In this document: piece after piece, positions 1-64,000 of the stretch
How positions within the stretch are numbered: position 1 is the first letter of the stretch
Layout: each line of letters opens with the position of its first letter
Origin: Halobacteriovoraceae bacterium
Lineage (GTDB): Bacteria > Bdellovibrionota > Bacteriovoracia > Bacteriovoracales > Bacteriovoracaceae
Assembly (NCBI GenBank): GCA_020635115.1
Contig: JACKAK010000004.1
Coordinates: 115,487 to 179,486 of the forward strand
Reading direction: 5' to 3'
Length of the DNA: 64,000 bases
Notes under the pieces: model-generated
Databases searched by the model: none
What the model saw: the letters and a program-made list of their open reading frames with translations, nothing else
Told to the model about the DNA's origin: nothing
Position numbers and translations under genes: made by a program

Positions 1-274
1 GTGTATTAAGTATATTATTTGATCCTACAGTACTTGATCTAATATGTGCAATTACAGTTTCTGAAGATACAACACCAGAAACTTTCTTAAATATTTTATC
101 CTCTCCGGCCATTGCTTCAGATTTAACTATATGAGGAGTTCCGACGAGATAATAAGCAACTCCCCAACCATCAGGATGAGAAAGAGATTGAGCTTGCAGA
201 GCGTTTTCGGCATGTAACAAGCTTTGGTGGACCTTGCTATGAATGACAGAACGAAATCCAAATAGCCTACACAT
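1..274 (-). CDS. class II (Ntn-type) glutamine amidotransferase, N-terminal fragment; the gene runs off the window start
   Basis: Not in the ORF track because the 3' end is off-window. Reverse-strand ATG at 274..272 gives MCRLFGFRSVIHSKVHQSLLHAENALQAQSLSHPDGWGVAYY... The Met-Cys start (catalytic Cys2) and the DGWG motif are typical of class II GATase / YafJ-like proteins. Confidence 0.7.
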   Translation of the reverse strand, partial: MCRLFGFRSVIHSKVHQSLLHAENALQAQSLSHPDGWGVAYYLVGTPHIVKSEAMAGEDKIFKKVSGVVSSETVIAHIRSSTVGSNNILNT

Positions 275-277
275 TAA

Positions 278-970
278 TCATTTACCCTTGCTGTTTTTAA
301 TTACTTCGTAAAGGTGCTTATAATGATCAAATTTTTCCGGATTGGCCAGCGCATATTCAATCGTTGCATTAACATGGTGAGAAATAGAAGTCTCATCAAA
401 GACACATCCGGCCTGGGGAATTTCTTTACAGAGTTTTTGATAATAGGTCGTACTTGAGATAAGGCCAAAATGATTAACGAGGGAAAAAATATTCTTGATT
501 ACCCATATTTGGGCCTGAGGAGGAATTTTATCTCCATATTCTTTTTGTAATAATTTCATGAAGGCCTCTTCTCCTGGGGGGCAAAAATGTAATTGATCTT
601 TTGGAATATCATCAAGCATAGGAAAATTATCGTTCAGAAAAAGTTTGAAAATATTTCTCATCGCATTTTGATTTTGTAGAAAAAAGTTCAAAGTTTCGAC
701 TGCCAGTTTTAATACAGACATATTTTTTTTGTCTGAAATCTCTGTAATTTGTTTATCAACCCATTTTATACTGTGCTGAAAAACCTCAAAATAAAGTCTA
801 TCTTTACTTTGAAAGTGATAATTGACGGCACCTAAGTTCACTTCTGCTTCTTTTGCTATATCTCGAATAGATGTGCCATCAAAACCTTTTCTTGAAAATA
901 ATTCATAGGCCACATTTAAAATTTTTTCTTTTGTTGATTCTTTTGAATTTGCTTGTTGCAAAGCATTCAT
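278..970 (-). CDS. TetR/AcrR family transcriptional regulator
   Basis: N-terminal HTH KEKILNVAYELFSRKGFDGTSIRDIAKEAEVNLGAVNYHFQSKDRLY is a classic TetR_N signature. Its ATG overlaps the RND stop codon (ATGA at 967-970), so it is the last gene of the efflux operon. Confidence 0.9.
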   Translation of the reverse strand: MNALQQANSKESTKEKILNVAYELFSRKGFDGTSIRDIAKEAEVNLGAVNYHFQSKDRLYFEVFQHSIKWVDKQITEISDKKNMSVLKLAVETLNFFLQNQNAMRNIFKLFLNDNFPMLDDIPKDQLHFCPPGEEAFMKLLQKEYGDKIPPQAQIWVIKNIFSLVNHFGLISSTTYYQKLCKEIPQAGCVFDETSISHHVNATIEYALANPEKFDHYKHLYEVIKNSKGK

Positions 971-3900
971 GCTAACTCCTTTTGACTTTGTTCAGGCAAT
1001 TCAGTTAAGTTGTCAACATCATTTTCTTTTAAATTATTTATTTCAGAATTATTTTTCTTTCTGTCTTTTTTAAGAAAAGAAAAAAGTCCCATAAAATCTT
1101 CAAGAATAGCATAAGCACAAGGCACCCAAACAAGAGTTAAAACAGTTCCAGAAGTTAATCCCCACGCCATGGCCAGAGTCATTGGGATTAGAATTGGATC
1201 TGTTCCACCAATTCCATAAGCTGTAGGGATTAAACCAGATATTGTAGTAAGTGAAGTTACGAGTACGGCCCTAAGTCTCATTCCTGAAGCTTTGGCCAAA
1301 ATTGTATGGAGATCAAATTTTCCTTCTTCTCTAAATTGATCGATAAATGAAATAAGGACAATACCCGAATTTACAATGATACCTCCAAGGCCAATGATAC
1401 CAATTAAGGCAAGAAAACTTATTGGTCTATCGTGCAAATAGAAAGCAATTGAAAATCCAAACAACCCAAGTGGAATAGTTGACATAATAATTGCAGGCCG
1501 TAAGAAGCTTTTAAAAAGAAAAACAAGGAGTGCAAAAATCCCAATTAAAGAGAGAATTAAAGCATCAAAGAGTGAGGCCATTGATTCGTTTGTACTTTCC
1601 TGTGCTCCACCAAATTTCAATGAAACGTTATGATATTTTGTTTTGTGTTTATTGTAAGAATCCATCAAAAGTGAATTGGCCTTAACAGAAGTGATCAAAT
1701 TATCGTCGACTGTACCCGTTAAGGTTTTTGATTTTTTGAAATCAAAACGTTTTATTTGTGGTGAACCATTATTGATATGAAATGAGGCAATTGTGGATAC
1801 AGGAACTAAGTTTTTTGCCATTCCATTGTCCATAATTTTAACTTCGCCAAGATCTTCAAGATTTTTTCGATAATCCTTTTGAAATCTCAAATTGATATCT
1901 ACATCCTTATTGTCCAATGTAACTTGAGAAATATTTTTACCACCAATAGCTGTACTTATAGTGTTTCCAATGTTGTTGACACTTAAACCTAAACGGTCTG
2001 CTTTTGCGTAATCAATATCTACAAAGACTTCATCATCACCAATAACATCATCAGTTTTTAAGTTTGAAATACCTTGGACTTTGAGAAGGTCAGCTTTAAT
2101 ATCTTCAATGAGATGGTCAATATCACTTATACTATTTGATCTAAAAGTTGCTTCAATATCATTTCCAACAGGAGGCCCATTAATAATTGCTTCATATGTT
2201 ACTTCTTTAATTCCTTCAACTTTTATAGATCTTAATCTCTTAAGAATTTCAGTGTGAGGTATATTAAGTTTAGTATTATCTGATGCTCTTAGCACAAGAA
2301 TCCCAACATTGTTACCTTCAGCTTTCTTAGGATCAGTTGGATTCATTTGTGAAATCCCTGCACGAGCAACAATATGTTCTATGTCTTTCCCCATTTTTTC
2401 TTCAACTGCCTTAGAAAGTTTACCGAGTAACATTTTTGTATGGTCTAATGTGGATCCTGTATCAATATTTACTCTTGCAACATAAACTTCTGTCTGTTCT
2501 GGTGGAAAGAGTACAAACTTGTTTACAACGGCCATAAAATAAAATGAAATTGCTAAAATTCCAGTAAAGACAAAAGAAACTATATAACGATGTCTAATGA
2601 GTGTAGACATCGTACTTTCAAACATATGTTCAAATCTATGAAACCAATCTTTTTTGGCCTCTTGTTCATTTTCTTTTTTAATCTTTCCACCTCCATGTGC
2701 AAGTCTCATTGGAAGAAGGAAAAAACTTTCAAATAAACTAACTGTAAGTGAAATTGATACAATCATTGGAATGAAACGGATAAATTGTCCCATGATCCCT
2801 CTGGTCACAAGCATTGGCAAAAAAGCAGCAATTGTAGTAAGGGCCGTTCCTGTGATTGGGAGCCATAATTGCTTAACGGATTCAACAGCAGCTTCATAAG
2901 GGCCAGCACCCTCTTGTCTTAGTCTCGTAAAGTTTTCTGAAATAACAACAGAGTTATCAACTAACATCCCAAGAGCTATAACCAGGGCCAAAATTGTGAT
3001 TGTATCAAGATTCATTCCCATTGAGGGCATAATTCCTAGAGTTGCCATAACTGCGAAGGGAAGAGATAAACTGGCCAAAATTCCAATTCGACCTGGTAGA
3101 AAGAGAAATAAAAAAACGATAACTAGGATTAATCCTGTTAAGGCATTTTCACTTAAAACTGTGAGTTTATTTTCAACTTTTATGGATTCGTCTAAATATG
3201 AAACAAATTTTAACTGTCCATCATATCTTTTTTGAAACGTTGACAGCACTTCAGTTAAATCTTTAACAAGTTTGATTGTGTCTGAACCACCTTTTTTACT
3301 TACAACTACGAGAGTGGCATCTTCTCCATTATATTGAGCTTTAGTTGTGATTTCTTTTTCACTATCTAAAACTTCTGCAACATCTTTTAATAAAATTTGT
3401 TGTCCGGTAAAATTTGATCTTATTAATACATTACCAAGTTCTTCAGAACTTTTCACTTTTCCTTCAATTCTTAAGAGCTTTTGATCATCACTTCCTTTTA
3501 GACTTCCACCTGGAACACTAATATTTCTCATTTTAATTTTTTGAATAACTTCATCAACTCCAATATGATGAAAGTGAAGCTTTTGTTGATCTAGTTTTAC
3601 GACAAACTCCCTTTGTGCAAAACCAGTTAGTCTGGCCTCTTTGACATTCTTATTGTCTTCAAATTCTTCCTTGAGTGCGTCTGCAACTTTATCTCTTAAT
3701 CTTCCATCATTATTTCCAACGACTGCTACTTCAAGCACTGGAAACTCTTCAGAATTTATTTCTACAAATTTGGGAGCTTCTTCTAAATCAACAGGGAGCT
3801 TGGTTGTTCTATCAACCGCCTTTTGAATATCACTCATGACTTCGTCTACATCTTCAACATTATCAATGTCTGCTCTAACCACAATCGTACTCAAACCTGA

Positions 3901-4158
3901 TTGTGATGTTGATCTGACATCTTTAAGACCTGAGACTTGTCTGATTTCATCTTCGATAGGTTTAGTAATTTTAGTTTCAATATCTTCTGCCGAAGCTCCT
4001 CGATAAACAGTCGTAATAATGGCCTGGCCCATGTTTACACTTGGAAAAGATTCAGCGTTCATTTTAAAGAGTCCTTGAACTCCATAGATTATCAAAAATC
4101 CAGAAATGACTACAGTAAGTTTATAGTTTTCAATAAAAAATTTTGCTAGTTTTCCCAT
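967..4158 (-). CDS. RND (AcrB/AcrD/AcrF family) efflux permease
   Basis: 1063 aa. Two blocks of about 6 TM helices separated by large periplasmic loops, with N-terminal FFIENYKLTVVISGFLIIYG. Size and topology are typical of HAE-type RND pumps. Confidence 0.93.
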   Translation of the reverse strand: MGKLAKFFIENYKLTVVISGFLIIYGVQGLFKMNAESFPSVNMGQAIITTVYRGASAEDIETKITKPIEDEIRQVSGLKDVRSTSQSGLSTIVVRADIDNVEDVDEVMSDIQKAVDRTTKLPVDLEEAPKFVEINSEEFPVLEVAVVGNNDGRLRDKVADALKEEFEDNKNVKEARLTGFAQREFVVKLDQQKLHFHHIGVDEVIQKIKMRNISVPGGSLKGSDDQKLLRIEGKVKSSEELGNVLIRSNFTGQQILLKDVAEVLDSEKEITTKAQYNGEDATLVVVSKKGGSDTIKLVKDLTEVLSTFQKRYDGQLKFVSYLDESIKVENKLTVLSENALTGLILVIVFLFLFLPGRIGILASLSLPFAVMATLGIMPSMGMNLDTITILALVIALGMLVDNSVVISENFTRLRQEGAGPYEAAVESVKQLWLPITGTALTTIAAFLPMLVTRGIMGQFIRFIPMIVSISLTVSLFESFFLLPMRLAHGGGKIKKENEQEAKKDWFHRFEHMFESTMSTLIRHRYIVSFVFTGILAISFYFMAVVNKFVLFPPEQTEVYVARVNIDTGSTLDHTKMLLGKLSKAVEEKMGKDIEHIVARAGISQMNPTDPKKAEGNNVGILVLRASDNTKLNIPHTEILKRLRSIKVEGIKEVTYEAIINGPPVGNDIEATFRSNSISDIDHLIEDIKADLLKVQGISNLKTDDVIGDDEVFVDIDYAKADRLGLSVNNIGNTISTAIGGKNISQVTLDNKDVDINLRFQKDYRKNLEDLGEVKIMDNGMAKNLVPVSTIASFHINNGSPQIKRFDFKKSKTLTGTVDDNLITSVKANSLLMDSYNKHKTKYHNVSLKFGGAQESTNESMASLFDALILSLIGIFALLVFLFKSFLRPAIIMSTIPLGLFGFSIAFYLHDRPISFLALIGIIGLGGIIVNSGIVLISFIDQFREEGKFDLHTILAKASGMRLRAVLVTSLTTISGLIPTAYGIGGTDPILIPMTLAMAWGLTSGTVLTLVWVPCAYAILEDFMGLFSFLKKDRKKNNSEINNLKENDVDNLTELPEQSQKELA

Positions 4159-4170
4159 AAAGTTTTCCTA

Positions 4171-5619
4171 TTATTTATTTATGTTGCAAGGTGTTTCTGT
4201 AAAAACAGAGAAGTAGTTTAATAAAGTAGTAATAACTGCTAATTTTGTATCAATTTCAGAGAGATTACTTTGAAGATATAAATCTTGATCGTTAATAAGA
4301 TCTCTCACTGAAATTCTGGCCTGATCATATTTCTTTTTACTTATTTCCAAAGATTTTTTGAGATGAGTAGTATTTTCAACTTGTGCATCAATTACATTAT
4401 TAAGGAGAAAAATATTTTTAACTGTTTGTCCGTGATAGGCACCTAATTTTCCTACAATCACTCTTTGTTGACCCTCATATCTCTTTTGTTGTAGCCTTTT
4501 TTTGATGTCTTCTGTTTTACCAATCTGAGAACCAAGAGGAATATCTAATTTTAATCCCAATGCATAGGCCGATTTGGCCTCATCAGGGTAATTAGAAAGA
4601 CTCTCTGACATTCCAATTTTATTTGTATTTGAATCGACTTCTCCATAAAGTGATAAATCCCAATCACTATAAGTTGTATTATAATCTTGTAAGAGTTGGT
4701 TTTGTTTAGTTAAAAGTGAGAGGATTTCATCATATTTCGTATAGTCATATGGAATACTTGTTTGAGATGAAATAATTTGCGTGCACTGTGTAACGTCTCT
4801 GATTGTTTTTTCAAGCTCATATTTACCAAGTTCTATTTTTTTATCTGCTAGCTCTGGAAGAATTTCTTTAAGTTGTTGAACCAACGTCTCTTTTTGATAG
4901 TTTAAATATATCAACTGTCCTTTTCTTGCTGCATACTGAGATTGATATCGTGCTACCTCTCCAGCATCTGCAATAGAGTTCTTTTGTCTTTTTTTCGCCT
5001 CTTCAGCTTGTTTTTTAGAAAATTCAAGGAGATCAGTTGTGATCAATTTTGATTCATTATTTGCGACAAGTGACCAATATATTTTTCTTATAGATTGAAA
5101 CAAAGCTTTTTTACGGATGTCTGATTCAAGCTGAGAATTTTGCACAGAAACCGATGAAGCATCTAAGATTCTCTTTGTATTTTTTCCTAGAAAATTTTTA
5201 AGTAAATCAACTCCAAAACTTAATTTTACACCACTTGTAGCATCTTCTTGTGGGAAGGCAGATAAAATGGCCATGTGAGAGTACGCCGATACACTTGTTG
5301 AAAACCCACTTTGGAAATTTTTGCTAACTCCTAATTCTACAGCTTTTGCTTCTTTTGTAATAGGTCTGTAAAGGTTTACACTTTGTTGATAAGATTTTGA
5401 AAGATTTGTATCCACATAACCAGTGGGAGAGAAGGCCTCAAGTTGAGATGATTCAATTTCTTTGGTTGAAAGTAGCGCAGCTTCAATTTCATCAACTCCA
5501 GGAGCACCTTTTTCAAAATATTCTTTAAGAACGTTCTCATCAATAAGAATGGAATTTTCGCTAGCTCTTAGAGAAAGGGATAAAAGAAGAAAAAGGGAGA
5601 GGAGTTTTTTTGCTTTCAT
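4171..5619 (-). CDS. TolC-like outer membrane efflux protein (OMF family)
   Basis: 482 aa with a signal peptide (MKAKKLLSLFLLLSLSLRA). Two repeated coiled-coil/beta halves. Lies 12 nt upstream of the RND gene on the same strand. Confidence 0.8.
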   Translation of the reverse strand: MKAKKLLSLFLLLSLSLRASENSILIDENVLKEYFEKGAPGVDEIEAALLSTKEIESSQLEAFSPTGYVDTNLSKSYQQSVNLYRPITKEAKAVELGVSKNFQSGFSTSVSAYSHMAILSAFPQEDATSGVKLSFGVDLLKNFLGKNTKRILDASSVSVQNSQLESDIRKKALFQSIRKIYWSLVANNESKLITTDLLEFSKKQAEEAKKRQKNSIADAGEVARYQSQYAARKGQLIYLNYQKETLVQQLKEILPELADKKIELGKYELEKTIRDVTQCTQIISSQTSIPYDYTKYDEILSLLTKQNQLLQDYNTTYSDWDLSLYGEVDSNTNKIGMSESLSNYPDEAKSAYALGLKLDIPLGSQIGKTEDIKKRLQQKRYEGQQRVIVGKLGAYHGQTVKNIFLLNNVIDAQVENTTHLKKSLEISKKKYDQARISVRDLINDQDLYLQSNLSEIDTKLAVITTLLNYFSVFTETPCNINK

Positions 5620-5639
5620 TAATTTTTCCTTGCGTTAAT

Positions 5640-5673
5640 ATTCATACGTTTGTTTGAATTCATACGTTCGTAT
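5640..5673. promoter_or_regulatory. candidate TetR operator upstream of the tolC-RND-tetR operon
   Basis: ATTCATACGTT occurs twice (5640-5650 and 5658-5668), 18 bp start to start. The second copy extends into the inverted repeat ATACG-TT-CGTAT (5662-5673). The site lies 20-55 nt upstream of the tolC-like start codon (5619). Confidence 0.4.
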
Positions 5674-5857
5674 TAATTAAACGGCAAGTTTGCAAAATAA
5701 TCAAGTAAATTCTATTTTAAAAAAATCCCTCATAACCACTTGAAAATATTAACAAGTTCAGAAAGTAGTTAATAACATTTGGAATATTATTGACGTTGAT
5801 TGTCAATCACTCTGATTATTGGTAATTTGCTGCCAACGAAATGAGGAGTAATAAAAC

Positions 5858-6490
5858 TTGAATTGTCCACTTTGTCTTTCTCCCAAAACAAATGAGCTCT
5901 CTTTCACGAAGATGGCCATGTATGAAGTCTGCAAAGAATGTCGTACGGTTTATATGAACCCAGAGTACTTTCTTAGCAAACAAAGTGAAAAAGAAAGATA
6001 TGATTTACACAATAATACTGAGGAAGATCAACGTTATGTTGATTATATGTACTACAATATGCAAGAATGTTTGAGTCTATGTGATAAAAAATTTTCAATT
6101 GGCAGCTATTCATTAGACTATGGATGTGGTGCAACTCAAATCATGTCTAACCTTCTGGAGTCAGAGGGCCTTTGTTCCATTTCCTATGATCCACTCTATT
6201 TTCCTATCGAACTTAAAAAAGCTAAATTTGATTTGATCACGGCAATTGAAGTCGTTGAACATTTTAACAATCCTGCAAAAGAATGGCAGCAGCTCTTTGA
6301 CCTACTGGCCCCTGACGGCGTTCTGGTTGTAAGAACTCAACTGATAACCGATGTCGTAGATTTTGAAAATTGGTGGTATAAGAATGATCCAACTCATGTC
6401 ACTTTTTATCACGATATAGGACTAGAGTGGATTGCAAATAAGTATAATCGGAAATTAAAAATTAAAAATAATTTTATAGCATTTCTTTAG
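5858..6490 (+). CDS. class I SAM-dependent methyltransferase with N-terminal Cys4 zinc-ribbon
   Basis: SAM motif I LDYGCGATQ and a post-I acidic residue. EVVEHF is typical of the Methyltransf_11/12/23 families. N-terminal CPLC...CKEC. TTG start. Confidence 0.75.
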   Translation: MNCPLCLSPKTNELSFTKMAMYEVCKECRTVYMNPEYFLSKQSEKERYDLHNNTEEDQRYVDYMYYNMQECLSLCDKKFSIGSYSLDYGCGATQIMSNLLESEGLCSISYDPLYFPIELKKAKFDLITAIEVVEHFNNPAKEWQQLFDLLAPDGVLVVRTQLITDVVDFENWWYKNDPTHVTFYHDIGLEWIANKYNRKLKIKNNFIAFL

Positions 6491-6499
6491 GAGCATATT

Positions 6500-6835
6500 T
6501 TGAAATTATATGGGATACCAAATTGTGACACTGTTAAAAAGGCCAAAGTACATTTAGAAAATAAAAATATTGACTATGAATTTGTTGATTTCAAAAAAAA
6601 TCCACCAACCAAAAAACTCATTAAAGAAGTTCAGCTGTTTTTAGGAGAACTTCCTGTGAATAGGAGAGGGACGACTTTTCGTAAAATTAAAGATATCTAT
6701 GAAGAAGCAAGTGAGAAAGAAAAAATTGAAATTTTAATTGTGAATTCATCTTCAATAAAAAGACCAATTCTTGTAAAAGATGAGAAAATTTGCGCTGTTG
6801 GATACGATGTCAATGAATACGATAGAATCCTTTGA
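6500..6835 (+). CDS. ArsC/Spx family protein (YffB-like)
   Basis: 111 aa. MKLYGIPNCDTVKKAKVHLENKNIDYEFVDFKK matches the thioredoxin-fold ArsC/Spx/YffB N-terminus with the conserved Cys. C-terminal IKRPILV motif. Confidence 0.8.
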   Translation: MKLYGIPNCDTVKKAKVHLENKNIDYEFVDFKKNPPTKKLIKEVQLFLGELPVNRRGTTFRKIKDIYEEASEKEKIEILIVNSSSIKRPILVKDEKICAVGYDVNEYDRIL

Positions 6836-7562
6836 TGACAAGAAAGGTCGATGTTATGGATGCTTTCTATCTAAGAAGGCCTGTTTATGTAAAGATGTAA
6901 CTCCATTTGAAGTAGTGACAAAATTTATCATATTGATGCATCCAAAAGAATTTAAAAGAGAGAGAACTGGAACCGGAAAAATTACATCTTCATTTCTATT
7001 GGATTCAGAAGTTATTTCAGGAGTAAATTTTGATCACAATTCTAGAGTAAATGAACTTTTAAATGATGAGCGTTTCACACCTTTTATTCTCTATCCTGGC
7101 AAAAAGGCCATGAACTTATCCACTCCACAGGGCAAACAAGAGATGTGTGAATTTATCTCTAAAAAACATAAAAATAACCTCATCTTCGTGATCGATGGAA
7201 CATGGGCATGTGCCAAGACTATGATGAGGGAAAGTACATGTTTACACACTTTACCTCGTGTTGCTTTTACTCCTCAATTTGAATCTCAGTTTCATATAAA
7301 AGCACAACCTCATAAGCATTGTTTATCAACAATAGAATCTGTTTACTCGTTAGTTAAAGAACTCGAATTTCTGAAAATTGAAAAACCAGCTCCCTATGAA
7401 AATATGTTATCTACTTTTAATAAACTTAATGAATTTCTGATAAATTGTGCTAGGGATCCCTCTTTGTCGAGTTATCGACGAGGTCCAGGGTATAAAACGA
7501 AGGAAGAAAGATCTAGAGTTGTGAAGAAATGGACCAAATACAGTGTTTTTTATAATGAATAA
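6780..7562 (+). CDS. DTW domain protein (tRNA-uridine aminocarboxypropyltransferase family)
   Basis: DGTW motif (VIDGTWACAKTMM) and N-terminal Cys cluster CYGCFLSKKACLC. Start uncertain: ATGs at 6807 or 6813 would shorten the 56-nt overlap with the previous gene. Confidence 0.75.
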   Translation: MRKFALLDTMSMNTIESFDDKKGRCYGCFLSKKACLCKDVTPFEVVTKFIILMHPKEFKRERTGTGKITSSFLLDSEVISGVNFDHNSRVNELLNDERFTPFILYPGKKAMNLSTPQGKQEMCEFISKKHKNNLIFVIDGTWACAKTMMRESTCLHTLPRVAFTPQFESQFHIKAQPHKHCLSTIESVYSLVKELEFLKIEKPAPYENMLSTFNKLNEFLINCARDPSLSSYRRGPGYKTKEERSRVVKKWTKYSVFYNE

Positions 7563-7655
7563 ATTATATCAATCTCAAAAAAGAATAGAATTTGTGAGAG
7601 TGATTAGCTACTTAAAGTAAAGATATGAAGAAGGTATCTTCGAAAAGAGGTGTTC

Positions 7656-8018
7656 ATGAAAAAACTCATATTGATAATTTTGATGTTGTTTTCTTTTAGT
7701 ATTCCAAGTTACGCATTTTTTTGGAACGATGATTGTACTGATAAGTCTGAACTTGATGAGATTCAAGGTAACTTTTGTATTCTGAAGGATAAAGATGGCC
7801 CCATCACTTGCATTGTCGTGAAAAATGCCACAAGTGGTGGAATTGATTGTACATTAGAGGGGAATATCGATTTAGAAAAATTTGAAGAACCAAAATCTCT
7901 TAGTTTAGAAATCAAAGGTGAAATTGAAAGAAGAGTTGTAAAAGATCGAATTTGCTATTTTTATAACAGCACTGAACAAACAAGTCATATTTCATGTGTA
8001 AAGGTTCAGTTTAAGTAG
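7656..8018 (+). CDS. small secreted Cys-rich protein, unknown function
   Basis: Signal peptide MKKLILIILMLFSFSIPSYA and 6 Cys in the mature part. AAGAGG lies about 6 nt before the ATG at 7656. The track ORF starts at the GTG at 7650. Confidence 0.5.
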   Translation: MKKLILIILMLFSFSIPSYAFFWNDDCTDKSELDEIQGNFCILKDKDGPITCIVVKNATSGGIDCTLEGNIDLEKFEEPKSLSLEIKGEIERRVVKDRICYFYNSTEQTSHISCVKVQFK

Positions 8019-8034
8019 TCATCAGGGTTGAAGA

Positions 8035-8961
8035 TTAATATCTGAAAGCTAAACTCGTATTAAATCCAATTTGGTAATCAAGATTCTCTCCAACTCCACT
8101 TAAAATAGACATTTCTAAAATGGTACTGGCCGAGGAGTTTTTGAAGTTGTATCTCCATCCAATATTAGCAAGTGATGAAAAGTCTGTGGCCTCTAACAAA
8201 ATTTCTGAACTACTGTCATCTTGATCATCTAAAGCAAACAAATTTTGCAAATTAAAATTGATACTACTTCGTCCAAAATATAGTCCAGTGTAAAAACCCT
8301 GGGTGCTGTCTGAAAAATAATAGTTCATACCTATGTGGAATGCTGTAATTGATACAGAACCAATATAATTTGAATTAAAATCTTCTTCTAAGCTTGAAAA
8401 GGAATATTTAAATCCTCCTGTGATATTTTTAGCGAAAATATATTGAAAATCAATCCCGATATTTGGGCCAGATAAACTCTCTTTAACCAATTGACCTTCT
8501 CTTTTAATCTCACTATTGGCCACTCCAATGAGTAAGCTTGTAATTGTTTTTTTTTGCGGAGCTTGAGTATGTGTATCAATTTGAATATTGGGAGGACTCA
8601 ATTCACCCTTTTGTCTTATATTTGATTTATCGTTTTCTATTTTATTTTCAGTGATAAAAAATCTAAAACCTCTAAAGCATCTGTGAAGGCCATCTTTGGT
8701 TTTTTCACAATGAGTTCTTAGTGGTGAAATTGTTTTCTCTCTTCCATCGCAGTCGTAGGAGTATTTGCAAAGACCTTCAAACTCTCTGTAAGCTGAATTC
8801 ATGGCCTCTTCACGTGCTTTTTGTAAAGAAGAGTTCTCAGAGATACCACATACAAAATAAATGTTTTTTTCAATTCGTTGTGATGCTGTCTCTGTGCATA
8901 ACCAATTGTTTGCAAAAAGAGAAAATGAAAGAATGTAAAATATTATTAACTTCAAATACAT
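8035..8961 (-). CDS. outer membrane protein: Cys-rich N-terminal domain plus C-terminal beta-barrel
   Basis: Signal peptide, alternating hydrophobic beta-strand pattern in the C-terminal 170 aa, and the terminal LAFRY aromatic residue typical of OM beta-barrels. Confidence 0.6.
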   Translation of the reverse strand: MYLKLIIFYILSFSLFANNWLCTETASQRIEKNIYFVCGISENSSLQKAREEAMNSAYREFEGLCKYSYDCDGREKTISPLRTHCEKTKDGLHRCFRGFRFFITENKIENDKSNIRQKGELSPPNIQIDTHTQAPQKKTITSLLIGVANSEIKREGQLVKESLSGPNIGIDFQYIFAKNITGGFKYSFSSLEEDFNSNYIGSVSITAFHIGMNYYFSDSTQGFYTGLYFGRSSINFNLQNLFALDDQDDSSSEILLEATDFSSLANIGWRYNFKNSSASTILEMSILSGVGENLDYQIGFNTSLAFRY

Positions 8962-9078
8962 ATTGCTCTCCAGTCTTTTATAGAATTATGCATATTTGCT
9001 GAAATCATATTATATATGTATGCTTATTGTGAAGTTTAACTTCTGAAATTGAATGGTCAAAATTGAAGGATTTATCAT

Positions 9079-10203
9079 ATGAGATGTGCAAAGTGTCTTT
9101 TGTTGAAAATGGCAGTTTTGTTTTTAATAGCTTCAAAGTGCCTATCTCGAGAAATTGCACTAATTGAACAGCTATACTGGCCAAAAAATATAGAGTCTAA
9201 AATAGATTTTGATTCAGCTTCTCGAGCAGAAATACTATTGTTTTATAAAACAATACAAGAGGAGCTTAAATCAAAGAATTTATCAAAAAATATTTCAGTT
9301 GAACAAGATAAAATTGATTATGAATCCATTAAAAAATGGTCAATAAATGTTCAGGAAAAATTGGTAAATCTTTATAAAACAGCTGCAAAATCATGTTCTC
9401 ATGCAAACGAGATCGCTTGTTCATTTTCTGGTGATCATAAGCAATTTCTCAAATATGCACAAAAATTTTATGAAAATTTAGATGCGCAATATATTCCATG
9501 GAAGAAAGCGAGCTCAAAATTCTATAAGATTTATGCTAGAGAACAAATTCGACTTGCTGCTATTTTTAATAGAGTAAGTAGTGAAGTATTCAGTTTCAAC
9601 GATTCTGAAATCTTAGGAGATAAATTCAACGATGGAGAGTTTTTGTTTACTATGGATGATGGCCCAGAGTTTGATCAGATCAATGAGTATACACAACTAC
9701 TAACCTCATTGGGTATTTCTGGGATGTTTTTTGTGATAGGAGATAAGCTATCTAAAACAATTAAAAATTTAGGATTCACAAAAGTGAATAAAATATACTC
9801 CAAACATTGCATTGGTTCTCATGGGAAAATCCATAAACCCCACCCAAAAATTAAAAATTGGAAAGAATCCATCGAGACCACAGAGAAAATAATTAAAAAA
9901 ATAAATTCCAATCAAAAAATATATTTTCGCCCACCTTTTGGAGAGAGAAATTCTGAAATCCTAGCATTTGCTAATGAAAAAAAAATGCCAATTATGCTTT
10001 GGAATATCGATTCGCTTGATTGGAACGAATTAGTATCTCCAACACAGTTAATTTCAAGAGTTGAGAAATTAATGCTCCTTTGGCGTCGAGGAATTCTTCT
10101 GTTTCATGATGATAGATTAAAGGCACTTGGATCAGTTAAGGCAATAGATTTATTCGTGAAAAATAATGATTTGAAGTGGTTAGATTGTTCAAAAACACTC
10201 TAA
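9079..10203 (+). CDS. polysaccharide deacetylase (NodB homology / CE4) with about 190-aa N-terminal extension
   Basis: All five NodB motifs are readable: FTMDDGP, GSHGKIHKPH, RPPFGE, NIDSLDW, LLFHD. Hydrophobic N-terminal signal. Confidence 0.85.
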   Translation: MRCAKCLLLKMAVLFLIASKCLSREIALIEQLYWPKNIESKIDFDSASRAEILLFYKTIQEELKSKNLSKNISVEQDKIDYESIKKWSINVQEKLVNLYKTAAKSCSHANEIACSFSGDHKQFLKYAQKFYENLDAQYIPWKKASSKFYKIYAREQIRLAAIFNRVSSEVFSFNDSEILGDKFNDGEFLFTMDDGPEFDQINEYTQLLTSLGISGMFFVIGDKLSKTIKNLGFTKVNKIYSKHCIGSHGKIHKPHPKIKNWKESIETTEKIIKKINSNQKIYFRPPFGERNSEILAFANEKKMPIMLWNIDSLDWNELVSPTQLISRVEKLMLLWRRGILLFHDDRLKALGSVKAIDLFVKNNDLKWLDCSKTL

Positions 10204-10214
10204 AATTAATAAGG

Positions 10215-11816
10215 CTAGTCTTTGCCATACCATCTAACAGAATAAAGATCATGGCGACGATTTTTAAGGACCTGTACAGTACCAGTATTTCTGGCCTCGC
10301 TTAAAGTATCTAATCTCAAATCGGCCATTGCAATCATTTCAACATTAGGAGTTGTTTCTTGTGCAATACCATCTCTTGAAAAATGAAAATCACATGGAGT
10401 GAGTATGCAGCTTTGTGAATAATGAATGTCCATATTTTTTACTCTAGGTAAATTTCCAACAGACCCACTTAAAACAACATAAATTTCATTTTCTACCGCC
10501 CTTGCTTGTGCGCAATATCTCACTCGGCAATAACCCTGACGTTCATCAGTAAGAAAAGGTACAAAAAGTATTTTTATTCCTTGATCAACGAGATGGCGAG
10601 TGAGTTCAGGAAATTCACAGTCATAGCATATTAATACCCCAATCGTTCCACAATCTGTATGAATTGGTTTTAATTCATTACTTCCGGTCATGTTCCACCA
10701 ATATTTCTCACTTGGCGTAGGGTGAATTTTAGCTTGTTCATGAATAGAACCATCGCGTAAACAAATGAAAGAAGTGTTGTGAATATGATTATTTTTATCT
10801 TTAGTGGGATGACTGCCTGCAATTATATTCACATTATATTTTAGGGAAAGTTTGTGGAAGAATTTTTTTAATTTTTCGGTATAGGAAGTCATTCTCTCAA
10901 TGGCCAGATGAGGGGCGATTTCTTCATTATCCACACTGAGAAGTTGCAAGGAAAATAACTCTGGAAACAATACAAAGTCACATTTGTAGTCACTAACAAC
11001 ATCAATATAGTATTCTACAAGTTGTTTAAATTCTTCAAAGGATTTAATTTTTCTTTGCCCATATTGAACAGTCGCAACCCGAACAGATGAGACAAAATTT
11101 GATGTTATGGATGATTTATTTGCTTTTTTATCTTGGTCTTTATCCTCATGTTGAGGATTTTTCCAAAGCATATGGGAAGCATATCCCATAGATTCCTCAT
11201 CATGGGGTAAATAGTTTTTGAAATAACCAAGGATTTCAAAACCATTTCTAAGCTGAAATGATAAAACTGGATCTTTAATAGATTTATTGATAACTTTTTC
11301 AAAGTATTCATCAACTGATTTTAAATCTTTGATTTTTTCTTTGAGGTTTGGAATTCTTCCTGCGAAAACAATTCCCTTTAGTCTTAGAAATTGGCAAAGT
11401 TTTTTTCTTTCATTATAAAACCGCTGACCAATTTTTAATCTTCTTACGTTAGGATCGACACAGATTTCATAACCATAAAGATATTCTCCATCATCTTCAT
11501 GAGTAGAACCATAACCTCCTCCAGTTATTTCACGCCAGGTGTGGGGTTTTAGACATTTTCTTCCAGAAATTCGTAAAGTTGCGCAGTATCCTACTATTTT
11601 ACTATTATAGACTGCTACAAAATGACCTTGGGGAAAATGTGAAATCTGTGCCGCAATCATTCTTTCTGGATAGGGAGGCATATTTTGATAGCTCTTTTCA
11701 ACGAGGTGAATAATACTACTAACATCTGCTTGCGTGGCATTTCTAATAATAAGTTTGGCCGATGTACTTTTGCTATTTGATTTGCTAGCAATACTTTTTG
11801 TGGTTTTTTTCTTCAT
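10215..11816 (-). CDS. bifunctional GNAT N-acetyltransferase / carbon-nitrogen hydrolase (nitrilase superfamily) protein
   Basis: The N-terminal 200 aa are GNAT-like (VRRLKIGQRFY, resembling the acetyl-CoA motif Q/RxxGxG/A). The C-terminal CN-hydrolase has FPELF (Glu) and CYDCEFPE (catalytic Cys). Confidence 0.85.
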   Translation of the reverse strand: MKKKTTKSIASKSNSKSTSAKLIIRNATQADVSSIIHLVEKSYQNMPPYPERMIAAQISHFPQGHFVAVYNSKIVGYCATLRISGRKCLKPHTWREITGGGYGSTHEDDGEYLYGYEICVDPNVRRLKIGQRFYNERKKLCQFLRLKGIVFAGRIPNLKEKIKDLKSVDEYFEKVINKSIKDPVLSFQLRNGFEILGYFKNYLPHDEESMGYASHMLWKNPQHEDKDQDKKANKSSITSNFVSSVRVATVQYGQRKIKSFEEFKQLVEYYIDVVSDYKCDFVLFPELFSLQLLSVDNEEIAPHLAIERMTSYTEKLKKFFHKLSLKYNVNIIAGSHPTKDKNNHIHNTSFICLRDGSIHEQAKIHPTPSEKYWWNMTGSNELKPIHTDCGTIGVLICYDCEFPELTRHLVDQGIKILFVPFLTDERQGYCRVRYCAQARAVENEIYVVLSGSVGNLPRVKNMDIHYSQSCILTPCDFHFSRDGIAQETTPNVEMIAMADLRLDTLSEARNTGTVQVLKNRRHDLYSVRWYGKD

Positions 11817-11918
11817 GTCATTTTACTTTAGTTGGAGTTGAATTGAATTCTACCGTAAATCATTTAAAAAAACAGTATCTAAGATTAATGCATGGCAGTG
11901 TAGTTTGTTGACTTAATA

Positions 11919-12308
11919 TTAGTGAGTGAACCTACAAATTGAATCAAAGTAATTTACAGTTAATGAATTATGATTTTCATTTAAACAACCATTTTCAATA
12001 TATAATTTGGGTAAAAGAGTGTTATTAAATGTTACCTTATCGCGACAATGAAGATTGTTCTCCCACTGTTGTCCATTTATATGACGTCCAAACCATTCTT
12101 TGTAATTTTGTATAAAATTATTATCTAGTTTTCTTGATAGACCTGTTTCATTTTTACAAACATATTGGCCGTTATTTTTAGAAATATGAATCCAACGTTT
12201 TTGATATTTACCAATAACTACAATTCTAAGTTCTTCTTTAGAAGAAGAAAAAAGTGAGTTTGTATAGAAAAATGAAAAGAGAGAATAAAAAGTTATTATA
12301 ATTCGCAT
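11919..12308 (-). CDS. small secreted 4-Cys protein, unknown function
   Basis: Signal peptide MRIIITFYSLFSFFYTNSLFS. Overlaps the stop of the upstream metalloprotease gene by 13 nt (co-transcribed). Confidence 0.45.
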   Translation of the reverse strand: MRIIITFYSLFSFFYTNSLFSSSKEELRIVVIGKYQKRWIHISKNNGQYVCKNETGLSRKLDNNFIQNYKEWFGRHINGQQWENNLHCRDKVTFNNTLLPKLYIENGCLNENHNSLTVNYFDSICRFTH

Positions 12309-14155
12309 AAACCAAATCCTTGAATTGATTCTTCATCTCTAAAACAACCTAACATAGTCGATATTTCTTTATTCATATAGGAAAGTCTTCTAATTTTATT
12401 GTTACCATGAGATTCCCTAGAATATTTTTTTTCTAAGATCATGAAATCATCATCAAATTTATTTTCAGGTTCATCGCAGAAAACGGCCACCATTTCTTGA
12501 GCAACTTGATATTTTTGTTTGTCATCTTTGGATTTCATTATGTCTGCAATGACTTTTGCAGACATCCAATCAGCAAAATTTTCAGAAGATTGATCTGCAA
12601 TTCGTTCACTAATAAGCATTCCATTCTCATTATTTGTTTCATTGAAATTAATTTTATTGATCATTGCATTTAAATCTCTTGCTCTATTTATAGATTCTTG
12701 AAATATTTTATTTTTTTGCTCTTTTGATAATTCATTGAAAATTCTGGGGTCTTTACTTTTTCCATCACATTTCATAGCCGCTACAAAAAAATCTTCAGTG
12801 CTTACTTCTTCAATTACATTATTTGGTATTAAAAATCCGGTGCTCTTACGTCTCATCTCTACGGGATTTAAATATACTTCATTGCTTATTTCTTTTCCTT
12901 TCCGAAAAACTTTTTCAGTGGCCAGTTGTGAAAAAAGGTTATAAGTACTAAAATAACTTAATTGAATATCTGTAAATTTAAAAGAAAGCTCCGTCATGAG
13001 TTTATTATCCATTGGGAGAAGCTCTTTTTTGTTTGGCAAAAGGCATCTTGTGAAATTTTCCATTTGATCAGTAGGCCTTACGAGTTCACTATTGATAATT
13101 TCAGGTACTTTTGAAAAAAATTGATTCCATTTTGAACAATCTTTGATTTCTCCATTATTTGACTCTTCAAGTATTCCTTGTATGAGTGGCAAATCATTTA
13201 ATTTGTCGCTTCTTTGTCTCTCAGGATCTATTGAGTGGGCCAGTTCATGTGCAATAACTGAGGTTAGAGTTGAATCAGATTGAAAGGCATTCATCATTCC
13301 TGCACATACAGTGAACTTATTATACTTTGGAGTGTAGTAAGCATTATTCTCTGTAGATTGACATGTCAAATTTGCACTTAGTAAACGAGGGTCAGAATAA
13401 GGAAGAGATAGATCAACACTTTTAATTTTTGATTTCAACTTATTTTTTAGATCTGTAGTAATATTTCTTTGATCAATAACTTTATAGAAACTTTCTTTAA
13501 TTGAATTATAAATTTTTTCTATACGTTTCCATTGTGGGGATTCTTTGTATTTTGCTTCAAGTATTTTGTTTGTGATTTCATAGTTTACAGTTAATAGTTT
13601 TTCCAGATCGTTATTTGATAGATCTTGGCCCTTAGTATTCTCTAATTCAGGGTAGATCTCGTCCTGTCTTCTAGTTATTATTTTCCCAATTTCTTTAGAA
13701 ATATCCTCCATTGCTTCTTCTAAACTTTCTTTCCACTTTTTAGTGGAACTTTCGTTTTTGAGAATTGTGCGTTCTCGTTCAATAAGATCTTTAAGTTTCT
13801 TATTATTTTTTAATAGACTCGGAAATTTTTCAAAAGAATCAACAAACACTTTTTCATCTATTAATAAAATTTGGGAAACTTCACTCACTTTACTATCACC
13901 GATATTAAATGAACTTCCATTACGAATGAGATTTCCATTATTTGTAGAATTCCAAAGAGTATCACAAAAATTTTCAACGATTGAAGAACAGTTCTCTTTC
14001 GAACCTTCATTACATTTCTCTGGACAGCCTATTTCTGGAGGCAAAAGCGAATTGCTGGCCTTATTTGAAACTTGATTAATATCTGTAATTTTTAACTCTT
14101 CAGCAAACAACTTAGATATTAATAAGTAAGCAGTAATCAGGAGAAGAAACTTCAT
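12296..14155 (-). CDS. secreted zinc metalloprotease (HExxH)
   Basis: VIAHELAHSIDPE carries an HExxH zinc-binding motif. I place the start at ATG 14155 (MKFLLLITAYLLISKLFA signal peptide). The longer track ORF (to 14242) would overlap the tRNA (14237-14313). Confidence 0.6.
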   Translation of the reverse strand: MKFLLLITAYLLISKLFAEELKITDINQVSNKASNSLLPPEIGCPEKCNEGSKENCSSIVENFCDTLWNSTNNGNLIRNGSSFNIGDSKVSEVSQILLIDEKVFVDSFEKFPSLLKNNKKLKDLIERERTILKNESSTKKWKESLEEAMEDISKEIGKIITRRQDEIYPELENTKGQDLSNNDLEKLLTVNYEITNKILEAKYKESPQWKRIEKIYNSIKESFYKVIDQRNITTDLKNKLKSKIKSVDLSLPYSDPRLLSANLTCQSTENNAYYTPKYNKFTVCAGMMNAFQSDSTLTSVIAHELAHSIDPERQRSDKLNDLPLIQGILEESNNGEIKDCSKWNQFFSKVPEIINSELVRPTDQMENFTRCLLPNKKELLPMDNKLMTELSFKFTDIQLSYFSTYNLFSQLATEKVFRKGKEISNEVYLNPVEMRRKSTGFLIPNNVIEEVSTEDFFVAAMKCDGKSKDPRIFNELSKEQKNKIFQESINRARDLNAMINKINFNETNNENGMLISERIADQSSENFADWMSAKVIADIMKSKDDKQKYQVAQEMVAVFCDEPENKFDDDFMILEKKYSRESHGNNKIRRLSYMNKEISTMLGCFRDEESIQGFGLCEL

Positions 14156-14236
14156 ATATTCAACCTTGAATAATATTCTTAATTTGATTCCATAGCTAAT
14201 TGTAAAATGGATGTAGTTTTTGAACAATTTAAAAAA

Positions 14237-14313
14237 TGGCACAGCCGGCAGGATTCGAACCTGCGACCTAGCGCTTAGAAGGCGCTTGCTCTATCCAGCT
14301 GAGCTACGGCTGC
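14237..14313 (-). tRNA. tRNA-Arg (anticodon UCU)
   Basis: The reverse complement folds by hand: GCAGCCG-TA-GCTC-AGCTGGATA-GAGC-A-AGCGC-CTTCTAA-GCGCT-AGGTC-GCAGG-TTCGAAT-CCTGC-CGGCTGT-G-CCA. 77 nt, encoded CCA. Confidence 0.9.
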
Positions 14314-14497
14314 ATTTATAAATATAAAAAAGATAACTGCCAGAAAAGCTGAGGCCCATTAGATTCAATGGGGTGTAACCTTACTTGGCAGTTAGGAGGC
14401 AAAATGTAAGCTTTTTGCAAAAAACTGTCAAGATAACAAAACCAATACATCACTATATTTTTTAAAAAGAGAAATATTTTTGATTCACTGATTAAGT

Positions 14498-15478
14498 GTG
14501 TTAAATAGTAAAAAAAAATGGGAGCGAAGATTGCAAGCAATTGTTTTAAAATCAGCAAAACGTAACTTTGAATGTTTAATAATTGAAAATCATTTAAATG
14601 TGAAAGCTGCCGCATTTGGAAATCTTCTCAAAAGTGGAAATATCGTTGTAGGAGATAACGTCATTCTTAAACAAGAAAATAATGAATGGATGATTGTAGA
14701 AATTCTACCACGTAAAAATGAAATTTATCGAATGCTCATTAGAGAAAATAAGAAAAAAGTCGTGGCCAGCAATTGTGATGCCATGGTTATCATAAATTCA
14801 GTCTCTAAACCCGAATACAAAAGAGGACTCTTAGACCGTTTTTTAGTACGTGCTTGCCAATGGGGTATCAAACCTTATGTCGTATTTAATAAAATGGATC
14901 AGCTTGATGTCGAAGGACTAGATATTTATTTCGAGGCCAGTAGATTGTCCAAACTTGGAGCAAAATGCTACGACATCAGTGCAAAAGTAGAAGACTATAA
15001 TAATAAAGTGCTCAAGTATGGAATCAATGATCTCGCTAAAGATCTGACCGGAAAGACTGCAATATTGATGGGGCAGTCTGGCGTTGGGAAAAGCAAGACG
15101 ATCACAAGATTAAATGGTGGGAAACAAGTTGCTTTATCCGCTGATGTAGGCAAAAAAGGCAAAGGTGTTCACACTACAACATGGGCCGAAATCATTGATT
15201 GTGGATCTTTTTTATTCATTGATTCCCCTGGAATTCGCTCCTACTCGCTGGATGATATTAATCCAGATGAATTACTCGAGTATTTTCCCGATTTAGAAGA
15301 GATTGCTGTTACGTGTAAGTTTAGTAATTGTGCTCATCAGGAAGATTCAAAAGGATGCTCATTTTGGTCAGACAAATTCACCGAAAATGAAAAATTATTA
15401 CTTCACTCCAGACTTGAGTCATTTTGTCGGATTAAATCTGAAATCTCTCAAACTCCTCAATGGGCCAAAAAATATTGA
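14498..15478 (+). CDS. rsgA: ribosome small-subunit-dependent GTPase A
   Basis: Circularly permuted GTPase motifs: NKMD (G4) precedes GQSGVGKSKTI (G1). C-terminal zinc knuckle CKFSNCAHQEDSKGC. GTG start. Confidence 0.9.
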   Translation: MLNSKKKWERRLQAIVLKSAKRNFECLIIENHLNVKAAAFGNLLKSGNIVVGDNVILKQENNEWMIVEILPRKNEIYRMLIRENKKKVVASNCDAMVIINSVSKPEYKRGLLDRFLVRACQWGIKPYVVFNKMDQLDVEGLDIYFEASRLSKLGAKCYDISAKVEDYNNKVLKYGINDLAKDLTGKTAILMGQSGVGKSKTITRLNGGKQVALSADVGKKGKGVHTTTWAEIIDCGSFLFIDSPGIRSYSLDDINPDELLEYFPDLEEIAVTCKFSNCAHQEDSKGCSFWSDKFTENEKLLLHSRLESFCRIKSEISQTPQWAKKY

Positions 15479-15551
15479 AAAATATACTCCCTCGCGTTAA
15501 TCCTGCACGAATGGTAATCTGTTATCGATAGTCACGTTTCATGGAGGAAAG

Positions 15552-16013
15552 ATGACTGATGATGTGCTAGATTTCCAAAAGAAAAGAGAAGAATCTATTG
15601 AGAAAAAAAGAAGAAACTTTGAGAGGATTCTCTTTCAAAGCACCCTGGGAGCATATAGCGTTGTAGATGATGCTGGAAGTATACACCCTATACAATTAGT
15701 TGATATCTCAAGAGATGGATGCCTTTTTCAAGTGCCTTGGGATCCTAAACAAGGTGGCCAAAAATTTCAAAAAGATACTGAAATCAATATTAGAATGTAC
15801 TTTTCAAAAATTGAATATATTCCAGTTATATGCCTGGTAAAATATTCAAATGAGTATGTTGATGAATCCGGCCAGGTTTATCTACGTTATGGCGCCGAAT
15901 TTGACAAAACAACGACTTCTTTCCAGGCCATGGAAAGTTTTATTGAATTTCTCTACAAGTTTGCTGAACACTCTGCCATTGATAAAGGTGATAAAAAAGT
16001 CTTCTTTATTTAA
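15552..16013 (+). CDS. PilZ domain protein (c-di-GMP receptor type)
   Basis: Both PilZ signature motifs are present: RRNFER (RxxxR) and DISRDG (DxSxxG). Confidence 0.8.
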   Translation: MTDDVLDFQKKREESIEKKRRNFERILFQSTLGAYSVVDDAGSIHPIQLVDISRDGCLFQVPWDPKQGGQKFQKDTEINIRMYFSKIEYIPVICLVKYSNEYVDESGQVYLRYGAEFDKTTTSFQAMESFIEFLYKFAEHSAIDKGDKKVFFI

Positions 16014-16077
16014 CTCTGAGATTGGCGCTTAAGGCCAGTCATGGTATCCAATGACAAGGCCATAAGTGAGGTAAGAA

Positions 16078-17139
16078 GTGAAGCTGGCATTGTTGGGCCA
16101 ATGTTCTCAAATTTCAGAGATTTATAAATTTTTAAGTGAAAACACAATTTATGTGTCACATTTTCACTCAGATCAAAACATAGAGGATCAATCTCTATAT
16201 ATTAAGCAGATCGACTCTATTCCTCTATCAATTGGAAAAAGATACCTAAAGAAAGAAGAGGTAATACTCAATAGAACTCGTTTGGCCGATCTCTTTCGCG
16301 TTCACTACGAGGTTATTCCTTGTACAAGTAACTTTGCCAGTACAATTCAAGATAATGAACATATTTTTAACTCACTCCAAGAAACTTACGAAACGTATGA
16401 AGACTTTGATATTGTTATTTCTCTAAGTTCATTTCATAAAGCACCTGTCGATTTGAGAGGAAACCACTTAGGGGTGCTCAACGAGAGAAAATTTCGGTTT
16501 AGAGAAAATGTCAAATCTATTGGCCAGTTGCCAAGTTCAATTACAAACTTACTAGAACATTCAACAAAATTAATCATTGTTGGAAATGATCCGCACTTAA
16601 AAGAAATTGAAGACGATCTTATAGAATGGATAAAAAAAAGTAAGAAACATATTGTGACGATTCTCTCTCAAGAGGGCCAATCCTGCTTGGATAAATTATT
16701 AAGAAATTCATTTCAAATCTATGAAGATGAAATTAATAAGTATGAGGAAAGTGTATTTAAATGGAGAGAGCTTGCTGACTTTGAGAAGGCCAAGATCTTA
16801 AAACCCATTGAACCTGTGAATCAAGTTCAACATTTAATAGATTTAATTCCTGTATCTCTAGATGAACTGATTGACCGAAAAGAATGTTTTTTAACATGCG
16901 AGGAAAAAAACATCGATCAAATTGGAGCTACAAAAACAATTCCGTATGACCAAGTGATTATAGCAAATGGTAAAGAATATGGTGATGACTTCTTTAAAAG
17001 TTTAAATTACAACAATAAAAAGCAAGTCATTCAAGAAGAAGAGCCTGGACTTTATTTTATTGATCTAAATCAGGAGTTAAAGGGCCAGTTAGAAGAAGTC
17101 TTGCTGGATTTACAGAGATATTTTCGGAGAAAAAATTGA
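16078..17139 (+). CDS. hypothetical protein
   Basis: Long ORF with GTG start. Overlaps the next gene by 4 nt. No motif I can name. Confidence 0.5.
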   Translation: MKLALLGQCSQISEIYKFLSENTIYVSHFHSDQNIEDQSLYIKQIDSIPLSIGKRYLKKEEVILNRTRLADLFRVHYEVIPCTSNFASTIQDNEHIFNSLQETYETYEDFDIVISLSSFHKAPVDLRGNHLGVLNERKFRFRENVKSIGQLPSSITNLLEHSTKLIIVGNDPHLKEIEDDLIEWIKKSKKHIVTILSQEGQSCLDKLLRNSFQIYEDEINKYEESVFKWRELADFEKAKILKPIEPVNQVQHLIDLIPVSLDELIDRKECFLTCEEKNIDQIGATKTIPYDQVIIANGKEYGDDFFKSLNYNNKKQVIQEEEPGLYFIDLNQELKGQLEEVLLDLQRYFRRKN

Positions 17140-17909
17140 GAATAATAGGAATTCTTATCGCAATATATCTGAGTGGTTGTTCAGCGCTTGGGCCAGATCC
17201 AAAGAGGATTTTAATTCAAGAATATAATCAAGGGAGTTTATATTTAAAGTATTTTCATCCCAATCGACCTGTATGGGATAAGATTTCAGATATTGGATCA
17301 TGCTATATTGAAAATGATTTATCCTTTATTGATATTGATACAGTTAAAAAAGAGCTCAAGTTAAAACTCTCTGAAACATTACAACTTCAATATGGTCTAA
17401 ATGTTAAACTCCAAAAATTAAAAAAATTCTATAAAATAGATTATATAGATCAGAAAGAAGAAGAAAAAATATTTTATGAACTTACAGATAAGGTTTCTTC
17501 CGGCATCCTTTTTTTTAATCCACCTAGTTATAAAAGAATTAGCTTAATTTGGGTCGATCCTTTTTATTTTCCTAAAGGTGCAAAGAAAGTTTTTAAGAAT
17601 TCAGAGTTAAAAAATATTTTTACTAGGGAAGATGTTCTCTCTGGCCACCCTGTCTTGATTAGTTTCTGTCTTTCAACTGATGAATTAGAAAATATTGTAA
17701 GGTCAAATAATTTACAAAACGTTGATCCATTTGTGCTTGGTAATGAAATTACTACACCAAGAAAAGATGAACTCGGCGCCATTCGACCAAGAGAAAATAT
17801 ATTTTTGTTAAATTCGATTTTTATTAATAAAGAAGTGAATTTATTTGTTCCTAGAAACTCAAATATTGAAGGAGCATTTGAAGGAGATTTCAAAGTAAGG
17901 AGTATTTGA
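17136..17909 (+). CDS. lipoprotein, unknown function
   Basis: Lipobox IYLSGCS after a hydrophobic N-terminus. Its stop abuts the PPIase start (TGAATG at 17907-17912). Confidence 0.55.
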   Translation: MRIIGILIAIYLSGCSALGPDPKRILIQEYNQGSLYLKYFHPNRPVWDKISDIGSCYIENDLSFIDIDTVKKELKLKLSETLQLQYGLNVKLQKLKKFYKIDYIDQKEEEKIFYELTDKVSSGILFFNPPSYKRISLIWVDPFYFPKGAKKVFKNSELKNIFTREDVLSGHPVLISFCLSTDELENIVRSNNLQNVDPFVLGNEITTPRKDELGAIRPRENIFLLNSIFINKEVNLFVPRNSNIEGAFEGDFKVRSI

Positions 17910-18452
17910 ATGTTTAATTTAGGAAGTGTTAAAAAAATTGATTACAAAGAAAATGTTTCAAAATTATATGCTCATTTTCAAACAAATCATGGAGATTTTA
18001 AAGTTGAACTTTTCCACGATAAGGCACCAGAAACGGTTTGGAATTTTGTCAACTTAGCAGAAGGAAGACAGAAAACGAAAAGAGAAGGAAATTACTTTGA
18101 TGGTTTGACGTTTCATAGAATCATCGATGGCTTTGTTATCCAAGGTGGCTGTCCTCAAGGAAATGGACGGGGAGGCCCTGGATATAAATTTGATAACGAA
18201 ATTCATCCTGATCTTTCTCATGGACAAGAAGGAATACTTTCAATGGCCAATGCTGGACCAAACACTAATGGCTCACAGTTTTTTATTACTTTAAACGATG
18301 TTTCGAGTTTAGATGGTGGATACAGTATATTCGGGCAGGTGGTTGAAGGAATTGATATCGTAAAATCAATTGGAAAAGTACGTACTGGACAGAGTGATTT
18401 CCCGATAGAAAAAGTAGAAATTGAAAAAGTAAGTATAGAAAGAATTAATTAA
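17910..18452 (+). CDS. peptidyl-prolyl cis-trans isomerase, cyclophilin type
   Basis: FHRIIDGFVIQGG, SMANAGPNTNGSQFFIT and FGQVVEGIDIV are canonical cyclophilin motifs. Confidence 0.92.
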   Translation: MFNLGSVKKIDYKENVSKLYAHFQTNHGDFKVELFHDKAPETVWNFVNLAEGRQKTKREGNYFDGLTFHRIIDGFVIQGGCPQGNGRGGPGYKFDNEIHPDLSHGQEGILSMANAGPNTNGSQFFITLNDVSSLDGGYSIFGQVVEGIDIVKSIGKVRTGQSDFPIEKVEIEKVSIERIN

Positions 18453-20196
18453 GAGAAGATTGAATGTCTTCGACCATTAGTTGGATATATTCGTTTCCAT
18501 TAAAACGGTTAATTCCTAATGTGTAATAGATATCAATTGAACTTTCAACTTGAGAACTTTTATAAGCATCTTCAGCTGGCATTGTATTCCATTTGTTTAC
18601 CCAATTGAAACTAATTCCCTTGAAAGTTGCCAGTGAGTTAGTTGATGAAAAACTCCATCTGACATGTTTTTCTTTTAGAAGATCAAATGACTTGATATAG
18701 GCCTTTTTGGTTCTAAATAACGGTTTAGGATTTCCCATACCAAAAGGTTCTAGTTGATTTAAACTTTGTAATAAATTTGGGTTGATGTCACTAAATTCAA
18801 TATCTAGATCGCTAGATTGAATTTTCGTTCTCATAATATAGGGAATTTTTTGAATTTCAACATGCATATTGCGTTTAAAAAGCTCAAGATTTTCCTTAAT
18901 CATCGAAAGCCCTGCTGCCGCTTTATGCCCACCAAATTTGATAAACAAGTTCTTCTGTGAATTTAAAACTTCAAAAAGATTCATTTCACCTGCGGCCCTT
19001 GCTGAAGCTTTTATTACGCCTTCAGTTTCTGAATTGCAAAACACGATGGCCGGCATTTTAAATTCTTCAACTAATTTTGAAGCGACAATTCCTATAACAC
19101 CTTCATGCCAATGTGGTTCATACACAATTAAACACACTGTTTTAGCATTCAAAAATGAAAGAACTTGTTTCTTTGCTTCAAAAAAAACTTCATTTTGTAT
19201 AAATTTACGCTCATTATTGCAAACATCTAAATGTGAGAAGTGTTCATATGCAATTTGTGGATCTCGAGCGATAAGAAGTTTGAGAGATTTTTCTGGATGA
19301 TCCAGTCTTCCCTTAGAATTAATAAGAGGGCCTATGTGAAATGATAGTTTTTCACTGGAAATAGGGGACCTCAACTCCTCAGGAGTAAAGAAGGCCTTAA
19401 GACCGCAATAGGGAGTTGAAGGTATTTGTTTTAAACCATGTCGTACAAGTTTAAGATTCATTGGAGTTAATTTTGCAAGATCACAGACTGTACCTATGGC
19501 CACAAATGGGAGTAACTCATAGAGACTTTTAATTGGCGTATGGGTTCTATCCCAGATTTTTTTTACTTGAATGGCCAAAGCAAAAGCGACACCAACACCT
19601 GCTAAATATTTAAGCTCAGAGTCTTGAGATTCATCTCTTCTATTTGGATTAACAATTGCAAAGGCCTTAGGCATTTCAGGTAGAGCATCATGGTGGTGAT
19701 CCGTTATTATGAGGTCAACTCCTAATTCATTAGCTCTATCTGCTGCTTGAGAATTTGTAATACCACAATCAACTGTAATCAGAAGTTTTACTCCTTGAGA
19801 GCTGGCCTTTTCAACTGCAGGTGGGTGAATTCCATAACCTTCAATAAATCGACTTGGTTGAATCAAATCAACTTCAATTCCAAAATATTTAAAAAAGAAA
19901 TAAAGCAAGGCGCATGAAGTAGTTCCATCAACATCATAGTCCCCATAGATTGCTATTTTTTCTTTGTTTTCGATGGCCTGAATGATTCTTTTTGCAGACT
20001 TGTCGATATCTTTTATATTAGTAAGATCTGGCAATTGTTTAAGATCCCATGAAAAAAAATCTTTCATTTGATTTTCATTTAATCCTCGACGAGCCAAGAG
20101 CTCAATTACTTTTGGGTGAATTGTTTGATTTGAATTATTTTGCAGACGACGTTGATTTATAATTTCCATACGCGAAGATAGCACATTTGCAATCAT
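18445..20196 (-). CDS. recJ: single-stranded-DNA-specific exonuclease RecJ
   Basis: DHH family motifs: IYGDYDVDGTTS, ITVDCG, ITDHHH, then a DHHA1 region (GGHKAAAG). Confidence 0.92.
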   Translation of the reverse strand: MIANVLSSRMEIINQRRLQNNSNQTIHPKVIELLARRGLNENQMKDFFSWDLKQLPDLTNIKDIDKSAKRIIQAIENKEKIAIYGDYDVDGTTSCALLYFFFKYFGIEVDLIQPSRFIEGYGIHPPAVEKASSQGVKLLITVDCGITNSQAADRANELGVDLIITDHHHDALPEMPKAFAIVNPNRRDESQDSELKYLAGVGVAFALAIQVKKIWDRTHTPIKSLYELLPFVAIGTVCDLAKLTPMNLKLVRHGLKQIPSTPYCGLKAFFTPEELRSPISSEKLSFHIGPLINSKGRLDHPEKSLKLLIARDPQIAYEHFSHLDVCNNERKFIQNEVFFEAKKQVLSFLNAKTVCLIVYEPHWHEGVIGIVASKLVEEFKMPAIVFCNSETEGVIKASARAAGEMNLFEVLNSQKNLFIKFGGHKAAAGLSMIKENLELFKRNMHVEIQKIPYIMRTKIQSSDLDIEFSDINPNLLQSLNQLEPFGMGNPKPLFRTKKAYIKSFDLLKEKHVRWSFSSTNSLATFKGISFNWVNKWNTMPAEDAYKSSQVESSIDIYYTLGINRFNGNEYIQLMVEDIQSSLN

Positions 20197-20222
20197 CTAA
20201 CTTGAGCAGGTGCAGCGTATGA

Positions 20223-20471
20223 TTACCAAAGAGCGTAAATACCTTTAATCAGATCTTCTTCATCGAGTTCATTGCATGGAGAAAAAAGTTCGTAGAATTC
20301 TTGAGAATTGTTTGCATGCACTTTGCCAAAATAATTTAAAGGTAGAAATGATCTATTGCAGGATTGACATCTTTGAGGTTCGACCATCGTTTCCATGACC
20401 TCACCACAGTGGTGGCACTTTTTGATTAATATCCTTACTTTTTCTTTAATTCTTGTAGCTGAGATTTTCAT
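20223..20471 (-). CDS. small zinc-ribbon protein, unknown function
   Basis: 82 aa with CHHCG...CQSCN (a CxxC pair). Confidence 0.45.
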   Translation of the reverse strand: MKISATRIKEKVRILIKKCHHCGEVMETMVEPQRCQSCNRSFLPLNYFGKVHANNSQEFYELFSPCNELDEEDLIKGIYALW

Positions 20472-20549
20472 TCGGGTACTCCTTCTGAGTCTGAGTGAAC
20501 ATACTGCTCAGTTGAGTTTCTCCTCGACAATAGTGTGAAAAATTTAATA

Positions 20550-20577
20550 AAAAAGCGGAAATTTTTTCCGCTTTTTT
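20550..20577 (-). terminator. rho-independent (bidirectional) terminator
   Basis: AAAAAGCGGAAA-TTT-TTTCCGCTTTTTT. GC-cored hairpin flanked by A and T runs, about 65 nt downstream of the stop of the 20642-22213 gene. Confidence 0.6.
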
Positions 20578-20641
20578 GATTTAAGAAGACAAGCTTTGTT
20601 GGGCATTAAGCATAAGTCAATTACTTAGCGCCAAAATATTT

Positions 20642-22213
20642 TTAAAAGAGAAAACTATCAGTTCGATTGCCAAAGTTAAAACTATTCGATCCTAGAGTAT
20701 ATGGATTTGATCGAGAGGCCTGTAGAAAACTTGGTATAGTGAAATTATCAACATTGTTAGTATCTATATTTGATCTATCAAGTATGTAAGAGTTGGTATC
20801 GTAAACATTATAGCCGCTATTAATATTATTATTTCTCCAATTATACTGTACTTGTGGTACATAAAATCTGTCCCACATATTTTCATAAGTTTTCAGTTTG
20901 AAATCATACATCTCTTTCATATAGTTGTTTTGCATTTGCAACTTGAGAAGTTCAAGAGATGGATTCGCTTGGGAATTTTGATTTGCAAGCATTTTACTCA
21001 TCATATCTGTCATTGAGAGAATGAGTGGTTGAAGAACTGTAACGACTGCACTAAGAGTCTCTGTTTGTTCTTTAGAAACTTTCTTTGATTTTGATGATGA
21101 AACAACTTCTTCGTCTTCATCTTTATTTTTCTCAATTTTCTCTAATAATTCAGCTTTTTCTTTTTCAAGTTCAGCAATTCTATCGTCTTTACTTAGTTCA
21201 GTCTTGGTCGGAGTATCTTCTTTCTTTTGTAATTCATCTTTGCTTGCAACTGCTTCTTGAGTTGTTTCTACAACCTCAGTTACATTTTCTTTAACTTCTT
21301 CTGTTAAAGGTTGAACTTTAAGTGAAGGATCAATATTACATACAATTTCCTTCTCAGTTTGATCCTTTTTCCCAATATTCTCAGATGTACATTTGCCTTC
21401 ATAAATATTTTTTTCAGCTGGAACTAAAATACATGAAGGAAAATGATAATCGTTAAAGCTTGAAAATTTTGCATCATCTGCATTGAGAAGTTGATCTATA
21501 TAAAGCATTAATAACTGATATTTTAAATGATCACTTGAATCTTCAGCACTAAATTGTGAGTAGATTGCAAATTTGAGTGATTCTAATTGTTCATGAATAT
21601 TAATTTCTCCATTTGCATCTTTAGAAAGTTCTACTGTTTGCTCTAAATATCTACTGATATATCGTTTCAAAATATCTTCTTGAGCTGCCTTCGATACTTC
21701 CGGATCTTTGTTTGAAGAATTTTCAAATTTGATTTGATCAGACATTTTAGTATCAAGTTTTAAATCTTTTATGTTTTCTAAAAAAATGAGACCTGCTGAT
21801 TTCTCACCATCTTGAATTGATTCATATTTTGCGAATTTTCTGGCCCTCTCTAAGTCAAGTCGCTCAAAAGGTGCACCTAGTTCCTTTGATTGTTGAAGAA
21901 CTGTTTTAAATTCTTCAATCTTTTTAGTCATACTTTCTGAATGATCTTTAATTTCAGCTTCATAAGGTAAGATATTAGACCTAATATTTACATAGATCTG
22001 ATTAATAAGTTTTCTTTGAACTTCAAATTTCTGAAATTCGCTACTTTCTTTTGGTAAATCGAGATACTGCTTTTTGAGTTCATTTATTTTAACGATTTCT
22101 GAAGATATTTGATCTTTAGAATTTATTTTGGTTTTACTAGCGTCATCAGAATCAGCTCCATATGAATTGAATAAAAGACTAAAGAGCAAAAGAGTTTTTA
22201 TAAGTTTATTCAT
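20642..22213 (-). CDS. secreted coiled-coil protein, unknown function
   Basis: Signal peptide MNKLIKTLLLFSLLFNSYGA. A central highly charged E/K-rich segment and an N/Y-rich C-terminus. Confidence 0.55.
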   Translation of the reverse strand: MNKLIKTLLLFSLLFNSYGADSDDASKTKINSKDQISSEIVKINELKKQYLDLPKESSEFQKFEVQRKLINQIYVNIRSNILPYEAEIKDHSESMTKKIEEFKTVLQQSKELGAPFERLDLERARKFAKYESIQDGEKSAGLIFLENIKDLKLDTKMSDQIKFENSSNKDPEVSKAAQEDILKRYISRYLEQTVELSKDANGEINIHEQLESLKFAIYSQFSAEDSSDHLKYQLLMLYIDQLLNADDAKFSSFNDYHFPSCILVPAEKNIYEGKCTSENIGKKDQTEKEIVCNIDPSLKVQPLTEEVKENVTEVVETTQEAVASKDELQKKEDTPTKTELSKDDRIAELEKEKAELLEKIEKNKDEDEEVVSSSKSKKVSKEQTETLSAVVTVLQPLILSMTDMMSKMLANQNSQANPSLELLKLQMQNNYMKEMYDFKLKTYENMWDRFYVPQVQYNWRNNNINSGYNVYDTNSYILDRSNIDTNNVDNFTIPSFLQASRSNPYTLGSNSFNFGNRTDSFLF

Positions 22214-22377
22214 TTTTTTCTCCCCGAAACAATATGAAATACAGATTTTTAAAGCAAAAATGATGCCATTTACCTGTTCTCCATTAAATTCAATAGTTTT
22301 GAGTATAAACGTGCGTGAAAATTGGTCAAAAAAGATGAATAAATTATAAGTTTGTCTTATTTTTAGACGATTTTTTG

Positions 22378-23705
22378 CCTCTCTAACAAAAAAGTTGAAG
22401 TTATTGAAAATTCATTGGTACCCACTTAGAGTTCAAAAATCCGCATACTTGGAGGATTTTAAGCTTAAAATACTGCATATTCCTATAACCATAAGCTCTT
22501 TTCTTTATTGTTTTGATGACGTTGTTTATTCCTTCTGAAAGTGATGAGGTAACAGGGTATTTGAAGTAGTTTCTGAATGTATCCCATCCATCATCAAACG
22601 TTTTCCACCATTTTTTTAGTTCATAGAAGATCCCTGCTTGATTTATCCATTCCCCCATCTCTTCAAACTTTGCTCTTGCTTCCGGAGCTGAAGCAGATTC
22701 AAATATCTGGTGCATACCTTCTTTAATGAGTTCTAGGTAAACAAAATATTCATTATCTCTCATGACTTCCCGAATATGCCGGTTCTCAGCTTTTGTTCTT
22801 CGATCAGATTTTTTAGTGAATAACTGTTTAAATTTGCCACGAGTCAGTCTCTTTTGTTCTCCTTTGCACATGTGCTCATTTAACCACTGTCTCTCACTAT
22901 TAATATAGTTTTGAAACGTCTGCATGATATGAAAACGATCCCATACAAAAATAGCGTTGGGACAGTTCTCTTTCACGCTAAGTTTATATCCATCAAACTG
23001 ATCTGCCGCTACAACTTCAATCTCTTCACAGCGCTCTTTTCCCATGACATGAAAAAACTCATTAAGTGCTTCTTTAGAGCGGCTTTCAGACACCCAAATA
23101 ACCCTCCTAGTGTCCAAGTCACAGATTATCGTGAAAAAGCGTTTATCCCTGGACTCTTTGGCATGATACTTTTTCTTTCTGGCATAGACTTCGTCTACAC
23201 AAATCCTCCTGACCTTTGGGATCTTGTAGTGTTGAAACATCCGCTTCATTCTTTTAAAATCAAACCGCCACATACTCATAGGATCATTGCCAGTGAACTC
23301 AGCGGCCCGAGAGACTGGAGTAATCTCACAAAGACGTCCTAACCACCAAGCATATTCCTCGGTTACGTGCGGAGTCTCCTCAGAGATCCAGTCAATTTTA
23401 GAAGTTCTAATTTTTTTACAATTACCGCATCGATGCTTAGTTCTTTTAAAGATGTAGTATCCCTTAAAACCATGAATATCCATTGTGCGAACTTTGACTT
23501 TATGCTCGCTAACTTTGGCTGCATCAAGCTCATGACAACACCTGGAACACTGTTTAACTTCACGTCCATCTTTGATAAATATCTCAATAAAGCCTTTATC
23601 TAACCACTCTTTAGTGTCTGTCACGTCAAAACCAGGGATGCAGTAACGGTGAATACGTCGTAAACTCATAGTTCAATCCTTTGAAAAATTAAGTATAAAG
23701 AGAGG
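22378..23705 (-). mobile_element. ISL3-family insertion sequence (boundaries tentative)
   Basis: Single transposase ORF. The only symmetric ends I can see are CCTCTCT (22378-22384) and AGAGAGG (23699-23705), 17 and 30 nt outside the ORF. No clear 8-bp target duplication. Confidence 0.4.
22401..23669 (-). CDS. ISL3 family transposase (apparently intact)
   Basis: N-terminal zf-ISL3 cysteines (CSRCCHEL...CGNCKK), DDE region (ICVDEVYARKK, VAADQFDGY) and C-terminal SEGINNVIKTIKKRAYGYRNMQYFKLKIL, typical of ISL3 transposases. Confidence 0.9.
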   Translation of the reverse strand: MSLRRIHRYCIPGFDVTDTKEWLDKGFIEIFIKDGREVKQCSRCCHELDAAKVSEHKVKVRTMDIHGFKGYYIFKRTKHRCGNCKKIRTSKIDWISEETPHVTEEYAWWLGRLCEITPVSRAAEFTGNDPMSMWRFDFKRMKRMFQHYKIPKVRRICVDEVYARKKKYHAKESRDKRFFTIICDLDTRRVIWVSESRSKEALNEFFHVMGKERCEEIEVVAADQFDGYKLSVKENCPNAIFVWDRFHIMQTFQNYINSERQWLNEHMCKGEQKRLTRGKFKQLFTKKSDRRTKAENRHIREVMRDNEYFVYLELIKEGMHQIFESASAPEARAKFEEMGEWINQAGIFYELKKWWKTFDDGWDTFRNYFKYPVTSSLSEGINNVIKTIKKRAYGYRNMQYFKLKILQVCGFLNSKWVPMNFQ

Positions 23706-23711
23706 ATAACA

Positions 23712-23975
23712 ATGAAGTTTAAATCGTATAAGAGAAAAGAAGGCCCATGTAGAATAGGGTCTATTGAGATGCCCAAATTAAGATTGAAACATTCAGATTT
23801 TTTTGAAGAAATAAGGGATCAAATTCCTGATAAAGATTATAAGGAATGGGAAGAAGATGCATTATTCTTTTTGTTTTTAAAACCTGAGATGGACCTGGAC
23901 AACTTAAGACCTGAAAATATTGACGAGTATGCTGAGTCAATTATTGGTTTCCCTAAAATCAACTTTTTTGATTAA
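23712..23975 (+). CDS. small acidic hypothetical protein
   Basis: 87 aa. Good SD (AAAGAGAGGA) 6 nt upstream of the ATG. No recognisable motif. Confidence 0.4.
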   Translation: MKFKSYKRKEGPCRIGSIEMPKLRLKHSDFFEEIRDQIPDKDYKEWEEDALFFLFLKPEMDLDNLRPENIDEYAESIIGFPKINFFD

Positions 23976-24042
23976 GATCCCGATTTTTTTACTTCTTTAA
24001 CTGATTTGAACGCGATGAGAAGCACATATTGTAATTGAAGAA

Positions 24043-24990
24043 TTGAAACCGTATAAATTCAATCTCAATGACGAGTTTATGGTGACAAGAATATCAAGCA
24101 CCATTATAAAGATCCTCATGAAAAAGTATAAACGCGTCTATATTGAAATAACCAATGTCTGCAATTTAAAGTGCTCTTTTTGTCCCATTGATGAACGACA
24201 AAAACAATTTATGAAACTCAAGGATTTTGAGTCAGTTCTATTTCAGGTTGCTCCAATCTCAGAACAAATTTGTCTACACCTTATGGGTGAGCCTCTGGCC
24301 CACCCAAATTTCAATGAAATTTTAAATATATGTGAACAATTTGATACTCAAATTCAACTCACAACAAATGGACTGCTATTGAGAAAACATCAGCAAACTA
24401 TTCTCGGCTCTCCTATTATAAGACAAGTGAATTTCTCTCTACAAAGTTATATGGATAATTTCCCATCAAAACCTCTGGAAGAATACCTTGAGCTTATTTA
24501 CAACTTTATAGTCTTAGCATTTGAACATAGACCAGAGCTATATTTAAATATGCGCCTTTGGAATATTGACGACCTTGATTCACTAGAAAATACCCCGATA
24601 TTTGAATTCTTCGAGAAAAAATTTGATATTCAAATCAATAGAAATCTTGAACTTGCAAAAATTAAATCAAAAAAACTACGAGGACGTTTATATCTACACT
24701 TTGATTCACGTTTCAAGTGGCCTAGACTTGAGAACGAATTTCAATCAAAATCTGGTAGATGTAATGGTCTTATAGATCATTTTGCTATTCATGCTGACGG
24801 AACAGTCGTACCTTGTTGTCTTGATGATCAAAAGGTTATTAATCTAGGAAATGTTCTAGAAGATTCAATAGATTCAATTTTAAATTCAACTAGAGCGAAA
24901 TCTATACAACAAGGATTCAAAAATAATCAATTAATAGAACAGCTATGCCAAAAGTGCACTTACATTTGTAGATTTAATAAAAAATCTTAA
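24043..24990 (+). CDS. radical SAM protein with C-terminal SPASM/twitch-like Cys cluster
   Basis: CNLKCSFC (CxxxCxxC) after YIEITN. C-terminal CNG...PCCLDD...CQKCTYIC. The track start is TTG 24043. ATG 24118 (MKKYKRVYIEITN) is an equally plausible start. Confidence 0.85.
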   Translation: MKPYKFNLNDEFMVTRISSTIIKILMKKYKRVYIEITNVCNLKCSFCPIDERQKQFMKLKDFESVLFQVAPISEQICLHLMGEPLAHPNFNEILNICEQFDTQIQLTTNGLLLRKHQQTILGSPIIRQVNFSLQSYMDNFPSKPLEEYLELIYNFIVLAFEHRPELYLNMRLWNIDDLDSLENTPIFEFFEKKFDIQINRNLELAKIKSKKLRGRLYLHFDSRFKWPRLENEFQSKSGRCNGLIDHFAIHADGTVVPCCLDDQKVINLGNVLEDSIDSILNSTRAKSIQQGFKNNQLIEQLCQKCTYICRFNKKS

Positions 24991-25063
24991 ATGCACGCCA
25001 TTTAACTCAAAAAGAAAGTCGATTTGTTCGTCATAAAAAACTGAATTTAAATTCAAAATAACT

Positions 25064-25087
25064 TAGGATCTACAAATGTAGATCCTA
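25064..25087. terminator. hairpin between convergent genes
   Basis: TAGGATCTACA-AA-TGTAGATCCTA, a near-perfect 24-nt palindrome between the radical SAM gene (+) and the porin gene (-). T-runs are weak. Confidence 0.45.
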
Positions 25088-25093
25088 TAAAAA

Positions 25094-25774
25094 TTAAAAT
25101 GTTTGAGTTAAAGAAACAACCATCTTTCCAGTTGTATTTTTATCATGGTACTTCGAATCTAAGTCAGTCCCAATATATTTTATGTTTGCGACGAGTCCTT
25201 CTTCAAAACTTCTGCTAACTCCAAAATGAAAATACATATAACTATCATCTTTTCCATTATTGAATGACTTCACATCAAACGATCTAAAACCAATCTGAGT
25301 ATCTACTGACCACATTTTGTTACATTCATGTGTGTATGAGAACCAATAGAATAGTTCATCATTGTTTTCCTCTCCAAAGTACTTAGGAGAAATTGAAATA
25401 CCTGCACCAAATCCCATATAACCAAGAGATAACAAATATTCTAAATAATTTCCGTGTCCATAGTGAAGATAGTGATATGAGAAAACTGTAATGTCCCAAG
25501 ACAAATCACCGTGAGACATTCCATATCCAACTCCCAAATCGGCCTCAGTTCAATCAACTGCTGTGACACTTTCAACTGACGTAGGAGAGAAAAAAGTATC
25601 AATATGTAGTCCAGATTCATGCGACCATCCTAAAGTTCCCTGAACTGTTGCTTGATCGGCAGATGAAGAAAGTCCTCTTGCATCGTAGTTTGAAGTTGCT
25701 GTAACTGATCCATAAAAACCAGCAAACACTTGAGTAGATAAAAATGTCAGAAGAAAAAATTTTTTCATAACCAT
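25094..25774 (-). pseudogene. TorF/Gcw_chp-like outer membrane beta-barrel porin interrupted by one in-frame TGA
   Basis: Track ORFs 25550-25774 and 25094-25537 are in the same frame and are separated only by TGA at 25550-25552: ...SVESVTAVD*TEADLGVGYGMSHG... The signal peptide (MKKFFLLTFLSTQVFA) is on the upstream piece. The C-terminus ends LTQTF. Confidence 0.6.
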
Positions 25775-25788
25775 CCTTTTATATTTTG

Positions 25789-26511
25789 CTATTCAAACTC
25801 TTTGAGTATTTTGTCAAATAGTCCTGTTTTTTTAATAGTTTTTAATCCAAAGTTAAAATCAGAAATTAAATTTTTTTGGTTTTTACCTTTATTTGACCAG
25901 GCAATATAAAACATTTTATCTTCTAGTGTTGGCCGTAAGAACGAAATGTTATCCTTAAGTTGTTTTGCAATATTTGTTATAATGTCTTTCGCAACAGTTT
26001 CATCTATTACGGCAGCATCTATCTTCCCTCCACTTACCTTAAGAAGATTTGCTAAATCGCTGGCAACTTGAGTTTTGTTGATTTTTTTAGATGTATCAAT
26101 ATCAATTGTATTAACATAACCTTTTACAACACCAATCTTTATTTTCTCAATATCTGAAATATTTCCGCTATAGGAAACCTTGGACCCTTTTTTGACTGCG
26201 AGAACGAGGGGGGATGACATAAAGGCATCTGAAAAGATAAAATCAGTTCTTCTTGACTCATCGAAATATTCTGGAAATAGGCCATCAGTTTTGCCAGATT
26301 TAGACCTAGATACGGATGTGTCCCAATCTTCAAATTCTAATTTAAGTTCATGGCCCTTTATTTTAAGTGCTTCTCTGACGACTTCAGCTACAACTCCATT
26401 TTTTTTTAAATTATTACCAATAAAAGGTGGCCAGTTAAGAGTACTTAAGGTCACCGTTTGGGAATATAATTTAGAAGTAAAAAGGGCACAGAGCAATACG
26501 GTCTTAAACAT
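25789..26511 (-). CDS. periplasmic substrate-binding protein, family 3 (amino-acid/polar solute type), orphan
   Basis: Signal peptide, then TLSTLNWPPFIG...VVAEVVREALKIKGHELKLEFEDW, typical of SBP_bac_3. No permease or ATPase gene adjacent. Confidence 0.75.
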   Translation of the reverse strand: MFKTVLLCALFTSKLYSQTVTLSTLNWPPFIGNNLKKNGVVAEVVREALKIKGHELKLEFEDWDTSVSRSKSGKTDGLFPEYFDESRRTDFIFSDAFMSSPLVLAVKKGSKVSYSGNISDIEKIKIGVVKGYVNTIDIDTSKKINKTQVASDLANLLKVSGGKIDAAVIDETVAKDIITNIAKQLKDNISFLRPTLEDKMFYIAWSNKGKNQKNLISDFNFGLKTIKKTGLFDKILKEFE

Positions 26512-26605
26512 AAATTCTCAAGTTGTTGAGGTTTTATACAGTTTAAGTAAAAAAATAAATATAGCAATTTATTTATTTTTTTCTCCGTATCAAATGACAA
26601 GATCT

Positions 26606-27001
26606 TTAATATTCGTTCAGATCATCAAAATCATCATATTCTTCTTCTCCACCAAGTGAAGAATCTATTTTTTCTAGTTTTGAGAAGGCCTGGTTGAAAG
26701 TTTGGTTGATTTTTTTATTTTCAATCATTGTTTTTTTGATTCTTATCATTTCCATTTTCATTTTTGCCTTCAGTTCCATAGCTTTTTCTCTGGCCTGTCT
26801 CTGTCTTTTTAATGCCTTTACTTTATTTTCCATTCTGACAACCATAGGATGTTCCTTTGGGGCCACAGGTTCTTTCTTTTTTTCTACAGTTCCAGAAATG
26901 TCTATTGGTTGAGAATTTAAAAAATCAGGTTGTTCAGTCTCTTGAGCAAAAATTCCAAGCGCAAAAATTGTAAAAAGTAGTATTGAGATTGTGTTTTTCA
27001 T
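26606..27001 (-). CDS. secreted K/E-rich hypothetical protein
   Basis: Signal peptide MKNTISILLFTIFALGIFA and a charged helical remainder. Confidence 0.5.
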   Translation of the reverse strand: MKNTISILLFTIFALGIFAQETEQPDFLNSQPIDISGTVEKKKEPVAPKEHPMVVRMENKVKALKRQRQAREKAMELKAKMKMEMIRIKKTMIENKKINQTFNQAFSKLEKIDSSLGGEEEYDDFDDLNEY

Positions 27002-27371
27002 TTAAAGTTCCTTTTCACCAAAATTTAGAGTTACTTTTCTATACATCATGCGCAATGTCACAGCTAGCCTTAACAAGATCACTTTAAAAGAATGAGTAAG
27101 AGATACATACGTCACAATAAAATATTTTGATAATGATGCTCGAAAGACCCTAATAAGAAAGTTCAATTTAAAGAAATGAATTATGAGTTGAGCTATGGAC
27201 TTCTGGCCTGTGGAACCAATTAACAATATGTTACATTTTGCGACAAAAAATTAAAGCTAAATTGCCTATATGTTGACGTTTTTAGTCAATCTTTGCTGCG
27301 ATCATTTGATTATACTGTGTCAAATAACCAAATAATTAGTTTCTAACTACGTGTGTATGTTGGAGGAAAAA

Positions 27372-27725
27372 ATGGAAAATGGGCCAAAGAGATGTTTTGA
27401 TAATATTGCCGAATTGGTTAGGATTTCACGGCTAAACCACTCAAAACGATATTCTCAAACAGAATTGTCTGCATTTTTAGGCTATAAAAATGGACAATTT
27501 ATTAGCAATGTAGAAAGGGGCATCTGTAGCATACCTGTTAAGTCATTAAAGAAGATTTCAGACCTTTTAGGTATTTCTCCAGAGGATATAAAAGAAGCGG
27601 TTCTTAAAGACCATGCTCAGACAATAGATAACTTTTTTTCTTACTATAAACAGCAAGGCAATGTCTTTGACTCATCAGATATTGTTCATACAAAAGATGG
27701 TATATTACGAGAGTCTTTTGTATAA
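27372..27725 (+). CDS. XRE-family helix-turn-helix transcriptional regulator
   Basis: YSQTELSAFLGYKNGQFISNVERG matches HTH_3. GGAGG lies 5 nt before ATG 27372. The track ORF begins at GTG 27351. Confidence 0.7.
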   Translation: MENGPKRCFDNIAELVRISRLNHSKRYSQTELSAFLGYKNGQFISNVERGICSIPVKSLKKISDLLGISPEDIKEAVLKDHAQTIDNFFSYYKQQGNVFDSSDIVHTKDGILRESFV

Positions 27726-27754
27726 TGGTTTCTCATAGTTTATGAGTTTTTCTG

Positions 27755-28771
27755 TTACATATTGCTTTTAACTTGTCGTCTGTAGACTCCAGGTGTTTTT
27801 CCTGTTTGTCTCTGGAATGCCCTTTGAAAAACACTTTGTTCAGAATAACCTAAGAGATAAGAAATTTCATTGATCGAAAGGGCCATATCAGCAAGATGAA
27901 TTTTAGCAAGCTCTTCCCGTGTATCCTCTAAAATTTTCTTAAAACTAGTTCCTTTTGCCTTTAAATGCCTTTGAAGGGTTCTTGTTTCTAATCCCAAATG
28001 TTTTGCAATTATTTCAATTTTTGGGGCCCCTCCTGGCAATTCTTTTGCGAGATATTGATGGATTTCATAGATCATATCCTCATCGCGTGGAAGGGTATTA
28101 GATAGATTTGTGAGGTATTGAACGAGAATTGTACCTAAATTACTATCGGCCCGTTTCATTTTTCGAGTCCAATCTGATTTAAGCACTACAATTTCATTTA
28201 TATTTTGTTCAAATTTAACCTTTGCATTCATGATCTTTTCGTACTCTTCAATTGGTGCCCTAGGCCTGTGCCTGAAGTGAATACTTGCCGGGGCCCAGTT
28301 ATCAATCATAGATTGAATTCTTTTAGAAGATGAACAAAATATGTACTCAACTAAAGTAGGTGGAATAAGGTCTTGTCGTTCATGATATTCAAGTTGAATA
28401 GAGTAATGGTCTGACCTTTCCTGTATCTTCATTAAAGTGCTAGTGTTTGCAAGATGGATGAACTCAGCAAGTTTTTTAAAACCTTCACCTAATGTTTCCG
28501 AAGTTGCAATAACATATTCTAAAGCTTGATAGGCCCCAAGGGGAATTCTTTGATCCGCATGAAGATGCAGTAGTGGATCATGAGAGATTTGCCTGGCCAG
28601 TTCTCCAAACTCAAGGACACAATCTGTCGGGAGGTATCCGCCTTCTTTAAAAACGACTTGTCTAGTTAAACCAACTTTATCTAAGAGTGGAGAAACATCA
28701 ATTCCTTCTTCCTCTAATAATTCTATTACAGATCGCGTTGATACATTTAATGTCAATTTCTTTCGTCTCAT
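27755..28771 (-). CDS. AraC family transcriptional regulator
   Basis: C-terminal double HTH (IEIIAKHLGLETRTLQRHLKAKGTSFKKIL...INEISYLLGYSEQSVFQRAFQRQTGKTPGVYRR). Confidence 0.9.
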   Translation of the reverse strand: MRRKKLTLNVSTRSVIELLEEEGIDVSPLLDKVGLTRQVVFKEGGYLPTDCVLEFGELARQISHDPLLHLHADQRIPLGAYQALEYVIATSETLGEGFKKLAEFIHLANTSTLMKIQERSDHYSIQLEYHERQDLIPPTLVEYIFCSSSKRIQSMIDNWAPASIHFRHRPRAPIEEYEKIMNAKVKFEQNINEIVVLKSDWTRKMKRADSNLGTILVQYLTNLSNTLPRDEDMIYEIHQYLAKELPGGAPKIEIIAKHLGLETRTLQRHLKAKGTSFKKILEDTREELAKIHLADMALSINEISYLLGYSEQSVFQRAFQRQTGKTPGVYRRQVKSNM

Positions 28772-28822
28772 ACAATTATGCTAACAAATAAAATATAATT
28801 TCGCATCATTGAAGGCAGCTCG

Positions 28823-29200
28823 TTACAGAAATTTCTGGATTTTATCCAAGATAGACTGAAAATTATCTGGGCGCAATGCACATTCATTTGCACCTTTTTT
28901 AATAATTTCCTTAAGGTCAGAAATTTCATCCTGTCCACCTATGTAGATGATGGGAAGCTCTTTTTGAGCTTTAGTTTCACGTATAAGTGATATAATCTCA
29001 ATCGGTGGCATGTCTGAACAATGATCTGAAATAAGAATTAAGCTATACTCAGTCCTCTCAAGTAAATGCAATGCTTGAAATCCACTTCCGGTTAGCTCAA
29101 CATTCATCCCTTGCATTCTGAGTCTTGAGCTCAAATTGTTCCTTCTAGTTTGATTATCATCAATATAGAGAATCAAACTTTCAGTACTCATACTATTCAT
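28823..29200 (-). CDS. single-domain response regulator (CheY-like receiver)
   Basis: 125 aa. LILYIDDNQ acidic pocket and a candidate phospho-acceptor Asp in LILISDH. No output domain. Confidence 0.8.
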   Translation of the reverse strand: MNSMSTESLILYIDDNQTRRNNLSSRLRMQGMNVELTGSGFQALHLLERTEYSLILISDHCSDMPPIEIISLIRETKAQKELPIIYIGGQDEISDLKEIIKKGANECALRPDNFQSILDKIQKFL

Positions 29201-29312
29201 ATTTCCTCTTTTTTTAAAAAAGAATGCAATTATTCATCTATTAGGTGATTTACCTCACATATTTAAAAATGTACTACATATATATTCTGTTAACAACGCA
29301 ATTGGAGGATAA

Positions 29313-29747
29313 ATGAATGTTAAGGTGATCGATTTGATGTCTAAGGATGTTATAACGGCCAGAGCTGATTATACAATTGAAAATATTAAAGAGAGAATGA
29401 GAAGTAGAGGTTTAAAATGTATTCCAATTGTTAGAGATAACGACGAAGTTTTAGGTATTGTATCCTTGAGTGATATACTCAAAGTTGAAAATCCAAATGC
29501 ATCTGTAACCAGTGTGATGACAAAAAAAGTTTTTACAATTCCCGAGTATGAAGATGTTCAAATTGCAGCAAGAATTATGCGAAATCACAAAATTCATCAT
29601 ATTGTTGTAACAAAAGAAAAAAAGGCCATTGGAATTGTAAGCTCCCTTGATCTTTTGAAACTAGTTGAAGGAAAACGATTTGAAATGAAAAATCGATCAA
29701 CTGAGAGAAAGCACGGAACAGGTAGGCGAAATGCCCTGGAAAATTAA
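29313..29747 (+). CDS. CBS domain pair protein
   Basis: Two CBS repeats (VIDLMSKDVITA...GIVSLSDIL and VMTKKVFTI...IHHIVV...GIVSSLDLL). Confidence 0.85.
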   Translation: MNVKVIDLMSKDVITARADYTIENIKERMRSRGLKCIPIVRDNDEVLGIVSLSDILKVENPNASVTSVMTKKVFTIPEYEDVQIAARIMRNHKIHHIVVTKEKKAIGIVSSLDLLKLVEGKRFEMKNRSTERKHGTGRRNALEN

Positions 29748-29817
29748 GTAACTACCTGAAAATACAGGTTTGATTTTTTTATTCTTAAGTACTTGATCAA
29801 AACGCTCGATAAGTGAA

Positions 29818-30327
29818 ATGATGAAGAAAATATTTTTATATTTCTTAATATTTCTCACATTTTTTGAATGTGAGTTAAAAGCACTTGAGTCAAGTGAATT
29901 GAAGGCAATTTTTGTTTTTAAATTGATCAATTTTGTAGAGTGGCCTAATAGAGATAAAAACGATCATAAACCCTTAAAGATTTTATTTATCGGAAAAGAA
30001 GATGAGTTTCAACTTCATGAAACCCTTTACAAAAAACTTAAGAATGATTTTACTTATACTCTAGATAAACATTCTGGTGAATCAAAAAACTATACTAATT
30101 ATGATCTTATCATCCTGGGAAATTCTTTTGAAAGTACTTATAAAGGTGAAGAAAACATCCTCAAAAATACTCTCGTTATTTCACTAGGTGAGAATACATC
30201 TTGGTCGTTAATCAAACTCAAAGTGAAAAATAATAAAATTGCTTTTGACGTTAATTTTGAAGAAGTTGATAAAAGTAACTTGAGAATAAGCTCAAGGATA
30301 CTACGTTTAGCGGATAATAGAAAATGA
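29818..30327 (+). CDS. YfiR-like periplasmic protein (DUF4154)
   Basis: Signal peptide plus KAIFVFKLINFVEWP, which resembles the DUF4154/YfiR signature (..YNF.KFV.WP). Overlaps the kinase gene by 4 nt. Confidence 0.65.
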   Translation: MMKKIFLYFLIFLTFFECELKALESSELKAIFVFKLINFVEWPNRDKNDHKPLKILFIGKEDEFQLHETLYKKLKNDFTYTLDKHSGESKNYTNYDLIILGNSFESTYKGEENILKNTLVISLGENTSWSLIKLKVKNNKIAFDVNFEEVDKSNLRISSRILRLADNRK

Positions 30328-32216
30328 AAAAACAGACTCTAGAATCGGCCTTAAAAAGAATGAGCTTGCTAGTCTTAGCAAGTGTACTTCTTATTGCAGG
30401 TTCAATTCATATGACTTTAGAGTTTGTTAATTTAAAGAATTTTTTCTTTAAACAACTTGAAACATCCGATCGTGTTTTGGTCAATAATATAATCTCTTCA
30501 CTGGTATTTGAAGATGTGAAGGATGCTGAAACACTAATTGTTAACTTTACACAAGTCTCAAATGCTGAAAATGTTCAAGTCTATGATTCTAATGGCAGAC
30601 TATTTTATTCTCATGGGGCAAAAGAAGAGTTTAGTCCTTCTGATTTTGAAAAAGGTGGAGAAATCATTTCTGATTTTAATAAGGTGGAGATAAGACAGAT
30701 CATTCAACATCAGAATTATACTATTGGTTATATAAAAGTTCGTCATAGATTAGATAATCTTCATAGGCTCCTACTAAGTCAGTCATTGATTTTTGGTATG
30801 GTCATTGTGTTCATTTTAATTCTTACAAATTTATTAATTTCTAGAATTACCGAGAGACTAACGAGACCATTAAAAAATCAAGTTAAAATATTAGAACAGA
30901 TTAAAGAAGAAAGAAATTTTGAATACAGACTATCTTCTAGTGAAGTAGAGAGGGGAATCAGTGAAATAGCACTTTTAGAACAGAGTATTAATAGCTTACT
31001 TATAGAGATCCAGGATAATTATGGAAAGTTAAAAGATGAAAAATTAGTTGCTGAAAAAGCTCTTGAGATTAGAAATCAATTTGTTAACAATATGTCTCAT
31101 GAAATACGCACACCGATGAATGTTATCATTGGCCTTTCAGAACTTCTTGAAGACGCAATTTTGAGTGAAGAACAGCAACATTACATGGAAATTTTTAGAA
31201 ATTCATGTGAATCTCTAATTTCTCTTGTCGATGTAATTTTAGACCTTTCTAGAATTGAAAGTGGAGAGTTTGATATCGAATTAGAGTTTTTTGATGTGGA
31301 TGAGACATTAAAAAACATTACAGAACTTTATAAATCAAATGCAGAAGCAAAAGGTTTATACATTGAGTATGAAACACATTGTAATATAGATTATCTCATA
31401 CGTTCAGACAAAGATCGATTAGCTCAAATTTTTATGAACCTAGTATCCAACGCAATAAAATTCACACATGTTGGAGGAGTTACAATATTAATAGAACAAA
31501 TGAATCTCGACAGAGACAGAGTAAAATTAAGATTTACAGTTAGAGATACTGGAATAGGTATCGGTAAAGATGATCTAGAAAAAATATTTGAAGATTTCTA
31601 TCAGACGGACTCTGGTCTAACCAGAAAATTTCAAGGATCTGGACTTGGACTTTCTATTTCCAGAAAAATAATTCATCTTATGGGGGGGAAAATCCATGCG
31701 AATAGCATTCCAGGAGCGTTTACTGAATTTATACTAGACATGTCTTTCGAATATGAAAAAAATGAGTCTCATCTTGGTCAATCTGGAATTCAAGACAAGC
31801 AACATAAAAGAAATCAATTGGATGACAGCAAAAAGAAAATTCTTGTTGTTGAAGACAATCTAGAAAACGTCGTTGTTTTAAAAACATATTTAAAAAAATG
31901 TCCTTATATAATTGAAGTCGCTGAAAATGGATTGAAAGGATTAGAAATGTTCAAAAAATTTAAATACGATTTAGTTCTCATGGATATTCAGATGCCTGTT
32001 ATGGATGGGCATACCTCAACTCAAAAAATGCGCGATTACGAGGCAAAAAATAATCTTGTACCAACTCTCATTTATGCTTTGACGGCCCATACAACTAAAA
32101 GTGATATTCTAAAATGTATCGAATCAGGATGTGATGGACATATTCCTAAACCAGTTCGAAAGAAACAAATCATAGAATTACTAGAAAATATACTTAATGA
32201 TCAGAAAGCTGCCTAA
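30324..32216 (+). CDS. hybrid sensor histidine kinase / response regulator
   Basis: Two TM helices flank a periplasmic segment of about 130 aa. H-box NMSHEIRTPMN, N-box LVSNAIKFT, G-boxes DTGIGIG and GSGLGLSI. Receiver domain LVLMDIQMPVMDG ... IPKP. Confidence 0.92.
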   Translation: MKKQTLESALKRMSLLVLASVLLIAGSIHMTLEFVNLKNFFFKQLETSDRVLVNNIISSLVFEDVKDAETLIVNFTQVSNAENVQVYDSNGRLFYSHGAKEEFSPSDFEKGGEIISDFNKVEIRQIIQHQNYTIGYIKVRHRLDNLHRLLLSQSLIFGMVIVFILILTNLLISRITERLTRPLKNQVKILEQIKEERNFEYRLSSSEVERGISEIALLEQSINSLLIEIQDNYGKLKDEKLVAEKALEIRNQFVNNMSHEIRTPMNVIIGLSELLEDAILSEEQQHYMEIFRNSCESLISLVDVILDLSRIESGEFDIELEFFDVDETLKNITELYKSNAEAKGLYIEYETHCNIDYLIRSDKDRLAQIFMNLVSNAIKFTHVGGVTILIEQMNLDRDRVKLRFTVRDTGIGIGKDDLEKIFEDFYQTDSGLTRKFQGSGLGLSISRKIIHLMGGKIHANSIPGAFTEFILDMSFEYEKNESHLGQSGIQDKQHKRNQLDDSKKKILVVEDNLENVVVLKTYLKKCPYIIEVAENGLKGLEMFKKFKYDLVLMDIQMPVMDGHTSTQKMRDYEAKNNLVPTLIYALTAHTTKSDILKCIESGCDGHIPKPVRKKQIIELLENILNDQKAA

Positions 32217-32329
32217 ATTAAACTTTAAATTTAAAATGTCATAATTTGTTATTATCATAATTTTTCTTATTTTTATAAGCTAAAAAGAAAGTTGCACTTG
32301 GGTAGGGATAGGATTATTCTTTTAAGCAT

Positions 32330-34039
32330 ATGGATAATGAACACAGAACTTTTTTTATAGGACCTCATTTTGAGAACTCTAAATTAACTCAACAAATGTG
32401 GAATAGCGTTTTAGATTATTATTCAAAACATAGACTCGACGTTTTCCAAAATGATCCCAAATGGCCTTTATGCGAAGACAATTTACAATCTATTGAAATT
32501 TTAAACTCTGCAATGGAAGAACTTCAAACAATGCTACAAAAAGAAGTTCCCACTTTTACTAAAAGATATATCGGACATATGCTCTCTGATTTCTCCTTAC
32601 CGGCCCTACTTGGACACATTTCAGTACTTCTTCATAATCCAAATAATGCTTCGAAAGAAGTTGCAAAAATAGGATCTTTTCTCGAAATTGAGGCCATAAA
32701 TCTTCTGTGTAAAATGGTTGGTTATGAAGTAAAACAAAGTAGAGGACACTTTACTTCATGTGGAACTTTGGCCAATTTTGAAGCAGTTTGGCGAGCTAGA
32801 TATAGAATGGATCATTTTTTATCGATGGCACTTTGTCTAGCAAAAAAATCTTTACTCGAAAAAAACTTATTTGAATACATGCACATGGGGTGGGACGAGT
32901 TTTATCGAATTCAAAACCATTATCAGATTTCAATTGAAGAACTAATGAAGTACTCTGCGACTGTAAAAGGACCTGCTGAAATTGCACGTATCTGTTCACA
33001 ATTAAATCTAAATTATCCATTGCCAGCTCTTTTAGTCCCAAGTAATTGTCACTATTCCTGGCCAAAGGCCATGAATCTATTTGGACTTGGTACAGAAGCA
33101 GTGATTAAAGTTAAAACTGACAAGAATGGACATGTATCAGTAACAGCACTACGTGATGAAATTAATAAATGTAAAAAGCAAAACAGACCAATACTAATGA
33201 TCACAAGTGTGGCCGGAACAACTGAGTTTGGTGGAATTGACCCTATTCATGATGTTGAGTCAATGCTTGAAGAATTTAAACCATTGCAATTCTGGCATCA
33301 CGTTGATGCAGCTTATGGAGGCTTTTTTTGTAGTCTCCTCGATCGGCCTAAAGAATCAATGCTCAGACTAGAAGTCATTAATGCTCTTCAAGCTCTAAGA
33401 AAAGTAGACTCAATCACAATTGATCCTCATAAACTAGGATATGTGCCTTACGCTTGTGGAGCAATTTTAACTAAAAATCCAGATAATTATATTGTTAGTC
33501 GAATAGATGCTCCTTACCTGATCCGTGATAAATATGTGGATCATCCAGGATGGTCTACCACAATTGAGGGATCGAGATCTGCCACTGGAGCAGGGGCCGT
33601 TTGGTTAAGCTCTCAATGTTTACCATTCAACTCAAATGGGCTTGGTACTATTTTAAAAAAAGGACTCAGAACAAAAATAATGCTAGAGAAAATTTTAACA
33701 GAGAATCTAGAAGAGATTTACTTTACCCCAACTGCAGATACAAATATTCTCTGTTTTTGCTTGGCCAAAAAAGGTCAAAGTCTGTCAGAGGTTAATAAAA
33801 GATCTCAAAAAATATTTGAGTTCTTTAGTGAAGGCCCTGATTTTGCTGTAAGTAAAACTATTTTAACCAAAGTTTCCTACGAAAAGTTAATCCTTCAAAT
33901 GATCAGCAATTGGGAAGGCGTTGATGATGATGAGAATTTATACGTTATAAGACTTGTACTTATGAGCCCTTATGCAGACGATGATGGCCAAACAAAAGAT
34001 CTCTATTTAAATTTTGCTGAATTCTTAAAAGACCTATAA
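32330..34039 (+). CDS. pyridoxal-phosphate-dependent decarboxylase, group II
   Basis: SITIDPHKLGYVPYACG (PLP-lysine motif), HVDAAYGG, and GTLANFEA upstream. Substrate not assignable by eye. Confidence 0.85.
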   Translation: MDNEHRTFFIGPHFENSKLTQQMWNSVLDYYSKHRLDVFQNDPKWPLCEDNLQSIEILNSAMEELQTMLQKEVPTFTKRYIGHMLSDFSLPALLGHISVLLHNPNNASKEVAKIGSFLEIEAINLLCKMVGYEVKQSRGHFTSCGTLANFEAVWRARYRMDHFLSMALCLAKKSLLEKNLFEYMHMGWDEFYRIQNHYQISIEELMKYSATVKGPAEIARICSQLNLNYPLPALLVPSNCHYSWPKAMNLFGLGTEAVIKVKTDKNGHVSVTALRDEINKCKKQNRPILMITSVAGTTEFGGIDPIHDVESMLEEFKPLQFWHHVDAAYGGFFCSLLDRPKESMLRLEVINALQALRKVDSITIDPHKLGYVPYACGAILTKNPDNYIVSRIDAPYLIRDKYVDHPGWSTTIEGSRSATGAGAVWLSSQCLPFNSNGLGTILKKGLRTKIMLEKILTENLEEIYFTPTADTNILCFCLAKKGQSLSEVNKRSQKIFEFFSEGPDFAVSKTILTKVSYEKLILQMISNWEGVDDDENLYVIRLVLMSPYADDDGQTKDLYLNFAEFLKDL

Positions 34040-34116
34040 AAAAGATTAATCTTATTTCTCTAGTCAGCTTGAAGGTTTGAAAATATATAATTATAAGAAT
34101 AATATTTGGAGATTTT

Positions 34117-35442
34117 ATGAACTCTGTAAATAAACTCTTTGATACTTTGTCGTATCTAAATCCTCGATCATTAAAGAGTCTATACGGACATATCATTGTC
34201 CTGGTAGAAACTAAACTGTGGGCAAAAGTTTTAGCTGGGATGCTCTTTGGTGTTTGTTTTGGAGTGATGTTATCAACTTCTGGCCCTTTGAGTAAACAAT
34301 TAGAAAATTACAATAGTTCAATAGAAACTCTTATGGCCTGGTTAGTATTTCCTGCAAAATTTTTTTTAAAACTAATTAAAATGGTCATTATCCCATTAAT
34401 CTTTTCTAGTATAATCCGTGGCCTCGCCTCTACAAACGATGTTACTCAAATGAAAAAATTAGGAATAAGATTTACAATTTTTGTTTTGGTCAACACAATT
34501 CTTGCCTCGCTCCTTGGAATTTTACTGACTTCATTTATTGGACCTGGAAGAGGATTATCCCTAAAGGCATCTGGAGTCATTTCTCAAAATGTAAGTGAGG
34601 GGAATATATTTTCTTTTGGGCCTGATACAATTTTAGAAATTATTCCCTTAAATCCACTTTCTTCATTTGTAGAAGGCCAGATGCTTGATGTCGTTATTTT
34701 ATCTATTATTGGTGGAATTGCTTTTTTATCCATTCAAAAAGATCAGGCCAAAAGTGTAATGGATATGTTAGAAGTCATTCAAGAAATTTGTATGACCGTC
34801 ATATCCTGGGCCATGAGATTGGCCCCCTATGCAGTGTTTGGTATGATGGCCCAAGTTACTTCCTCAACTGGTCTAAAGTCCTTACAAAATATGGCCATGT
34901 ATGTACTTGTTTGTTTCATAGGATTTATTTCATTTATTATTTTTTATTCTATTATAGTTTCAATTTTTAAAAGAATTTCACCACTTGAATTTTTAAAGAA
35001 ATCTTCCACAGCTATTTTACTTGCATTTTCAACATCATCTAGTGCGGCCACAATGCCAGTGTCTATGAAAATAGCTGAAGATGATCTAAAAGTTGATCCT
35101 TCTACGGCCAGGTTTTTGATACCCTTGGGAACTACTGTCAATATGGCCGGTTCTGCAATCTGGCATACCTCTGCAGTGATTTTTTTGAGTCAGGCCTATA
35201 ATATAAACTTATCTCTACCACAAATATCAATAGTCGTAGCGACTTCAATTGCAAGTGCAATAGGGAGCCCTGGTGTACCGGGTGTTGGTGTTGGGATCTT
35301 AGCATCTGTACTTGTTAAAGTTGGAGTACCGATCGAGGGTGTAAGCCTTATATTGGGTGTTGATAGGATAATTGACATGGGATGTACAACCGTGAACGTG
35401 GCCGGTGATTTAACGGCCAGTAAAATATTTAGCAAGATCTAA
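34117..35442 (+). CDS. dicarboxylate/amino acid:cation symporter (DAACS / GltP family)
   Basis: Polytopic membrane protein. SSSAATMPV and GTTVNMAGSA motifs and a DRIIDMGCTTVNVAGD C-terminal hairpin are typical of the SDF/DAACS family. Confidence 0.9.
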   Translation: MNSVNKLFDTLSYLNPRSLKSLYGHIIVLVETKLWAKVLAGMLFGVCFGVMLSTSGPLSKQLENYNSSIETLMAWLVFPAKFFLKLIKMVIIPLIFSSIIRGLASTNDVTQMKKLGIRFTIFVLVNTILASLLGILLTSFIGPGRGLSLKASGVISQNVSEGNIFSFGPDTILEIIPLNPLSSFVEGQMLDVVILSIIGGIAFLSIQKDQAKSVMDMLEVIQEICMTVISWAMRLAPYAVFGMMAQVTSSTGLKSLQNMAMYVLVCFIGFISFIIFYSIIVSIFKRISPLEFLKKSSTAILLAFSTSSSAATMPVSMKIAEDDLKVDPSTARFLIPLGTTVNMAGSAIWHTSAVIFLSQAYNINLSLPQISIVVATSIASAIGSPGVPGVGVGILASVLVKVGVPIEGVSLILGVDRIIDMGCTTVNVAGDLTASKIFSKI

Positions 35443-35993
35443 CGAATTGAGGCCGTATATTCTTCAAGATCTTCTCCAAGTTCTTTAATAATGAGAGCAC
35501 TCAATTTATAATCGTTTCCAGTGAGAAACAAATCAATTTTAGAACCACCTAAAGAAACATTTATCTCAAATTGGATATTTTCATTTGACCTTGACTTGAA
35601 ATTACGAATTATTTTTTTTACTTTTCTCTCTAAAACCTCTTTTGAAAACTCAGGAACTATTTCTTCGGCCATATGACTAATTGTAATCGTTACAGCGTTC
35701 CACTGCGAAGATGAAATCTCAAATTTGATGATATCTTCTATTTTTAAGTCTTGAGAAAGATTAAGTTTAGTTTTCTCTCCAATTGTTTCAATTGAAGAAA
35801 GGTAGGAGTTTAAGACCGTGGATTTTTCGCGAACAGTTAATGAATCTAAGCTTCTACCACTTATCATGAACTCCATACAAGCATTGGCAATACTTGGAGT
35901 AAAACCAATAGCTTCACTTGCAAATGTACTGTTTAAAAATAAGTAAGAAATTATGAAGAATATTTTTTTCACTATTGTCCTAATTAAATTCAC
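35439..35993 (-). CDS. secreted hypothetical protein
   Basis: N-terminal hydrophobic signal. Convergent with the transporter gene (4-nt overlap). Confidence 0.45.
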   Translation of the reverse strand: MNLIRTIVKKIFFIISYLFLNSTFASEAIGFTPSIANACMEFMISGRSLDSLTVREKSTVLNSYLSSIETIGEKTKLNLSQDLKIEDIIKFEISSSQWNAVTITISHMAEEIVPEFSKEVLERKVKKIIRNFKSRSNENIQFEINVSLGGSKIDLFLTGNDYKLSALIIKELGEDLEEYTASIR

Positions 35994-36223
35994 TAAAGAA
36001 ATTGGAGCTTTATCAATACAATTGAGCTATGTTATTATATATAAACAAATTTTGCTAATAACTAAATTGACCCCATGCGTTTTTGATGAAAATTTTTTAT
36101 TCCCTTTGTTAAGCTTATCGTTTTAGTTAAAATAATTATTTGCCAAGTACTAAGAGTAGTTGGAAAAGAGAAGAAGAGTAGATAAAATCATCACAATGTT
36201 GAAATCAAGAAAAGGTTAGAAAG

Positions 36224-36931
36224 TTGAGTGTAAAGTTAAATGTTAATATGAAAAATCAACCTGATTATACGACTTGTGGCCCTACAAGTTTGCATGCAGT
36301 TTATTCTTTCTATAATGATAAAATAGGCCTGGAGCAAATTGTTGATGATATTAATCAATTTGATCAAGGAGGCGGAACACTTGCCGTAATATTAGGTAAG
36401 CATGCGATCAAAAGAGGTTATCATGCTACAATGTTTTGTTTTAATATAAAAGTTTTTGATCCTTCTTGGTTTGAAAAAGGAAACGATTTTATTCGGAAGT
36501 GTATCAATAAGAGCATTGATACAGGAAAAATGTCAGAAAAAAGACTTTTTACACTTAAGGAGTATGAGGAGTACTTAAGATTTGGGGGAGATTTAAAGTT
36601 TAGAGATCTTTCTCAAGAATTATTAAAATCTGTTCTAGATACTAAAGTACCAATTTTAACAGGGTTAAGTTCTACTTGGCTCTATAGAGATAAAAGAGAG
36701 GACCCAATAAAAAATGAATATGACGACATCTTGGGATCACCTGCTGGGCATTTTGTTATCATTGATGGATATGAAAACAACGGGCAGTTTTCCATATGTG
36801 ATCCCTATCAAAAGAATCCAATAAATTCTACGAATCATTACTTAATTAACGGAGATAGGTTGATAAACTCTATATTATTGGGAATATCTTCCTATGATGG
36901 AAATCTACTTATAATTGAGAAAAAGAAATGA
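36224..36931 (+). CDS. papain-fold cysteine peptidase (C39-like)
   Basis: Candidate catalytic Cys in PDYTTCGPTSLHAVY, and His/Asp in PAGHFVIIDGYENNGQFSICDPY. TTG start; ATG at 36248 is an alternative. Confidence 0.55.
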   Translation: MSVKLNVNMKNQPDYTTCGPTSLHAVYSFYNDKIGLEQIVDDINQFDQGGGTLAVILGKHAIKRGYHATMFCFNIKVFDPSWFEKGNDFIRKCINKSIDTGKMSEKRLFTLKEYEEYLRFGGDLKFRDLSQELLKSVLDTKVPILTGLSSTWLYRDKREDPIKNEYDDILGSPAGHFVIIDGYENNGQFSICDPYQKNPINSTNHYLINGDRLINSILLGISSYDGNLLIIEKKK

Positions 36932-38388
36932 ATAAAAACATTATTATAGTGAACGATTCACTTGTAGAAAAATTCAAAAAATCAGGAGCTCTTGTTAGAA
37001 GTCCTATGGATTATATTCTGGGAGAATTTGAAAGAGATAAGAAATACCATATATTTAATCTCTCTTCGAATATGGGCTATCAAGAGAAAGGTTATTATGT
37101 ATCCTTACTTGCGGAGGCCAGAAAAGATAAAATATTTCCTTCGGCCAGATGTATTCAAGATTTGAATGACAAACGTATAAATAAAGTTTTATCTGAAGAT
37201 ATTAATACACTCACTCAGGCAAATCTAAGAAATATAAAATCAGACAAATTTGAATTAAGTATATATTTTGGAAAAAATATCACCTCTTCTTATAACAAAC
37301 TATCTTGGGAGTTATTTCGATTAGTCCAGGCCCCATTATTTAGAGTGTTTTTTGAAAAAAAGAATTCCTGGGAAATAAAGAAGATTTCACTACTTAGGCC
37401 TTCAGAAATTAGTGAATACCATTTGGATTTTTTAATTGAATCATCCAAAAATTATTTTGAAGAAGGGAAGTTTAGCAGATCCAGCAATAGTAAATACAAA
37501 TATGATCTCGCAATTCTGTATGATGAAAACGAGGTCTATCCCCCAAGTGACAAGAAAGCAATTAAAAACTTTGTTAATGCATTTCAGAAAAATGGGATTA
37601 AAACATATTTAATCCAAAATAGTGAAAAACCAGATATCAATAATTATGATGCACTATTTATTCGTGAAACTACAAATGTAACTCATCATACATATAGACT
37701 CTCAAGAAGTGCAGAAATTGAAAGATTAGTTGTTATAGATGATCCTGACTCAATTGTTCGTTGTACAAATAAAATTTACCTTGAACAATTACTAGAAAGA
37801 TTAAAAATTAAACGCCCTAGAACAATCATATTAGATCCTAAGAAGTATGCAAAAGGACATTGGGAAATTAAATTTCCATGCGTTATTAAAAAACCAGATT
37901 CAGCGTTTTCTCAAGGAGTTCACAAAGCAAGTACAGTTGAAGAACTCGATAACATCGCAAAAGAGCTTTTTAAAAAAACTGAACTACTACTTATCCAGGA
38001 ATACGTACCTACAGACTTCGATTGGAGGGTTGGAATTTTAAATGGTGAAATCTTGTACGTATGTAAATACTTTATGGCCAAGGGACATTGGCAAATTATC
38101 AACAATAAGGATGGAAAGTTTGATGAGGGGGGATTTGAATGTATTGATCCTATCAGTGCACCTGAAAAAGTCATCAAAATTGCTCTTAAAGTTGCAAGTG
38201 AAATTGGAATTGGACTTTACGGTGTAGATCTAAAGCAAAAAGGTGAAGATATTTATTTTATAGAGATCAATGATAACCCAAGTATAGAGGCCGGTGTCGA
38301 AGACAAACTTTTGGGGGACGAACTTTATGATAGGGTTGCAAAATTCTTTTTGAGAGAATGTAATAGAAAAAGAGGAATTCATGTCTGA
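36928..38388 (+). CDS. RimK-type ATP-grasp ligase with about 200-aa N-terminal extension (RLAN-like)
   Basis: C-terminal half: FPCVIKKPDSAFSQGV, LLIQEYVPTDFDWRVGILNGE, GLYGVDLKQKGEDIYFIEINDNPS are RimK/ATP-grasp motifs. The N-terminal 200 aa have no catalytic motif. Confidence 0.85.
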   Translation: MNKNIIIVNDSLVEKFKKSGALVRSPMDYILGEFERDKKYHIFNLSSNMGYQEKGYYVSLLAEARKDKIFPSARCIQDLNDKRINKVLSEDINTLTQANLRNIKSDKFELSIYFGKNITSSYNKLSWELFRLVQAPLFRVFFEKKNSWEIKKISLLRPSEISEYHLDFLIESSKNYFEEGKFSRSSNSKYKYDLAILYDENEVYPPSDKKAIKNFVNAFQKNGIKTYLIQNSEKPDINNYDALFIRETTNVTHHTYRLSRSAEIERLVVIDDPDSIVRCTNKIYLEQLLERLKIKRPRTIILDPKKYAKGHWEIKFPCVIKKPDSAFSQGVHKASTVEELDNIAKELFKKTELLLIQEYVPTDFDWRVGILNGEILYVCKYFMAKGHWQIINNKDGKFDEGGFECIDPISAPEKVIKIALKVASEIGIGLYGVDLKQKGEDIYFIEINDNPSIEAGVEDKLLGDELYDRVAKFFLRECNRKRGIHV

Positions 38389-39580
38389 TCATTTTGAATT
38401 ATTTTCAGTTTATGGCATAGAAGCAGAGTACATGATCGTTGATAAAGACTCCCTAAAAGTGAGAGCGATCGCTGATGAAATCTTAAAAGAATTAAACCAT
38501 GGAGAGATTTGCAATGAGGTTGATCTAGGCAAAGTGAGTTGGTCGAATGAATTAGTAAATCATGTGCTAGAAATAAAATGTACAGAACCTGAGTCATCTT
38601 TAAAAGATTTAGATATTGTTTTCCATAGGTCAGTGAAAGAAGTCCAAAAATTGTTAGATAAATGGAATTCTACTCTTATGCCCACGGCCATGAATCCATG
38701 GTTTGATCCTTTCAAAGAAACTGTTTTATGGCCTCATGGACAGCAAGAGATTTACAATCTTTATAATCAAATTTTTGACTGCAAAGGACATGGATGGTCA
38801 AATCTACAGTCTATACATATAAATCTTCCTTATAAAAATGAAGTAGAATTTATTAAATTGCATTCAGCTATCAGGTTAATTCTTCCACTCATCCCGTATT
38901 TTGCGGCCAGTTCACCATTTTATGAAAACAAGAAACAAAGGTATGCTGATAATAGATTGGCCTTCTATGAGAAAAATCAGGCCAAGGTTCCTTCAATCAT
39001 TGGTAATATTATTCCAGAAAATGTTAAGTCATTTAATGATTATGAGAATATTTTGAAAGGAATTTATCAAGATATAGATCAGTATGATCCTACAAAAACA
39101 CTTCAAAATCCTTGGCTCAATTCCAGGGCCGCAATACCCAAATTTGATGTCGGAGCTATTGAGATACGTTTAATGGACATTCAAGAATCCCCTTATATGG
39201 ATTATGTCATTATTAATCTTATTGTTGAAATGGTTAAGTTTATCTGTGAAAAAGGTAACAATTTTAAAAATGAAAAAAATTTCTCTGATAGATATTTAAG
39301 AGAAGTATATGACCAGTCAAAAGAATTTTCTCCTACATGCAATCTTGATAATTATTTTAATTTGCTTGAAATAAACTCAGAAGAAAAAACATTTGAAGAA
39401 CTTAGAAAAAAAATTATTGAGAAATTTTCAAGCGATATGGATAAAAGATATGCTCGAGGATTGAACATTTTAAAAGAAAGTGGATCTTTAGCGCAAAGGT
39501 TAGTGAAAAATAATCTATCAACCCAAATGTATAAAGATTTAATTCTTTGTCTAAATGAAAATATACCCTATGAAATCTAA
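38381..39580 (+). CDS. carboxylate-amine ligase, glutamate-cysteine ligase family 2 (GCS2/YbdK-like)
   Basis: YGIEAEYMIVD, VLEIKCTEP, IHINLP, AASSPF and AIEIRLMD follow the GCS2 motif order. Confidence 0.8.
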   Translation: MSDHFELFSVYGIEAEYMIVDKDSLKVRAIADEILKELNHGEICNEVDLGKVSWSNELVNHVLEIKCTEPESSLKDLDIVFHRSVKEVQKLLDKWNSTLMPTAMNPWFDPFKETVLWPHGQQEIYNLYNQIFDCKGHGWSNLQSIHINLPYKNEVEFIKLHSAIRLILPLIPYFAASSPFYENKKQRYADNRLAFYEKNQAKVPSIIGNIIPENVKSFNDYENILKGIYQDIDQYDPTKTLQNPWLNSRAAIPKFDVGAIEIRLMDIQESPYMDYVIINLIVEMVKFICEKGNNFKNEKNFSDRYLREVYDQSKEFSPTCNLDNYFNLLEINSEEKTFEELRKKIIEKFSSDMDKRYARGLNILKESGSLAQRLVKNNLSTQMYKDLILCLNENIPYEI

Positions 39581-40235
39581 GGTTATTATTAGCTGTGAGC
39601 ATGGGGGAGCAGAAATCCCCAAGTTTTTAAATTCATCTGTAAAGATTCCCAAAAACGTTTTAGAAAGTCATCGTGGGCTAGATAAAGGTGCACTTGATAT
39701 TGCAAAAAAATTGGGCAAAAAAATTCGATCAACGCCGATTTTAAATAAAATGACTCGACTAGTGATTGATTTTAATCGGTCACTACATAATTATAATGTT
39801 TTTAGCAAATTTTCTAAAAATCTTGATAATATATTGAAAGAAAAGTTAATTGAATTACATTCAAAACATAGAGCTAAGATTTTCAAACAAATTTCAAAAA
39901 ATACCATTCATCTATCAGTTCATTCATTTACACCTAAGATGAATGGAGTGATGAGAAACTGTGAATTCTCTATTCTTTTTGATCCAAAGAGAGCGGATGA
40001 GAGACATTTGGCCCTTGAAATAAAAAAGAAATTATCTAAATTAGGTATAAAGTGTAGATTTAACTACCCTTACTTGGGAAAATCTGATGGGGTAACAACT
40101 CATTTTCGAAAAATATTCTTAGAAGGCTATCTCGGACTAGAGCTTGAGTTTAATCAAAGAATTGTTAACCATAAAAATAAGGTTGAGACGATACTAGATG
40201 TTGTATGTGAATCTTCAAATGAATTTAAATTTTAG
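39555..40235 (+). CDS. N-formylglutamate amidohydrolase (FGase) family hydrolase
   Basis: IISCEHGGAEIP, LVIDFNRS and VHSFTP are FGase-family (PF05013-type) metal-site motifs. ATG at 39570 is an alternative start. Confidence 0.8.
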   Translation: MKIYPMKSKVIISCEHGGAEIPKFLNSSVKIPKNVLESHRGLDKGALDIAKKLGKKIRSTPILNKMTRLVIDFNRSLHNYNVFSKFSKNLDNILKEKLIELHSKHRAKIFKQISKNTIHLSVHSFTPKMNGVMRNCEFSILFDPKRADERHLALEIKKKLSKLGIKCRFNYPYLGKSDGVTTHFRKIFLEGYLGLELEFNQRIVNHKNKVETILDVVCESSNEFKF

Positions 40236-40246
40236 AAAAACTTCAA

Positions 40247-41302
40247 CTAAAACCATTTCTTCTTTTTAAAGATAAAAAGAAGTGTTACTCCTGTGAAAAA
40301 TAAAAGACCCAAGAGATAAAAATAACCATATTGCCACTTAAGTTCAGGCATATATTCAAAATTCATCCCGTATATTCCAGTGATGAAGGTAAGTGGAATA
40401 AAGATTGAAGCAAAAACGGTTAAGTATTTCATGACACTATTCATTTTATTATTGATGGAGGAAAGATGCATTTCAATAAGTCCAGAGACAATGTCGCGAA
40501 TTGTTTCAACTGATTCATAAATTTGTATACAATGATCATGTACGTCACGAAAATAAAGCGAAGTTTTTTCACTGATAAAAGGGTGTTCATCACGATTTAG
40601 TGCGGAGATAAAATCTCTGACCGGAGAAATCACTCTACGAATGTAGAGAAGTTCTTTTTTTAGCCAATGGATATCTTGAATAGTATTTTTGTTTTCTTCA
40701 ATTTTATCTTCAATTTGTTCTAATTCAATTTCTAATCTATCAATAACTTTGAAATACTCATCAACGACTGAATCAATCAGACAGTAAAATAAGTAATCAG
40801 GGCCCATTTTGCGGATTCTGCCCTTGTTCTGATGAATTCTTTCTCGAATACTGTTAAATACATCTCCCGGAAATTCTTGAAATGTGACTACTAAATTTTC
40901 TAGTAGGATGATGCTCAGTTGATCTTTTGTGAAAGTTTCTTCATTTTCATCGAAAACAATCATTTTTAACGTGGCGAAAATATACTCATCTGTGATTTCA
41001 ACTTTTGGTCTCTGAGTAGTATTTAAAATATCCTCAGTAATTAAGGGATGAATATTGAAAAAATCTCCGACTGTTCTGATAAGTTCTACATCATGTACTC
41101 CATCTATATTGACCCAAGAAATCGATCTATTTGTTAAAGTACTTGTGCAATCTAGAATATTGTCAATTGAAACTCTCTTTGAGTTTTCTTCATCATATTC
41201 TATAAGTTCAATTTGAACTTTTGTGCTTGGAGATTGATTTCCAACGTATACAAGGCTCCCTGGGACCATTCCTGACTTATCAGATTTTTTTTCAACTTTC
41301 AT
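40247..41302 (-). CDS. corA: magnesium/cobalt transporter CorA
   Basis: C-terminal YGMNFEYMPEL (GMN motif) between two TM helices. Size 351 aa. Confidence 0.92.
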   Translation of the reverse strand: MKVEKKSDKSGMVPGSLVYVGNQSPSTKVQIELIEYDEENSKRVSIDNILDCTSTLTNRSISWVNIDGVHDVELIRTVGDFFNIHPLITEDILNTTQRPKVEITDEYIFATLKMIVFDENEETFTKDQLSIILLENLVVTFQEFPGDVFNSIRERIHQNKGRIRKMGPDYLFYCLIDSVVDEYFKVIDRLEIELEQIEDKIEENKNTIQDIHWLKKELLYIRRVISPVRDFISALNRDEHPFISEKTSLYFRDVHDHCIQIYESVETIRDIVSGLIEMHLSSINNKMNSVMKYLTVFASIFIPLTFITGIYGMNFEYMPELKWQYGYFYLLGLLFFTGVTLLFIFKKKKWF

Positions 41303-41534
41303 ATTAATCCTAAACGTATCGCAATTTTACTCTAATATATTGTTATTGATCAATTTATGATAGTGAATTTCTTTAGAAGGTTCATATTTTTAGATTTAAT
41401 AGACTGAATGCACAAAACTTGGAATTGTAATAGAAATTTTTTTTAGATACAATTGATGTCAATTTTCAGAAACAAAATGTTAAAATCGGTTCAATTCCGT
41501 ACTCAATATTAGAGTTAAGAAATAGGAATTTTAG

Positions 41535-44500
41535 ATGATATTTTTGAGAAAAAATAGATTTATTGAATTTTGCATAATTACTTCGACTATTTTCTTTTTT
41601 TCTACCAGTTCCTATTCAAGCACATGTAGGAATTCAGAAATTCAAAAAAAATACGAAATTGTCTCAGATAATTTTTTGAAAGAATCAGAAAAAATCCATA
41701 AATTATTAGTTGGTGAAAAAGTAGAAAATTATACGATTCAATCCATATTTGGAATTGATTTTGATGTAAAAAAAACGGATGAATACATTCAAAAACAAAT
41801 TAGTATAATTCAAGACCAAGAGGGAGTTTTTTTAGAAAACAAAACTCTATCCGAGTGCTTAGTTCAATTAGGTAAAAATGAGCAAAATAAAAAGCTCAAA
41901 GAATTGACAGTAAACTTAATCAATCAGAAGATTGAGCTTTTAAAAAGAAATCAAACTCTTAACGATACTTTACGTGAATCTCATATTACTGAAAGTACAT
42001 TACCTGAAATTAGAGAGAAAATAGACAGAGATTCAGCTCAAGCTCGAATTGTAAAAGAAAACCTAGAAGATTCCCTAATCAAAAAACAAAGTGAAACTTT
42101 TAAAGAAAAAAGTACTAAAAAAAGAGAAGTTCTAGAATATGAAAATACTTTAACAAAAATTAAAATCGAATTACTTAATTTAAAAATTGAAATAAACTCA
42201 GGCCTTGAAATCAAAATCAATCAATTTGAAAAATCAACCTCTGAGATTAGAGAGATAGCAAAACAAATTGAAGATAAAGATACTAAAGCATTAATTCAAA
42301 ATTTTGAAGAAATTGAGAAAATCTGGCTTTCATTGGCCAGTGAAGATTACTTTAATCTTTTTAGCGCAAATATCTCTTTAAAACTACCTCAAATCCCTGA
42401 AAGTCTCAATCAAGACAAATTTAAAGACGACATCTCTGATTCTATCAAACTCAGAGATGAAATCATTCTTTTAAGAAAAGAAATTATAAAAAATTATTCA
42501 GATAAAATAAACCAAGAACTACGACTTCTCAATCACCTTGTTGCAAGTAGTAATTCAATTAGAGAAAATATTTTCAGAAAGTTAGGGAGTTCTTTTTTCT
42601 TCAAATCACTTTTAAAATTTCAATCTTATAAAATGATAAAAAATGAAGTGAGCTCTGCTCCCTATAGAGCTGTTAGTTTTATTTATTCAAAATATCTCGC
42701 TTTTAGAGAACAACTTTCTTTAGGAAAGGAAGGTATTTTGACTTTGATGACTAAATTATTTTCACTCATAATATTAGCAATTTCTTTTTTTTCATTAAGA
42801 TATTTATTTAATAAAACGAATGAAAACGTAGATAAAATTTTTAAATATTTATTTGAAAGGAAAATTCGTTCATTCATTATAAGGAAGCTTTTCATTATTT
42901 GGAATAAAATAAAAGACAGTACTGTGCCTATTTTATGGTTAATAGTATTGGCCATCTATCAAAAATATCGTCCAGACAATGGTCTTAGTTTAATAATAAG
43001 GGCCTTGGAAGTATACTTGGTTTCTATAATATTAAAATCAATGTTAACAATATTTTTAGGGACAATTTCAAGGTTAGATATTGCAAATTTCTCAAAATTT
43101 AAAATAAAGGCCAATGAGACATCGAATAAGTTTAAAAATATTTTTCTTTTCTATTTTTTTACCATGATTATTATTGAGGCCACTATTGGTAAGGTTTACC
43201 TTTATACAATACTAAATTACTTTGTACTCATCTACTCCCTATTTCTTTTCTTTAACGAAACCTCTCATTGGGAAAATGAGTTTAGAAAATACTCAGAAAA
43301 AATGTTCTCAGGGATAATTGTAGAAAAATATTTTAGATTTTTAGATTTATGTCCTTCAAAGTTGAGGGCATCTTTTTTATTTGTATTTATTATTTTACTT
43401 ATTTTTTTCGATATTATTATTGGGCTTACTGAGAATTTTGAAATTTCAAAAAAAATATCGGCCAATCTCTTTAAAAAACAAATTGAAAAAATTGAAGCTG
43501 AAGATGGTGCTGATGATAAAATACCATCGAGTTATAAAGAACAATTTTCCTTTAAATCAATATCATCAGAAGATGAGTATGTTACAAATGGACAAGGTCT
43601 TGAAGAAAAAATTATTTTAGAAATTGATGAATGGTTAGATGATAGGTCTGATGAACATTCATTAGTGGTTTATGGGGACAAGGGAATTGGTAAAACGACT
43701 TTACTAAAAAAAGTTGGATCTACTCTGGAAAAGAGTGATAGATTAAATGTTAAATATACAAAAATGCCTGCTAAAACAGTTTCACTAGAAGCAATGAACA
43801 GTTTTTTATATTCAATATTTTTTAATGAGGCAACTACTCAAAGTTTGCATCTCTATGAATTTGACCAAAAACTTGAAAAAAATACAGTCGTGATTATAGA
43901 CGAATGCCAGAATCTATTTTTATCACATACTGGAGGATTTGAGGCCTATTATTTATTGATAAATCTTATAAATCTTAATACTGAAAAAATATTTTGGATA
44001 ATGTCATTTAATAAATATAGCTGGCTATATTTAGATCGGGCATTTGGTAGAAATCAATTTTTCAGAAATGTTTTTGAATTACAAGGATGGAGTGATTCAG
44101 CAATAAAAGATTTAATAATGAAACGGCATGTAAAAACAGGCGTAAAACTTTCTTTTGACTTGTTAATTAGTGCAACCAGATCACAAGATGAGATAGATAA
44201 GTATTCCTCAATCGAATCGAAATTTTTTAAATTACTTTGGGAATTATCTAGGGGAAATCCAAGGGCAGCGCTCTATTTGTGGATGTCGGCGCTTTCAAGA
44301 AAAAGTAAAAACGTATTTAATGTTTATATCCCAAAAGAATCAGGGCTTGATGGTATTGAGAAAATGCCTGATGAATTAATGTTTGTCATCGCACATGTTT
44401 TAAAACACGAGAACCTTTCGTCTTCTGAAATTGAGATGACAACGAACCTTCAAAAGGGTCTTGTTCGTAACGCCATAAAACTTGCTCTTGAGAAGAAGTT

Positions 44501-44600
44501 CTTTTTTAAGGATGAACGCGGACGCTACATGGTAGATATTTCTACACAATATGGACTTACTAAATACTTAAGAGTGAAAAATTTTATTTATGGAAACTGA
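41535..44600 (+). CDS. large membrane protein: signal/anchor, coiled-coil ectodomain, polytopic TM block, cytoplasmic P-loop ATPase (AAA_22/ExeA-like) plus probable wHTH
   Basis: Walker A VVYGDKGIGKTTLLKK, Walker B VVIIDECQNLF, sensor-like SRGNPRAALYLW. Residues 30-370 are heptad-rich. Residues 400-640 hold at least 6 hydrophobic helices. Confidence 0.7.
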   Translation: MIFLRKNRFIEFCIITSTIFFFSTSSYSSTCRNSEIQKKYEIVSDNFLKESEKIHKLLVGEKVENYTIQSIFGIDFDVKKTDEYIQKQISIIQDQEGVFLENKTLSECLVQLGKNEQNKKLKELTVNLINQKIELLKRNQTLNDTLRESHITESTLPEIREKIDRDSAQARIVKENLEDSLIKKQSETFKEKSTKKREVLEYENTLTKIKIELLNLKIEINSGLEIKINQFEKSTSEIREIAKQIEDKDTKALIQNFEEIEKIWLSLASEDYFNLFSANISLKLPQIPESLNQDKFKDDISDSIKLRDEIILLRKEIIKNYSDKINQELRLLNHLVASSNSIRENIFRKLGSSFFFKSLLKFQSYKMIKNEVSSAPYRAVSFIYSKYLAFREQLSLGKEGILTLMTKLFSLIILAISFFSLRYLFNKTNENVDKIFKYLFERKIRSFIIRKLFIIWNKIKDSTVPILWLIVLAIYQKYRPDNGLSLIIRALEVYLVSIILKSMLTIFLGTISRLDIANFSKFKIKANETSNKFKNIFLFYFFTMIIIEATIGKVYLYTILNYFVLIYSLFLFFNETSHWENEFRKYSEKMFSGIIVEKYFRFLDLCPSKLRASFLFVFIILLIFFDIIIGLTENFEISKKISANLFKKQIEKIEAEDGADDKIPSSYKEQFSFKSISSEDEYVTNGQGLEEKIILEIDEWLDDRSDEHSLVVYGDKGIGKTTLLKKVGSTLEKSDRLNVKYTKMPAKTVSLEAMNSFLYSIFFNEATTQSLHLYEFDQKLEKNTVVIIDECQNLFLSHTGGFEAYYLLINLINLNTEKIFWIMSFNKYSWLYLDRAFGRNQFFRNVFELQGWSDSAIKDLIMKRHVKTGVKLSFDLLISATRSQDEIDKYSSIESKFFKLLWELSRGNPRAALYLWMSALSRKSKNVFNVYIPKESGLDGIEKMPDELMFVIAHVLKHENLSSSEIEMTTNLQKGLVRNAIKLALEKKFFFKDERGRYMVDISTQYGLTKYLRVKNFIYGN

Positions 44601-45417
44601 AAATAACTTAACCCTAATGCTTTTTGATTTTTTAAAATTAGATAAAGTGATGACTTTTGTTTTTCTAATTGGTTGTATACTTATTCTTGTTAAAATTGTA
44701 ACTACATGGTCTGAAAAACTTCAACATAAATTCACTGGTAAAAGACTTGTTATTTTGCAAGTGACGACAGTATTTTCATTTGTCACCTATCTTTTTGGTG
44801 TTCTCGGTATTTTCTATTATGTTTTTCGTCCATCTAAAGAACTCTTAGTGACCGTTGGTGGTTCTGCAGCTGTTGCCTTTGGTTTTGCATTAAAGGATTT
44901 AGTTGGATCCATGATCGCAGGATTTATTCTCCTATTTGACCGTCCTTTTCAAGTCGGAGATAGGGTCAGCTTCGGCGATAAGTATGGTGAAATCAAAAGT
45001 ATTGGTCTCAGATCTGTTCGACTTGTGACTTTAGATGATAATCTTGTTACAATTCCCAATTCAAAATTTTTAACAGATATTGTATCAAGCGGTAATAGTG
45101 GTGCTTTAGATATGATGGTTGTTATTTCATTTTACTTTTCAATTTATCAAAATCTTGAAGAAGTTCGAAAAATATTACATGAAGTCGTAATCACAAGCCG
45201 ATTTGCGTATTTGGAAAAACCTGTATCTATTGTTTTTGAAGAGGCCGCTGTGTTTAATAATTTTGTCATCAAGGCAAATGTTAAGGCATACGTCATAGAT
45301 GTAAAATATGAGACATCATTTCTTTCAGATGTGACCAGTAGGGGAAATAAAGTTTTAAATGAGAAAAAGATTCTCCGGCCAGATTATGAATTTGTTGATG
45401 TCCTTCCTGAGACTTAG
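44590..45417 (+). CDS. small-conductance mechanosensitive channel (MscS family)
   Basis: Three TM helices, then FDRPFQVGDRVSFGDKYGEIKSIGLRSVRLVTLDDNLVTIPNSKF (MscS beta-domain signature). Its ATG overlaps the upstream gene by 11 nt. Confidence 0.88.
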   Translation: METENNLTLMLFDFLKLDKVMTFVFLIGCILILVKIVTTWSEKLQHKFTGKRLVILQVTTVFSFVTYLFGVLGIFYYVFRPSKELLVTVGGSAAVAFGFALKDLVGSMIAGFILLFDRPFQVGDRVSFGDKYGEIKSIGLRSVRLVTLDDNLVTIPNSKFLTDIVSSGNSGALDMMVVISFYFSIYQNLEEVRKILHEVVITSRFAYLEKPVSIVFEEAAVFNNFVIKANVKAYVIDVKYETSFLSDVTSRGNKVLNEKKILRPDYEFVDVLPET

Positions 45418-45423
45418 ATAGAG

Positions 45424-45499
45424 TGGAGCGGCAGACCAGGCTCGAACTGGCGACCTCCACCTTGGCAAGGTGGCGCACTACCAACTGTGCTACTGCCGC
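45424..45499 (-). tRNA. tRNA-Gly (anticodon GCC)
   Basis: Reverse complement: GCGGCAG-TA-GCAC-AGTTGGTA-GTGC-G-CCACC-TTGCCAA-GGTGG-AGGTC-GCCAG-TTCGAGC-CTGGT-CTGCCGC-T-CCA. 76 nt, encoded CCA. Confidence 0.9.
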
Positions 45500-45694
45500 T
45501 AAGACTTAATTCTAGCTATTTACATGGTTCCGAGTATATACGTCAAGAATTATCATAAAGATTAGAATTAAAAAAATGATTCACTGCGCTTTAAGCGTTT
45601 AATATTACTAAGTTGACTGAGTCTCAACAGTTCAGTAATCTCGCGCAAAATCCGAACAGAAAATGACATTTAACTTATATAAATTACTTGAGTT

Positions 45695-48493
45695 ATGATG
45701 CAAAAACTAGTTCCATTTTCAGTATTATTTTTTTGTATAGCAATCAGTCACTTCTTTACAGGAAGAGATCAAATCAAAATCCAACAAAATAGATCTATAA
45801 GCTCTTCGGATGCTTATGCACAGAATTTTTATCCATGGGGTGATAAGGCATATGTTACTTTTGAGAAAATTATACCCAAAGGGCCTGTATATGAAAATGG
45901 ACAGGCCGATGATTATGTAAGAAGAATATTTGGACTGATTTTGCAAGAGGCCCATAACATTGCAAAAGATCGATATGAAAAGAATAGTGAAGAAGAAAAT
46001 CGCATTTATTACTCTTTTTTATTATCTGCACTTTCAATTCCTCATCATGAAAGCGGCCTGGCCCATTTTAAAAGATCTCAAATTGAGGCCATTAAAAAAG
46101 ATTCAAAGGATATTCTAAAAAGTAGTCACTACGATCCAAAAGAGCATAGTGCTTGCCATGAACTATCTAATACTCTGGGAAATCGAACTGGTTTTGAAGT
46201 CATTGATTTTCTTTACGAAGATGAAATTATTCCAAAGTGCTCAAGAGATATGTTTGGAAAGAGTATGTTCCAGTTGATGAAATCCCCTTTCAATCACAAA
46301 GACTGGACAATTATGCAACTTTATATCAAATATCATCCAGCTTCGAGATACACAAATTTAACAAATAAAAGAATTCGTCCGCAAGATATGTCTAGAGATT
46401 CACAAGATCTTACTAAAAAGATATTTTTTAACACTCGTAATTCTATTAATTATGGGTTGAATTATATTTATGAAGGTCTGAATAAATTTGCAACCAATCA
46501 CGATGATGTTGATTTGTTTTGTCTAGCTGAACATTTAGATACTGGTGATATCGTCTCCGAACAGTTGAATTCTATAAATATAATGAAACATAAAAGTTTA
46601 ATGAAAAGTTCAAAATACATACAAGAAACGAAAGATGCCATTGAAGAATTACAAAATAGTGATAATCCTGAAAAAGAATTAAATGAAGATGAACGAAATG
46701 AAATTATTAATACCTTTTTCAAGTATGTTTTTGAAGATGAGATAAAAAGTAGTTGGTTTGGACTAATAAAAGAAGAAAAAGAATATTTTCCCTTTCAAGG
46801 ACATTTGAATTTTGAAAAAAGTGAATATGAGCAAGGTATGCAAGATGAAAGTCAAGTGTTGCTTCTAAAATCGACTAAAAAACAATCATCAAATATCGAT
46901 GAAACAGCGTTAAATAGAGAAACATGGGGAAATCATTTTAATGGAAAAGGAGATCCATGTAGATACTATCGTTCTATGCTATGTTTGAATTCAATGATGA
47001 ATAAATTTGATGAATATGAAAATTTTGAAGACCAAAAGAAAAGATATTTCGAAAATAAAGATGAGTATCTGAAAGAAAGGAAAGAGAAAATTGAGGATCA
47101 CAAAAAAAATGTAGAGATTGAAAAACAAAAATTAGCAAGTAATTATCTACTTATCAAAAATAAATCTGTTTGGATAAGATCTTATGCTCTATATGATCAT
47201 TCAACATCAGAACAAAAAAACGAATCCAAATGTGGAATCGGGAAACAACTTTTAAATAAATTTCCAATTGTACTGAACAAAGTAAATGTAAGGGAAGTTG
47301 AAGGAAGTGAGTACTTAAAATTAAGAAACGCTGGAATATTTAAATGGAAAGATAATAATAAAAAATTATGTAATTCAGATTTTCTTTATATACACAAAGA
47401 TTTTCTTGAGAGGGCAACATTTTCAGAACTACCCACAACAATTAAGGATGAATTAGATGAGAAATGGCTCTCAGATATGCCCTCTCAAATGAGACCAATC
47501 GATACTAGATTTGTTAATACTCCTTTTCAATTTAGTGACGAGTACAATTACTGGAGTCTTTTAATGGCAAAAGAAGGAAAGTTAATTTCTTCTAAAAAGA
47601 ATGGAAGTCTTTGGGGACGTTACTTTGTTGATTTTAAAAACGGGAAAAAAGGAGATGAAAAGAAAGAAAATATCGAAAACTTTAGATACCTATTGCAAAA
47701 ACAATTTAAGGGGCAGGAAGTTCCAGAAGTTGAACTTACTGAATCTAACTGTAAATATGCAATGAATGATATCAATTATTATAAAACGATAGACTATATA
47801 CTTGAACAAGGAAAAAGTATTTATCACGCACATTTGAAAAAAGGTACTCTTGAAAGAGATGCTCTAGATGAGATTATAAGCAATATTAAAAATCATGAAA
47901 ACTCTCGTAAATCGATTGATCTTGTTTTGCAAAATGTTTATCAAAATGATTCAAAAGTTAATAATCTAGAAAATGGAAATAGACATTTTGTTGTGTTTGG
48001 AAGTGGTTTTAATTTGAGATCTTCGCCTGAACAAGGTGATAATAAATGTGGATATCTCAAAGAGGAAAATGAATACGATTATTTTAAACCCTTTTATGTG
48101 AGGGTAAAGTCTTTAAATATGAATGAATACTACGAACTTGATCCAGAAGATGGTGCAGAAAACATAAAAAAATATATCCAAAAAAATTCATGTAAAAAGA
48201 GTGTCTTCTTACATAAAAGTGCTATGGCACCAATTCAAATTAATTTTAAAATTGATAAAATTGCTAGGTTTAAGAATGATGACGATGATCTTACTACACA
48301 TACAATATATAATGCATGTACATATGATTCTGGTGATAAATTCAAACTTTATTCAGGTGATTTCTTTGCGATAATAGGAAATAAAAAAGATGAAAATGGT
48401 GAGAATTGGATTGAAATTATTAGTACAACTGGAAAATATGGTTGCTTTGCTGAGTCTTTTTTCAAAAAATATGAATATTTAAAAGAGCTCTAA
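45695..48493 (+). CDS. large (932 aa) anchored/secreted orphan protein; possibly cell-wall active
   Basis: N-terminal hydrophobic helix. Weak lytic-transglycosylase-like signature (IPHHESGLAHF ... TIMQL). Three C-terminal segments resemble SH3b repeats (SVWIRSYAL..KCGIGK; GFNLRSSPEQGDNKCGYLK; DKFKLYSGDFFAIIG..ENWIEIISTTGKYGCF). Confidence 0.55.
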   Translation: MMQKLVPFSVLFFCIAISHFFTGRDQIKIQQNRSISSSDAYAQNFYPWGDKAYVTFEKIIPKGPVYENGQADDYVRRIFGLILQEAHNIAKDRYEKNSEEENRIYYSFLLSALSIPHHESGLAHFKRSQIEAIKKDSKDILKSSHYDPKEHSACHELSNTLGNRTGFEVIDFLYEDEIIPKCSRDMFGKSMFQLMKSPFNHKDWTIMQLYIKYHPASRYTNLTNKRIRPQDMSRDSQDLTKKIFFNTRNSINYGLNYIYEGLNKFATNHDDVDLFCLAEHLDTGDIVSEQLNSINIMKHKSLMKSSKYIQETKDAIEELQNSDNPEKELNEDERNEIINTFFKYVFEDEIKSSWFGLIKEEKEYFPFQGHLNFEKSEYEQGMQDESQVLLLKSTKKQSSNIDETALNRETWGNHFNGKGDPCRYYRSMLCLNSMMNKFDEYENFEDQKKRYFENKDEYLKERKEKIEDHKKNVEIEKQKLASNYLLIKNKSVWIRSYALYDHSTSEQKNESKCGIGKQLLNKFPIVLNKVNVREVEGSEYLKLRNAGIFKWKDNNKKLCNSDFLYIHKDFLERATFSELPTTIKDELDEKWLSDMPSQMRPIDTRFVNTPFQFSDEYNYWSLLMAKEGKLISSKKNGSLWGRYFVDFKNGKKGDEKKENIENFRYLLQKQFKGQEVPEVELTESNCKYAMNDINYYKTIDYILEQGKSIYHAHLKKGTLERDALDEIISNIKNHENSRKSIDLVLQNVYQNDSKVNNLENGNRHFVVFGSGFNLRSSPEQGDNKCGYLKEENEYDYFKPFYVRVKSLNMNEYYELDPEDGAENIKKYIQKNSCKKSVFLHKSAMAPIQINFKIDKIARFKNDDDDLTTHTIYNACTYDSGDKFKLYSGDFFAIIGNKKDENGENWIEIISTTGKYGCFAESFFKKYEYLKEL

Positions 48494-48495
48494 AG

Positions 48496-49425
48496 ATGAA
48501 AAAAAATATATTAGCAGGCATTATTATTTCTCTTGTTATGGCCATATGGGCATTTTTGAATTTAGAAATCTATTCAAAACAAATCCATAAACAAGCTGAA
48601 AACCAAAAGAAAGAACAAATTAAAAATGAAATAAATTCTATACCAGAACCTGAAAATAAAGTTGTATTTGAAAGTGATCAAAAAACAGATTTATTAGATA
48701 ATATGATTTCAAATGATCCAATTGTTAGTAGACTTTTATCAATGAGGCCTGCTGAGATTAATAAGCTTAAACTCAAAAAACAAGAAATTCAAAGTTATAT
48801 TAGTAAATCAGAACAATTAATATCAATGCTCACAATATGCCTTCTAAAAAATAAATGTGCTCCTGAAGATGAATTCAAACGTGACCCTGATCAAAACACA
48901 ATTACGGATAAATTAGAAAAAATAGTCAAAAATTTGAATTTATTATTGGAAAAAAATCCAGGAATTTATAATGTATATTTCAGTAAATATTTTCGACTTT
49001 TTAATCTTGATAATGAATTTATTATGGAAAATACTTCAGCATTATTATTAAAAACAGTAAATGATGAGAAAACGGCGTTGGCATTTTTAAAAAAAATGGA
49101 TGATGTAAAAACAAATTCTATCACATCCTACCTAAACACAATCAGTAATAAAAACTTTTTAAAGAAATTTGACCTTGAGAAAGAGTTTAATGAATTACTC
49201 ATTGAACAAGCTTTAGAACGAAAAAGTTATGATGTTGGATTGTTTTTAGATTTTTTACTATTAAACGATTTTCCCAAAGATCTGACAGAAGATTTCATAA
49301 ACGCATTTTGTGCAAGAGATGAAATCCATATTAATAGTGAGGCCTTAAGACCAATTCGCAAAAAAATTGATATTTTCACTGAAAAGTTTAATGACTTAGA
49401 ACTACAAGAATGTCTACCTGATTAA
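48496..49425 (+). CDS. membrane-anchored hypothetical protein
   Basis: Single N-terminal TM helix (ILAGIIISLVMAIWAFL). Starts 2 nt after the previous stop. Confidence 0.5.
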   Translation: MKKNILAGIIISLVMAIWAFLNLEIYSKQIHKQAENQKKEQIKNEINSIPEPENKVVFESDQKTDLLDNMISNDPIVSRLLSMRPAEINKLKLKKQEIQSYISKSEQLISMLTICLLKNKCAPEDEFKRDPDQNTITDKLEKIVKNLNLLLEKNPGIYNVYFSKYFRLFNLDNEFIMENTSALLLKTVNDEKTALAFLKKMDDVKTNSITSYLNTISNKNFLKKFDLEKEFNELLIEQALERKSYDVGLFLDFLLLNDFPKDLTEDFINAFCARDEIHINSEALRPIRKKIDIFTEKFNDLELQECLPD

Positions 49426-50393
49426 TGATATTGTACAAAACTAGAGTTTTGAGAAATTAATGATCCACTAAATCTAAACGTTTCTGGATTGTAAGCTGAA
49501 ACTTTCCCATGTCCACCTGGTATATCTATTATATATTGAGGCAGTTGCCAGCCTGATAAACTTTTTCTAAGTTCTGAATATATTTTTCTACCAATTTCAA
49601 GATCTAAATAAAAATGCATAGCACCTTTTACCTTATCAGGATGATGTAAGTAGTAAGGTATGGCCCTTAAAGAAGAGATCTTCTTAAATAATGAAATTAA
49701 AATCTCAGGATTGTCATTAACACCTTTTAATAAAACACTTTGAGTTAAATGCTTTAAACCTAAACTATCAATTTTTATAAAAAGATTTTCAACATCAGAA
49801 CAAAATTCATCAGGATGATTTGTGTGAGTAACAATGATTAAGTTTTCAAAATTATTCAAATACTGGACAAGAATATTTAGCAGATCAGTAGTAAACCGTT
49901 TGGGAAGTACAGTTGTATAACGGGTGTGAAATCTGATATTTTTAATATTTGAGAGTTTAGAAAATGCTTGTAAATAGAATTCAAGTCTATTGTTATTTAG
50001 AGAAAATGGATCTCCTCCCGTAAAAATAATTTCATCAATCTCTGGATGCTCCTCTAAGTAGTGAAGTGTTTGGGAAAAATTCTCTGAAAAAATATCATCA
50101 AATCCTTTTGTGTGGATTTCATTTTTTCTAAAACAATATCTACAATTTACCGGGCAAGTCTTTACTGGTAAAAAGAGCACTCTATTACTATATCTATGGA
50201 TCAATTGAGGCGCTACAAGTTTATCATTATCACCAATTGGATCAATTGATCCCCCTTTTTGAAATTCTTCATCATATTCAATAGAATCTTGTATAAATTG
50301 TGCACTTAAAGGAACGCTTCTTTCTACCTTCTTCATAAAGGAGATCGGTACCAACTGTGGGAAATGTTCGTTTTCAATATTGCTCATGCGCAA
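49422..50393 (-). CDS. KamA-family radical SAM aminomutase, short form (EpmB/YjeK-like)
   Basis: CPVNCRYCFRK (CxxxCxxC), GGDP, and IDIPGGHGK (PLP-lysine region). 323 aa. Confidence 0.8.
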   Translation of the reverse strand: MRMSNIENEHFPQLVPISFMKKVERSVPLSAQFIQDSIEYDEEFQKGGSIDPIGDNDKLVAPQLIHRYSNRVLFLPVKTCPVNCRYCFRKNEIHTKGFDDIFSENFSQTLHYLEEHPEIDEIIFTGGDPFSLNNNRLEFYLQAFSKLSNIKNIRFHTRYTTVLPKRFTTDLLNILVQYLNNFENLIIVTHTNHPDEFCSDVENLFIKIDSLGLKHLTQSVLLKGVNDNPEILISLFKKISSLRAIPYYLHHPDKVKGAMHFYLDLEIGRKIYSELRKSLSGWQLPQYIIDIPGGHGKVSAYNPETFRFSGSLISQNSSFVQYH

Positions 50394-50401
50394 TTATTAG
50401 T

Positions 50402-51634
50402 CTAGGAAGTTTTCTTTGCCAACTCATCTTTATTTTTCATGTATTCTTCATATGCTCCTTCAGGCTCATAATAAACAAATTCTTTTCCTTCATAATTGCG
50501 AAGTGTAATCTTATTTCCCTCTCGCTTTACAAAGTACTCTGGCCCTACTGGTAATTTTCCACCTCCTCCTGGAGCATCAATAACAAAATGTGGAATGGCC
50601 AAACCCGATGTCCATCCCCTTAGTCCTTCAATGATTTCAATACCTTTTTCAATTGTCGTTCGGAAATGTGAAATTCCCTGAGCAAGATCACACTGATAAA
50701 TATAATAAGGTCTGATCCTCATCAGAAGTAATTTATGACAAAGTTCTTTTTGTATTTCAACGTCATCATTGACTCCCTTCAGTAGAACAGTCTGATTTCC
50801 CATTGTTATACCGGCCAAAGCTAATCTGCTAGAAGTTAAGAGTGCTTCTCTCGTCATTTCCTTTGGGTGATTAAAATGTGTATTGACATGAATTGGAGCA
50901 TACTTTTGCATGATTTCTATCAACTCATCATCAACTCTTTGCGGAAGTGTCACCAGATTTCTGGTACCTAGTCTAATTAATTCAATATGTGGCATTTTTC
51001 TGAGTTCGCTGAAAATATGTTCCAGCTTCTTATTACTTAATGATAAAGGATCTCCTCCAGATAAAATGACATCCCTAATTTCTGGATGGTTTCTAATATA
51101 AGTAAGACCACCTTCAATTTGTTTATTTGCTGCCGAAGTAGAAGGATCAGAAACTTTTCTTTTTCGAGTACAATGCCTACAATAAACTGGACAATTATGA
51201 GTAGTGTAAAACAAAACCCTATCTGGATAACGGTGAGTAATGCCAGGTACAGGCATATCTTTTTCTTCCCCAAGCGGGTCTTCTAAATCTGTATCTAATA
51301 TTGATAATTCACCCGGTTGTGGCACCGATTGTAATCTCACTGGACATTTCGGATCATTTTCATCCATTAACGTTGAGTAATAGGGCGTAATACCCATATG
51401 AAACATTTCATCACTGGCCGTGAAAGCTCTTTTTTCGTCCTCTGTGATATTTATAACAAAATTGAGATTTTTGAGATCTTTTATACGGGTCTTTTGCTGC
51501 CATATCCAACTGTTCCAATCATCATCACTAACATTTTTCCAAGGGCCCTTACCTGCAATTGGGAAACGTTTAAGTATATGCTCTGGGTACAATTTTTCTA
51601 AATCCTTTAAATTTTGGATATCCTTGAAATTCAT
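50402..51634 (-). CDS. lysine 2,3-aminomutase (KamA family), long form
   Basis: CPVYCRHCTRKR, SGGDPL and VIDAPGGGGKLPV. I place the start at ATG 51634 (MNFKDIQNL...). The track ORF extends to 51685. Confidence 0.85.
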   Translation of the reverse strand: MNFKDIQNLKDLEKLYPEHILKRFPIAGKGPWKNVSDDDWNSWIWQQKTRIKDLKNLNFVINITEDEKRAFTASDEMFHMGITPYYSTLMDENDPKCPVRLQSVPQPGELSILDTDLEDPLGEEKDMPVPGITHRYPDRVLFYTTHNCPVYCRHCTRKRKVSDPSTSAANKQIEGGLTYIRNHPEIRDVILSGGDPLSLSNKKLEHIFSELRKMPHIELIRLGTRNLVTLPQRVDDELIEIMQKYAPIHVNTHFNHPKEMTREALLTSSRLALAGITMGNQTVLLKGVNDDVEIQKELCHKLLLMRIRPYYIYQCDLAQGISHFRTTIEKGIEIIEGLRGWTSGLAIPHFVIDAPGGGGKLPVGPEYFVKREGNKITLRNYEGKEFVYYEPEGAYEEYMKNKDELAKKTS

Positions 51635-51753
51635 GGCCCACCTCCAGATATTCGTTAAGCCCATTATACAATAAATATAACGCAAAATCCTCTAGTAGAG
51701 ATTACCTAACTATTCGATTGTTTGATGATGAGAAGGTCAAAAACCGCGAATCT

Positions 51754-51981
51754 TCATTTTTTTACGAGCCATTTGCCCCATGCAGCACATAGTCTAATTA
51801 AAATTGCACCATAAAGGGCCATTCCACAAAAATGAATGATAACTTCGGTCATTTTAAGAGTCCCGCCTTCTTCAAGTAACCAGATCATCCACCAAAGAAG
51901 GAGTAAATGTGCAATAAGTATCAACAATTGTTGAAGTCGATAAGAGGGCCCTGAACTTAAAAAATTCTTAAGTGAAATCAT
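51754..51981 (-). CDS. small two-TM membrane protein
   Basis: 75 aa with two hydrophobic helices. No motif. Confidence 0.4.
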   Translation of the reverse strand: MISLKNFLSSGPSYRLQQLLILIAHLLLLWWMIWLLEEGGTLKMTEVIIHFCGMALYGAILIRLCAAWGKWLVKK

Positions 51982-52110
51982 GCGAGTGCATTATTACAGC
52001 TCTAACGGTGCTTTGACAAATATTTCTAACCATTTCTTTCTTCAATAGACAGAATTACTTGATTGACCCATAGTTTAATCCATGAATACTTTCTATAAAA
52101 GGATTTTAGT

Positions 52111-52806
52111 TTGAGACAAGTAGGTGTCTTTTTTGTTTTTGTTTTTATTTCACAATTAATTTTAGCGGGAGAGTCAATATTTGTAGGTGAAAATGCGCAG
52201 ATGAAATATATAGAAATTCCATTGAAAAATCATTTTCAAAATAAAGATGGGTCTTTAAATCTTAGTGAAATAGAAAAATATGTCTATAGACAACTCAAGC
52301 AAAAAAGAATTGATGAACTCAAAGGTGATCACTTTTCGGGTTCGTTGACAAAATTTATTGTTGAAATTGATGAGGCCAACTCAGTTGTGTCGAAAGATAA
52401 AATTGAGTTACTTGTCGCTCAAAAAGAATCTTTGATATCACCTGTGATTACTGAGCTAACAAAAGAGAAAGTCATAAATATTAAAGCAACACTTCAACTT
52501 GCAAGTACAAAAACCACACTTGTTAAAGTTAAGTTTTCCCCCTCACTTGTTAAAATTGACTATGAACTTAAAAAACCTAAAATAAAAATAGTTCAAGACA
52601 TTGAAACCCATGAAATTGCTTTTCATATGCTTAAGGCCGAAAGAAATCGTAAAAGAAAACAGTTCCACCTCGTTGTTCATTTTTTCTATAGTGAAAGAGA
52701 TCAGGTGTCGGCCACAATGAATGATACAATGATAAGTAAATCATTCAAAATAAATAGAGTAGGATTTGTTGAATCTGCATGTAACCGCATCATGAGTGGT
52801 CATTAG
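52111..52806 (+). CDS. secreted hypothetical protein
   Basis: TTG start. Signal-like MRQVGVFFVFVFISQLILA. Confidence 0.45.
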   Translation: MRQVGVFFVFVFISQLILAGESIFVGENAQMKYIEIPLKNHFQNKDGSLNLSEIEKYVYRQLKQKRIDELKGDHFSGSLTKFIVEIDEANSVVSKDKIELLVAQKESLISPVITELTKEKVINIKATLQLASTKTTLVKVKFSPSLVKIDYELKKPKIKIVQDIETHEIAFHMLKAERNRKRKQFHLVVHFFYSERDQVSATMNDTMISKSFKINRVGFVESACNRIMSGH

Positions 52807-53666
52807 TTTTTTATTTCTAAAATCTTCTTTAATGAATACTGCTTATAAGTGTCAGTCTCGATACATAGTGCGTAAAGAATTGTTCCACTCGGAGTCGGAA
52901 GTATGGAGACGGGTTTAACTGGCCTAAATTGGTTTTTCTTAGAGCCACCAGCATACTTTATCTGAATAGGTTCTTGTTTAAAGGCAAACTCGACCAAACT
53001 TTTGAGATGTTTTGGAATTTGCATTAAATCTAATTCTTTAAAATCTGAAAAATTGAACTGTTTTGCTTTCTGTATGAAATCATTTTGTCCATTTAAAGCA
53101 CCTTGAATGATTAACTCTAAACTGACATAAGCATCATCTAAGGCCCTATGGTGATTTGATAAATGTATTTTAAAATGCTTGGCCAAATTTCCGAGTTTGT
53201 GATTTTTTACATCTTTGTTAACTTTCCTTGAAAAATCACATGAACAATAAATGTCTGAATGAGGAAAAAAAATCTTGTTTTGGTGCATTAGAAATACCAA
53301 AAAGCCGATATCGAATTTAGCATTGTGAGCTATGATCGGTAAATCTTCGATAAAGTGAATCAAGTCTTCTAAAACTGCCCCAATTTTCCTTTTACCTTTT
53401 ACCATTTGATTGTCGATACCATGGATGTCTATTATCGATTGATCTATAGTAACCTCAGGGTCGCAGATTTCATCAAAAATTGAAACCCCTATTGGCGTCA
53501 CTTTTATTGCAGAAACTTCGACAATTTTATCAACAACAGGTGATAATCCAGTTGTTTCCAAATCCAAAGCTAAGACTCCATTTGGGAAAATACTCAATAG
53601 TTTTTCTTGCTTTAATCTGTTTATTTGTGACTGCAGAAATTCGCTTTTATTCAGTTGTTTATCCAC
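52803..53666 (-). CDS. DEDDh 3'-5' exonuclease (DnaQ/epsilon-like) fused to a C-terminal WYL-like domain
   Basis: Exo I LALDLETTGL, Exo II IAHNAKFDIGFL, Exo III HHRALDDAY. The last 90 aa (IQIKYAGGSKKNQFRPVKPVSILPTPSGTILYALCIETDTYKQYSLKKILEIK) follow the WYL beta-barrel pattern. Confidence 0.8.
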   Translation of the reverse strand: MDKQLNKSEFLQSQINRLKQEKLLSIFPNGVLALDLETTGLSPVVDKIVEVSAIKVTPIGVSIFDEICDPEVTIDQSIIDIHGIDNQMVKGKRKIGAVLEDLIHFIEDLPIIAHNAKFDIGFLVFLMHQNKIFFPHSDIYCSCDFSRKVNKDVKNHKLGNLAKHFKIHLSNHHRALDDAYVSLELIIQGALNGQNDFIQKAKQFNFSDFKELDLMQIPKHLKSLVEFAFKQEPIQIKYAGGSKKNQFRPVKPVSILPTPSGTILYALCIETDTYKQYSLKKILEIKN

Positions 53667-53792
53667 TTTAATAATTCTCTATAAAGTCATAGTTAAATTG
53701 ACAATTCCCTAGGGTAAATCTAAAAATTCTATTACTAAACGTTTGACAGGTTATACTACTTCGCACAAAAAACCAAGGTATTAGGACGCAAC

Positions 53793-55184
53793 ATGAAATC
53801 ATTTGATGTAATTGTTTTAGGGGCAGGGCCAGGCGGATATGTGGCCGCAATAAGAGCTGCACAATTAGGAAATAAAGTGGCCATTGTAGAAGAGGATAAA
53901 CTAGGTGGAGTTTGTCTCAACAGAGGATGCATCCCAACTAAGGCCCTTTTAAAATCTGCCCATTCAGTACATGAATTAGCAGAATTTAGTAAACTAGGAA
54001 TAAATATTGAACTCAAAAGTTTAGATGGATCTCAAGCAGTTCTAAGGGCCAATCAGATCAGTGATAGAATTTCAAAAGGTGTGGCCTTTCTGATGAAAAA
54101 AAATAATATCGAAGTCATTTATGGCAGTGGGGTTATCAAATCTCAAACCGCCCTAGAAGTTAAGTCTCCTAAGGGTCATACTGACACATATTCGTTTAAA
54201 AAGCTAATCATCGCAACAGGTGCAAAATACAGAACTTTTCCAGGATTAGATCACGACGGAAAAAGATTAATCGGGGCTTGGGAGGCCGTGAAGTTAAAAG
54301 AACTTCCTAAGTCAATTGGTATTATTGGCGCAGGGGCCATAGGTGTTGAATTTGCTTATTTTTGGAATGCTTTTGGCGTAGACGTCCATATTTTTGAATT
54401 ACAAAATCATCTCCTTCCCATAGAGGATGAGGAGAGTTCAAAAGAAGTTGAAAAGGCCTATAAAAAATATGGAATAAAAATGTCTTTGGGGATTGAAGGA
54501 ATTTCAGCAAAAAATAACGGTAATGATGTCAGCTTCATTGTAAAAGAAAATGGTAAAGAAAATATTTATCATTTTGATTTGGGATTAATTGCTGTTGGAA
54601 TGACCGGAAATGTTGACAATATTGGTTTAGAGAATCTGGGGATTAAGGTTGATAAGGGTTTTATAAAAGTAGATTCATTTTATCAGACAAATATTTCAAA
54701 CATATATGCCATTGGAGATGTCTCTGGCCCTCCTTTGTTGGCCCACGCAGCTTCGCATGAAGGAGTCATTGCAGCTGAACATCTGTCAGGGACGCATCCT
54801 CATCCATTAGATAAGAGAAATATTCCTGGATGCACTTATTGCTATCCACAGGTAGCATCAGTAGGGTACACAGAAAAAGAATTAAAAGAAGAAGGGATTG
54901 AATACAGTGTTGGAAAATTACCTTTTTCGGCCAATGGAAAGGCCCAGGCCAGTAATGAGACTTCTGGACACATAAAGGTGCTTATGGGGAAAAAACATGG
55001 AGAAATGCTAGGGGCACATATTGTTGGTGATAATGCTACAGAATTAATCCATGAATATGTGTTATTTCGTACAATGGAGGGGATAGATGAAGAAATTTTT
55101 GCTACTGTTCATCCTCATCCCACTCTTGGTGAGTTTTTGGCCGAGGCCGTACTTGCATCAAAAAATAGAGCTTTAAACTTTTAG
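53793..55184 (+). CDS. lpdA: dihydrolipoyl dehydrogenase (E3)
   Basis: GAGPGGYVAAIRAAQLG, redox disulfide GGVCLNRGCIPTK, NAD site GAGAIGVEFA and C-terminal HPHPTLGE. Confidence 0.93.
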   Translation: MKSFDVIVLGAGPGGYVAAIRAAQLGNKVAIVEEDKLGGVCLNRGCIPTKALLKSAHSVHELAEFSKLGINIELKSLDGSQAVLRANQISDRISKGVAFLMKKNNIEVIYGSGVIKSQTALEVKSPKGHTDTYSFKKLIIATGAKYRTFPGLDHDGKRLIGAWEAVKLKELPKSIGIIGAGAIGVEFAYFWNAFGVDVHIFELQNHLLPIEDEESSKEVEKAYKKYGIKMSLGIEGISAKNNGNDVSFIVKENGKENIYHFDLGLIAVGMTGNVDNIGLENLGIKVDKGFIKVDSFYQTNISNIYAIGDVSGPPLLAHAASHEGVIAAEHLSGTHPHPLDKRNIPGCTYCYPQVASVGYTEKELKEEGIEYSVGKLPFSANGKAQASNETSGHIKVLMGKKHGEMLGAHIVGDNATELIHEYVLFRTMEGIDEEIFATVHPHPTLGEFLAEAVLASKNRALNF

Positions 55185-55195
55185 GAGATATATCA

Positions 55196-56488
55196 ATGGC
55201 CAGAATAGAAATCGTTATGCCACAAATGGGTGAGTCAATTACTAACGGTACGATTACACGTTGGAATAAAAGTGTTGGAGATGCTATTGAATTAGATGAA
55301 ATCCTTTTTGAAATTTCAACCGACAAAGTAGAATCTGAAATACCTTCACCTGTAGAAGGAAAACTTGTTGAAATTCTCTTTCCTGAGGGTGAAACAGTTG
55401 ATGTGGGAATACCTGTTGCAGTAGTTGATGATGATATGAACGCTGAAGTGGTAGCAACTTCCCAAGCACCGGCCGAGAAACCTTCTCAAGCTCCGGTTGT
55501 CCCTGAAATTCCTGTATCAAACGAAGAGGGAAGCAATGATAGGAGATTCTATACTCCGTTGGTAAAAAAAATGGCAGAAGAAGCAGGAGTTCCACTTTGT
55601 GAACTTTCAAAAGTCCAAGGAAGTGGTGCAGGGGGTAGAGTTAATAAACAAGATCTTGAAAACTTTATCACTAATAATGGCCCCGTAAAATCATCACAAC
55701 CTCCTAAATCTGAATCTGTATCTACATCTTCAAAAGCACCCTCTTTACCTACTGGAGGAGTTGCTCAAGTTAGAGGTGCAGGAGAGAGAGTGGAAATTAT
55801 TCCAATGGATAATATGAGGAAGGCCATTGCCAAAAATATGGTGTCTTCAAAATTAACGTCACCTCATGTGAGTTCCATTTCAGAAGTAGATGTGACTCAT
55901 ATAGTTCAGTATAGAGAAAAAATTAAGCACGACTTTAAAAAACGTGAAGGTGTAAATCTCACTTATACACATTTCTTTTTATGGGCCATTACACAAGCTT
56001 TAAAGGAATATCCTCTCGTTAATGCCTCGATTGAAGGCGATAATATTGTCGTCAAAAAAGATATTAATTTGGGTTGTGCCGTTGCTGTTCCGGGAAATGG
56101 TTTAGTTGTACCAGTTATTAGAAATATAGACACCTTAAATATGGTAGGAATTGTAAGGGCCCTCGATTCTCTTGTACAAAAGGCCAGAACAAGAAAACTT
56201 ACAATGGAAGAACTAACCGGAGGAACTTTCACATTTACAAACGTAGGTTCATTTGGAACTTTAATGGCCACTCCAGTTATATTACAACCCCAAGTAGGTA
56301 TTCTAGCAGGTGGAGCAATACAAAAAAGAGTTGTGGTCACAAAAGATAATTCAATTGCTATCCGTGATATGCTTTACCTTACACATACCTATGATCACAG
56401 ACTCGTGGATGGAGAGCTTGGTGGATTGTTTTTAGAATATATATGCCAAAAACTCAGAGACCTTGATCCAAGCTCTATAGTTTCTTAA
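55196..56488 (+). CDS. 2-oxoacid dehydrogenase E2 (dihydrolipoamide acyltransferase)
   Basis: Single lipoyl domain (EISTDKVESEIPSP), Pro/Ala linker, E3-binding domain (TPLVKKMAEEAGV) and catalytic THTYDHRLVDG. Confidence 0.92.
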   Translation: MARIEIVMPQMGESITNGTITRWNKSVGDAIELDEILFEISTDKVESEIPSPVEGKLVEILFPEGETVDVGIPVAVVDDDMNAEVVATSQAPAEKPSQAPVVPEIPVSNEEGSNDRRFYTPLVKKMAEEAGVPLCELSKVQGSGAGGRVNKQDLENFITNNGPVKSSQPPKSESVSTSSKAPSLPTGGVAQVRGAGERVEIIPMDNMRKAIAKNMVSSKLTSPHVSSISEVDVTHIVQYREKIKHDFKKREGVNLTYTHFFLWAITQALKEYPLVNASIEGDNIVVKKDINLGCAVAVPGNGLVVPVIRNIDTLNMVGIVRALDSLVQKARTRKLTMEELTGGTFTFTNVGSFGTLMATPVILQPQVGILAGGAIQKRVVVTKDNSIAIRDMLYLTHTYDHRLVDGELGGLFLEYICQKLRDLDPSSIVS

Positions 56489-56494
56489 AGCTAT

Positions 56495-57373
56495 TTAGAA
56501 ATCCTTAATTATATCTACCAGTGCAGGTATGTCGATAAAAGGATTTCTGGTATATTGGATTTTATAGATTAAATTGTTTCGTATCATCTCATGACTTGAG
56601 ACAGGATCTATCTGGTTCCATTTTCTAAGGACTGCTTCTTGATATTGATCTATTGGAGAATTGTATTTGATAGAAAAGTAGAACATTGCCCGAGCAATGT
56701 CGCCTTTGATATGCGATGGAGGCTCATAGCTAGATTGGTTGCTCTCAACATCATAACCAAAACTGGAGGGAGAGCATAAATGCTCGTTTAAGACTTCCTC
56801 AACTTCAGCAAAAGGATAGTTTCCTCGAGTCGAGTTTGCATAGGAACTAACAGGCAAAAGGTGGTGTAAATCTGATTTTTGCATATCTTTGCTAAAAGTT
56901 TTATTAAATTTACTTTGAGGCCAAATGTGTTCACAATTTATAAAGTGATGGTTTGGAATTTTTCCTTTTCCAATTGGCGCTTCTTTAAAAGATGACTCTC
57001 TATAAATAATGTTACAATAATTGTCTTTCAGAAATATCCCTAATTCATCTTTTTCTAAAAATAATGTTCCAAAAAGAATTCTTCTTGCATCCTGATAGGA
57101 AAATACTCTATGAGTAAAACAATTTTTTTTACCTTCGCAGTTTTTTACAAGTAAGTCATCTTCATTTTTACTAACGATATGACTTAAGTACATTATTTTT
57201 TGTAAATCTTTTTTCATTTGTTCTGGATTGAGATGTCCGTTTTTAATATTTTCTCTAAATTGCTTAGGGTAATAATTTTGAAAAGCATAGGATCTTATTG
57301 AAATTAATAATAAGATTAAGATTTTATACATATTCATCCTTGTGTTAAACATTTTCTTCAATGAAAAGTTCAC
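56495..57373 (-). CDS. secreted endonuclease I family nuclease (EndA/NucM-like)
   Basis: CEHIWPQSKF, DLHHLLP, NSTRGNYPF and TRNPFID are endonuclease I motifs. Signal peptide after an internal Met (MYKILILLLISIRSYA), so the true start is probably downstream of GTG 57373. Confidence 0.85.
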   Translation of the reverse strand: MNFSLKKMFNTRMNMYKILILLLISIRSYAFQNYYPKQFRENIKNGHLNPEQMKKDLQKIMYLSHIVSKNEDDLLVKNCEGKKNCFTHRVFSYQDARRILFGTLFLEKDELGIFLKDNYCNIIYRESSFKEAPIGKGKIPNHHFINCEHIWPQSKFNKTFSKDMQKSDLHHLLPVSSYANSTRGNYPFAEVEEVLNEHLCSPSSFGYDVESNQSSYEPPSHIKGDIARAMFYFSIKYNSPIDQYQEAVLRKWNQIDPVSSHEMIRNNLIYKIQYTRNPFIDIPALVDIIKDF

Positions 57374-57485
57374 AATAATCTTACTAATAAGATGTATTAA
57401 ATATCTCTAAGAAAATTCTTACATTTTGTGAGTTTTGTTACATTTTCTGTAAGGTTAGTTGAGTGAAATTGTAATGAGTTTTTTT

Positions 57486-57514
57486 AAAAAAAGGCCATGA
57501 ATTAATTCATGGCC
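57486..57514 (-). terminator. rho-independent terminator
   Basis: Perfect 22-nt palindrome GGCCATGAATTAATTCATGGCC (57493-57514), followed on the minus strand by a 7-nt T-run. Lies 39 nt downstream of the stop of the 780-aa gene. Confidence 0.7.
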
Positions 57515-57552
57515 CTATGAGTGATGATTATTTTGGATATGTGATTATTTAA

Positions 57553-59895
57553 TTACTCAGCTTGCTCCCCTGGAACAGTTTCATATTTCTCCATTGCTTG
57601 AATGTAGAGGTTTCGAAAAATGGTGAGATCTCTTTCTATTCCATTCAGAGAAAGTTTAGGGTTTTCTTGTGAAGGTTTACATATCTCAGGAAGATTCTTA
57701 TGAATATCAGCTATACTCGAGAATAGTTCAGAATCAATAATTGCAAATTCTTTTGATTTCTCCAAAAGCTTGTCGTTTATTTCTACTCCTATAGAATTAA
57801 GTAGTTTAAAGTTTTTATACTTGACGAAAAATTGATATTCATTTTGAATGTCAATTGCCTCGGCCAGGAGATCTCCTAACTTTTTTGTCATTTCATCACT
57901 TGTAGGTTGATTCATATCAAAATCTTTCATCTTTTCTCTAAGGTGGCAGGCGCTAGCAGAGAGTGAGTGGATTTGATAAAGTGCTAGGAAGTGAAATTGA
58001 TCATCAGGTCTAATCTTTCGTGGAACATAGGCCTCATCGTATTCGTACATGGCATAGCCAAGTGCAGATCCTGTAGAAATCATAACCATAGATTTTTTAA
58101 AGACTTCATTCCCTGATGGTGTGTTTTCAAAAAGATCAATGGCCTCAGAGAGGTGTGCCGATCCGTCATTGGATGAATGATTCGAAGATTTACTATCATG
58201 TGAAATCCTTTGGAATGTTCCATACAAAGTTTCATTGATGGACGCATTTTGTTTTTCTGATAAATTGGAAGGAGTTTCTTCGATCGTCCTAGCTATTTTA
58301 CTTTTACGAATTCGAGGAATGTAGGAAATAATCGCTGGCACTCTAACTAATTCCATTCTATAAATAAAATTTTCCCATGCCGCTTTAAACTTAATTCTAT
58401 TTTTGTCTTTATCAGCAAGTAGTTTCCCTATTTCAATTGCTTCCTTTTTGGTGATGTTTTCGCCAACGTTAGCTTTATCTGAAAGTTTTTTAATTATCTC
58501 ATTAAGTCTTGCCGGCCGATTTGGTTTGTTTTTTACTTCTGAATCTAGTTTGTTAACAAAAGTGTTAAAATTATCAATTCGTGCTTTTGCTTTTTCTTTT
58601 TGAGAATTATAGTTTTTAACAATCTGTTCGACTTTTTGAGAAAATTCTTCAGGTTGAAAATTTTTATTTTTCAAATACGATAAAATTTTATCAACAATTG
58701 AGTCATACTGAGAGATGTTTTGTGAAGTGAAGATAATTCCATTTTCTACTTCGGTCTGAAAGATACTCATTAAAGACTCTGATTCTTCTTGACTAAACTT
58801 TTTTGACTTTTGAATGTCTTTTATAAAATGATCAAACTTTTTAATTTGTTCAATAGAATGGGAGGTGGTTTCATTTAATTGAGATTTTAGTTTTTCAAGC
58901 ACAGTCATCATTTTATTTGCTAAACTATCATTAAACTTCTCACCATTTTTAATTTTTTTATTTAGACCTTCAGAGATGAGGATTTCCATTTTTGTGAAAT
59001 CCTCAATTGAAACTCCTTCAACAGAAAAATTCTTAAATCTTAATTTTTTGATGAACTCGTCAAAATGAGGGACTATTTCACTTGTTAAAATTTCATTTTC
59101 GTTTACTCTTTTTTTGAGCTCTTCAATCAAAGCGAGGAATTCTTCTTTTTGTTCTTTATTAAGAGAAGCACCTTCTTTTGCCTGTATTTTCAGATCTTTA
59201 ACAAAATTATCAACATCGACAATTTTTTTATAAGCAGTTTTGTCAGGTGCCTGAATTGGTCTTAGATAAAAATCAAATGGAATCATTTTATTTCCGACCT
59301 TAAGAAGTACATCATCAAAATCTTTTTTTAGAGATTTCATGGAGTTAATTGAAAGCTTAAGAGGTTTCATATAACTTTTTTCACTAGAAAGTAGACCGTC
59401 TACAAATTTTTTACATCCAGCTTTAGTAAAGGTCGAATCGATAAGGTTTACAAAACCTAGTGATCCCCATGCTATAATTGCCCCTCCTAGAGCGTGGTTC
59501 CAACCACTTCGAACTTCATCAGATTCAATATCTTCTTGCTTTTTTTCAAAAATTTCATCGCCAATGGACAAAATACCTTCTCTTAAGGATGCATCTTGAA
59601 AATAGAGAACTGTTAAGTAACTTAAGTAAATGTTATGCTGGTGAGCATTGAAGTTTTCTATGAGTTTAATCAATTGATCTCGAGAATGAGCTTGAAAATA
59701 AATATTGGCCTGATCTGGAGTTTGTTCTTGTTGATATCCAAGAGTTGCATTAGTGAGTTCGTAAATTTCAGTCCAATCCTTAAGTTCAAAGTATTTTGCT
59801 ATTTGTCCAATATAAGACTCAGGTTTAACATCATTGGCCTGAGAATAGTTTGAAAAGAAGAGAAATATTACCAATAAAATGATTGCGTTTTTCAT
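57553..59895 (-). CDS. secreted 780-aa orphan protein with internal helical repeats
   Basis: Signal peptide MKNAIILLVIFLFFSNYSQA. A recurring motif (DNFVKDL, HFDEFIKKL, KFDHFIKDI, QYDSIVDKI, DNFNTFVNKL) appears at residues 228, 277, 353, 396 and 440. Its ATG shares one base with the upstream stop (TAATG). Confidence 0.6.
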   Translation of the reverse strand: MKNAIILLVIFLFFSNYSQANDVKPESYIGQIAKYFELKDWTEIYELTNATLGYQQEQTPDQANIYFQAHSRDQLIKLIENFNAHQHNIYLSYLTVLYFQDASLREGILSIGDEIFEKKQEDIESDEVRSGWNHALGGAIIAWGSLGFVNLIDSTFTKAGCKKFVDGLLSSEKSYMKPLKLSINSMKSLKKDFDDVLLKVGNKMIPFDFYLRPIQAPDKTAYKKIVDVDNFVKDLKIQAKEGASLNKEQKEEFLALIEELKKRVNENEILTSEIVPHFDEFIKKLRFKNFSVEGVSIEDFTKMEILISEGLNKKIKNGEKFNDSLANKMMTVLEKLKSQLNETTSHSIEQIKKFDHFIKDIQKSKKFSQEESESLMSIFQTEVENGIIFTSQNISQYDSIVDKILSYLKNKNFQPEEFSQKVEQIVKNYNSQKEKAKARIDNFNTFVNKLDSEVKNKPNRPARLNEIIKKLSDKANVGENITKKEAIEIGKLLADKDKNRIKFKAAWENFIYRMELVRVPAIISYIPRIRKSKIARTIEETPSNLSEKQNASINETLYGTFQRISHDSKSSNHSSNDGSAHLSEAIDLFENTPSGNEVFKKSMVMISTGSALGYAMYEYDEAYVPRKIRPDDQFHFLALYQIHSLSASACHLREKMKDFDMNQPTSDEMTKKLGDLLAEAIDIQNEYQFFVKYKNFKLLNSIGVEINDKLLEKSKEFAIIDSELFSSIADIHKNLPEICKPSQENPKLSLNGIERDLTIFRNLYIQAMEKYETVPGEQAE

Positions 59896-62800
59896 TATTT
59901 TATCTCCTCTTCATCAATATCTTTTTTAGGATAAGCTCTCTCGTTAACAGTCTGTTTTAGTTCTTCCTCTGTGTATTTGGACTTTCTAAAGTATTCTTTA
60001 AATGTCTTATTAAAAACAAAATCTTCTAATGCCCTAAAATCTGGTCTTGTTGGTATTGTGCGAATGATTTCCAAAGTTTCATAAACTGAGCCATCATCCA
60101 TAACTTTTTCAGAGATAACTCTTTTTAGCCCAGCAGCTCTTTCATAAGTTTCACGACGGGTAAGTTTATATTCATCTCCAATGAGGGATAATTGTTTTCC
60201 TTTTCTCATTTCCCAATCATCAAAAATAGTATCAGTATCTTTAATCTTTTTATTCTCATCCGCTTTAAAGACATTTTTTAGTTTATCTATGAAACTGAGA
60301 TTTTCATCCCTTGGAATCTTTTTAAGAAGTTGTCTAGGGTTTCCTGTCCAAATAGATGAGAGGAGATCTTGATAAATTAATTGTCCATAAGTTGAATTGT
60401 TATCTTTTCTTGAAAAATTAAATAGCTTAAGGGTTTCAATTTCCTGTTCTGTCGCACCAGCATTTCTTGCTCTCATGATTTCAGCATCCAGATTTTCTTG
60501 TGTGTTTCTCGTAAAATTCATTGTTGATCTATATTCCTCTGAAATTTTACTGAGAGCATGCTCAACCTTGTGAAATTGATTTCTGGTTAAATTTCCAGAA
60601 CGATAGAGTTGTTCTAATTCTGTAAAAGCATCATTTATTTTATACACATTCCAAGTTGGTTTTATTCCTAAAATTGCAAAATCATGGGTTAAGTACTCTA
60701 ATTTTAACTCTGAAGATTTGTATTGTTTCTCTATTATTGTGTAGACTTCATCTTTTGCTCTTTTGATCTGCTCGTTTAGAAACTTCTCCGACGCTAAGAT
60801 ACCTTCAATGTGTGTTTCAAATGCATTTGTTACCTCGTCTTCTAGTTTGTTTAATTCTGAAGTCTCAATAGTTTTAACAGATTCATTCTTTGGAGATTTA
60901 TTATTTTCAATATCCTTAACTATTGCAAGTTCACCATTCTTTGTTTGTTTCATTGCTAAAAGAGATTTCGATTGGTACTCATTATATTTAGAAAGAAACT
61001 CTTCAAAGGACTTGAGATCAATTTTATTTTCTTTTGCAAACTTTTTGAAACTTTTTGGGTAAACTTTATAAGCTGAATCGAGTGCAGTTAGAATTTCAGC
61101 TCTGGCGATATCGACTTGAATGATTCGATCGATATCATTTGAAGCTTTGTTGTTATGAAGTAATATGGAAAAATCTTTCTTTAGAGTTTTAAACAATTTA
61201 GCATATTCTTTCTTACGTATTCTGGCCATATCAGCGATAATCGAAGGATCCCAAGAAAATGTATTTCCTTTAAATCCAATAACACTAAACACATCGTAGA
61301 GTCTATTGTGCTCCCTTAACTGATAACTACTCGTTTTGAGCAATTTGGGAAAATCTACAAAAACTGTTTCAAAAGGGGCCTTAATTATTCTAAAAGGGTT
61401 AAGCAGAGTCATGAGAGGAACTAATGGCCTATCAGGATCTTCATTTTTCTTAAAATGTTTTCCAATCTCTTTGATTGTTTCAATAGGCATAAGCTTAGAC
61501 CACTTTACATCCTTGAGGGATTTTATTTTTGATAGTTTTAAATCATATCGCTGCGGTTTTGAATATTTTCTCATTTTAAATTTATTTGCAGCTCCAGCAA
61601 CAATCGGAATACCCAAAGCAAACGCTAGCAAAAATACTGCGGTAGAAATGAAGTTTAATAATTCCGCATTATATTGCTGCTCCCTCACTTGAGCATCATT
61701 TTGATTAAAAAGTGCAAATTGTGAATTAAGAGCTGCAATGGAAAGATCATTAATATCATTTTTTTCTAAGCGATCTGTAACGGCGCTCTTCCAAAACTCA
61801 TGGGCGAGATCATAGACAAAGGGATAATTTGCTGAAAACATAAAACCAGTAACGTATGGAAGAAGCGCTTGATCAATTCGTCTCAAAAAGAGAGTTAAAG
61901 GCATCATCATTTTAAAGTTTTTTGTAAGCATTGGAACGACATGTAGAATAATGGAAACTTGAAATCCCCACATAACATATGTATTCATATAAGTGTCCCA
62001 AACTTTTTCACCAACAGACATTCGAAGGTAATCAATTAGAAATTGTCTATTTTCAAATGCCATGGCCGGGGCCATTTGTAGAAGATGTTTTAGAGCTCCA
62101 GAATACTGGACGATGTAAGAAATATCCTCGATCTTTTTTGCATTTTTAACAGCTTCGATGTGTTCTTTGATTGTTTTTTCACTTTTTTCCATTACGATTT
62201 CGACAGCTTTGACTTTTTGTTCTCTAGTAAGGCCCTCGTAAGAAAGAACTTCAAAGAGGTAGGCCTCATCAAGTTCAACGGTTTTTTTCTTTTCTTGCTT
62301 GATCTCCTTTCTTTTTTTCATGACCATGTCATTTGGAAGGTCAATCTGATTATTTAATATTGGGAAGTTAGAGAGAATTTCGGCAATATCAATCTGGTAG
62401 TATGCCTTTAAAGTTTCCTCGTTAAAATCCATCTCTTTTACAGTTGGATTTTTTTCAAAATTATTATCAAACTTAAATAGAGAAATTATATCTTCTAATT
62501 CACTAATTGCACTATCAATATATTCAGAAGTTCCTTTTTTCTCTAAAATCTTTTTGTATTCACCGAAAGCGCCCATATAGTCTTGTTGTCCAAGTATTTG
62601 TTTTGCCATATCACGAGAAACATGACTAAGCAGATTATTGTTCAGATAAGGGGCAATAAGAAACTGAAATTTCTTCATGTCAACGATGTCTGTTTCTATG
62701 AGATCTGCAATTTTTTGATTGTCTTGCTTTTGGATAATCTCGTCGGATGCTTGTCTGAGAATTGAGAAGTAACTAGCTTTAAACTTATTTCCCAAATTAA

Positions 62801-63974
62801 AGGCTTCCGAACTTAGTCCTTGGTCAATAATAGGAACAAGAAGCGTATCACTTATTTCGCTTCTTAGTTCTTGCGCTCTTTGGTCAAGGAGTTCAGATAT
62901 TTTGTCGACATTTTCTTTATTAATATATGGGATGTGAACTTTTTCATCTTTTCCAGGGGTAGTCACTTCATAAGCATGGCCTTCAAGTATTTCAAAAATG
63001 GCATTAATTTTTGAGGTGATGATAATTTCTTTTAAATCACTGGGAAGTGCTTCTTTAGAAAGATCACTTAGCTCGAGTGATTTGGTCTGAGCAATAGATA
63101 CTGCATATTTTAGGTACTCAGAAGACTCTGCCATCTGTAAGGTATCCTCAAGATTAAATTCGAGAAATTCTCTCAGAGTATCTTTTTCTTTCTCACTTAC
63201 TTCAATTGTTTCAACAATAATTTCAGTAAGCTTATAGACAAAATCTCTACTCGCAAAGAGTTTTGAGTTTAATGGATTTTCACCAAGCCAAATCCAAAAA
63301 GCTGTTTGAAAGTCATCTTCTTTAAACTGATCTTTATCAAAAAATGGAAAATGTTTTACAAACTGAAGATATCTCGATGAAATATGTTCGGTTCTTTCAT
63401 TTTCATCTAAAATGAGGGGGAGCATTTCAAGACTTCCTAGCTCTGGATTACTGCTTTGTTTGAAAGGGAAGTAGATTTCTTTTTCACCTTTGTATTTTCT
63501 AATTTCATCATACGAAAAAAGAAGTTGTTGGAGAGTGATGTACTTAACAGCGTCAAAAAAGCCTTTTTTTCGGTCTTCATGTGAGAAATGATGTCTGAGC
63601 ATTACACCTTGATAAAAGATTTTTTTAAAACTGATGATATAATTATCTCCATCTTTTTTTAGGTCATAATTGGTTAGAAGATTGATTTCGTTGTCACCTA
63701 TTTTTTGAGGGATAAAGATGGCAGCGAGATCTTTGAAATTCTCACCTTTTATCTTTAGATTGAAATTATCTAAATCAGAAAGAGCGAATTTTTCATTTTT
63801 GGCACTTAAAATTAATAGGTAGTTGGCCATTAAGGTTGAATACATAACCATCATTTGGGTTAAATTAATATTTGTATGGATTACCTTTTCCTTGGTTTCA
63901 GGATGGATCAATTGTCCGTTAAGTGCTTTTTCCAGTAGTTCTTTCATTTCTAGGGTCGCGCCCTTTTGATCCAC
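59895..63974 (-). CDS. giant (at least 1359 aa) orphan membrane-associated protein; 5' end possibly beyond the window
   Basis: Continuous ORF. The track start is GTG 63974, but the frame stays open to position 64000. Central hydrophobic helices (VMWGFQVSIILHVVPML, LPYVTGFMFSANYPFVY, FISTAVFLLAFALGIPIVAGA). No motif I can name. Confidence 0.6.
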   Translation of the reverse strand: MDQKGATLEMKELLEKALNGQLIHPETKEKVIHTNINLTQMMVMYSTLMANYLLILSAKNEKFALSDLDNFNLKIKGENFKDLAAIFIPQKIGDNEINLLTNYDLKKDGDNYIISFKKIFYQGVMLRHHFSHEDRKKGFFDAVKYITLQQLLFSYDEIRKYKGEKEIYFPFKQSSNPELGSLEMLPLILDENERTEHISSRYLQFVKHFPFFDKDQFKEDDFQTAFWIWLGENPLNSKLFASRDFVYKLTEIIVETIEVSEKEKDTLREFLEFNLEDTLQMAESSEYLKYAVSIAQTKSLELSDLSKEALPSDLKEIIITSKINAIFEILEGHAYEVTTPGKDEKVHIPYINKENVDKISELLDQRAQELRSEISDTLLVPIIDQGLSSEAFNLGNKFKASYFSILRQASDEIIQKQDNQKIADLIETDIVDMKKFQFLIAPYLNNNLLSHVSRDMAKQILGQQDYMGAFGEYKKILEKKGTSEYIDSAISELEDIISLFKFDNNFEKNPTVKEMDFNEETLKAYYQIDIAEILSNFPILNNQIDLPNDMVMKKRKEIKQEKKKTVELDEAYLFEVLSYEGLTREQKVKAVEIVMEKSEKTIKEHIEAVKNAKKIEDISYIVQYSGALKHLLQMAPAMAFENRQFLIDYLRMSVGEKVWDTYMNTYVMWGFQVSIILHVVPMLTKNFKMMMPLTLFLRRIDQALLPYVTGFMFSANYPFVYDLAHEFWKSAVTDRLEKNDINDLSIAALNSQFALFNQNDAQVREQQYNAELLNFISTAVFLLAFALGIPIVAGAANKFKMRKYSKPQRYDLKLSKIKSLKDVKWSKLMPIETIKEIGKHFKKNEDPDRPLVPLMTLLNPFRIIKAPFETVFVDFPKLLKTSSYQLREHNRLYDVFSVIGFKGNTFSWDPSIIADMARIRKKEYAKLFKTLKKDFSILLHNNKASNDIDRIIQVDIARAEILTALDSAYKVYPKSFKKFAKENKIDLKSFEEFLSKYNEYQSKSLLAMKQTKNGELAIVKDIENNKSPKNESVKTIETSELNKLEDEVTNAFETHIEGILASEKFLNEQIKRAKDEVYTIIEKQYKSSELKLEYLTHDFAILGIKPTWNVYKINDAFTELEQLYRSGNLTRNQFHKVEHALSKISEEYRSTMNFTRNTQENLDAEIMRARNAGATEQEIETLKLFNFSRKDNNSTYGQLIYQDLLSSIWTGNPRQLLKKIPRDENLSFIDKLKNVFKADENKKIKDTDTIFDDWEMRKGKQLSLIGDEYKLTRRETYERAAGLKRVISEKVMDDGSVYETLEIIRTIPTRPDFRALEDFVFNKTFKEYFRKSKYTEEELKQTVNERAYPKKDIDEEEIK

Positions 63975-64000
63975 ATACTTGTCCAGGGCGATATTTCCGA

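What the first reader, a model, noticed from the sequence alone, without database searches (positions are those of the whole stretch)
36224..40235. Four-gene amide-bond cassette: C39-like peptidase, RLAN-type RimK ATP-grasp, GCS2 ligase, FGase amidohydrolase
Four same-strand genes are packed with overlaps of 4 nt at 36928-36931, 8 nt at 38381-38388 and up to 26 nt at 39555-39580. They combine two mechanistically distinct ATP-dependent carboxylate-amine ligases: a RimK-like ATP-grasp with a 200-aa N-terminal extension, and a GCS2/YbdK-like enzyme. They also include two amide-bond hydrolases: a papain-fold Cys peptidase and an FGase-family metallo-amidohydrolase. Every characterised relative acts on glutamate or gamma/alpha-glutamyl linkages. 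The cassette looks like a ribosome-independent system that builds and trims a glutamate-containing peptide or adds a peptide tag to a protein. As far as I recall, similar ATP-grasp plus GCS2 plus FGase neighbourhoods have been noted in comparative-genomic surveys of amidoligases. I know of no established product, substrate or phenotype.
Basis: partly seen in the sequence, partly recalled or inferred. Interest (0 to 1): 0.75.

Follow-up and report, generated by a model that had tools for sequence, protein, structure and literature searches.

The report
Orphan four-gene glutamyl-peptide ligase operon
This is a real four-gene operon, conserved across many bacterial phyla including Legionella, that pairs two different ATP-dependent amide-bond ligases with two amide-bond hydrolase-type enzymes; it most likely makes and trims a small glutamate-containing peptide whose identity and purpose nobody has yet determined.

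Summary
Four same-strand, overlapping genes at 36224-40235 encode:
- a papain-fold C39_2-like Cys enzyme
- an RLAN+RimK ATP-grasp ligase
- a divergent GCS2 carboxylate-amine ligase
- an FGase-family amidohydrolase of the uncharacterised Atu2144 subgroup

All predicted catalytic residues are invariant in the families. All four proteins look cytosolic.

The same gene order occurs in 44 of 80 genome loci holding an RLAN-RimK gene. These include Bdellovibrionota, Bacteroidota, Legionella and Planctomycetota. It also occurs in Leptospira and Nitrospirota contigs. No fifth conserved gene, precursor ORF or riboswitch was found.

A second operon type replaces GCS2 and FGase with a GNAT acetyltransferase. 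It keeps a homologous papain-like domain (DUF3335). So RLAN-RimK plus a papain-like enzyme is the stable core, and the "N-acylating" partner is interchangeable.

None of the four proteins reaches any curated equivalog threshold, and I found no paper that characterises the cassette. P. aeruginosa PA1345, a stand-alone RLAN-RimK, is still listed as hypothetical.

Best reading: a ribosome-independent pathway that makes a gamma-Glu-X-Glu-type peptide, with dedicated trimming or transfer enzymes. Recurrent adjacency to MscS/MscL channels hints at an osmolyte role.

It is a new member of a previously noted but unsolved operon class.

The parts
36224..36931 (+). Papain-fold C39_2-like cysteine enzyme (235 aa; alternative start ATG 36248 gives 227 aa). 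Predicted Q12/C18/H176/D193 active site, plus a helical insert of about 60 residues (residues ~80-140) not present in the ~140-residue C39 peptidase domains it matches.
   Evidence: Pfam Peptidase_C39_2 E 6.4e-10. Q12, C18, H176 and D193 are invariant in 40-54 homologues. AF2 model pLDDT 91. Best PDB fold matches are C39 double-glycine peptidase domains 6mpz and 3k8u (TM 0.76 by target), then PeiR, xylellain and CtaG. hhalign to the DUF3335 domain of GNAT-DUF3335 proteins: probability 87%, E 3.9e-6. No TM segment or signal peptide.
36928..37485 (+). RLAN domain (residues 1 to ~186) of the ATP-grasp protein. It carries the invariant motif N44-L45...Y51-Q52..G55-Y-Y-V-S-L-L-A-x-A-R65...P71. Its function is unknown.
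   Evidence: Pfam RLAN E 6e-39. Invariant columns. Profile search of PDB sequences finds nothing credible (best E 0.12). Among the 150 representatives listed of 394 clusters, the full-length hits are either ~490-aa RLAN-RimK proteins or ~650-aa proteins with an N-terminal extension; 654-aa homologues in the loci are GNAT-RLAN-RimK fusions.
37495..38388 (+). RimK-type ATP-grasp ligase module (residues ~190-486) of the same 486-aa protein.
   Evidence: Pfam RimK E 5e-11. Foldseek best matches are RimK (5zk6, 7qys) and ArgX/LysX (3vpb, 5k2m) at E ~1e-15. K282, K321, R367, D434, E446 and N448 are invariant. R246, R367 and N448 align with the RimK_PA poly-Glu contacts R64, R189 and N262 (PMC10092738). 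Below the curated cutoffs for rimK_fam (64 vs 143) and for the S6-Glu ligase (23 vs 331).
38381..39580 (+). Divergent GCS2-family carboxylate-amine ligase (399 aa) with the GhExE signature (G12-I-E14-A-E16).
   Evidence: Pfam GCS2 E 1e-16, covering profile positions 2-191 of 291. E14, E16, E57, H61, E64, H146, E261 and R263 are invariant in 29-56 homologues. The GhExE signature is as defined in PMC2588565. No NCBIfam equivalog is reached (44.7 vs 371). The family profile hits no PDB sequence at E 0.01.
39555..40235 (+). FGase-family metallo-amidohydrolase of the Atu2144 subgroup (226 aa; more likely 221 aa from ATG 39570). Basic protein, pI 9.9.
   Evidence: Pfam FGase E 1e-12. Family profile vs PDB: 2odf (Atu2144, unknown function) E 7.7e-33; true FGase 2q7s only E 7.7e-4. 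C14, E15, H16, H39, D43, H119, H123, E196 and E198 are invariant. No NCBIfam hit. pI and absence of TM segments.
35994..36223 (+). 230-nt AT-rich intergenic region upstream of the operon; the likely promoter region.
   Evidence: Sigma-70-like matches, for example 36160-36188 (TTGGAA-17-TAAAAT), but the number of such matches in the region does not exceed shuffled controls. No Rfam match at E 0.1. The only small ORF (35953-36126, 57 aa) is hydrophobic and low-complexity, and no small ORF of 60 aa or more is conserved elsewhere.

Best explanation
The cassette is a self-contained cytosolic, ribosome-independent pathway for a small glutamate-containing peptide.

Proposed steps (all inferred from family chemistry):
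1. [quoted passage not shown] This gives gamma-Glu-X.
2. The RLAN-RimK ATP-grasp activates the free alpha-carboxylate of that intermediate and adds L-Glu, possibly more than once. This gives gamma-Glu-X-Glu(n).
3. The FGase-like Zn amidohydrolase, whose family cleaves N-acyl-L-glutamate, removes the C-terminal Glu. This provides length control or turnover.
4. The papain-fold Cys enzyme forms a thioester with the peptide. It then either hydrolyses it or transfers the acyl part to another amine, as phytochelatin synthase, BtrH and CtaG do.

The order of steps 1 and 2 is not established.

Shown here: gene structure, family membership, intact active sites, cytosolic location, cross-phylum synteny, and the interchangeable GCS2/GNAT partner. 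Inferred: substrates, product, order and role.

The physiological role is most plausibly a stress-related or anionic compatible solute, but this is held with low confidence (about 0.25).
For: Operon and enzymes:
- Four overlapping co-directional genes, with family assignments above Pfam cutoffs.
- Invariant catalytic residues in all four families, including the GhExE signature.
- The RimK-like fold, and the conserved Arg/Arg/Asn that contact poly-Glu in Pseudomonas RimK.

Conservation:
- All four genes in the same order in 44 of 80 loci, and a partial set (three of the four, or two on a contig cut at both ends) in 14 more. These span Bdellovibrionota, Bacteroidota, Legionella (including L. pneumophila), Planctomycetota, Desulfobulbaceae, Ignavibacteria and Fibrobacterota, plus Leptospira, Nitrospirota and Acidobacteriota.
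- No further conserved gene of 60 aa or more, and no carrier protein, precursor peptide, ABC exporter or Pup-like ORF.
- No TM segments or signal peptides.

Variant operons:
- They replace GCS2 and FGase by a GNAT. The GNAT is fused to RLAN-RimK, adjacent to it, or fused to a DUF3335 papain-like domain homologous to the window's C39-like protein.
- This parallels known GNAT + ATP-grasp routes to N-acetyl-dipeptides, such as Ngg/NAGGN, whose operon also contains a peptidase (PMC8070244).

Osmolyte hint:
- MscS genes lie directly next to the cassette in L002, L018 and L065, and about 500 nt downstream on the same strand in L063.
- They lie within about 5 kb in L031, L038 and the window. MscL lies nearby in Acidobacteriota.
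- Glu/Asp transporters sit nearby in the window, in Solimonas and in P. aeruginosa.
Against: - No substrate, product or phenotype is known for any member.
- None of the four proteins reaches a curated equivalog threshold, so substrate predictions rest on distant family precedent only.
- RimK's own substrate is a protein (S6). PafA, a GCS2 relative, ligates a protein. A protein target encoded elsewhere is therefore not excluded.
- The channel adjacency covers only about 7 of roughly 85 loci and is not corrected for phylogeny. Legionella, Azospirillum and Pseudomonas are not halophiles.
- 7 loci with intact flanks lack FGase and 3 lack the C39-like gene, so the hydrolases are dispensable for the core chemistry.
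Confidence: 0.5

Rival explanations
1. A reversible protein or peptide C-terminal glutamylation system. RLAN-RimK adds Glu residues to the C-terminus of a protein encoded elsewhere, as RimK does on ribosomal protein S6. The FGase-like carboxypeptidase-type enzyme and/or the papain-like peptidase trim the tail, as RimB does in Pseudomonas or CCP deglutamylases do on tubulin. GCS2 adds a gamma-linked branch or cross-links the terminal Glu to a lysine, in the manner of PafA.
For: - The closest structures are RimK (including its complex with RpsF, 5zk6) and LysX/ArgX, which act on protein C-termini.
- Residues that contact poly-Glu are conserved.
- There is precedent for RimK with a dedicated partner protease that trims Glu tails (PMC10092738).
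- PafA derives from GCS2-like ligases and shares GhExE (PMC2588565).
- The GNAT partners in variant operons score close to the RimI model (81 bits vs cutoff 86).
- The extra, strongly conserved RLAN domain could be a protein-recognition module.
Against: - No candidate substrate, tag or carrier gene is conserved next to the cassette in 80 loci.
- The protein scores far below the S6-Glu ligase equivalog (23 vs 331 bits).
- The interchangeable GCS2/GNAT partner and the channel and transporter neighbours fit metabolite chemistry better.
- RLAN has no detectable similarity to known protein-binding domains.
Confidence: 0.2
2. A catabolic, salvage or detoxification module rather than a biosynthetic one. 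An amine or amino-acid analogue is gamma-glutamylated by GCS2, as in the Puu-type gamma-glutamylation pathways. It is then processed and released by the amidohydrolases. RLAN-RimK recycles or caps intermediates.
For: - GS/GCS-fold ligases paired with amidohydrolases are the logic of gamma-glutamyl amine utilisation pathways (established knowledge).
- Two hydrolase-type enzymes sit in a four-gene operon.
- Amino-acid transporters, ggt and PLP decarboxylases lie near some family members.
Against: - No oxidoreductase or aminotransferase step is conserved in the cassette.
- Two ATP-consuming ligases are costly for catabolism.
- No transporter is consistently linked.
Confidence: 0.12
3. A RiPP-like or thiotemplated natural-product pathway. 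The C39-like enzyme removes a leader peptide or transfers an acyl chain from a carrier protein, as in butirosin or closthioamide. The ATP-grasp acts on a peptide or carrier encoded elsewhere.
For: - C39 domains are leader peptidases, and CtaG/BtrH papain-fold enzymes work with ATP-grasp ligases and PLP decarboxylases (PMC7183216).
- A PLP decarboxylase lies about 2.2 kb upstream in the window.
Against: - No precursor peptide, PCP/ACP or ABC exporter is found in the window cassette or conserved in 80 loci.
- The decarboxylase is not found near the cassette in any other locus.
- The ATP-grasp is of RimK/LysX type, not the graspetide or BtrJ type.
Confidence: 0.05

Closest known systems
RimK / RimB (rimABK) ribosomal protein S6 poly-alpha-glutamylation system of E. 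coli and Pseudomonas
   Same: A RimK-type ATP-grasp fold and conserved Mg/ATP and Glu-contact residues. The ligase is encoded together with a dedicated hydrolase that would trim its product (PMC10092738).
   Different: - It has an extra 190-aa RLAN domain.
- It scores far below the S6-Glu ligase and rimK_fam thresholds.
- The partner is papain-fold or FGase-fold, not a retropepsin.
- A second ligase of a different fold is present.
- No link to rpsF is seen.
Glutathione / phytochelatin logic (GshA-type gamma-Glu-Cys ligase, ATP-grasp GshB, papain-fold phytochelatin synthase)
   Same: The same three enzyme folds in the same chemical roles: a GS/GCS-fold ligase, an ATP-grasp ligase, and a clan-CA Cys enzyme that acts on the tripeptide through a thioester (PMC10318531).
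   Different: - No GshA, GshB or YbdK equivalog threshold is met.
- The ATP-grasp is RimK-like, which predicts Glu rather than Gly as the added residue.
- The papain-like protein is C39_2/DUF3335-like, not Pfam Phytochelatin.
- There is no evidence that X is cysteine.
NAGGN osmolyte operon (asnO-ngg-PA3461), and mammalian NAAG synthesis (NAT8L + RIMKLA/B; the latter recalled from memory)
   Same: An N-acylating enzyme plus an ATP-dependent peptide ligase makes a small blocked acidic or amide dipeptide, with a peptidase in the operon (PMC8070244). The variant operons found here are GNAT-RLAN-RimK fusions.
   Different: - The window cassette uses GCS2 instead of GNAT.
- There is no AsnO-type amidotransferase.
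- The GNAT-RLAN-RimK fusion does not hit any Ngg model at E 1e-5.
Butirosin (BtrJ/K/H/G) and closthioamide (CtaD/F/G) assembly
   Same: An ATP-grasp ligase works with a C39/BtrH-like papain-fold enzyme that transfers acyl groups rather than merely hydrolysing. A removable gamma-glutamyl group is used in butirosin biosynthesis (PMC7183216). CtaG appears among the fold matches.
   Different: Those pathways are thiotemplated on a PCP/ACP and need a PLP decarboxylase. No carrier protein is present here, and the decarboxylase upstream in the window is not conserved.
Pupylation (PafA/Dop)
   Same: A GCS2-derived carboxylate-amine ligase with the GhExE signature, acting on a terminal glutamate, with a paired amidase (PMC2588565).
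   Different: No Pup-like small ORF and no proteasome or Mpa genes. The ligase is not PafA-like by any model.

Membership tests
Peptidase C39 / C39_2 (clan CA papain fold) | Pfam model above the gathering score | tested here: met
   Peptidase_C39_2 scores 40.2 bits against a cutoff of 24. Classical Peptidase_C39 scores 20.1 against 22, just below.
Peptidase C39 / C39_2 (clan CA papain fold) | Gln (oxyanion) - Cys - His - Asp/Asn catalytic residues in the canonical order | tested here: met
   Q12, C18, H176 and D193 are invariant in 40 database homologues and in at least 95% of 54 locus homologues.
Peptidase C39 / C39_2 (clan CA papain fold) | Papain-like / C39 three-dimensional fold | tested here: met
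   AF2 model pLDDT 91. Foldseek top hits are 6mpz, 3k8u and PCAT1 peptidase domains, probability 1.00, TM 0.76 by target.
Peptidase C39 / C39_2 (clan CA papain fold) | Functional context of classical C39: fused to or next to an ABC exporter, with a double-glycine leader substrate | tested here: not met
   No ABC transporter or precursor ORF in the window cassette or conserved across 80 loci.
RimK-family ATP-grasp alpha-L-glutamate ligases | Pfam RimK ATP-grasp domain and an ATP-grasp fold closest to RimK/LysX | tested here: met
   RimK scores 43 bits against 21. Foldseek gives RimK and ArgX/LysX at E ~1e-15.
RimK-family ATP-grasp alpha-L-glutamate ligases | Curated subfamily and equivalog thresholds (TIGR00768 rimK_fam; NF007764 S6-Glu ligase) | tested here: not met
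   64.3 against 143.4, and 23.1 against 331. It is a distinct RLAN-bearing branch.
RimK-family ATP-grasp alpha-L-glutamate ligases | L-glutamate as the amine substrate | not testable with these tools
   Indirect evidence only: R246, R367 and N448 align with the poly-Glu contacts R64, R189 and N262 of RimK_PA (PMC10092738).
RLAN-RimK amidoligase operon (conserved neighbourhood; I recall it being noted by Iyer et al. 2009, which I could not read) | An RLAN domain fused N-terminally to the RimK ATP-grasp | tested here: met
   RLAN scores 133.5 bits against 25, residues 33-171.
RLAN-RimK amidoligase operon (conserved neighbourhood; I recall it being noted by Iyer et al. 2009, which I could not read) | Conserved co-directional order: papain-like gene, RLAN-RimK, GCS2, FGase | tested here: met
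   44 of 80 loci carry all four genes in this order, and 14 carry a partial set of three or two. Also seen in Leptospira, Nitrospirota and Acidobacteriota.
GCS2 / YbdK carboxylate-amine ligases | Pfam GCS2 above threshold, and the GhExE Mg/ATP signature | tested here: met
   61.6 bits against 21. G12-I-E14-A-E16 is invariant. The signature is defined in PMC2588565.
GCS2 / YbdK carboxylate-amine ligases | Equivalog-level membership (YbdK, GshA-type glutamate-cysteine ligase, EgtA-like) | tested here: not met
   Best scores are 44.7 against 371 and 37.8 against 176.4. The family profile finds no PDB sequence at E 0.01.
GCS2 / YbdK carboxylate-amine ligases | Gamma-glutamyl:cysteine ligase activity | not testable with these tools
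   Needs an enzyme assay.
N-formylglutamate amidohydrolase (FGase, HutG) | Pfam FGase above threshold, with conserved metal and acid-base residues | tested here: met
   49 bits against 28.9. E15/H16, H39, D43, H119, H123, E196 and E198 are invariant.
N-formylglutamate amidohydrolase (FGase, HutG) | Orthology to a true HutG-type N-formylglutamate amidohydrolase | tested here: not met
   No NCBIfam hit. The family profile matches 2odf (Atu2144, function unknown) at 7.7e-33, but the annotated FGase 2q7s only at 7.7e-4. No hut genes lie nearby.
NAGGN pathway (Ngg/AsnO) | A bifunctional GNAT-ligase Ngg plus an AsnO amidotransferase | tested here: not met
   No GNAT or Asn-synthase-type gene in the window cassette. 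No Ngg-type model was hit, even by the GNAT-RLAN-RimK fusions.
Pup-like protein tagging | A small tag ORF ending in Gln/Glu next to the ligase | tested here: not met
   No conserved additional ORF of 60 aa or more in 80 loci. The only small ORF upstream in the window is a non-conserved hydrophobic 57-mer. ORFs under 60 aa in other loci were not searched systematically.
Known anti-phage defence systems | A match to PADLOC models | tested here: not met
   No hit for any of the four proteins or the flanking genes.

The most novel reading that the evidence does not exclude
The cassette is a new prokaryotic protein-tagging or protein-editing system. RLAN-RimK appends glutamate to the C-terminus of a protein encoded elsewhere. 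The PafA-like GCS2 ligase joins that terminal Glu to a lysine or amine. The papain-fold enzyme acts as the processing or de-conjugating peptidase, and the FGase-like enzyme trims the Glu tail. This would be a Pup- or tubulin-code-like system spread across at least ten phyla, including Legionella. A less radical novel reading, with probability of about 0.25, is a previously unknown glutathione/phytochelatin-like gamma-Glu-X-Glu metabolite or a new class of peptide osmolyte.
Probability: 0.1. Interest if true: 0.85.

Novelty: new member of a known kind. Interest (0 to 1): 0.55.

Why it matters
The operon sits in dozens of species across at least ten phyla, including the pathogen L. pneumophila. 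Its core enzyme family also includes P. aeruginosa PA1345. Yet neither the product, the substrate nor a phenotype is known, and three of the four proteins fall in subfamilies with no characterised member.

Solving it would do three things:
- assign function to thousands of database proteins (at least 8000 RLAN-RimK hits)
- define what the RLAN domain does
- probably reveal a new glutamyl peptide, which could be an osmolyte, a thiol-like cofactor or a protein modification

This work also shows that GCS2 and GNAT are interchangeable partners around a constant RLAN-RimK + papain-like core. That gives a concrete, testable chemical hypothesis: N-acyl-X plus Glu.

Tried and rejected
- **Iyer et al. 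2009 amidoligase survey.** I tried to read it (PMC3268129, PMID 20023723). It is not held, so the claim that the neighbourhood was noted before rests on my recollection. It also rests on indirect citation in PMC10318531 and PMC4431377.
- **Literature searches.** Searches for RLAN, PF14401, DUF3335, PA1345, Legionella plus RimK/FGase, and RimK plus carboxylate-amine ligase found no characterisation.
- **Upstream PLP decarboxylase (32330-34039) and SDF symporter (34117-35442).** I considered them as part of the system, on the butirosin/closthioamide model. Rejected: no decarboxylase homologue was found near any of the 80 loci, and an SDF homologue in only one.
- **Precursor peptide or riboswitch upstream.** None found.
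- **Defence system.** No PADLOC hit.
- **RLAN fold.** The full-length model's Foldseek hits were all ATP-grasp domains. A profile search of PDB sequences gave only noise. The fold remains unassigned.
- **GCS2 profile against PDB.** No hit.
- **Neighbour census of 140 flanking proteins.** No dominant partner family.
- **NAGGN/Ngg membership of the GNAT fusions.** Not supported.
- **Plasmid search.** The 'plasmid' hits are chromids or mis-assigned chromosomal pieces, so there is no evidence that the cassette is plasmid-borne.

Full report
**1. Observation**

The ORF scan gives four + strand ORFs at exactly the stated coordinates: 36224-36931, 36928-38388, 38381-39580 and 39555-40235. They overlap by 4, 8 and 26 nt.

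Pfam confirms every assignment above its gathering score:
- Peptidase_C39_2 (40.2 bits)
- RLAN (133.5 bits, residues 33-171) plus RimK (43 bits, residues 281-455)
- GCS2 (61.6 bits)
- FGase (49 bits)

Two refinements on start codons:
- The FGase gene more likely starts at ATG 39570. This gives MKSKVIISCEH, as in homologues and in NCBI's 221-aa model, and an 11-nt overlap.
- NCBI starts the first gene at ATG 36248 (227 aa). Conservation of the preceding residues in homologues favours the TTG at 36224.

The window comes from a Halobacteriovoraceae MAG. The four proteins are MCB9061294-97, annotated generically as C39 family peptidase, RimK family protein, glutamate--cysteine ligase and N-formylglutamate amidohydrolase. 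G+C across the cassette (0.30-0.32) matches the window, so nothing suggests recent acquisition.

**2. The four proteins**

*C39-like protein.*
- Q12, C18, H176 and D193 are invariant in 40-54 homologues.
- An AlphaFold2 model (pLDDT 91) matches C39 double-glycine peptidase domains best: 6mpz, 3k8u and PCAT1, with TM 0.76 normalised to the target.
- Next come the pseudomurein endoisopeptidase PeiR, xylellain and cathepsins. The closthioamide transacylase CtaG is also among the matches.
- It carries a helical insert of about 60 residues that the ~140-residue C39 peptidase domains lack.

*ATP-grasp module (residues ~190-486).*
- It is structurally closest to RimK and ArgX/LysX (E ~1e-15).
- It keeps the Mg/ATP residues K282, K321, D434, E446 and N448.
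- R246, R367 and N448 align with R64, R189 and N262 of Pseudomonas RimK, which contact the bound poly-Glu chain (PMC10092738).
- It stays far below the curated thresholds for rimK_fam (64 vs 143 bits) and for the S6-glutamate ligase (23 vs 331).

*RLAN domain (residues 1 to ~186).*
- It is the most conserved part of the protein. Its motif is NLSxSYxYQxxGYYVSLLAxARGHKxxPS.
- It has no detectable relative in PDB sequences.
- Among the 150 representatives listed of 394 clusters, the full-length hits are ~490-aa RLAN-RimK proteins or ~650-aa proteins with an N-terminal extension; 654-aa homologues in the loci are GNAT-RLAN-RimK fusions.

*GCS2 protein.*
- It has the GhExE signature (G12-I-E14-A-E16) that defines carboxylate-amine ligases (PMC2588565).
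- Its metal and phosphate residues are invariant.
- It reaches no YbdK or GshA model, and its family profile finds no solved structure.

*FGase-like protein.*
- It belongs with Atu2144 (2odf, function unknown; E 7.7e-33).
- It is only remotely related to an annotated N-formylglutamate amidohydrolase (2q7s; E 7.7e-4).

*All four.* None has a TM segment or signal peptide. The RimK and FGase proteins are basic (pI 8.6 and 9.9), which would suit anionic substrates.

**3. Conservation and context**

A genome scan with the RLAN-RimK protein returned 80 loci. tblastn with the window proteins gives this breakdown:
- 44 loci with all four genes in the same order and strand
- 10 with C39 + RimK + GCS2 (3 of these end at a contig edge)
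- 3 with RimK + GCS2 + FGase
- 1 truncated fragment
- 22 with RLAN-RimK only

Carriers include Oligoflexia/Halobacteriovoraceae, many Bacteroidota (about 20 Pontibacter, plus Nafulsella and Cesiribacter), about 10 Legionella including L. pneumophila, Planctomycetota, Desulfobulbaceae, Ignavibacteria and Fibrobacterota. Contigs from Leptospira and Nitrospirota carry all four genes, and Acidobacteriota contigs carry three.

All-against-all clustering of every ORF of 60 aa or more in the 80 loci found no fifth conserved gene. The other recurrent clusters are antisense shadows of the four genes or are genus-specific. A Pfam census of 140 flanking proteins found no dominant partner. The upstream intergenic region holds no Rfam match and no credible precursor ORF. 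The cassette is therefore a self-contained four-gene module.

**4. A second operon type defines the core**

Where GCS2 and FGase are absent, RLAN-RimK comes with a GNAT acetyltransferase:
- fused to its N-terminus: 654-aa proteins in Gracilimonas and Balneolaceae (Balneolales) and in some Bacteroidales
- or encoded adjacent to it

In Saccharospirillum, and in an overlapping operon in Azospirillum, the partner gene encodes GNAT fused to a DUF3335 papain-like domain.

Profile-profile comparison shows that the window's C39-like family is homologous to that DUF3335 domain (probability 87%, E 3.9e-6). They share the QxxxxTCGP, GGT, LxSTW and HxV...DP motifs.

So the evolutionarily stable pair is RLAN-RimK plus a papain-like enzyme. 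The second amide-forming enzyme is either GCS2 or GNAT. On a rough NJ tree the GNAT-associated forms make separate clades among the cassette-type sequences.

P. aeruginosa PA1345 is a stand-alone RLAN-RimK. It lies next to the aatJQMP Glu/Asp transporter, ggt and an Orn/Lys/Arg-decarboxylase-family gene. Recent papers still list it as hypothetical.

**5. Mechanism**

The GCS2/GNAT swap suggests that both do the same job: acylating the amino group of a substrate X. GCS2 would add a gamma-glutamyl group and GNAT an acetyl group. RLAN-RimK would then extend the free carboxylate with L-Glu, as every characterised RimK-family enzyme uses Glu or a C-terminal Glu.

This mirrors known chemistry:
- Ngg makes N-acetylglutaminylglutamine, in an operon that also contains a peptidase (PMC8070244).
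- From memory, NAT8L plus RIMKLA makes N-acetyl-Asp-Glu in mammals.
- GshA plus GshB makes glutathione.

The FGase family cleaves N-acyl-L-glutamate, which is the bond type that RimK-type ligases make. It is therefore the natural trimming or turnover enzyme.

Clan-CA enzymes near C39 include true transacylases: phytochelatin synthase, BtrH and CtaG (PMC10318531; PMC7183216). The Cys enzyme may therefore transfer rather than merely hydrolyse.

I propose a gamma-Glu-X-Glu(n) product with dedicated editing enzymes, at confidence about 0.5. The order of the ligations and the identity of X are open.

**6. Possible role**

Mechanosensitive channel genes recur beside these operons:
- MscS directly upstream in L002
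- two MscS genes plus CorA directly downstream in L018
- MscS directly downstream in L065
- MscS plus CorA downstream of a GNAT-RLAN-RimK gene in L063
- MscS about 5 kb away in L031 and L038
- in the window, MscS at 44590-45417 and CorA convergent at 40247-41302
- MscL upstream in Acidobacteriota

Such channels are the release valves for cytoplasmic solutes on osmotic down-shift (PMC5924519). I recall that an mscS gene is co-transcribed with the ect genes in Nitrosopumilus (Widderich et al. 2016), but I could not verify this in the held text.

With MscS-family genes making up roughly 0.1-0.2% of genes in a typical genome (my estimate), four immediate adjacencies among about 50 independent loci is more than expected. 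The sample is small, however, and not corrected for phylogeny.

Glu/Asp transporters near the window cassette, in Solimonas and at PA1345 fit glutamate as a substrate.

An osmolyte or stress-solute role is therefore a lead, at about 0.25, and not a finding.

**7. Rivals**

- *Protein C-terminal glutamylation with trimming* (RimK/RimB-like, PafA-like) remains possible, at 0.2. The structural neighbours act on proteins, and RLAN could be a recognition domain. No substrate gene is linked, however.
- *A catabolic gamma-glutamylation route* (0.12) lacks any conserved redox or transaminase step.
- *A RiPP or thiotemplated pathway* (0.05) lacks a precursor, carrier or exporter. The PLP decarboxylase upstream in the window is not conserved elsewhere.
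- *Defence function* has no support.

**8. Novelty and score**

As far as I recall, this neighbourhood class was described by comparative genomics (Iyer et al. 2009). That paper could not be read here. PMC10318531 cites it for the DUF3335-GNAT fusions.

NCBI already annotates the four genes generically. The window copy is thus a new member of a known, bioinformatically described but experimentally unsolved operon class. I found no characterisation of product, substrate or phenotype in NCBIfam, PDB or the held literature.

What this analysis adds:
- a cross-phylum census
- the intact active sites
- the RLAN-RimK + papain-like core with interchangeable GCS2/GNAT partners
- placement of the FGase-like protein in the Atu2144 subgroup
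- the channel adjacency

Interest is 0.55. It would not surprise a specialist, but it is a well-defined, widespread orphan pathway that is directly testable.

Noticed in passing
window 40247-41302 (-) and 44590-45417 (+); L002:6352-7191; L018:11391-14464; L063:10014-11894; L065:11481-12416; L085:3411-3935: Mechanosensitive channel genes (MscS, MscL), and sometimes CorA, recur directly beside or within about 5 kb of RLAN-RimK operons. This holds in unrelated lineages and for both operon types. It may link the product to osmotic solute handling.
   Followed up: partly
L060:7518-9482, L063:7518-9485, L072:7521-9485; L064:6424-7527(-); L083:4775-6001 and 6001-7482: A second operon type exists. It has GNAT-RLAN-RimK fusion proteins (654 aa), or a GNAT+DUF3335 (papain-like) fusion gene next to or overlapping RLAN-RimK (Saccharospirillum, Azospirillum). 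The DUF3335 domain is homologous to the window's C39-like protein.
   Followed up: yes
L083:2029-4773 (+): In Azospirillum a 914-aa ORF with no Pfam match ends 2 nt before the GNAT-DUF3335 gene starts, in the same operon as RLAN-RimK. It may be an additional, unknown component of the variant system.
   Followed up: no
L081:6797-8386 (P. aeruginosa PA1345 region): PA1345 is a stand-alone RLAN-RimK protein (529 aa). It lies beside the aatJQMP Glu/Asp ABC transporter, ggt and an Orn/Lys/Arg-decarboxylase-family gene. Papers from 2024-2025 still list it as hypothetical, and one reports a predicted Cpx box upstream.
   Followed up: partly
window 32330-34039 (+) and 34117-35442 (+): A 569-aa group II PLP-dependent amino-acid decarboxylase (weak matches to Tyr/Asp/DABA decarboxylase models) and a GltP/DctA-like sodium:dicarboxylate symporter lie just upstream of the cassette. 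They are not conserved with it in other loci.
   Followed up: partly
window 41535-44600 (+): A 1021-aa protein with about five hydrophobic segments and a C-terminal AAA/STAND-like P-loop domain (AAA_22, residues 705-819). It has no NCBIfam or PADLOC match, and its function is unknown.
   Followed up: no
window 45695-48493 (+) and 48496-49425 (+): Two consecutive large ORFs (932 and 309 aa) with no Pfam match at E 1e-5.
   Followed up: no
window 49422-50393 (-) and 50402-51685 (-): A radical-SAM protein and a lysine-2,3-aminomutase-like protein (LAM_C domain, 427 aa) lie in tandem. This may be beta-lysine formation, for an osmolyte or for EF-P modification.
   Followed up: no
window 22401-23669 (-) and 24043-24990 (+): An ISL3-family transposase lies next to a radical SAM/SPASM maturase-type gene.
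   Followed up: no
window 29818-30327 (+) and 30324-32216 (+): A YfiR-like periplasmic protein overlaps a CHASE8 hybrid histidine kinase/response regulator. This is a YfiBNR-like signalling pair with a kinase in place of the diguanylate cyclase.
   Followed up: no
window 35439-35993 (-): A 184-aa ORF divergent from the cassette. It has a hydrophobic, signal-like N-terminus and no family match in Pfam, NCBIfam or PADLOC.
   Followed up: no
L017:6062-6610 and L017:11552-15844 (L. pneumophila): In L. pneumophila the cassette is preceded by a BON-domain (OsmY-like) protein and a DUF4442 protein. It is followed by a 1431-aa protein with no Pfam match, possibly an effector.
   Followed up: no
L059:9566-12130 (+): In one Balneolaceae genome the GNAT-RLAN-RimK gene is followed by an 854-aa M28-family peptidase. 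From memory, M28 is the family of the NAAG-hydrolysing glutamate carboxypeptidase II. This is a single occurrence.
   Followed up: no

Follow-up and report, generated by a model that had tools for sequence, protein, structure and literature searches.

For gating by force from the lipid bilayer, channels of the MscS family serve as the textbook example. ExeA, an inner-membrane AAA_22 ATPase that belongs to type II secretion, has its ATPase at the N-terminus, one transmembrane (TM) helix and a periplasmic domain that binds peptidoglycan. Known variations of the MscS channel are domains fused in cis, that is, extra TM helices, periplasmic rings or a cyclic-nucleotide-binding domain. The MscS-type core of MscK and MscM is modulated by parts attached in cis, namely a ring of periplasmic helices and eight additional TM helices, and add-ons of this kind are thus able to control an MscS-type pore; MscM also has a TM helix whose cytoplasmic extension communicates with the cytoplasmic cage (PMC13591265). 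The sole described nucleotide link to an MscS-type pore is that of the bCNG channels through their cyclic-nucleotide-binding domain, and in a 2026 review of MscS-family gating the words ATPase, auxiliary and partner never occur (PMC13591265). Searches of the literature did not turn up any ATPase described as the partner of an MscS channel.

Here, such a pair is described from the plus strand of the window, a stretch of 64,000 nucleotides from a Halobacteriovoraceae bacterium (contig JACKAK010000004.1). Its features, domain assignments being predicted, are as follows.

41535..44600, plus strand: gene of the large protein (1021 aa), a membrane AAA+ protein and proposed accessory subunit (ORF)
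41559..41621, plus strand: signal peptide or signal anchor, aa 9-29 (hydropathy 1.9; basic RKNR just before)
41622..42734, plus strand: all-helical, probably periplasmic domain, aa 30-400 (AlphaFold2 helices, conservation, Cys31/Cys108 pair)
42735..43430, plus strand: membrane block of six hydrophobic helices, aa 401-632 (family-averaged hydropathy, K/R-rich loops, AlphaFold2 helices)
43431..43634, plus strand: juxtamembrane helix and linker, aa 633-700, ENFEISKKISANLFKKQ (columns invariant or nearly so in 111-139 sequences)
43635..44093, plus strand: AAA+ nucleotide-binding domain, aa 701-853 (Pfam AAA_22, Walker conservation, Orc1/Cdc6 fold matches)
43674..43697, plus strand: Walker A, GDKGIGKT, aa 714-721 (motif)
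43887..43904, plus strand: Walker B, VVIIDE, aa 785-790 (motif)
within 43635..44093, plus strand: sensor-1 of the AAA+ domain, N826 (79% conserved)
44094..44291, plus strand: AAA+ lid, aa 854-919, with the R864-H865 pair (conservation, secondary structure)
44253..44264, plus strand: sensor-2-like GNPR, aa 907-910 (motif in the lid)
44292..44597, plus strand: winged helix and conserved C-terminal tail, aa 920-1021 (model pattern, fold alignment to Orc1/Cdc6)
44590..44600, plus strand: stop/start overlap of 11 nt (sequence)
44590..45417, plus strand: gene of the small protein (275 aa), an MscS-family channel (ORF, Pfam MS_channel_2nd, PDB sequence matches)
44647..44937, plus strand: three channel TM helices
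44896..45081, plus strand: channel beta domain, followed by the C-terminal alpha/beta domain

The ATPase gene ends in TAT GGA AAC TGA, over ATGGAAACTGA, and shares 11 nt with the start of the channel gene, the ATG of which lies within the Tyr-Gly codons of the ATPase gene. The coordinates and lengths of the overlapping ORFs (1021 and 275 aa) were exactly as given in the initial annotation, and the arrangement, as read from the sequence, suits translational coupling. A Halobacteriovoraceae MAG protein at NCBI, named 'AAA family ATPase', is 100% identical to the 1021-aa protein and, together with hundreds of homologs, establishes both ORFs as real genes. A scan for promoters and terminators was uninformative in this AT-rich DNA (23 promoter-like sites vs 21.9 expected).

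A word-indexed search for homologs of the ATPase returned 9 proteins, and the same 9 with a 47-sequence profile; an exhaustive HMMER search was needed to find the true size of the family, about 999 clusters (E<=1e-30, 50% identity). The family names read only 'hypothetical' or 'AAA family ATPase', and the clusters of 10 distant members were called 'hypothetical protein' or carried no name. Its spread covers predatory Bdellovibrionota, sulfur-, iron- and methyl-oxidising Proteobacteria and other lineages. Seen from the ATPase, an MscS-like ORF was located directly downstream on the same strand in 55 of 56 species-representative genome loci, the sole exception being a contig end. Seen from the channel, the ATPase was directly upstream in 69 of 80 metagenome loci; among the remaining 11, one had the ATPase upstream behind an ORF-calling artefact and 10 were without upstream DNA. 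The pairing is obligate in both directions, every informative locus having it (55 of 55 in genomes, 70 of 70 in metagenomes). Joint conservation of the two genes in other genomes, on which the initial annotation had staked its reading in advance, was thereby strongly confirmed.

No third conserved gene emerged after clustering of all flanking ORFs, the next commonest neighbour occurring at 12 of 59 loci. Relatives at 24-28% identity retained the pair in wholly different neighbourhoods, and within Bacteriovoracia there was synteny with a RimK/AstE cluster. The overlap measured 11 or 8 nt in most of about 125 loci from genomes and metagenome contigs, and 4 nt in the plasmid copy of a cultured Caulobacter strain. 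The ATPase and channel proteins diverge in parallel (r = 0.92 between their pairwise distances, a correlation that shared ancestry alone would also give). The partner channel is unusually constrained, with a mean identity of 56% vs 34% for the ATPase core. Judged by length, no fused ATPase-MscS protein was seen among the top 150 family members.

The description of the small protein as a canonical MscS channel was upheld by Pfam and by the residues of its pore. MS_channel_2nd (PF00924) scored 70 bits against a cut-off of 20.2 (E 1.8e-19), and the PDB sequence matches were to MscK, MscS, YnaI and MscM, the MscK core being the best solved-structure match (E 1.3e-14). The positions equivalent to G101, A106, G108 and G121 of E. 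coli MscS were invariant across 48 partner channels, and the hydrophobic gate was formed by V at the L105 position in 46 of the 48 and by F or L at that of L109. The pore is presumably heptameric.

For the large protein, the proposed layout of signal or anchor, helical ectodomain, TM block, AAA_22 ATPase and winged helix was borne out; no Pfam model covers residues 1-690. An N-terminal hydrophobic segment comparable to aa 9-29 was present in 119 of 139 family members. The helices of aa 30-400 were modelled by AlphaFold2 with a pLDDT of about 75-90. The distal half of this domain is variable and is absent from short forms, and the membrane-proximal half is conserved (W264, R343, E371, P376). 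Where the Cys31 column is present it holds Cys in 84% of members, and the long forms mostly have exactly two Cys; the signal-like N-terminus and the Cys pair of the long forms indicate that the domain is probably exported. The earlier view of this region as a heptad-rich coiled coil is only weakly supported: the AlphaFold2 model has long helices (up to 58 residues), but the 3.5-residue periodicity is only at z = 2.1 above shuffles.

The membrane block contains six hydrophobic helices (401-423, 462-478, 483-511, 535-553, 555-574 and 610-632). With the N-domain exported and the ATPase in the cytoplasm, the chain has to cross the membrane an odd number of times, and one of the six helices therefore probably does not span it. 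The conserved positions of the juxtamembrane helix and linker are K639, Y667, F671 and W700.

The N-terminal part had also been called MscK-like, with similarity to MscK-type modules set beforehand as a check, and as a statement of homology this failed in Pfam, profile-profile and fold searches. Neither PF12795 (MscS_porin) nor PF12794 (MscS_TM), both of which true MscK homologs bear, matched the 1021-aa protein at E<=1; among 47 diverse members both were outside the 25 most-matched Pfam families, below which each family matched at most 2 members. By hhalign, the ATPase family aligned to E. coli MscK with a probability of 0.6% and to an MscK/MscM N-terminal profile with 1.4%, the latter profile being of such low diversity (Neff 2.1; MscK N-terminal homologs enterobacterial only, at >=80% identity) that very remote kinship is possible, and the positive control of partner MscS against the MscK core gave 98.9%. 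Foldseek with the model of aa 1-690 returned nothing at E<=1e-3, MscK (7uw5_A) appearing only at E 0.42 with a TM score of 0.11-0.12. Homology of the front end to MscK/MscM was rejected as unsupported by Pfam, both hhalign comparisons and Foldseek, and the resemblance, as far as layout tells, is an architectural analogy only.

At the C-terminal end, Pfam AAA_22 matched aa 705-819 (E 5e-9, 36.9 bits vs a cut-off of 27) and was found in 46 of 47 diverse members scanned. The motifs GDKGIGKT, IIDE (Walker B) and GNPR were all present as first described, and Walker A, Walker B, sensor-1 and sensor-2 occur in canonical order, which by motif marks the protein as an AAA+ ATPase of the AAA_22 type. Over 139 members, the Walker A pattern GxxGxGK[ST] is conserved at 96-100%, with K720 and D789 at 98% each; in the lid the values are 98% for G907, 91% for N908, 99% for P909, 66% for R910 (plus 10% K) and 96% for H865. 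Candidates for an arginine finger are weakly conserved (R/K at position 839 in 50%; R864 at 83%, but located in the lid). Since a classical finger is not clearly conserved, ring-type cooperative hydrolysis is uncertain.

With aa ~690-1021 as query, the top 8 Foldseek matches were Orc, Cdc6 or ORC-complex chains over about 400 columns, the best being 7tji_I, 2qby_A and 1fnn_A (E 1e-6 to 1e-5, identity 12-17%; model pLDDT over the ATPase region 45-85). The modelled region has the Orc1/Cdc6-like architecture of AAA+ base, helical lid and C-terminal winged helix. The winged-helix tail, suspected from the start, is supported by a helix-helix-helix-hairpin pattern in the model and by fold alignment with the Orc1/Cdc6 winged helix; winged-helix Pfam matches among the 47 members were MarR_2 in 3 and TFIIE_alpha in 2. 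Conserved here are H958, L1012 and KNFIYGN. H958 is His in 98% of members and presumably recalls the ADP-contacting His of STAND proteins. STAND-type Pfam matches (nSTAND3, nSTAND6, NB-ARC, NACHT) were weak and found in 10-17 of the 47 members, and the module also had fold matches to ZAR1 and Avs4 (NLR/Avs, plant resistosomes). No C-terminal repeat sensor (TPR, WD40, LRR) was found in the window protein or the 47 members scanned, the protein stopping right after the winged helix. Instead of 'ExeA-like', the module is more aptly called AAA+ of the Orc1/Cdc6 or STAND kind, equipped with a lid and a winged helix.

The pairing suggests an ATP-controlled pressure-valve channel of an undescribed kind. 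We give an even chance to the ATPase and channel acting as subunits of a single inner-membrane complex whose nucleotide switch governs gating or assembly of the pore. The two-way pairing, the gene arrangement suited to coupled translation, the parallel divergence, the intact ATPase motifs and the canonical pore are shown; that the proteins bind each other, in what ratio, which way control runs and what stimulus the exported domain responds to are inferred. Weighing against the complex are the failure to find MscK or MscM homology in the front end, the want of a clearly conserved arginine finger and the even count of hydrophobic helices in the membrane block. The small protein would form the MscS-type pore, and the large one would be a dedicated accessory subunit, contributing the helices on the exported side, a further membrane bundle that could pack around the paddles of the pore, and a cytoplasmic AAA+ module. 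ATPases of the Orc1/Cdc6 and STAND classes are nucleotide-dependent assembly or conformational switches and not unfoldases, and a switch role is proposed on this ground. Binding and hydrolysis of ATP would shift the oligomeric or conformational state of the accessory subunits, and this state would decide if the pore can open, or how much membrane tension it takes to open it; alternatively it may govern assembly of the pore. A more specific form is possible but doubtful: a stoichiometric hetero-oligomer, e.g. 7:7, with an Orc/STAND-like AAA+ ring under or around the MscS cage that would gate the pore according to ATP, and with envelope or ionic input from the exported domain. In that case mechanosensitive channels of the MscS type would have their first ATPase-controlled member, in effect a natural 'split MscK' plus motor or switch.

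The ATPase might instead serve in assembly, insertion or quality control, driving the assembly or turnover of the channel heptamer with ATP as ExeA/GspA does for its secretin, and not be a stable gating subunit. AAA_22 is the Pfam family of ExeA, Orc1/Cdc6-like ATPases are loaders and assemblers, and such a factor would agree just as well with the obligate pairing and with the overlap of stop and start. We nevertheless find it unlikely: canonical MscS assembles without a helper, translational coupling suggests a near-equimolar output, which is commoner for stoichiometric subunits than for catalytic helpers, and a chaperone has no need for a large conserved TM block and ectodomain.

Two other readings start from the winged helix and from the STAND-like traits. 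It is quite improbable that the pair is a signalling device in which the MscS-like protein or the exported domain senses changes in the envelope or in tension, with the membrane-tethered AAA+ and winged-helix parts as output, e.g. by DNA binding as in ToxR/CadC. With its exported domain, its TM block and a switch in the cytoplasm the large protein resembles a receptor, the Orc1/Cdc6 winged helix binds DNA, and MarR_2 or TFIIE_alpha matched the C-terminal winged helix of a few members; yet this helix is integral to the nucleotide switch in Orc/STAND modules, only two genes are conserved, with no conserved target gene or operator context, and the full conservation of the pore-lining residues argues that conduction matters. 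The least probable account is an abortive-infection or conflict system, in which the STAND-like NTPase would detect invasion at the envelope and open a pore effector that depolarises the cell. The weak nSTAND3, nSTAND6, NB-ARC and NACHT matches, the fold matches to Avs4 and plant resistosomes, the one plasmid-borne copy and the existence of membrane-embedded defence systems are in its favour, but PADLOC gave no matches, no copies were found in phage genomes and the flanks hold metabolic and housekeeping genes, not defence islands. Moreover, the partner channel is strongly conserved and not diversifying, the protein is without C-terminal sensor repeats, and the RimK/AstE synteny within Bacteriovoracia suggests vertical inheritance.

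Should the two-subunit complex prove true, a whole branch of MscS channels, about a thousand sequence clusters, would be under energy-dependent control, raising questions of regulated solute release, envelope sensing and how a large pore is kept shut. It would also be a new membrane-embedded branch of Orc/STAND-like switch ATPases and would define a region of roughly 690 residues without a family model. Being small, self-contained and found in cultured strains, the pair is directly testable.

Compared with known systems, the large protein shares with ExeA/GspA the AAA_22 domain, the membrane anchoring and the linking of ATP use in the cytoplasm with a periplasmic domain and an oligomeric channel-like partner. 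It differs in its C-terminal ATPase, its polytopic membrane part and a partner that is an MscS channel and not a secretin; no peptidoglycan-binding domain was found in the 1021-aa protein by Pfam, and membership of ExeA/GspA was rejected on the position of the ATPase, the polytopic membrane part and this missing match. With STAND NTPases it has in common a Walker B of the hhhhD[D/E] type, whereas it has no repeat sensor, it uses Asn for sensor-1 like classical AAA+ proteins and it was not found in defence contexts. Domain order and the sensor-2-like G-x-x-R motif in the lid are as in Orc1/Cdc6; these are soluble DNA-binding replication initiators, whereas the protein described here is integral to the membrane and has a channel as its partner. 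In bCNG channels the nucleotide-binding domain, a fusion in cis, takes a cyclic nucleotide and is itself no ATPase, in contrast to the separate AAA+ protein of this locus. MscK (KefA) and MscM (YjeP) of E. coli resemble the pair in having a signal peptide, a two-part helical periplasmic domain, extra TM helices and an MscS pore with its cage. Their extra helices number eight, compared to about 5-6 here, and their pore is in cis without an AAA+ ATPase, whereas in the pair a second polypeptide forms the pore and the large protein has such an ATPase at its C-terminal end.

Two open reading frames (ORFs) on the forward strand of the window encode a membrane AAA+ protein and an MscS-family channel:

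41535-44600, +, large protein (ATPase), 1021 aa
44590-45417, +, partner channel, 275 aa

The two ORFs share 11 nt, with the ATG of the channel placed inside the Tyr-Gly codons at the end of the ATPase gene. Chance long ORFs are improbable here because G+C at the locus is only 27-34%, and both genes are real, since the large protein has a 100% identical NCBI counterpart in a Halobacteriovoraceae MAG, named 'AAA family ATPase'. All motifs quoted in the initial annotation were recovered in this protein. Judged from the sequence, the gene arrangement suits translational coupling of ATPase and channel. No obvious Shine-Dalgarno sequence was detected near the ATG of the channel. The conserved ATPase C-terminal tail KNFIYG is dual-coding (window 44581-44600), with the same junction in the related loci L001-L146. 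Its Tyr-Gly codons (TAT GGn) supply the ATG of the channel, and this fixes the overlap, which measures 11 nt with Y-G-x-stop and 8 nt with Y-x-stop, depending on lineage.

A scan of species-representative genomes led by the ATPase identified 56 loci, most of them in Bdellovibrionota (Halobacteriovorax, Bacteriovorax and Bdellovibrio) and the remaining in Thiobacillus, Chromatiaceae, Methylophilaceae, Gallionellaceae and gamma- and alphaproteobacterial MAGs. An MscS-like ORF was located directly downstream on the same strand in 55 of these (phmmer E 1e-58 to 1e-146 against the channel of the window), and the sole exception was a locus ending within the ATPase gene. Bacteriovoracia loci usually had an overlap of 11 nt; in other lineages 8 nt was usual. 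In the opposite direction, metagenome contigs were scanned using partner-channel-specific motifs and the best 80 of 520 relatives were kept. The ATPase was directly upstream in 69, ten were without upstream DNA, and in one further locus the ATPase was upstream behind an ORF-calling artefact, so that among these best 80 of 520 the ATPase was present upstream in 70/70 informative loci. The pairing is obligate in both directions, and the gene pair first recognised in the initial annotation is conserved. Clustering of the flanking ORFs found these two genes alone to be conserved, the next family occurring in 12 of 59 loci, and relatives at 24-28% identity kept the pair in unrelated neighbourhoods. 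Pairwise distances of ATPase and channel were correlated (r=0.92), and the channel was much more constrained (mean identity 56%) than the ATPase core (34%). The cultured strain Caulobacter sp. NIBR2454 carried the pair (WP_269717132.1 and WP_269717133.1), here with a 4 nt overlap, on plasmid pNIBR24541, which also bears another MscS gene. Bacteriovorax sp. DB6_IX is a further cultured carrier.

Genes observed around the pair, in the window unless a related locus is named:

36224-40235, +, just upstream of the pair: four mostly overlapping genes (C39-like peptidase; ATP-grasp protein with RLAN and RimK domains; GCS2-type carboxylate-amine ligase; FGase-like amidohydrolase)
40247-41302, -, CorA
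45695-48493, +, ORF of 932 aa
48496-49425, +, ORF of 309 aa
L006 11847-12707; L066 7634-8572; L001 2942-3808: second MscS paralog or CorA neighbours
L001 5647-7990; also about 9-11 other Bacteriovoracia loci, L014, L024 and L025 among them: RimB-like protease, RimK and AstE/AspA-like deacylase

A second, non-partner MscS paralog was often located directly after or near the pair, and CorA recurred near it in the window and in L001. The four upstream genes look like a cassette for peptide or amino-acid ligation and modification. The RimB-like/RimK/AstE cluster lay directly upstream of the pair in about 10 Bacteriovoracia loci and beside none of the compared pairs outside this class; it could reflect plain lineage synteny or a loose tie to glutamate and osmolyte metabolism. 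The 932-aa and 309-aa ORFs have signal-like N-termini, gave no Pfam, NCBIfam or PADLOC match and lie where the window is richest in A+T (27-29% G+C).

The large protein had no Pfam match over residues 1-690, here termed the front end, and no NCBIfam or PADLOC match. Two AlphaFold2 models, each from a 9-sequence alignment, covered the full length (mean pLDDT 69) and residues 1-690 (mean pLDDT 75), and displayed the following layout:

N-terminus: hydrophobic helix
aa 30 to ~400: all-helical region with helices up to 58 residues
aa 398-655: helix block
thereafter: alpha/beta domain, four-helix lid and helix-helix-helix-hairpin winged helix

The heptad signal over aa 30-400 was only modest (z=2.1). 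The N-terminus is basic, then hydrophobic, with a comparable hydrophobic segment in 119 of 139 family members. Cys31 is Cys in 84% of the members possessing that column, and the long forms have a Cys pair, most of them with exactly two Cys. From the signal-like N-terminus and this Cys pair we infer that the helical region 30-400 is exported. Family-averaged hydropathy revealed six hydrophobic helices with K/R-rich loops between them in a membrane block (aa 401-632, window 42735-43430), arranged as single, hairpin, hairpin, single. Helices 2-3 and helices 4-5 are linked by loops of 3-4 residues, and each of these pairs must therefore contribute an even number of crossings. If all six helices were spanning, the membrane would not separate the ATPase from the signal-led N-domain, a conflict of parity; one helix is probably not membrane-spanning, perhaps helix 483-511, which is the least hydrophobic of the six and in most members has an aromatic and charged character.

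Features of the ATPase module, with residue conservation counted over 139 family members:

705-819: AAA_22 (Pfam, 36.9 bits against a cut-off of 27)
G714, G717, G719, K720: Walker A, 96-100%
D789: Walker B, 98%
790: residue following Walker B, D 43%, E 37%, N 14%
N793: after Walker B, 91%
N826: sensor-1, 79%
H865: lid, 96%
G907-N908-P909: sensor-2 region, 91-99%
R910: sensor-2 region, R 66%, K 10%
H958: winged-helix region, 98%

The motifs for nucleotide binding and hydrolysis are intact, and no clearly conserved candidate for an arginine finger was found in the family. Foldseek with the full-length model gave Orc1/Cdc6 and ORC subunits as top matches (E 1e-6 to 1e-5, ~400 aligned columns), followed by NLR and Avs STAND proteins, clamp-loader subunits and TnsC. 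A PDB sequence search gave weak P-loop matches only, headed by the ZAR1 NB-ARC domain. Among 47 diverse members, Pfam matches were to AAA_22 (46), AAA_16 (30), nSTAND3 (17), NB-ARC (10) and NACHT (10), and the tail of a few matched MarR_2 or TFIIE_alpha. The predicted fold is that of an Orc/Cdc6- or STAND-like switch ATPase rather than an unfoldase. A profile search with HMMER, run exhaustively over 1.84 billion representatives, detected 2950 proteins at E<=1e-3, of which 999 reached E<=1e-30. Each of the 150 top-scoring members had at least 368 bits, and most were 850-1080 aa long; shorter forms are without roughly the first 200 residues. Those relatives that are named at all are entered as 'hypothetical protein', 'AAA family ATPase' or 'ATP-binding protein', or under a misnomer.

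The small protein matched the Pfam MscS beta domain (E 1.8e-19) and, at sub-threshold scores, the NCBIfam MscK, MscS and MscM models. Solved structures aligning with it were MscK (E 1.3e-14), T. tengcongensis MscS, YnaI, MscM and E. coli MscS. Residues at E. coli MscS positions G101, A106, G108 and G121 showed no variation across 48 partner channels; at the gate, the L105 position was V in 46 and the L109 position F or L, and Asp replaced both G113 and F127. By sequence it is a canonical three-TM MscS with an intact pore. The TM1-TM2 loop of the partner channels is conserved and basic (K-F-x-x-x-R-L; aa 40-55 and 103-117 of window 44590-45417 are concerned), and E. coli MscS has the opposite charge pattern in this region (D62 with R128/R131). 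The Asp substitutions and the basic loop could represent a salt bridge with its charges swapped, or else a site at which the ATPase subunit docks.

Taken together, the two-way obligate pairing, the coupling-suited arrangement, the parallel divergence, the intact ATPase motifs and the intact pore suggest a two-subunit complex in which the nucleotide state of the accessory subunit would control gating or assembly of the pore, a reading to which we give roughly even chances. The exported helical domain may contribute an envelope or ionic input, as the analogy to MscK and MscM would suggest.

It is unlikely that the large protein instead serves as an assembly or quality-control ATPase, and a tethered signalling device with the winged helix as output is distinctly improbable. 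A conflict or abortive-infection system has very little probability, as PADLOC results were negative, no copy of the pair was found in phage genomes, the neighbourhood results were unfavourable and the channel is strongly conserved.

Full-text searches of the literature turned up no account of an MscS-type channel with an ATPase partner, and the words ATPase, auxiliary and partner are all absent from a September 2026 review on MscS-like gating (PMC13591265). According to this review, the periplasmic domain of MscK/MscM has ~470 aa in two helical bundles and forms a ring; both channels possess eight additional TM helices, and MscM has a helix whose cytoplasmic extension communicates with the cage (PMC13591265). 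The layout of the window pair parallels this architecture, and to that extent the MscK-like front end of the initial annotation stands; its homology to MscK/MscM was supported by neither Pfam, hhalign nor Foldseek. True MscK homologs contain both PF12795 and PF12794. Neither matched the large protein of the window or was among the 25 most-matched Pfam families in 47 diverse members, below which each family matched at most two members. With hhalign, the ATPase family reached a probability of 0.6% when compared with E. coli MscK and of 1.4% when compared with an N-terminal profile of MscK/MscM; the partner channel and the MscK core, used as positive control, gave 98.9%. Foldseek with the 1-690 model gave nothing at E<=1e-3, the top matches being BAR-like helical bundles, with MscK 7uw5 at E 0.42 and TM 0.11-0.12. 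As the MscK profile was of low diversity, an extremely remote kinship could have escaped these comparisons. The channel itself is of a known kind, and what is new is its obligate AAA+ accessory subunit together with a 690-residue front end without a family model.
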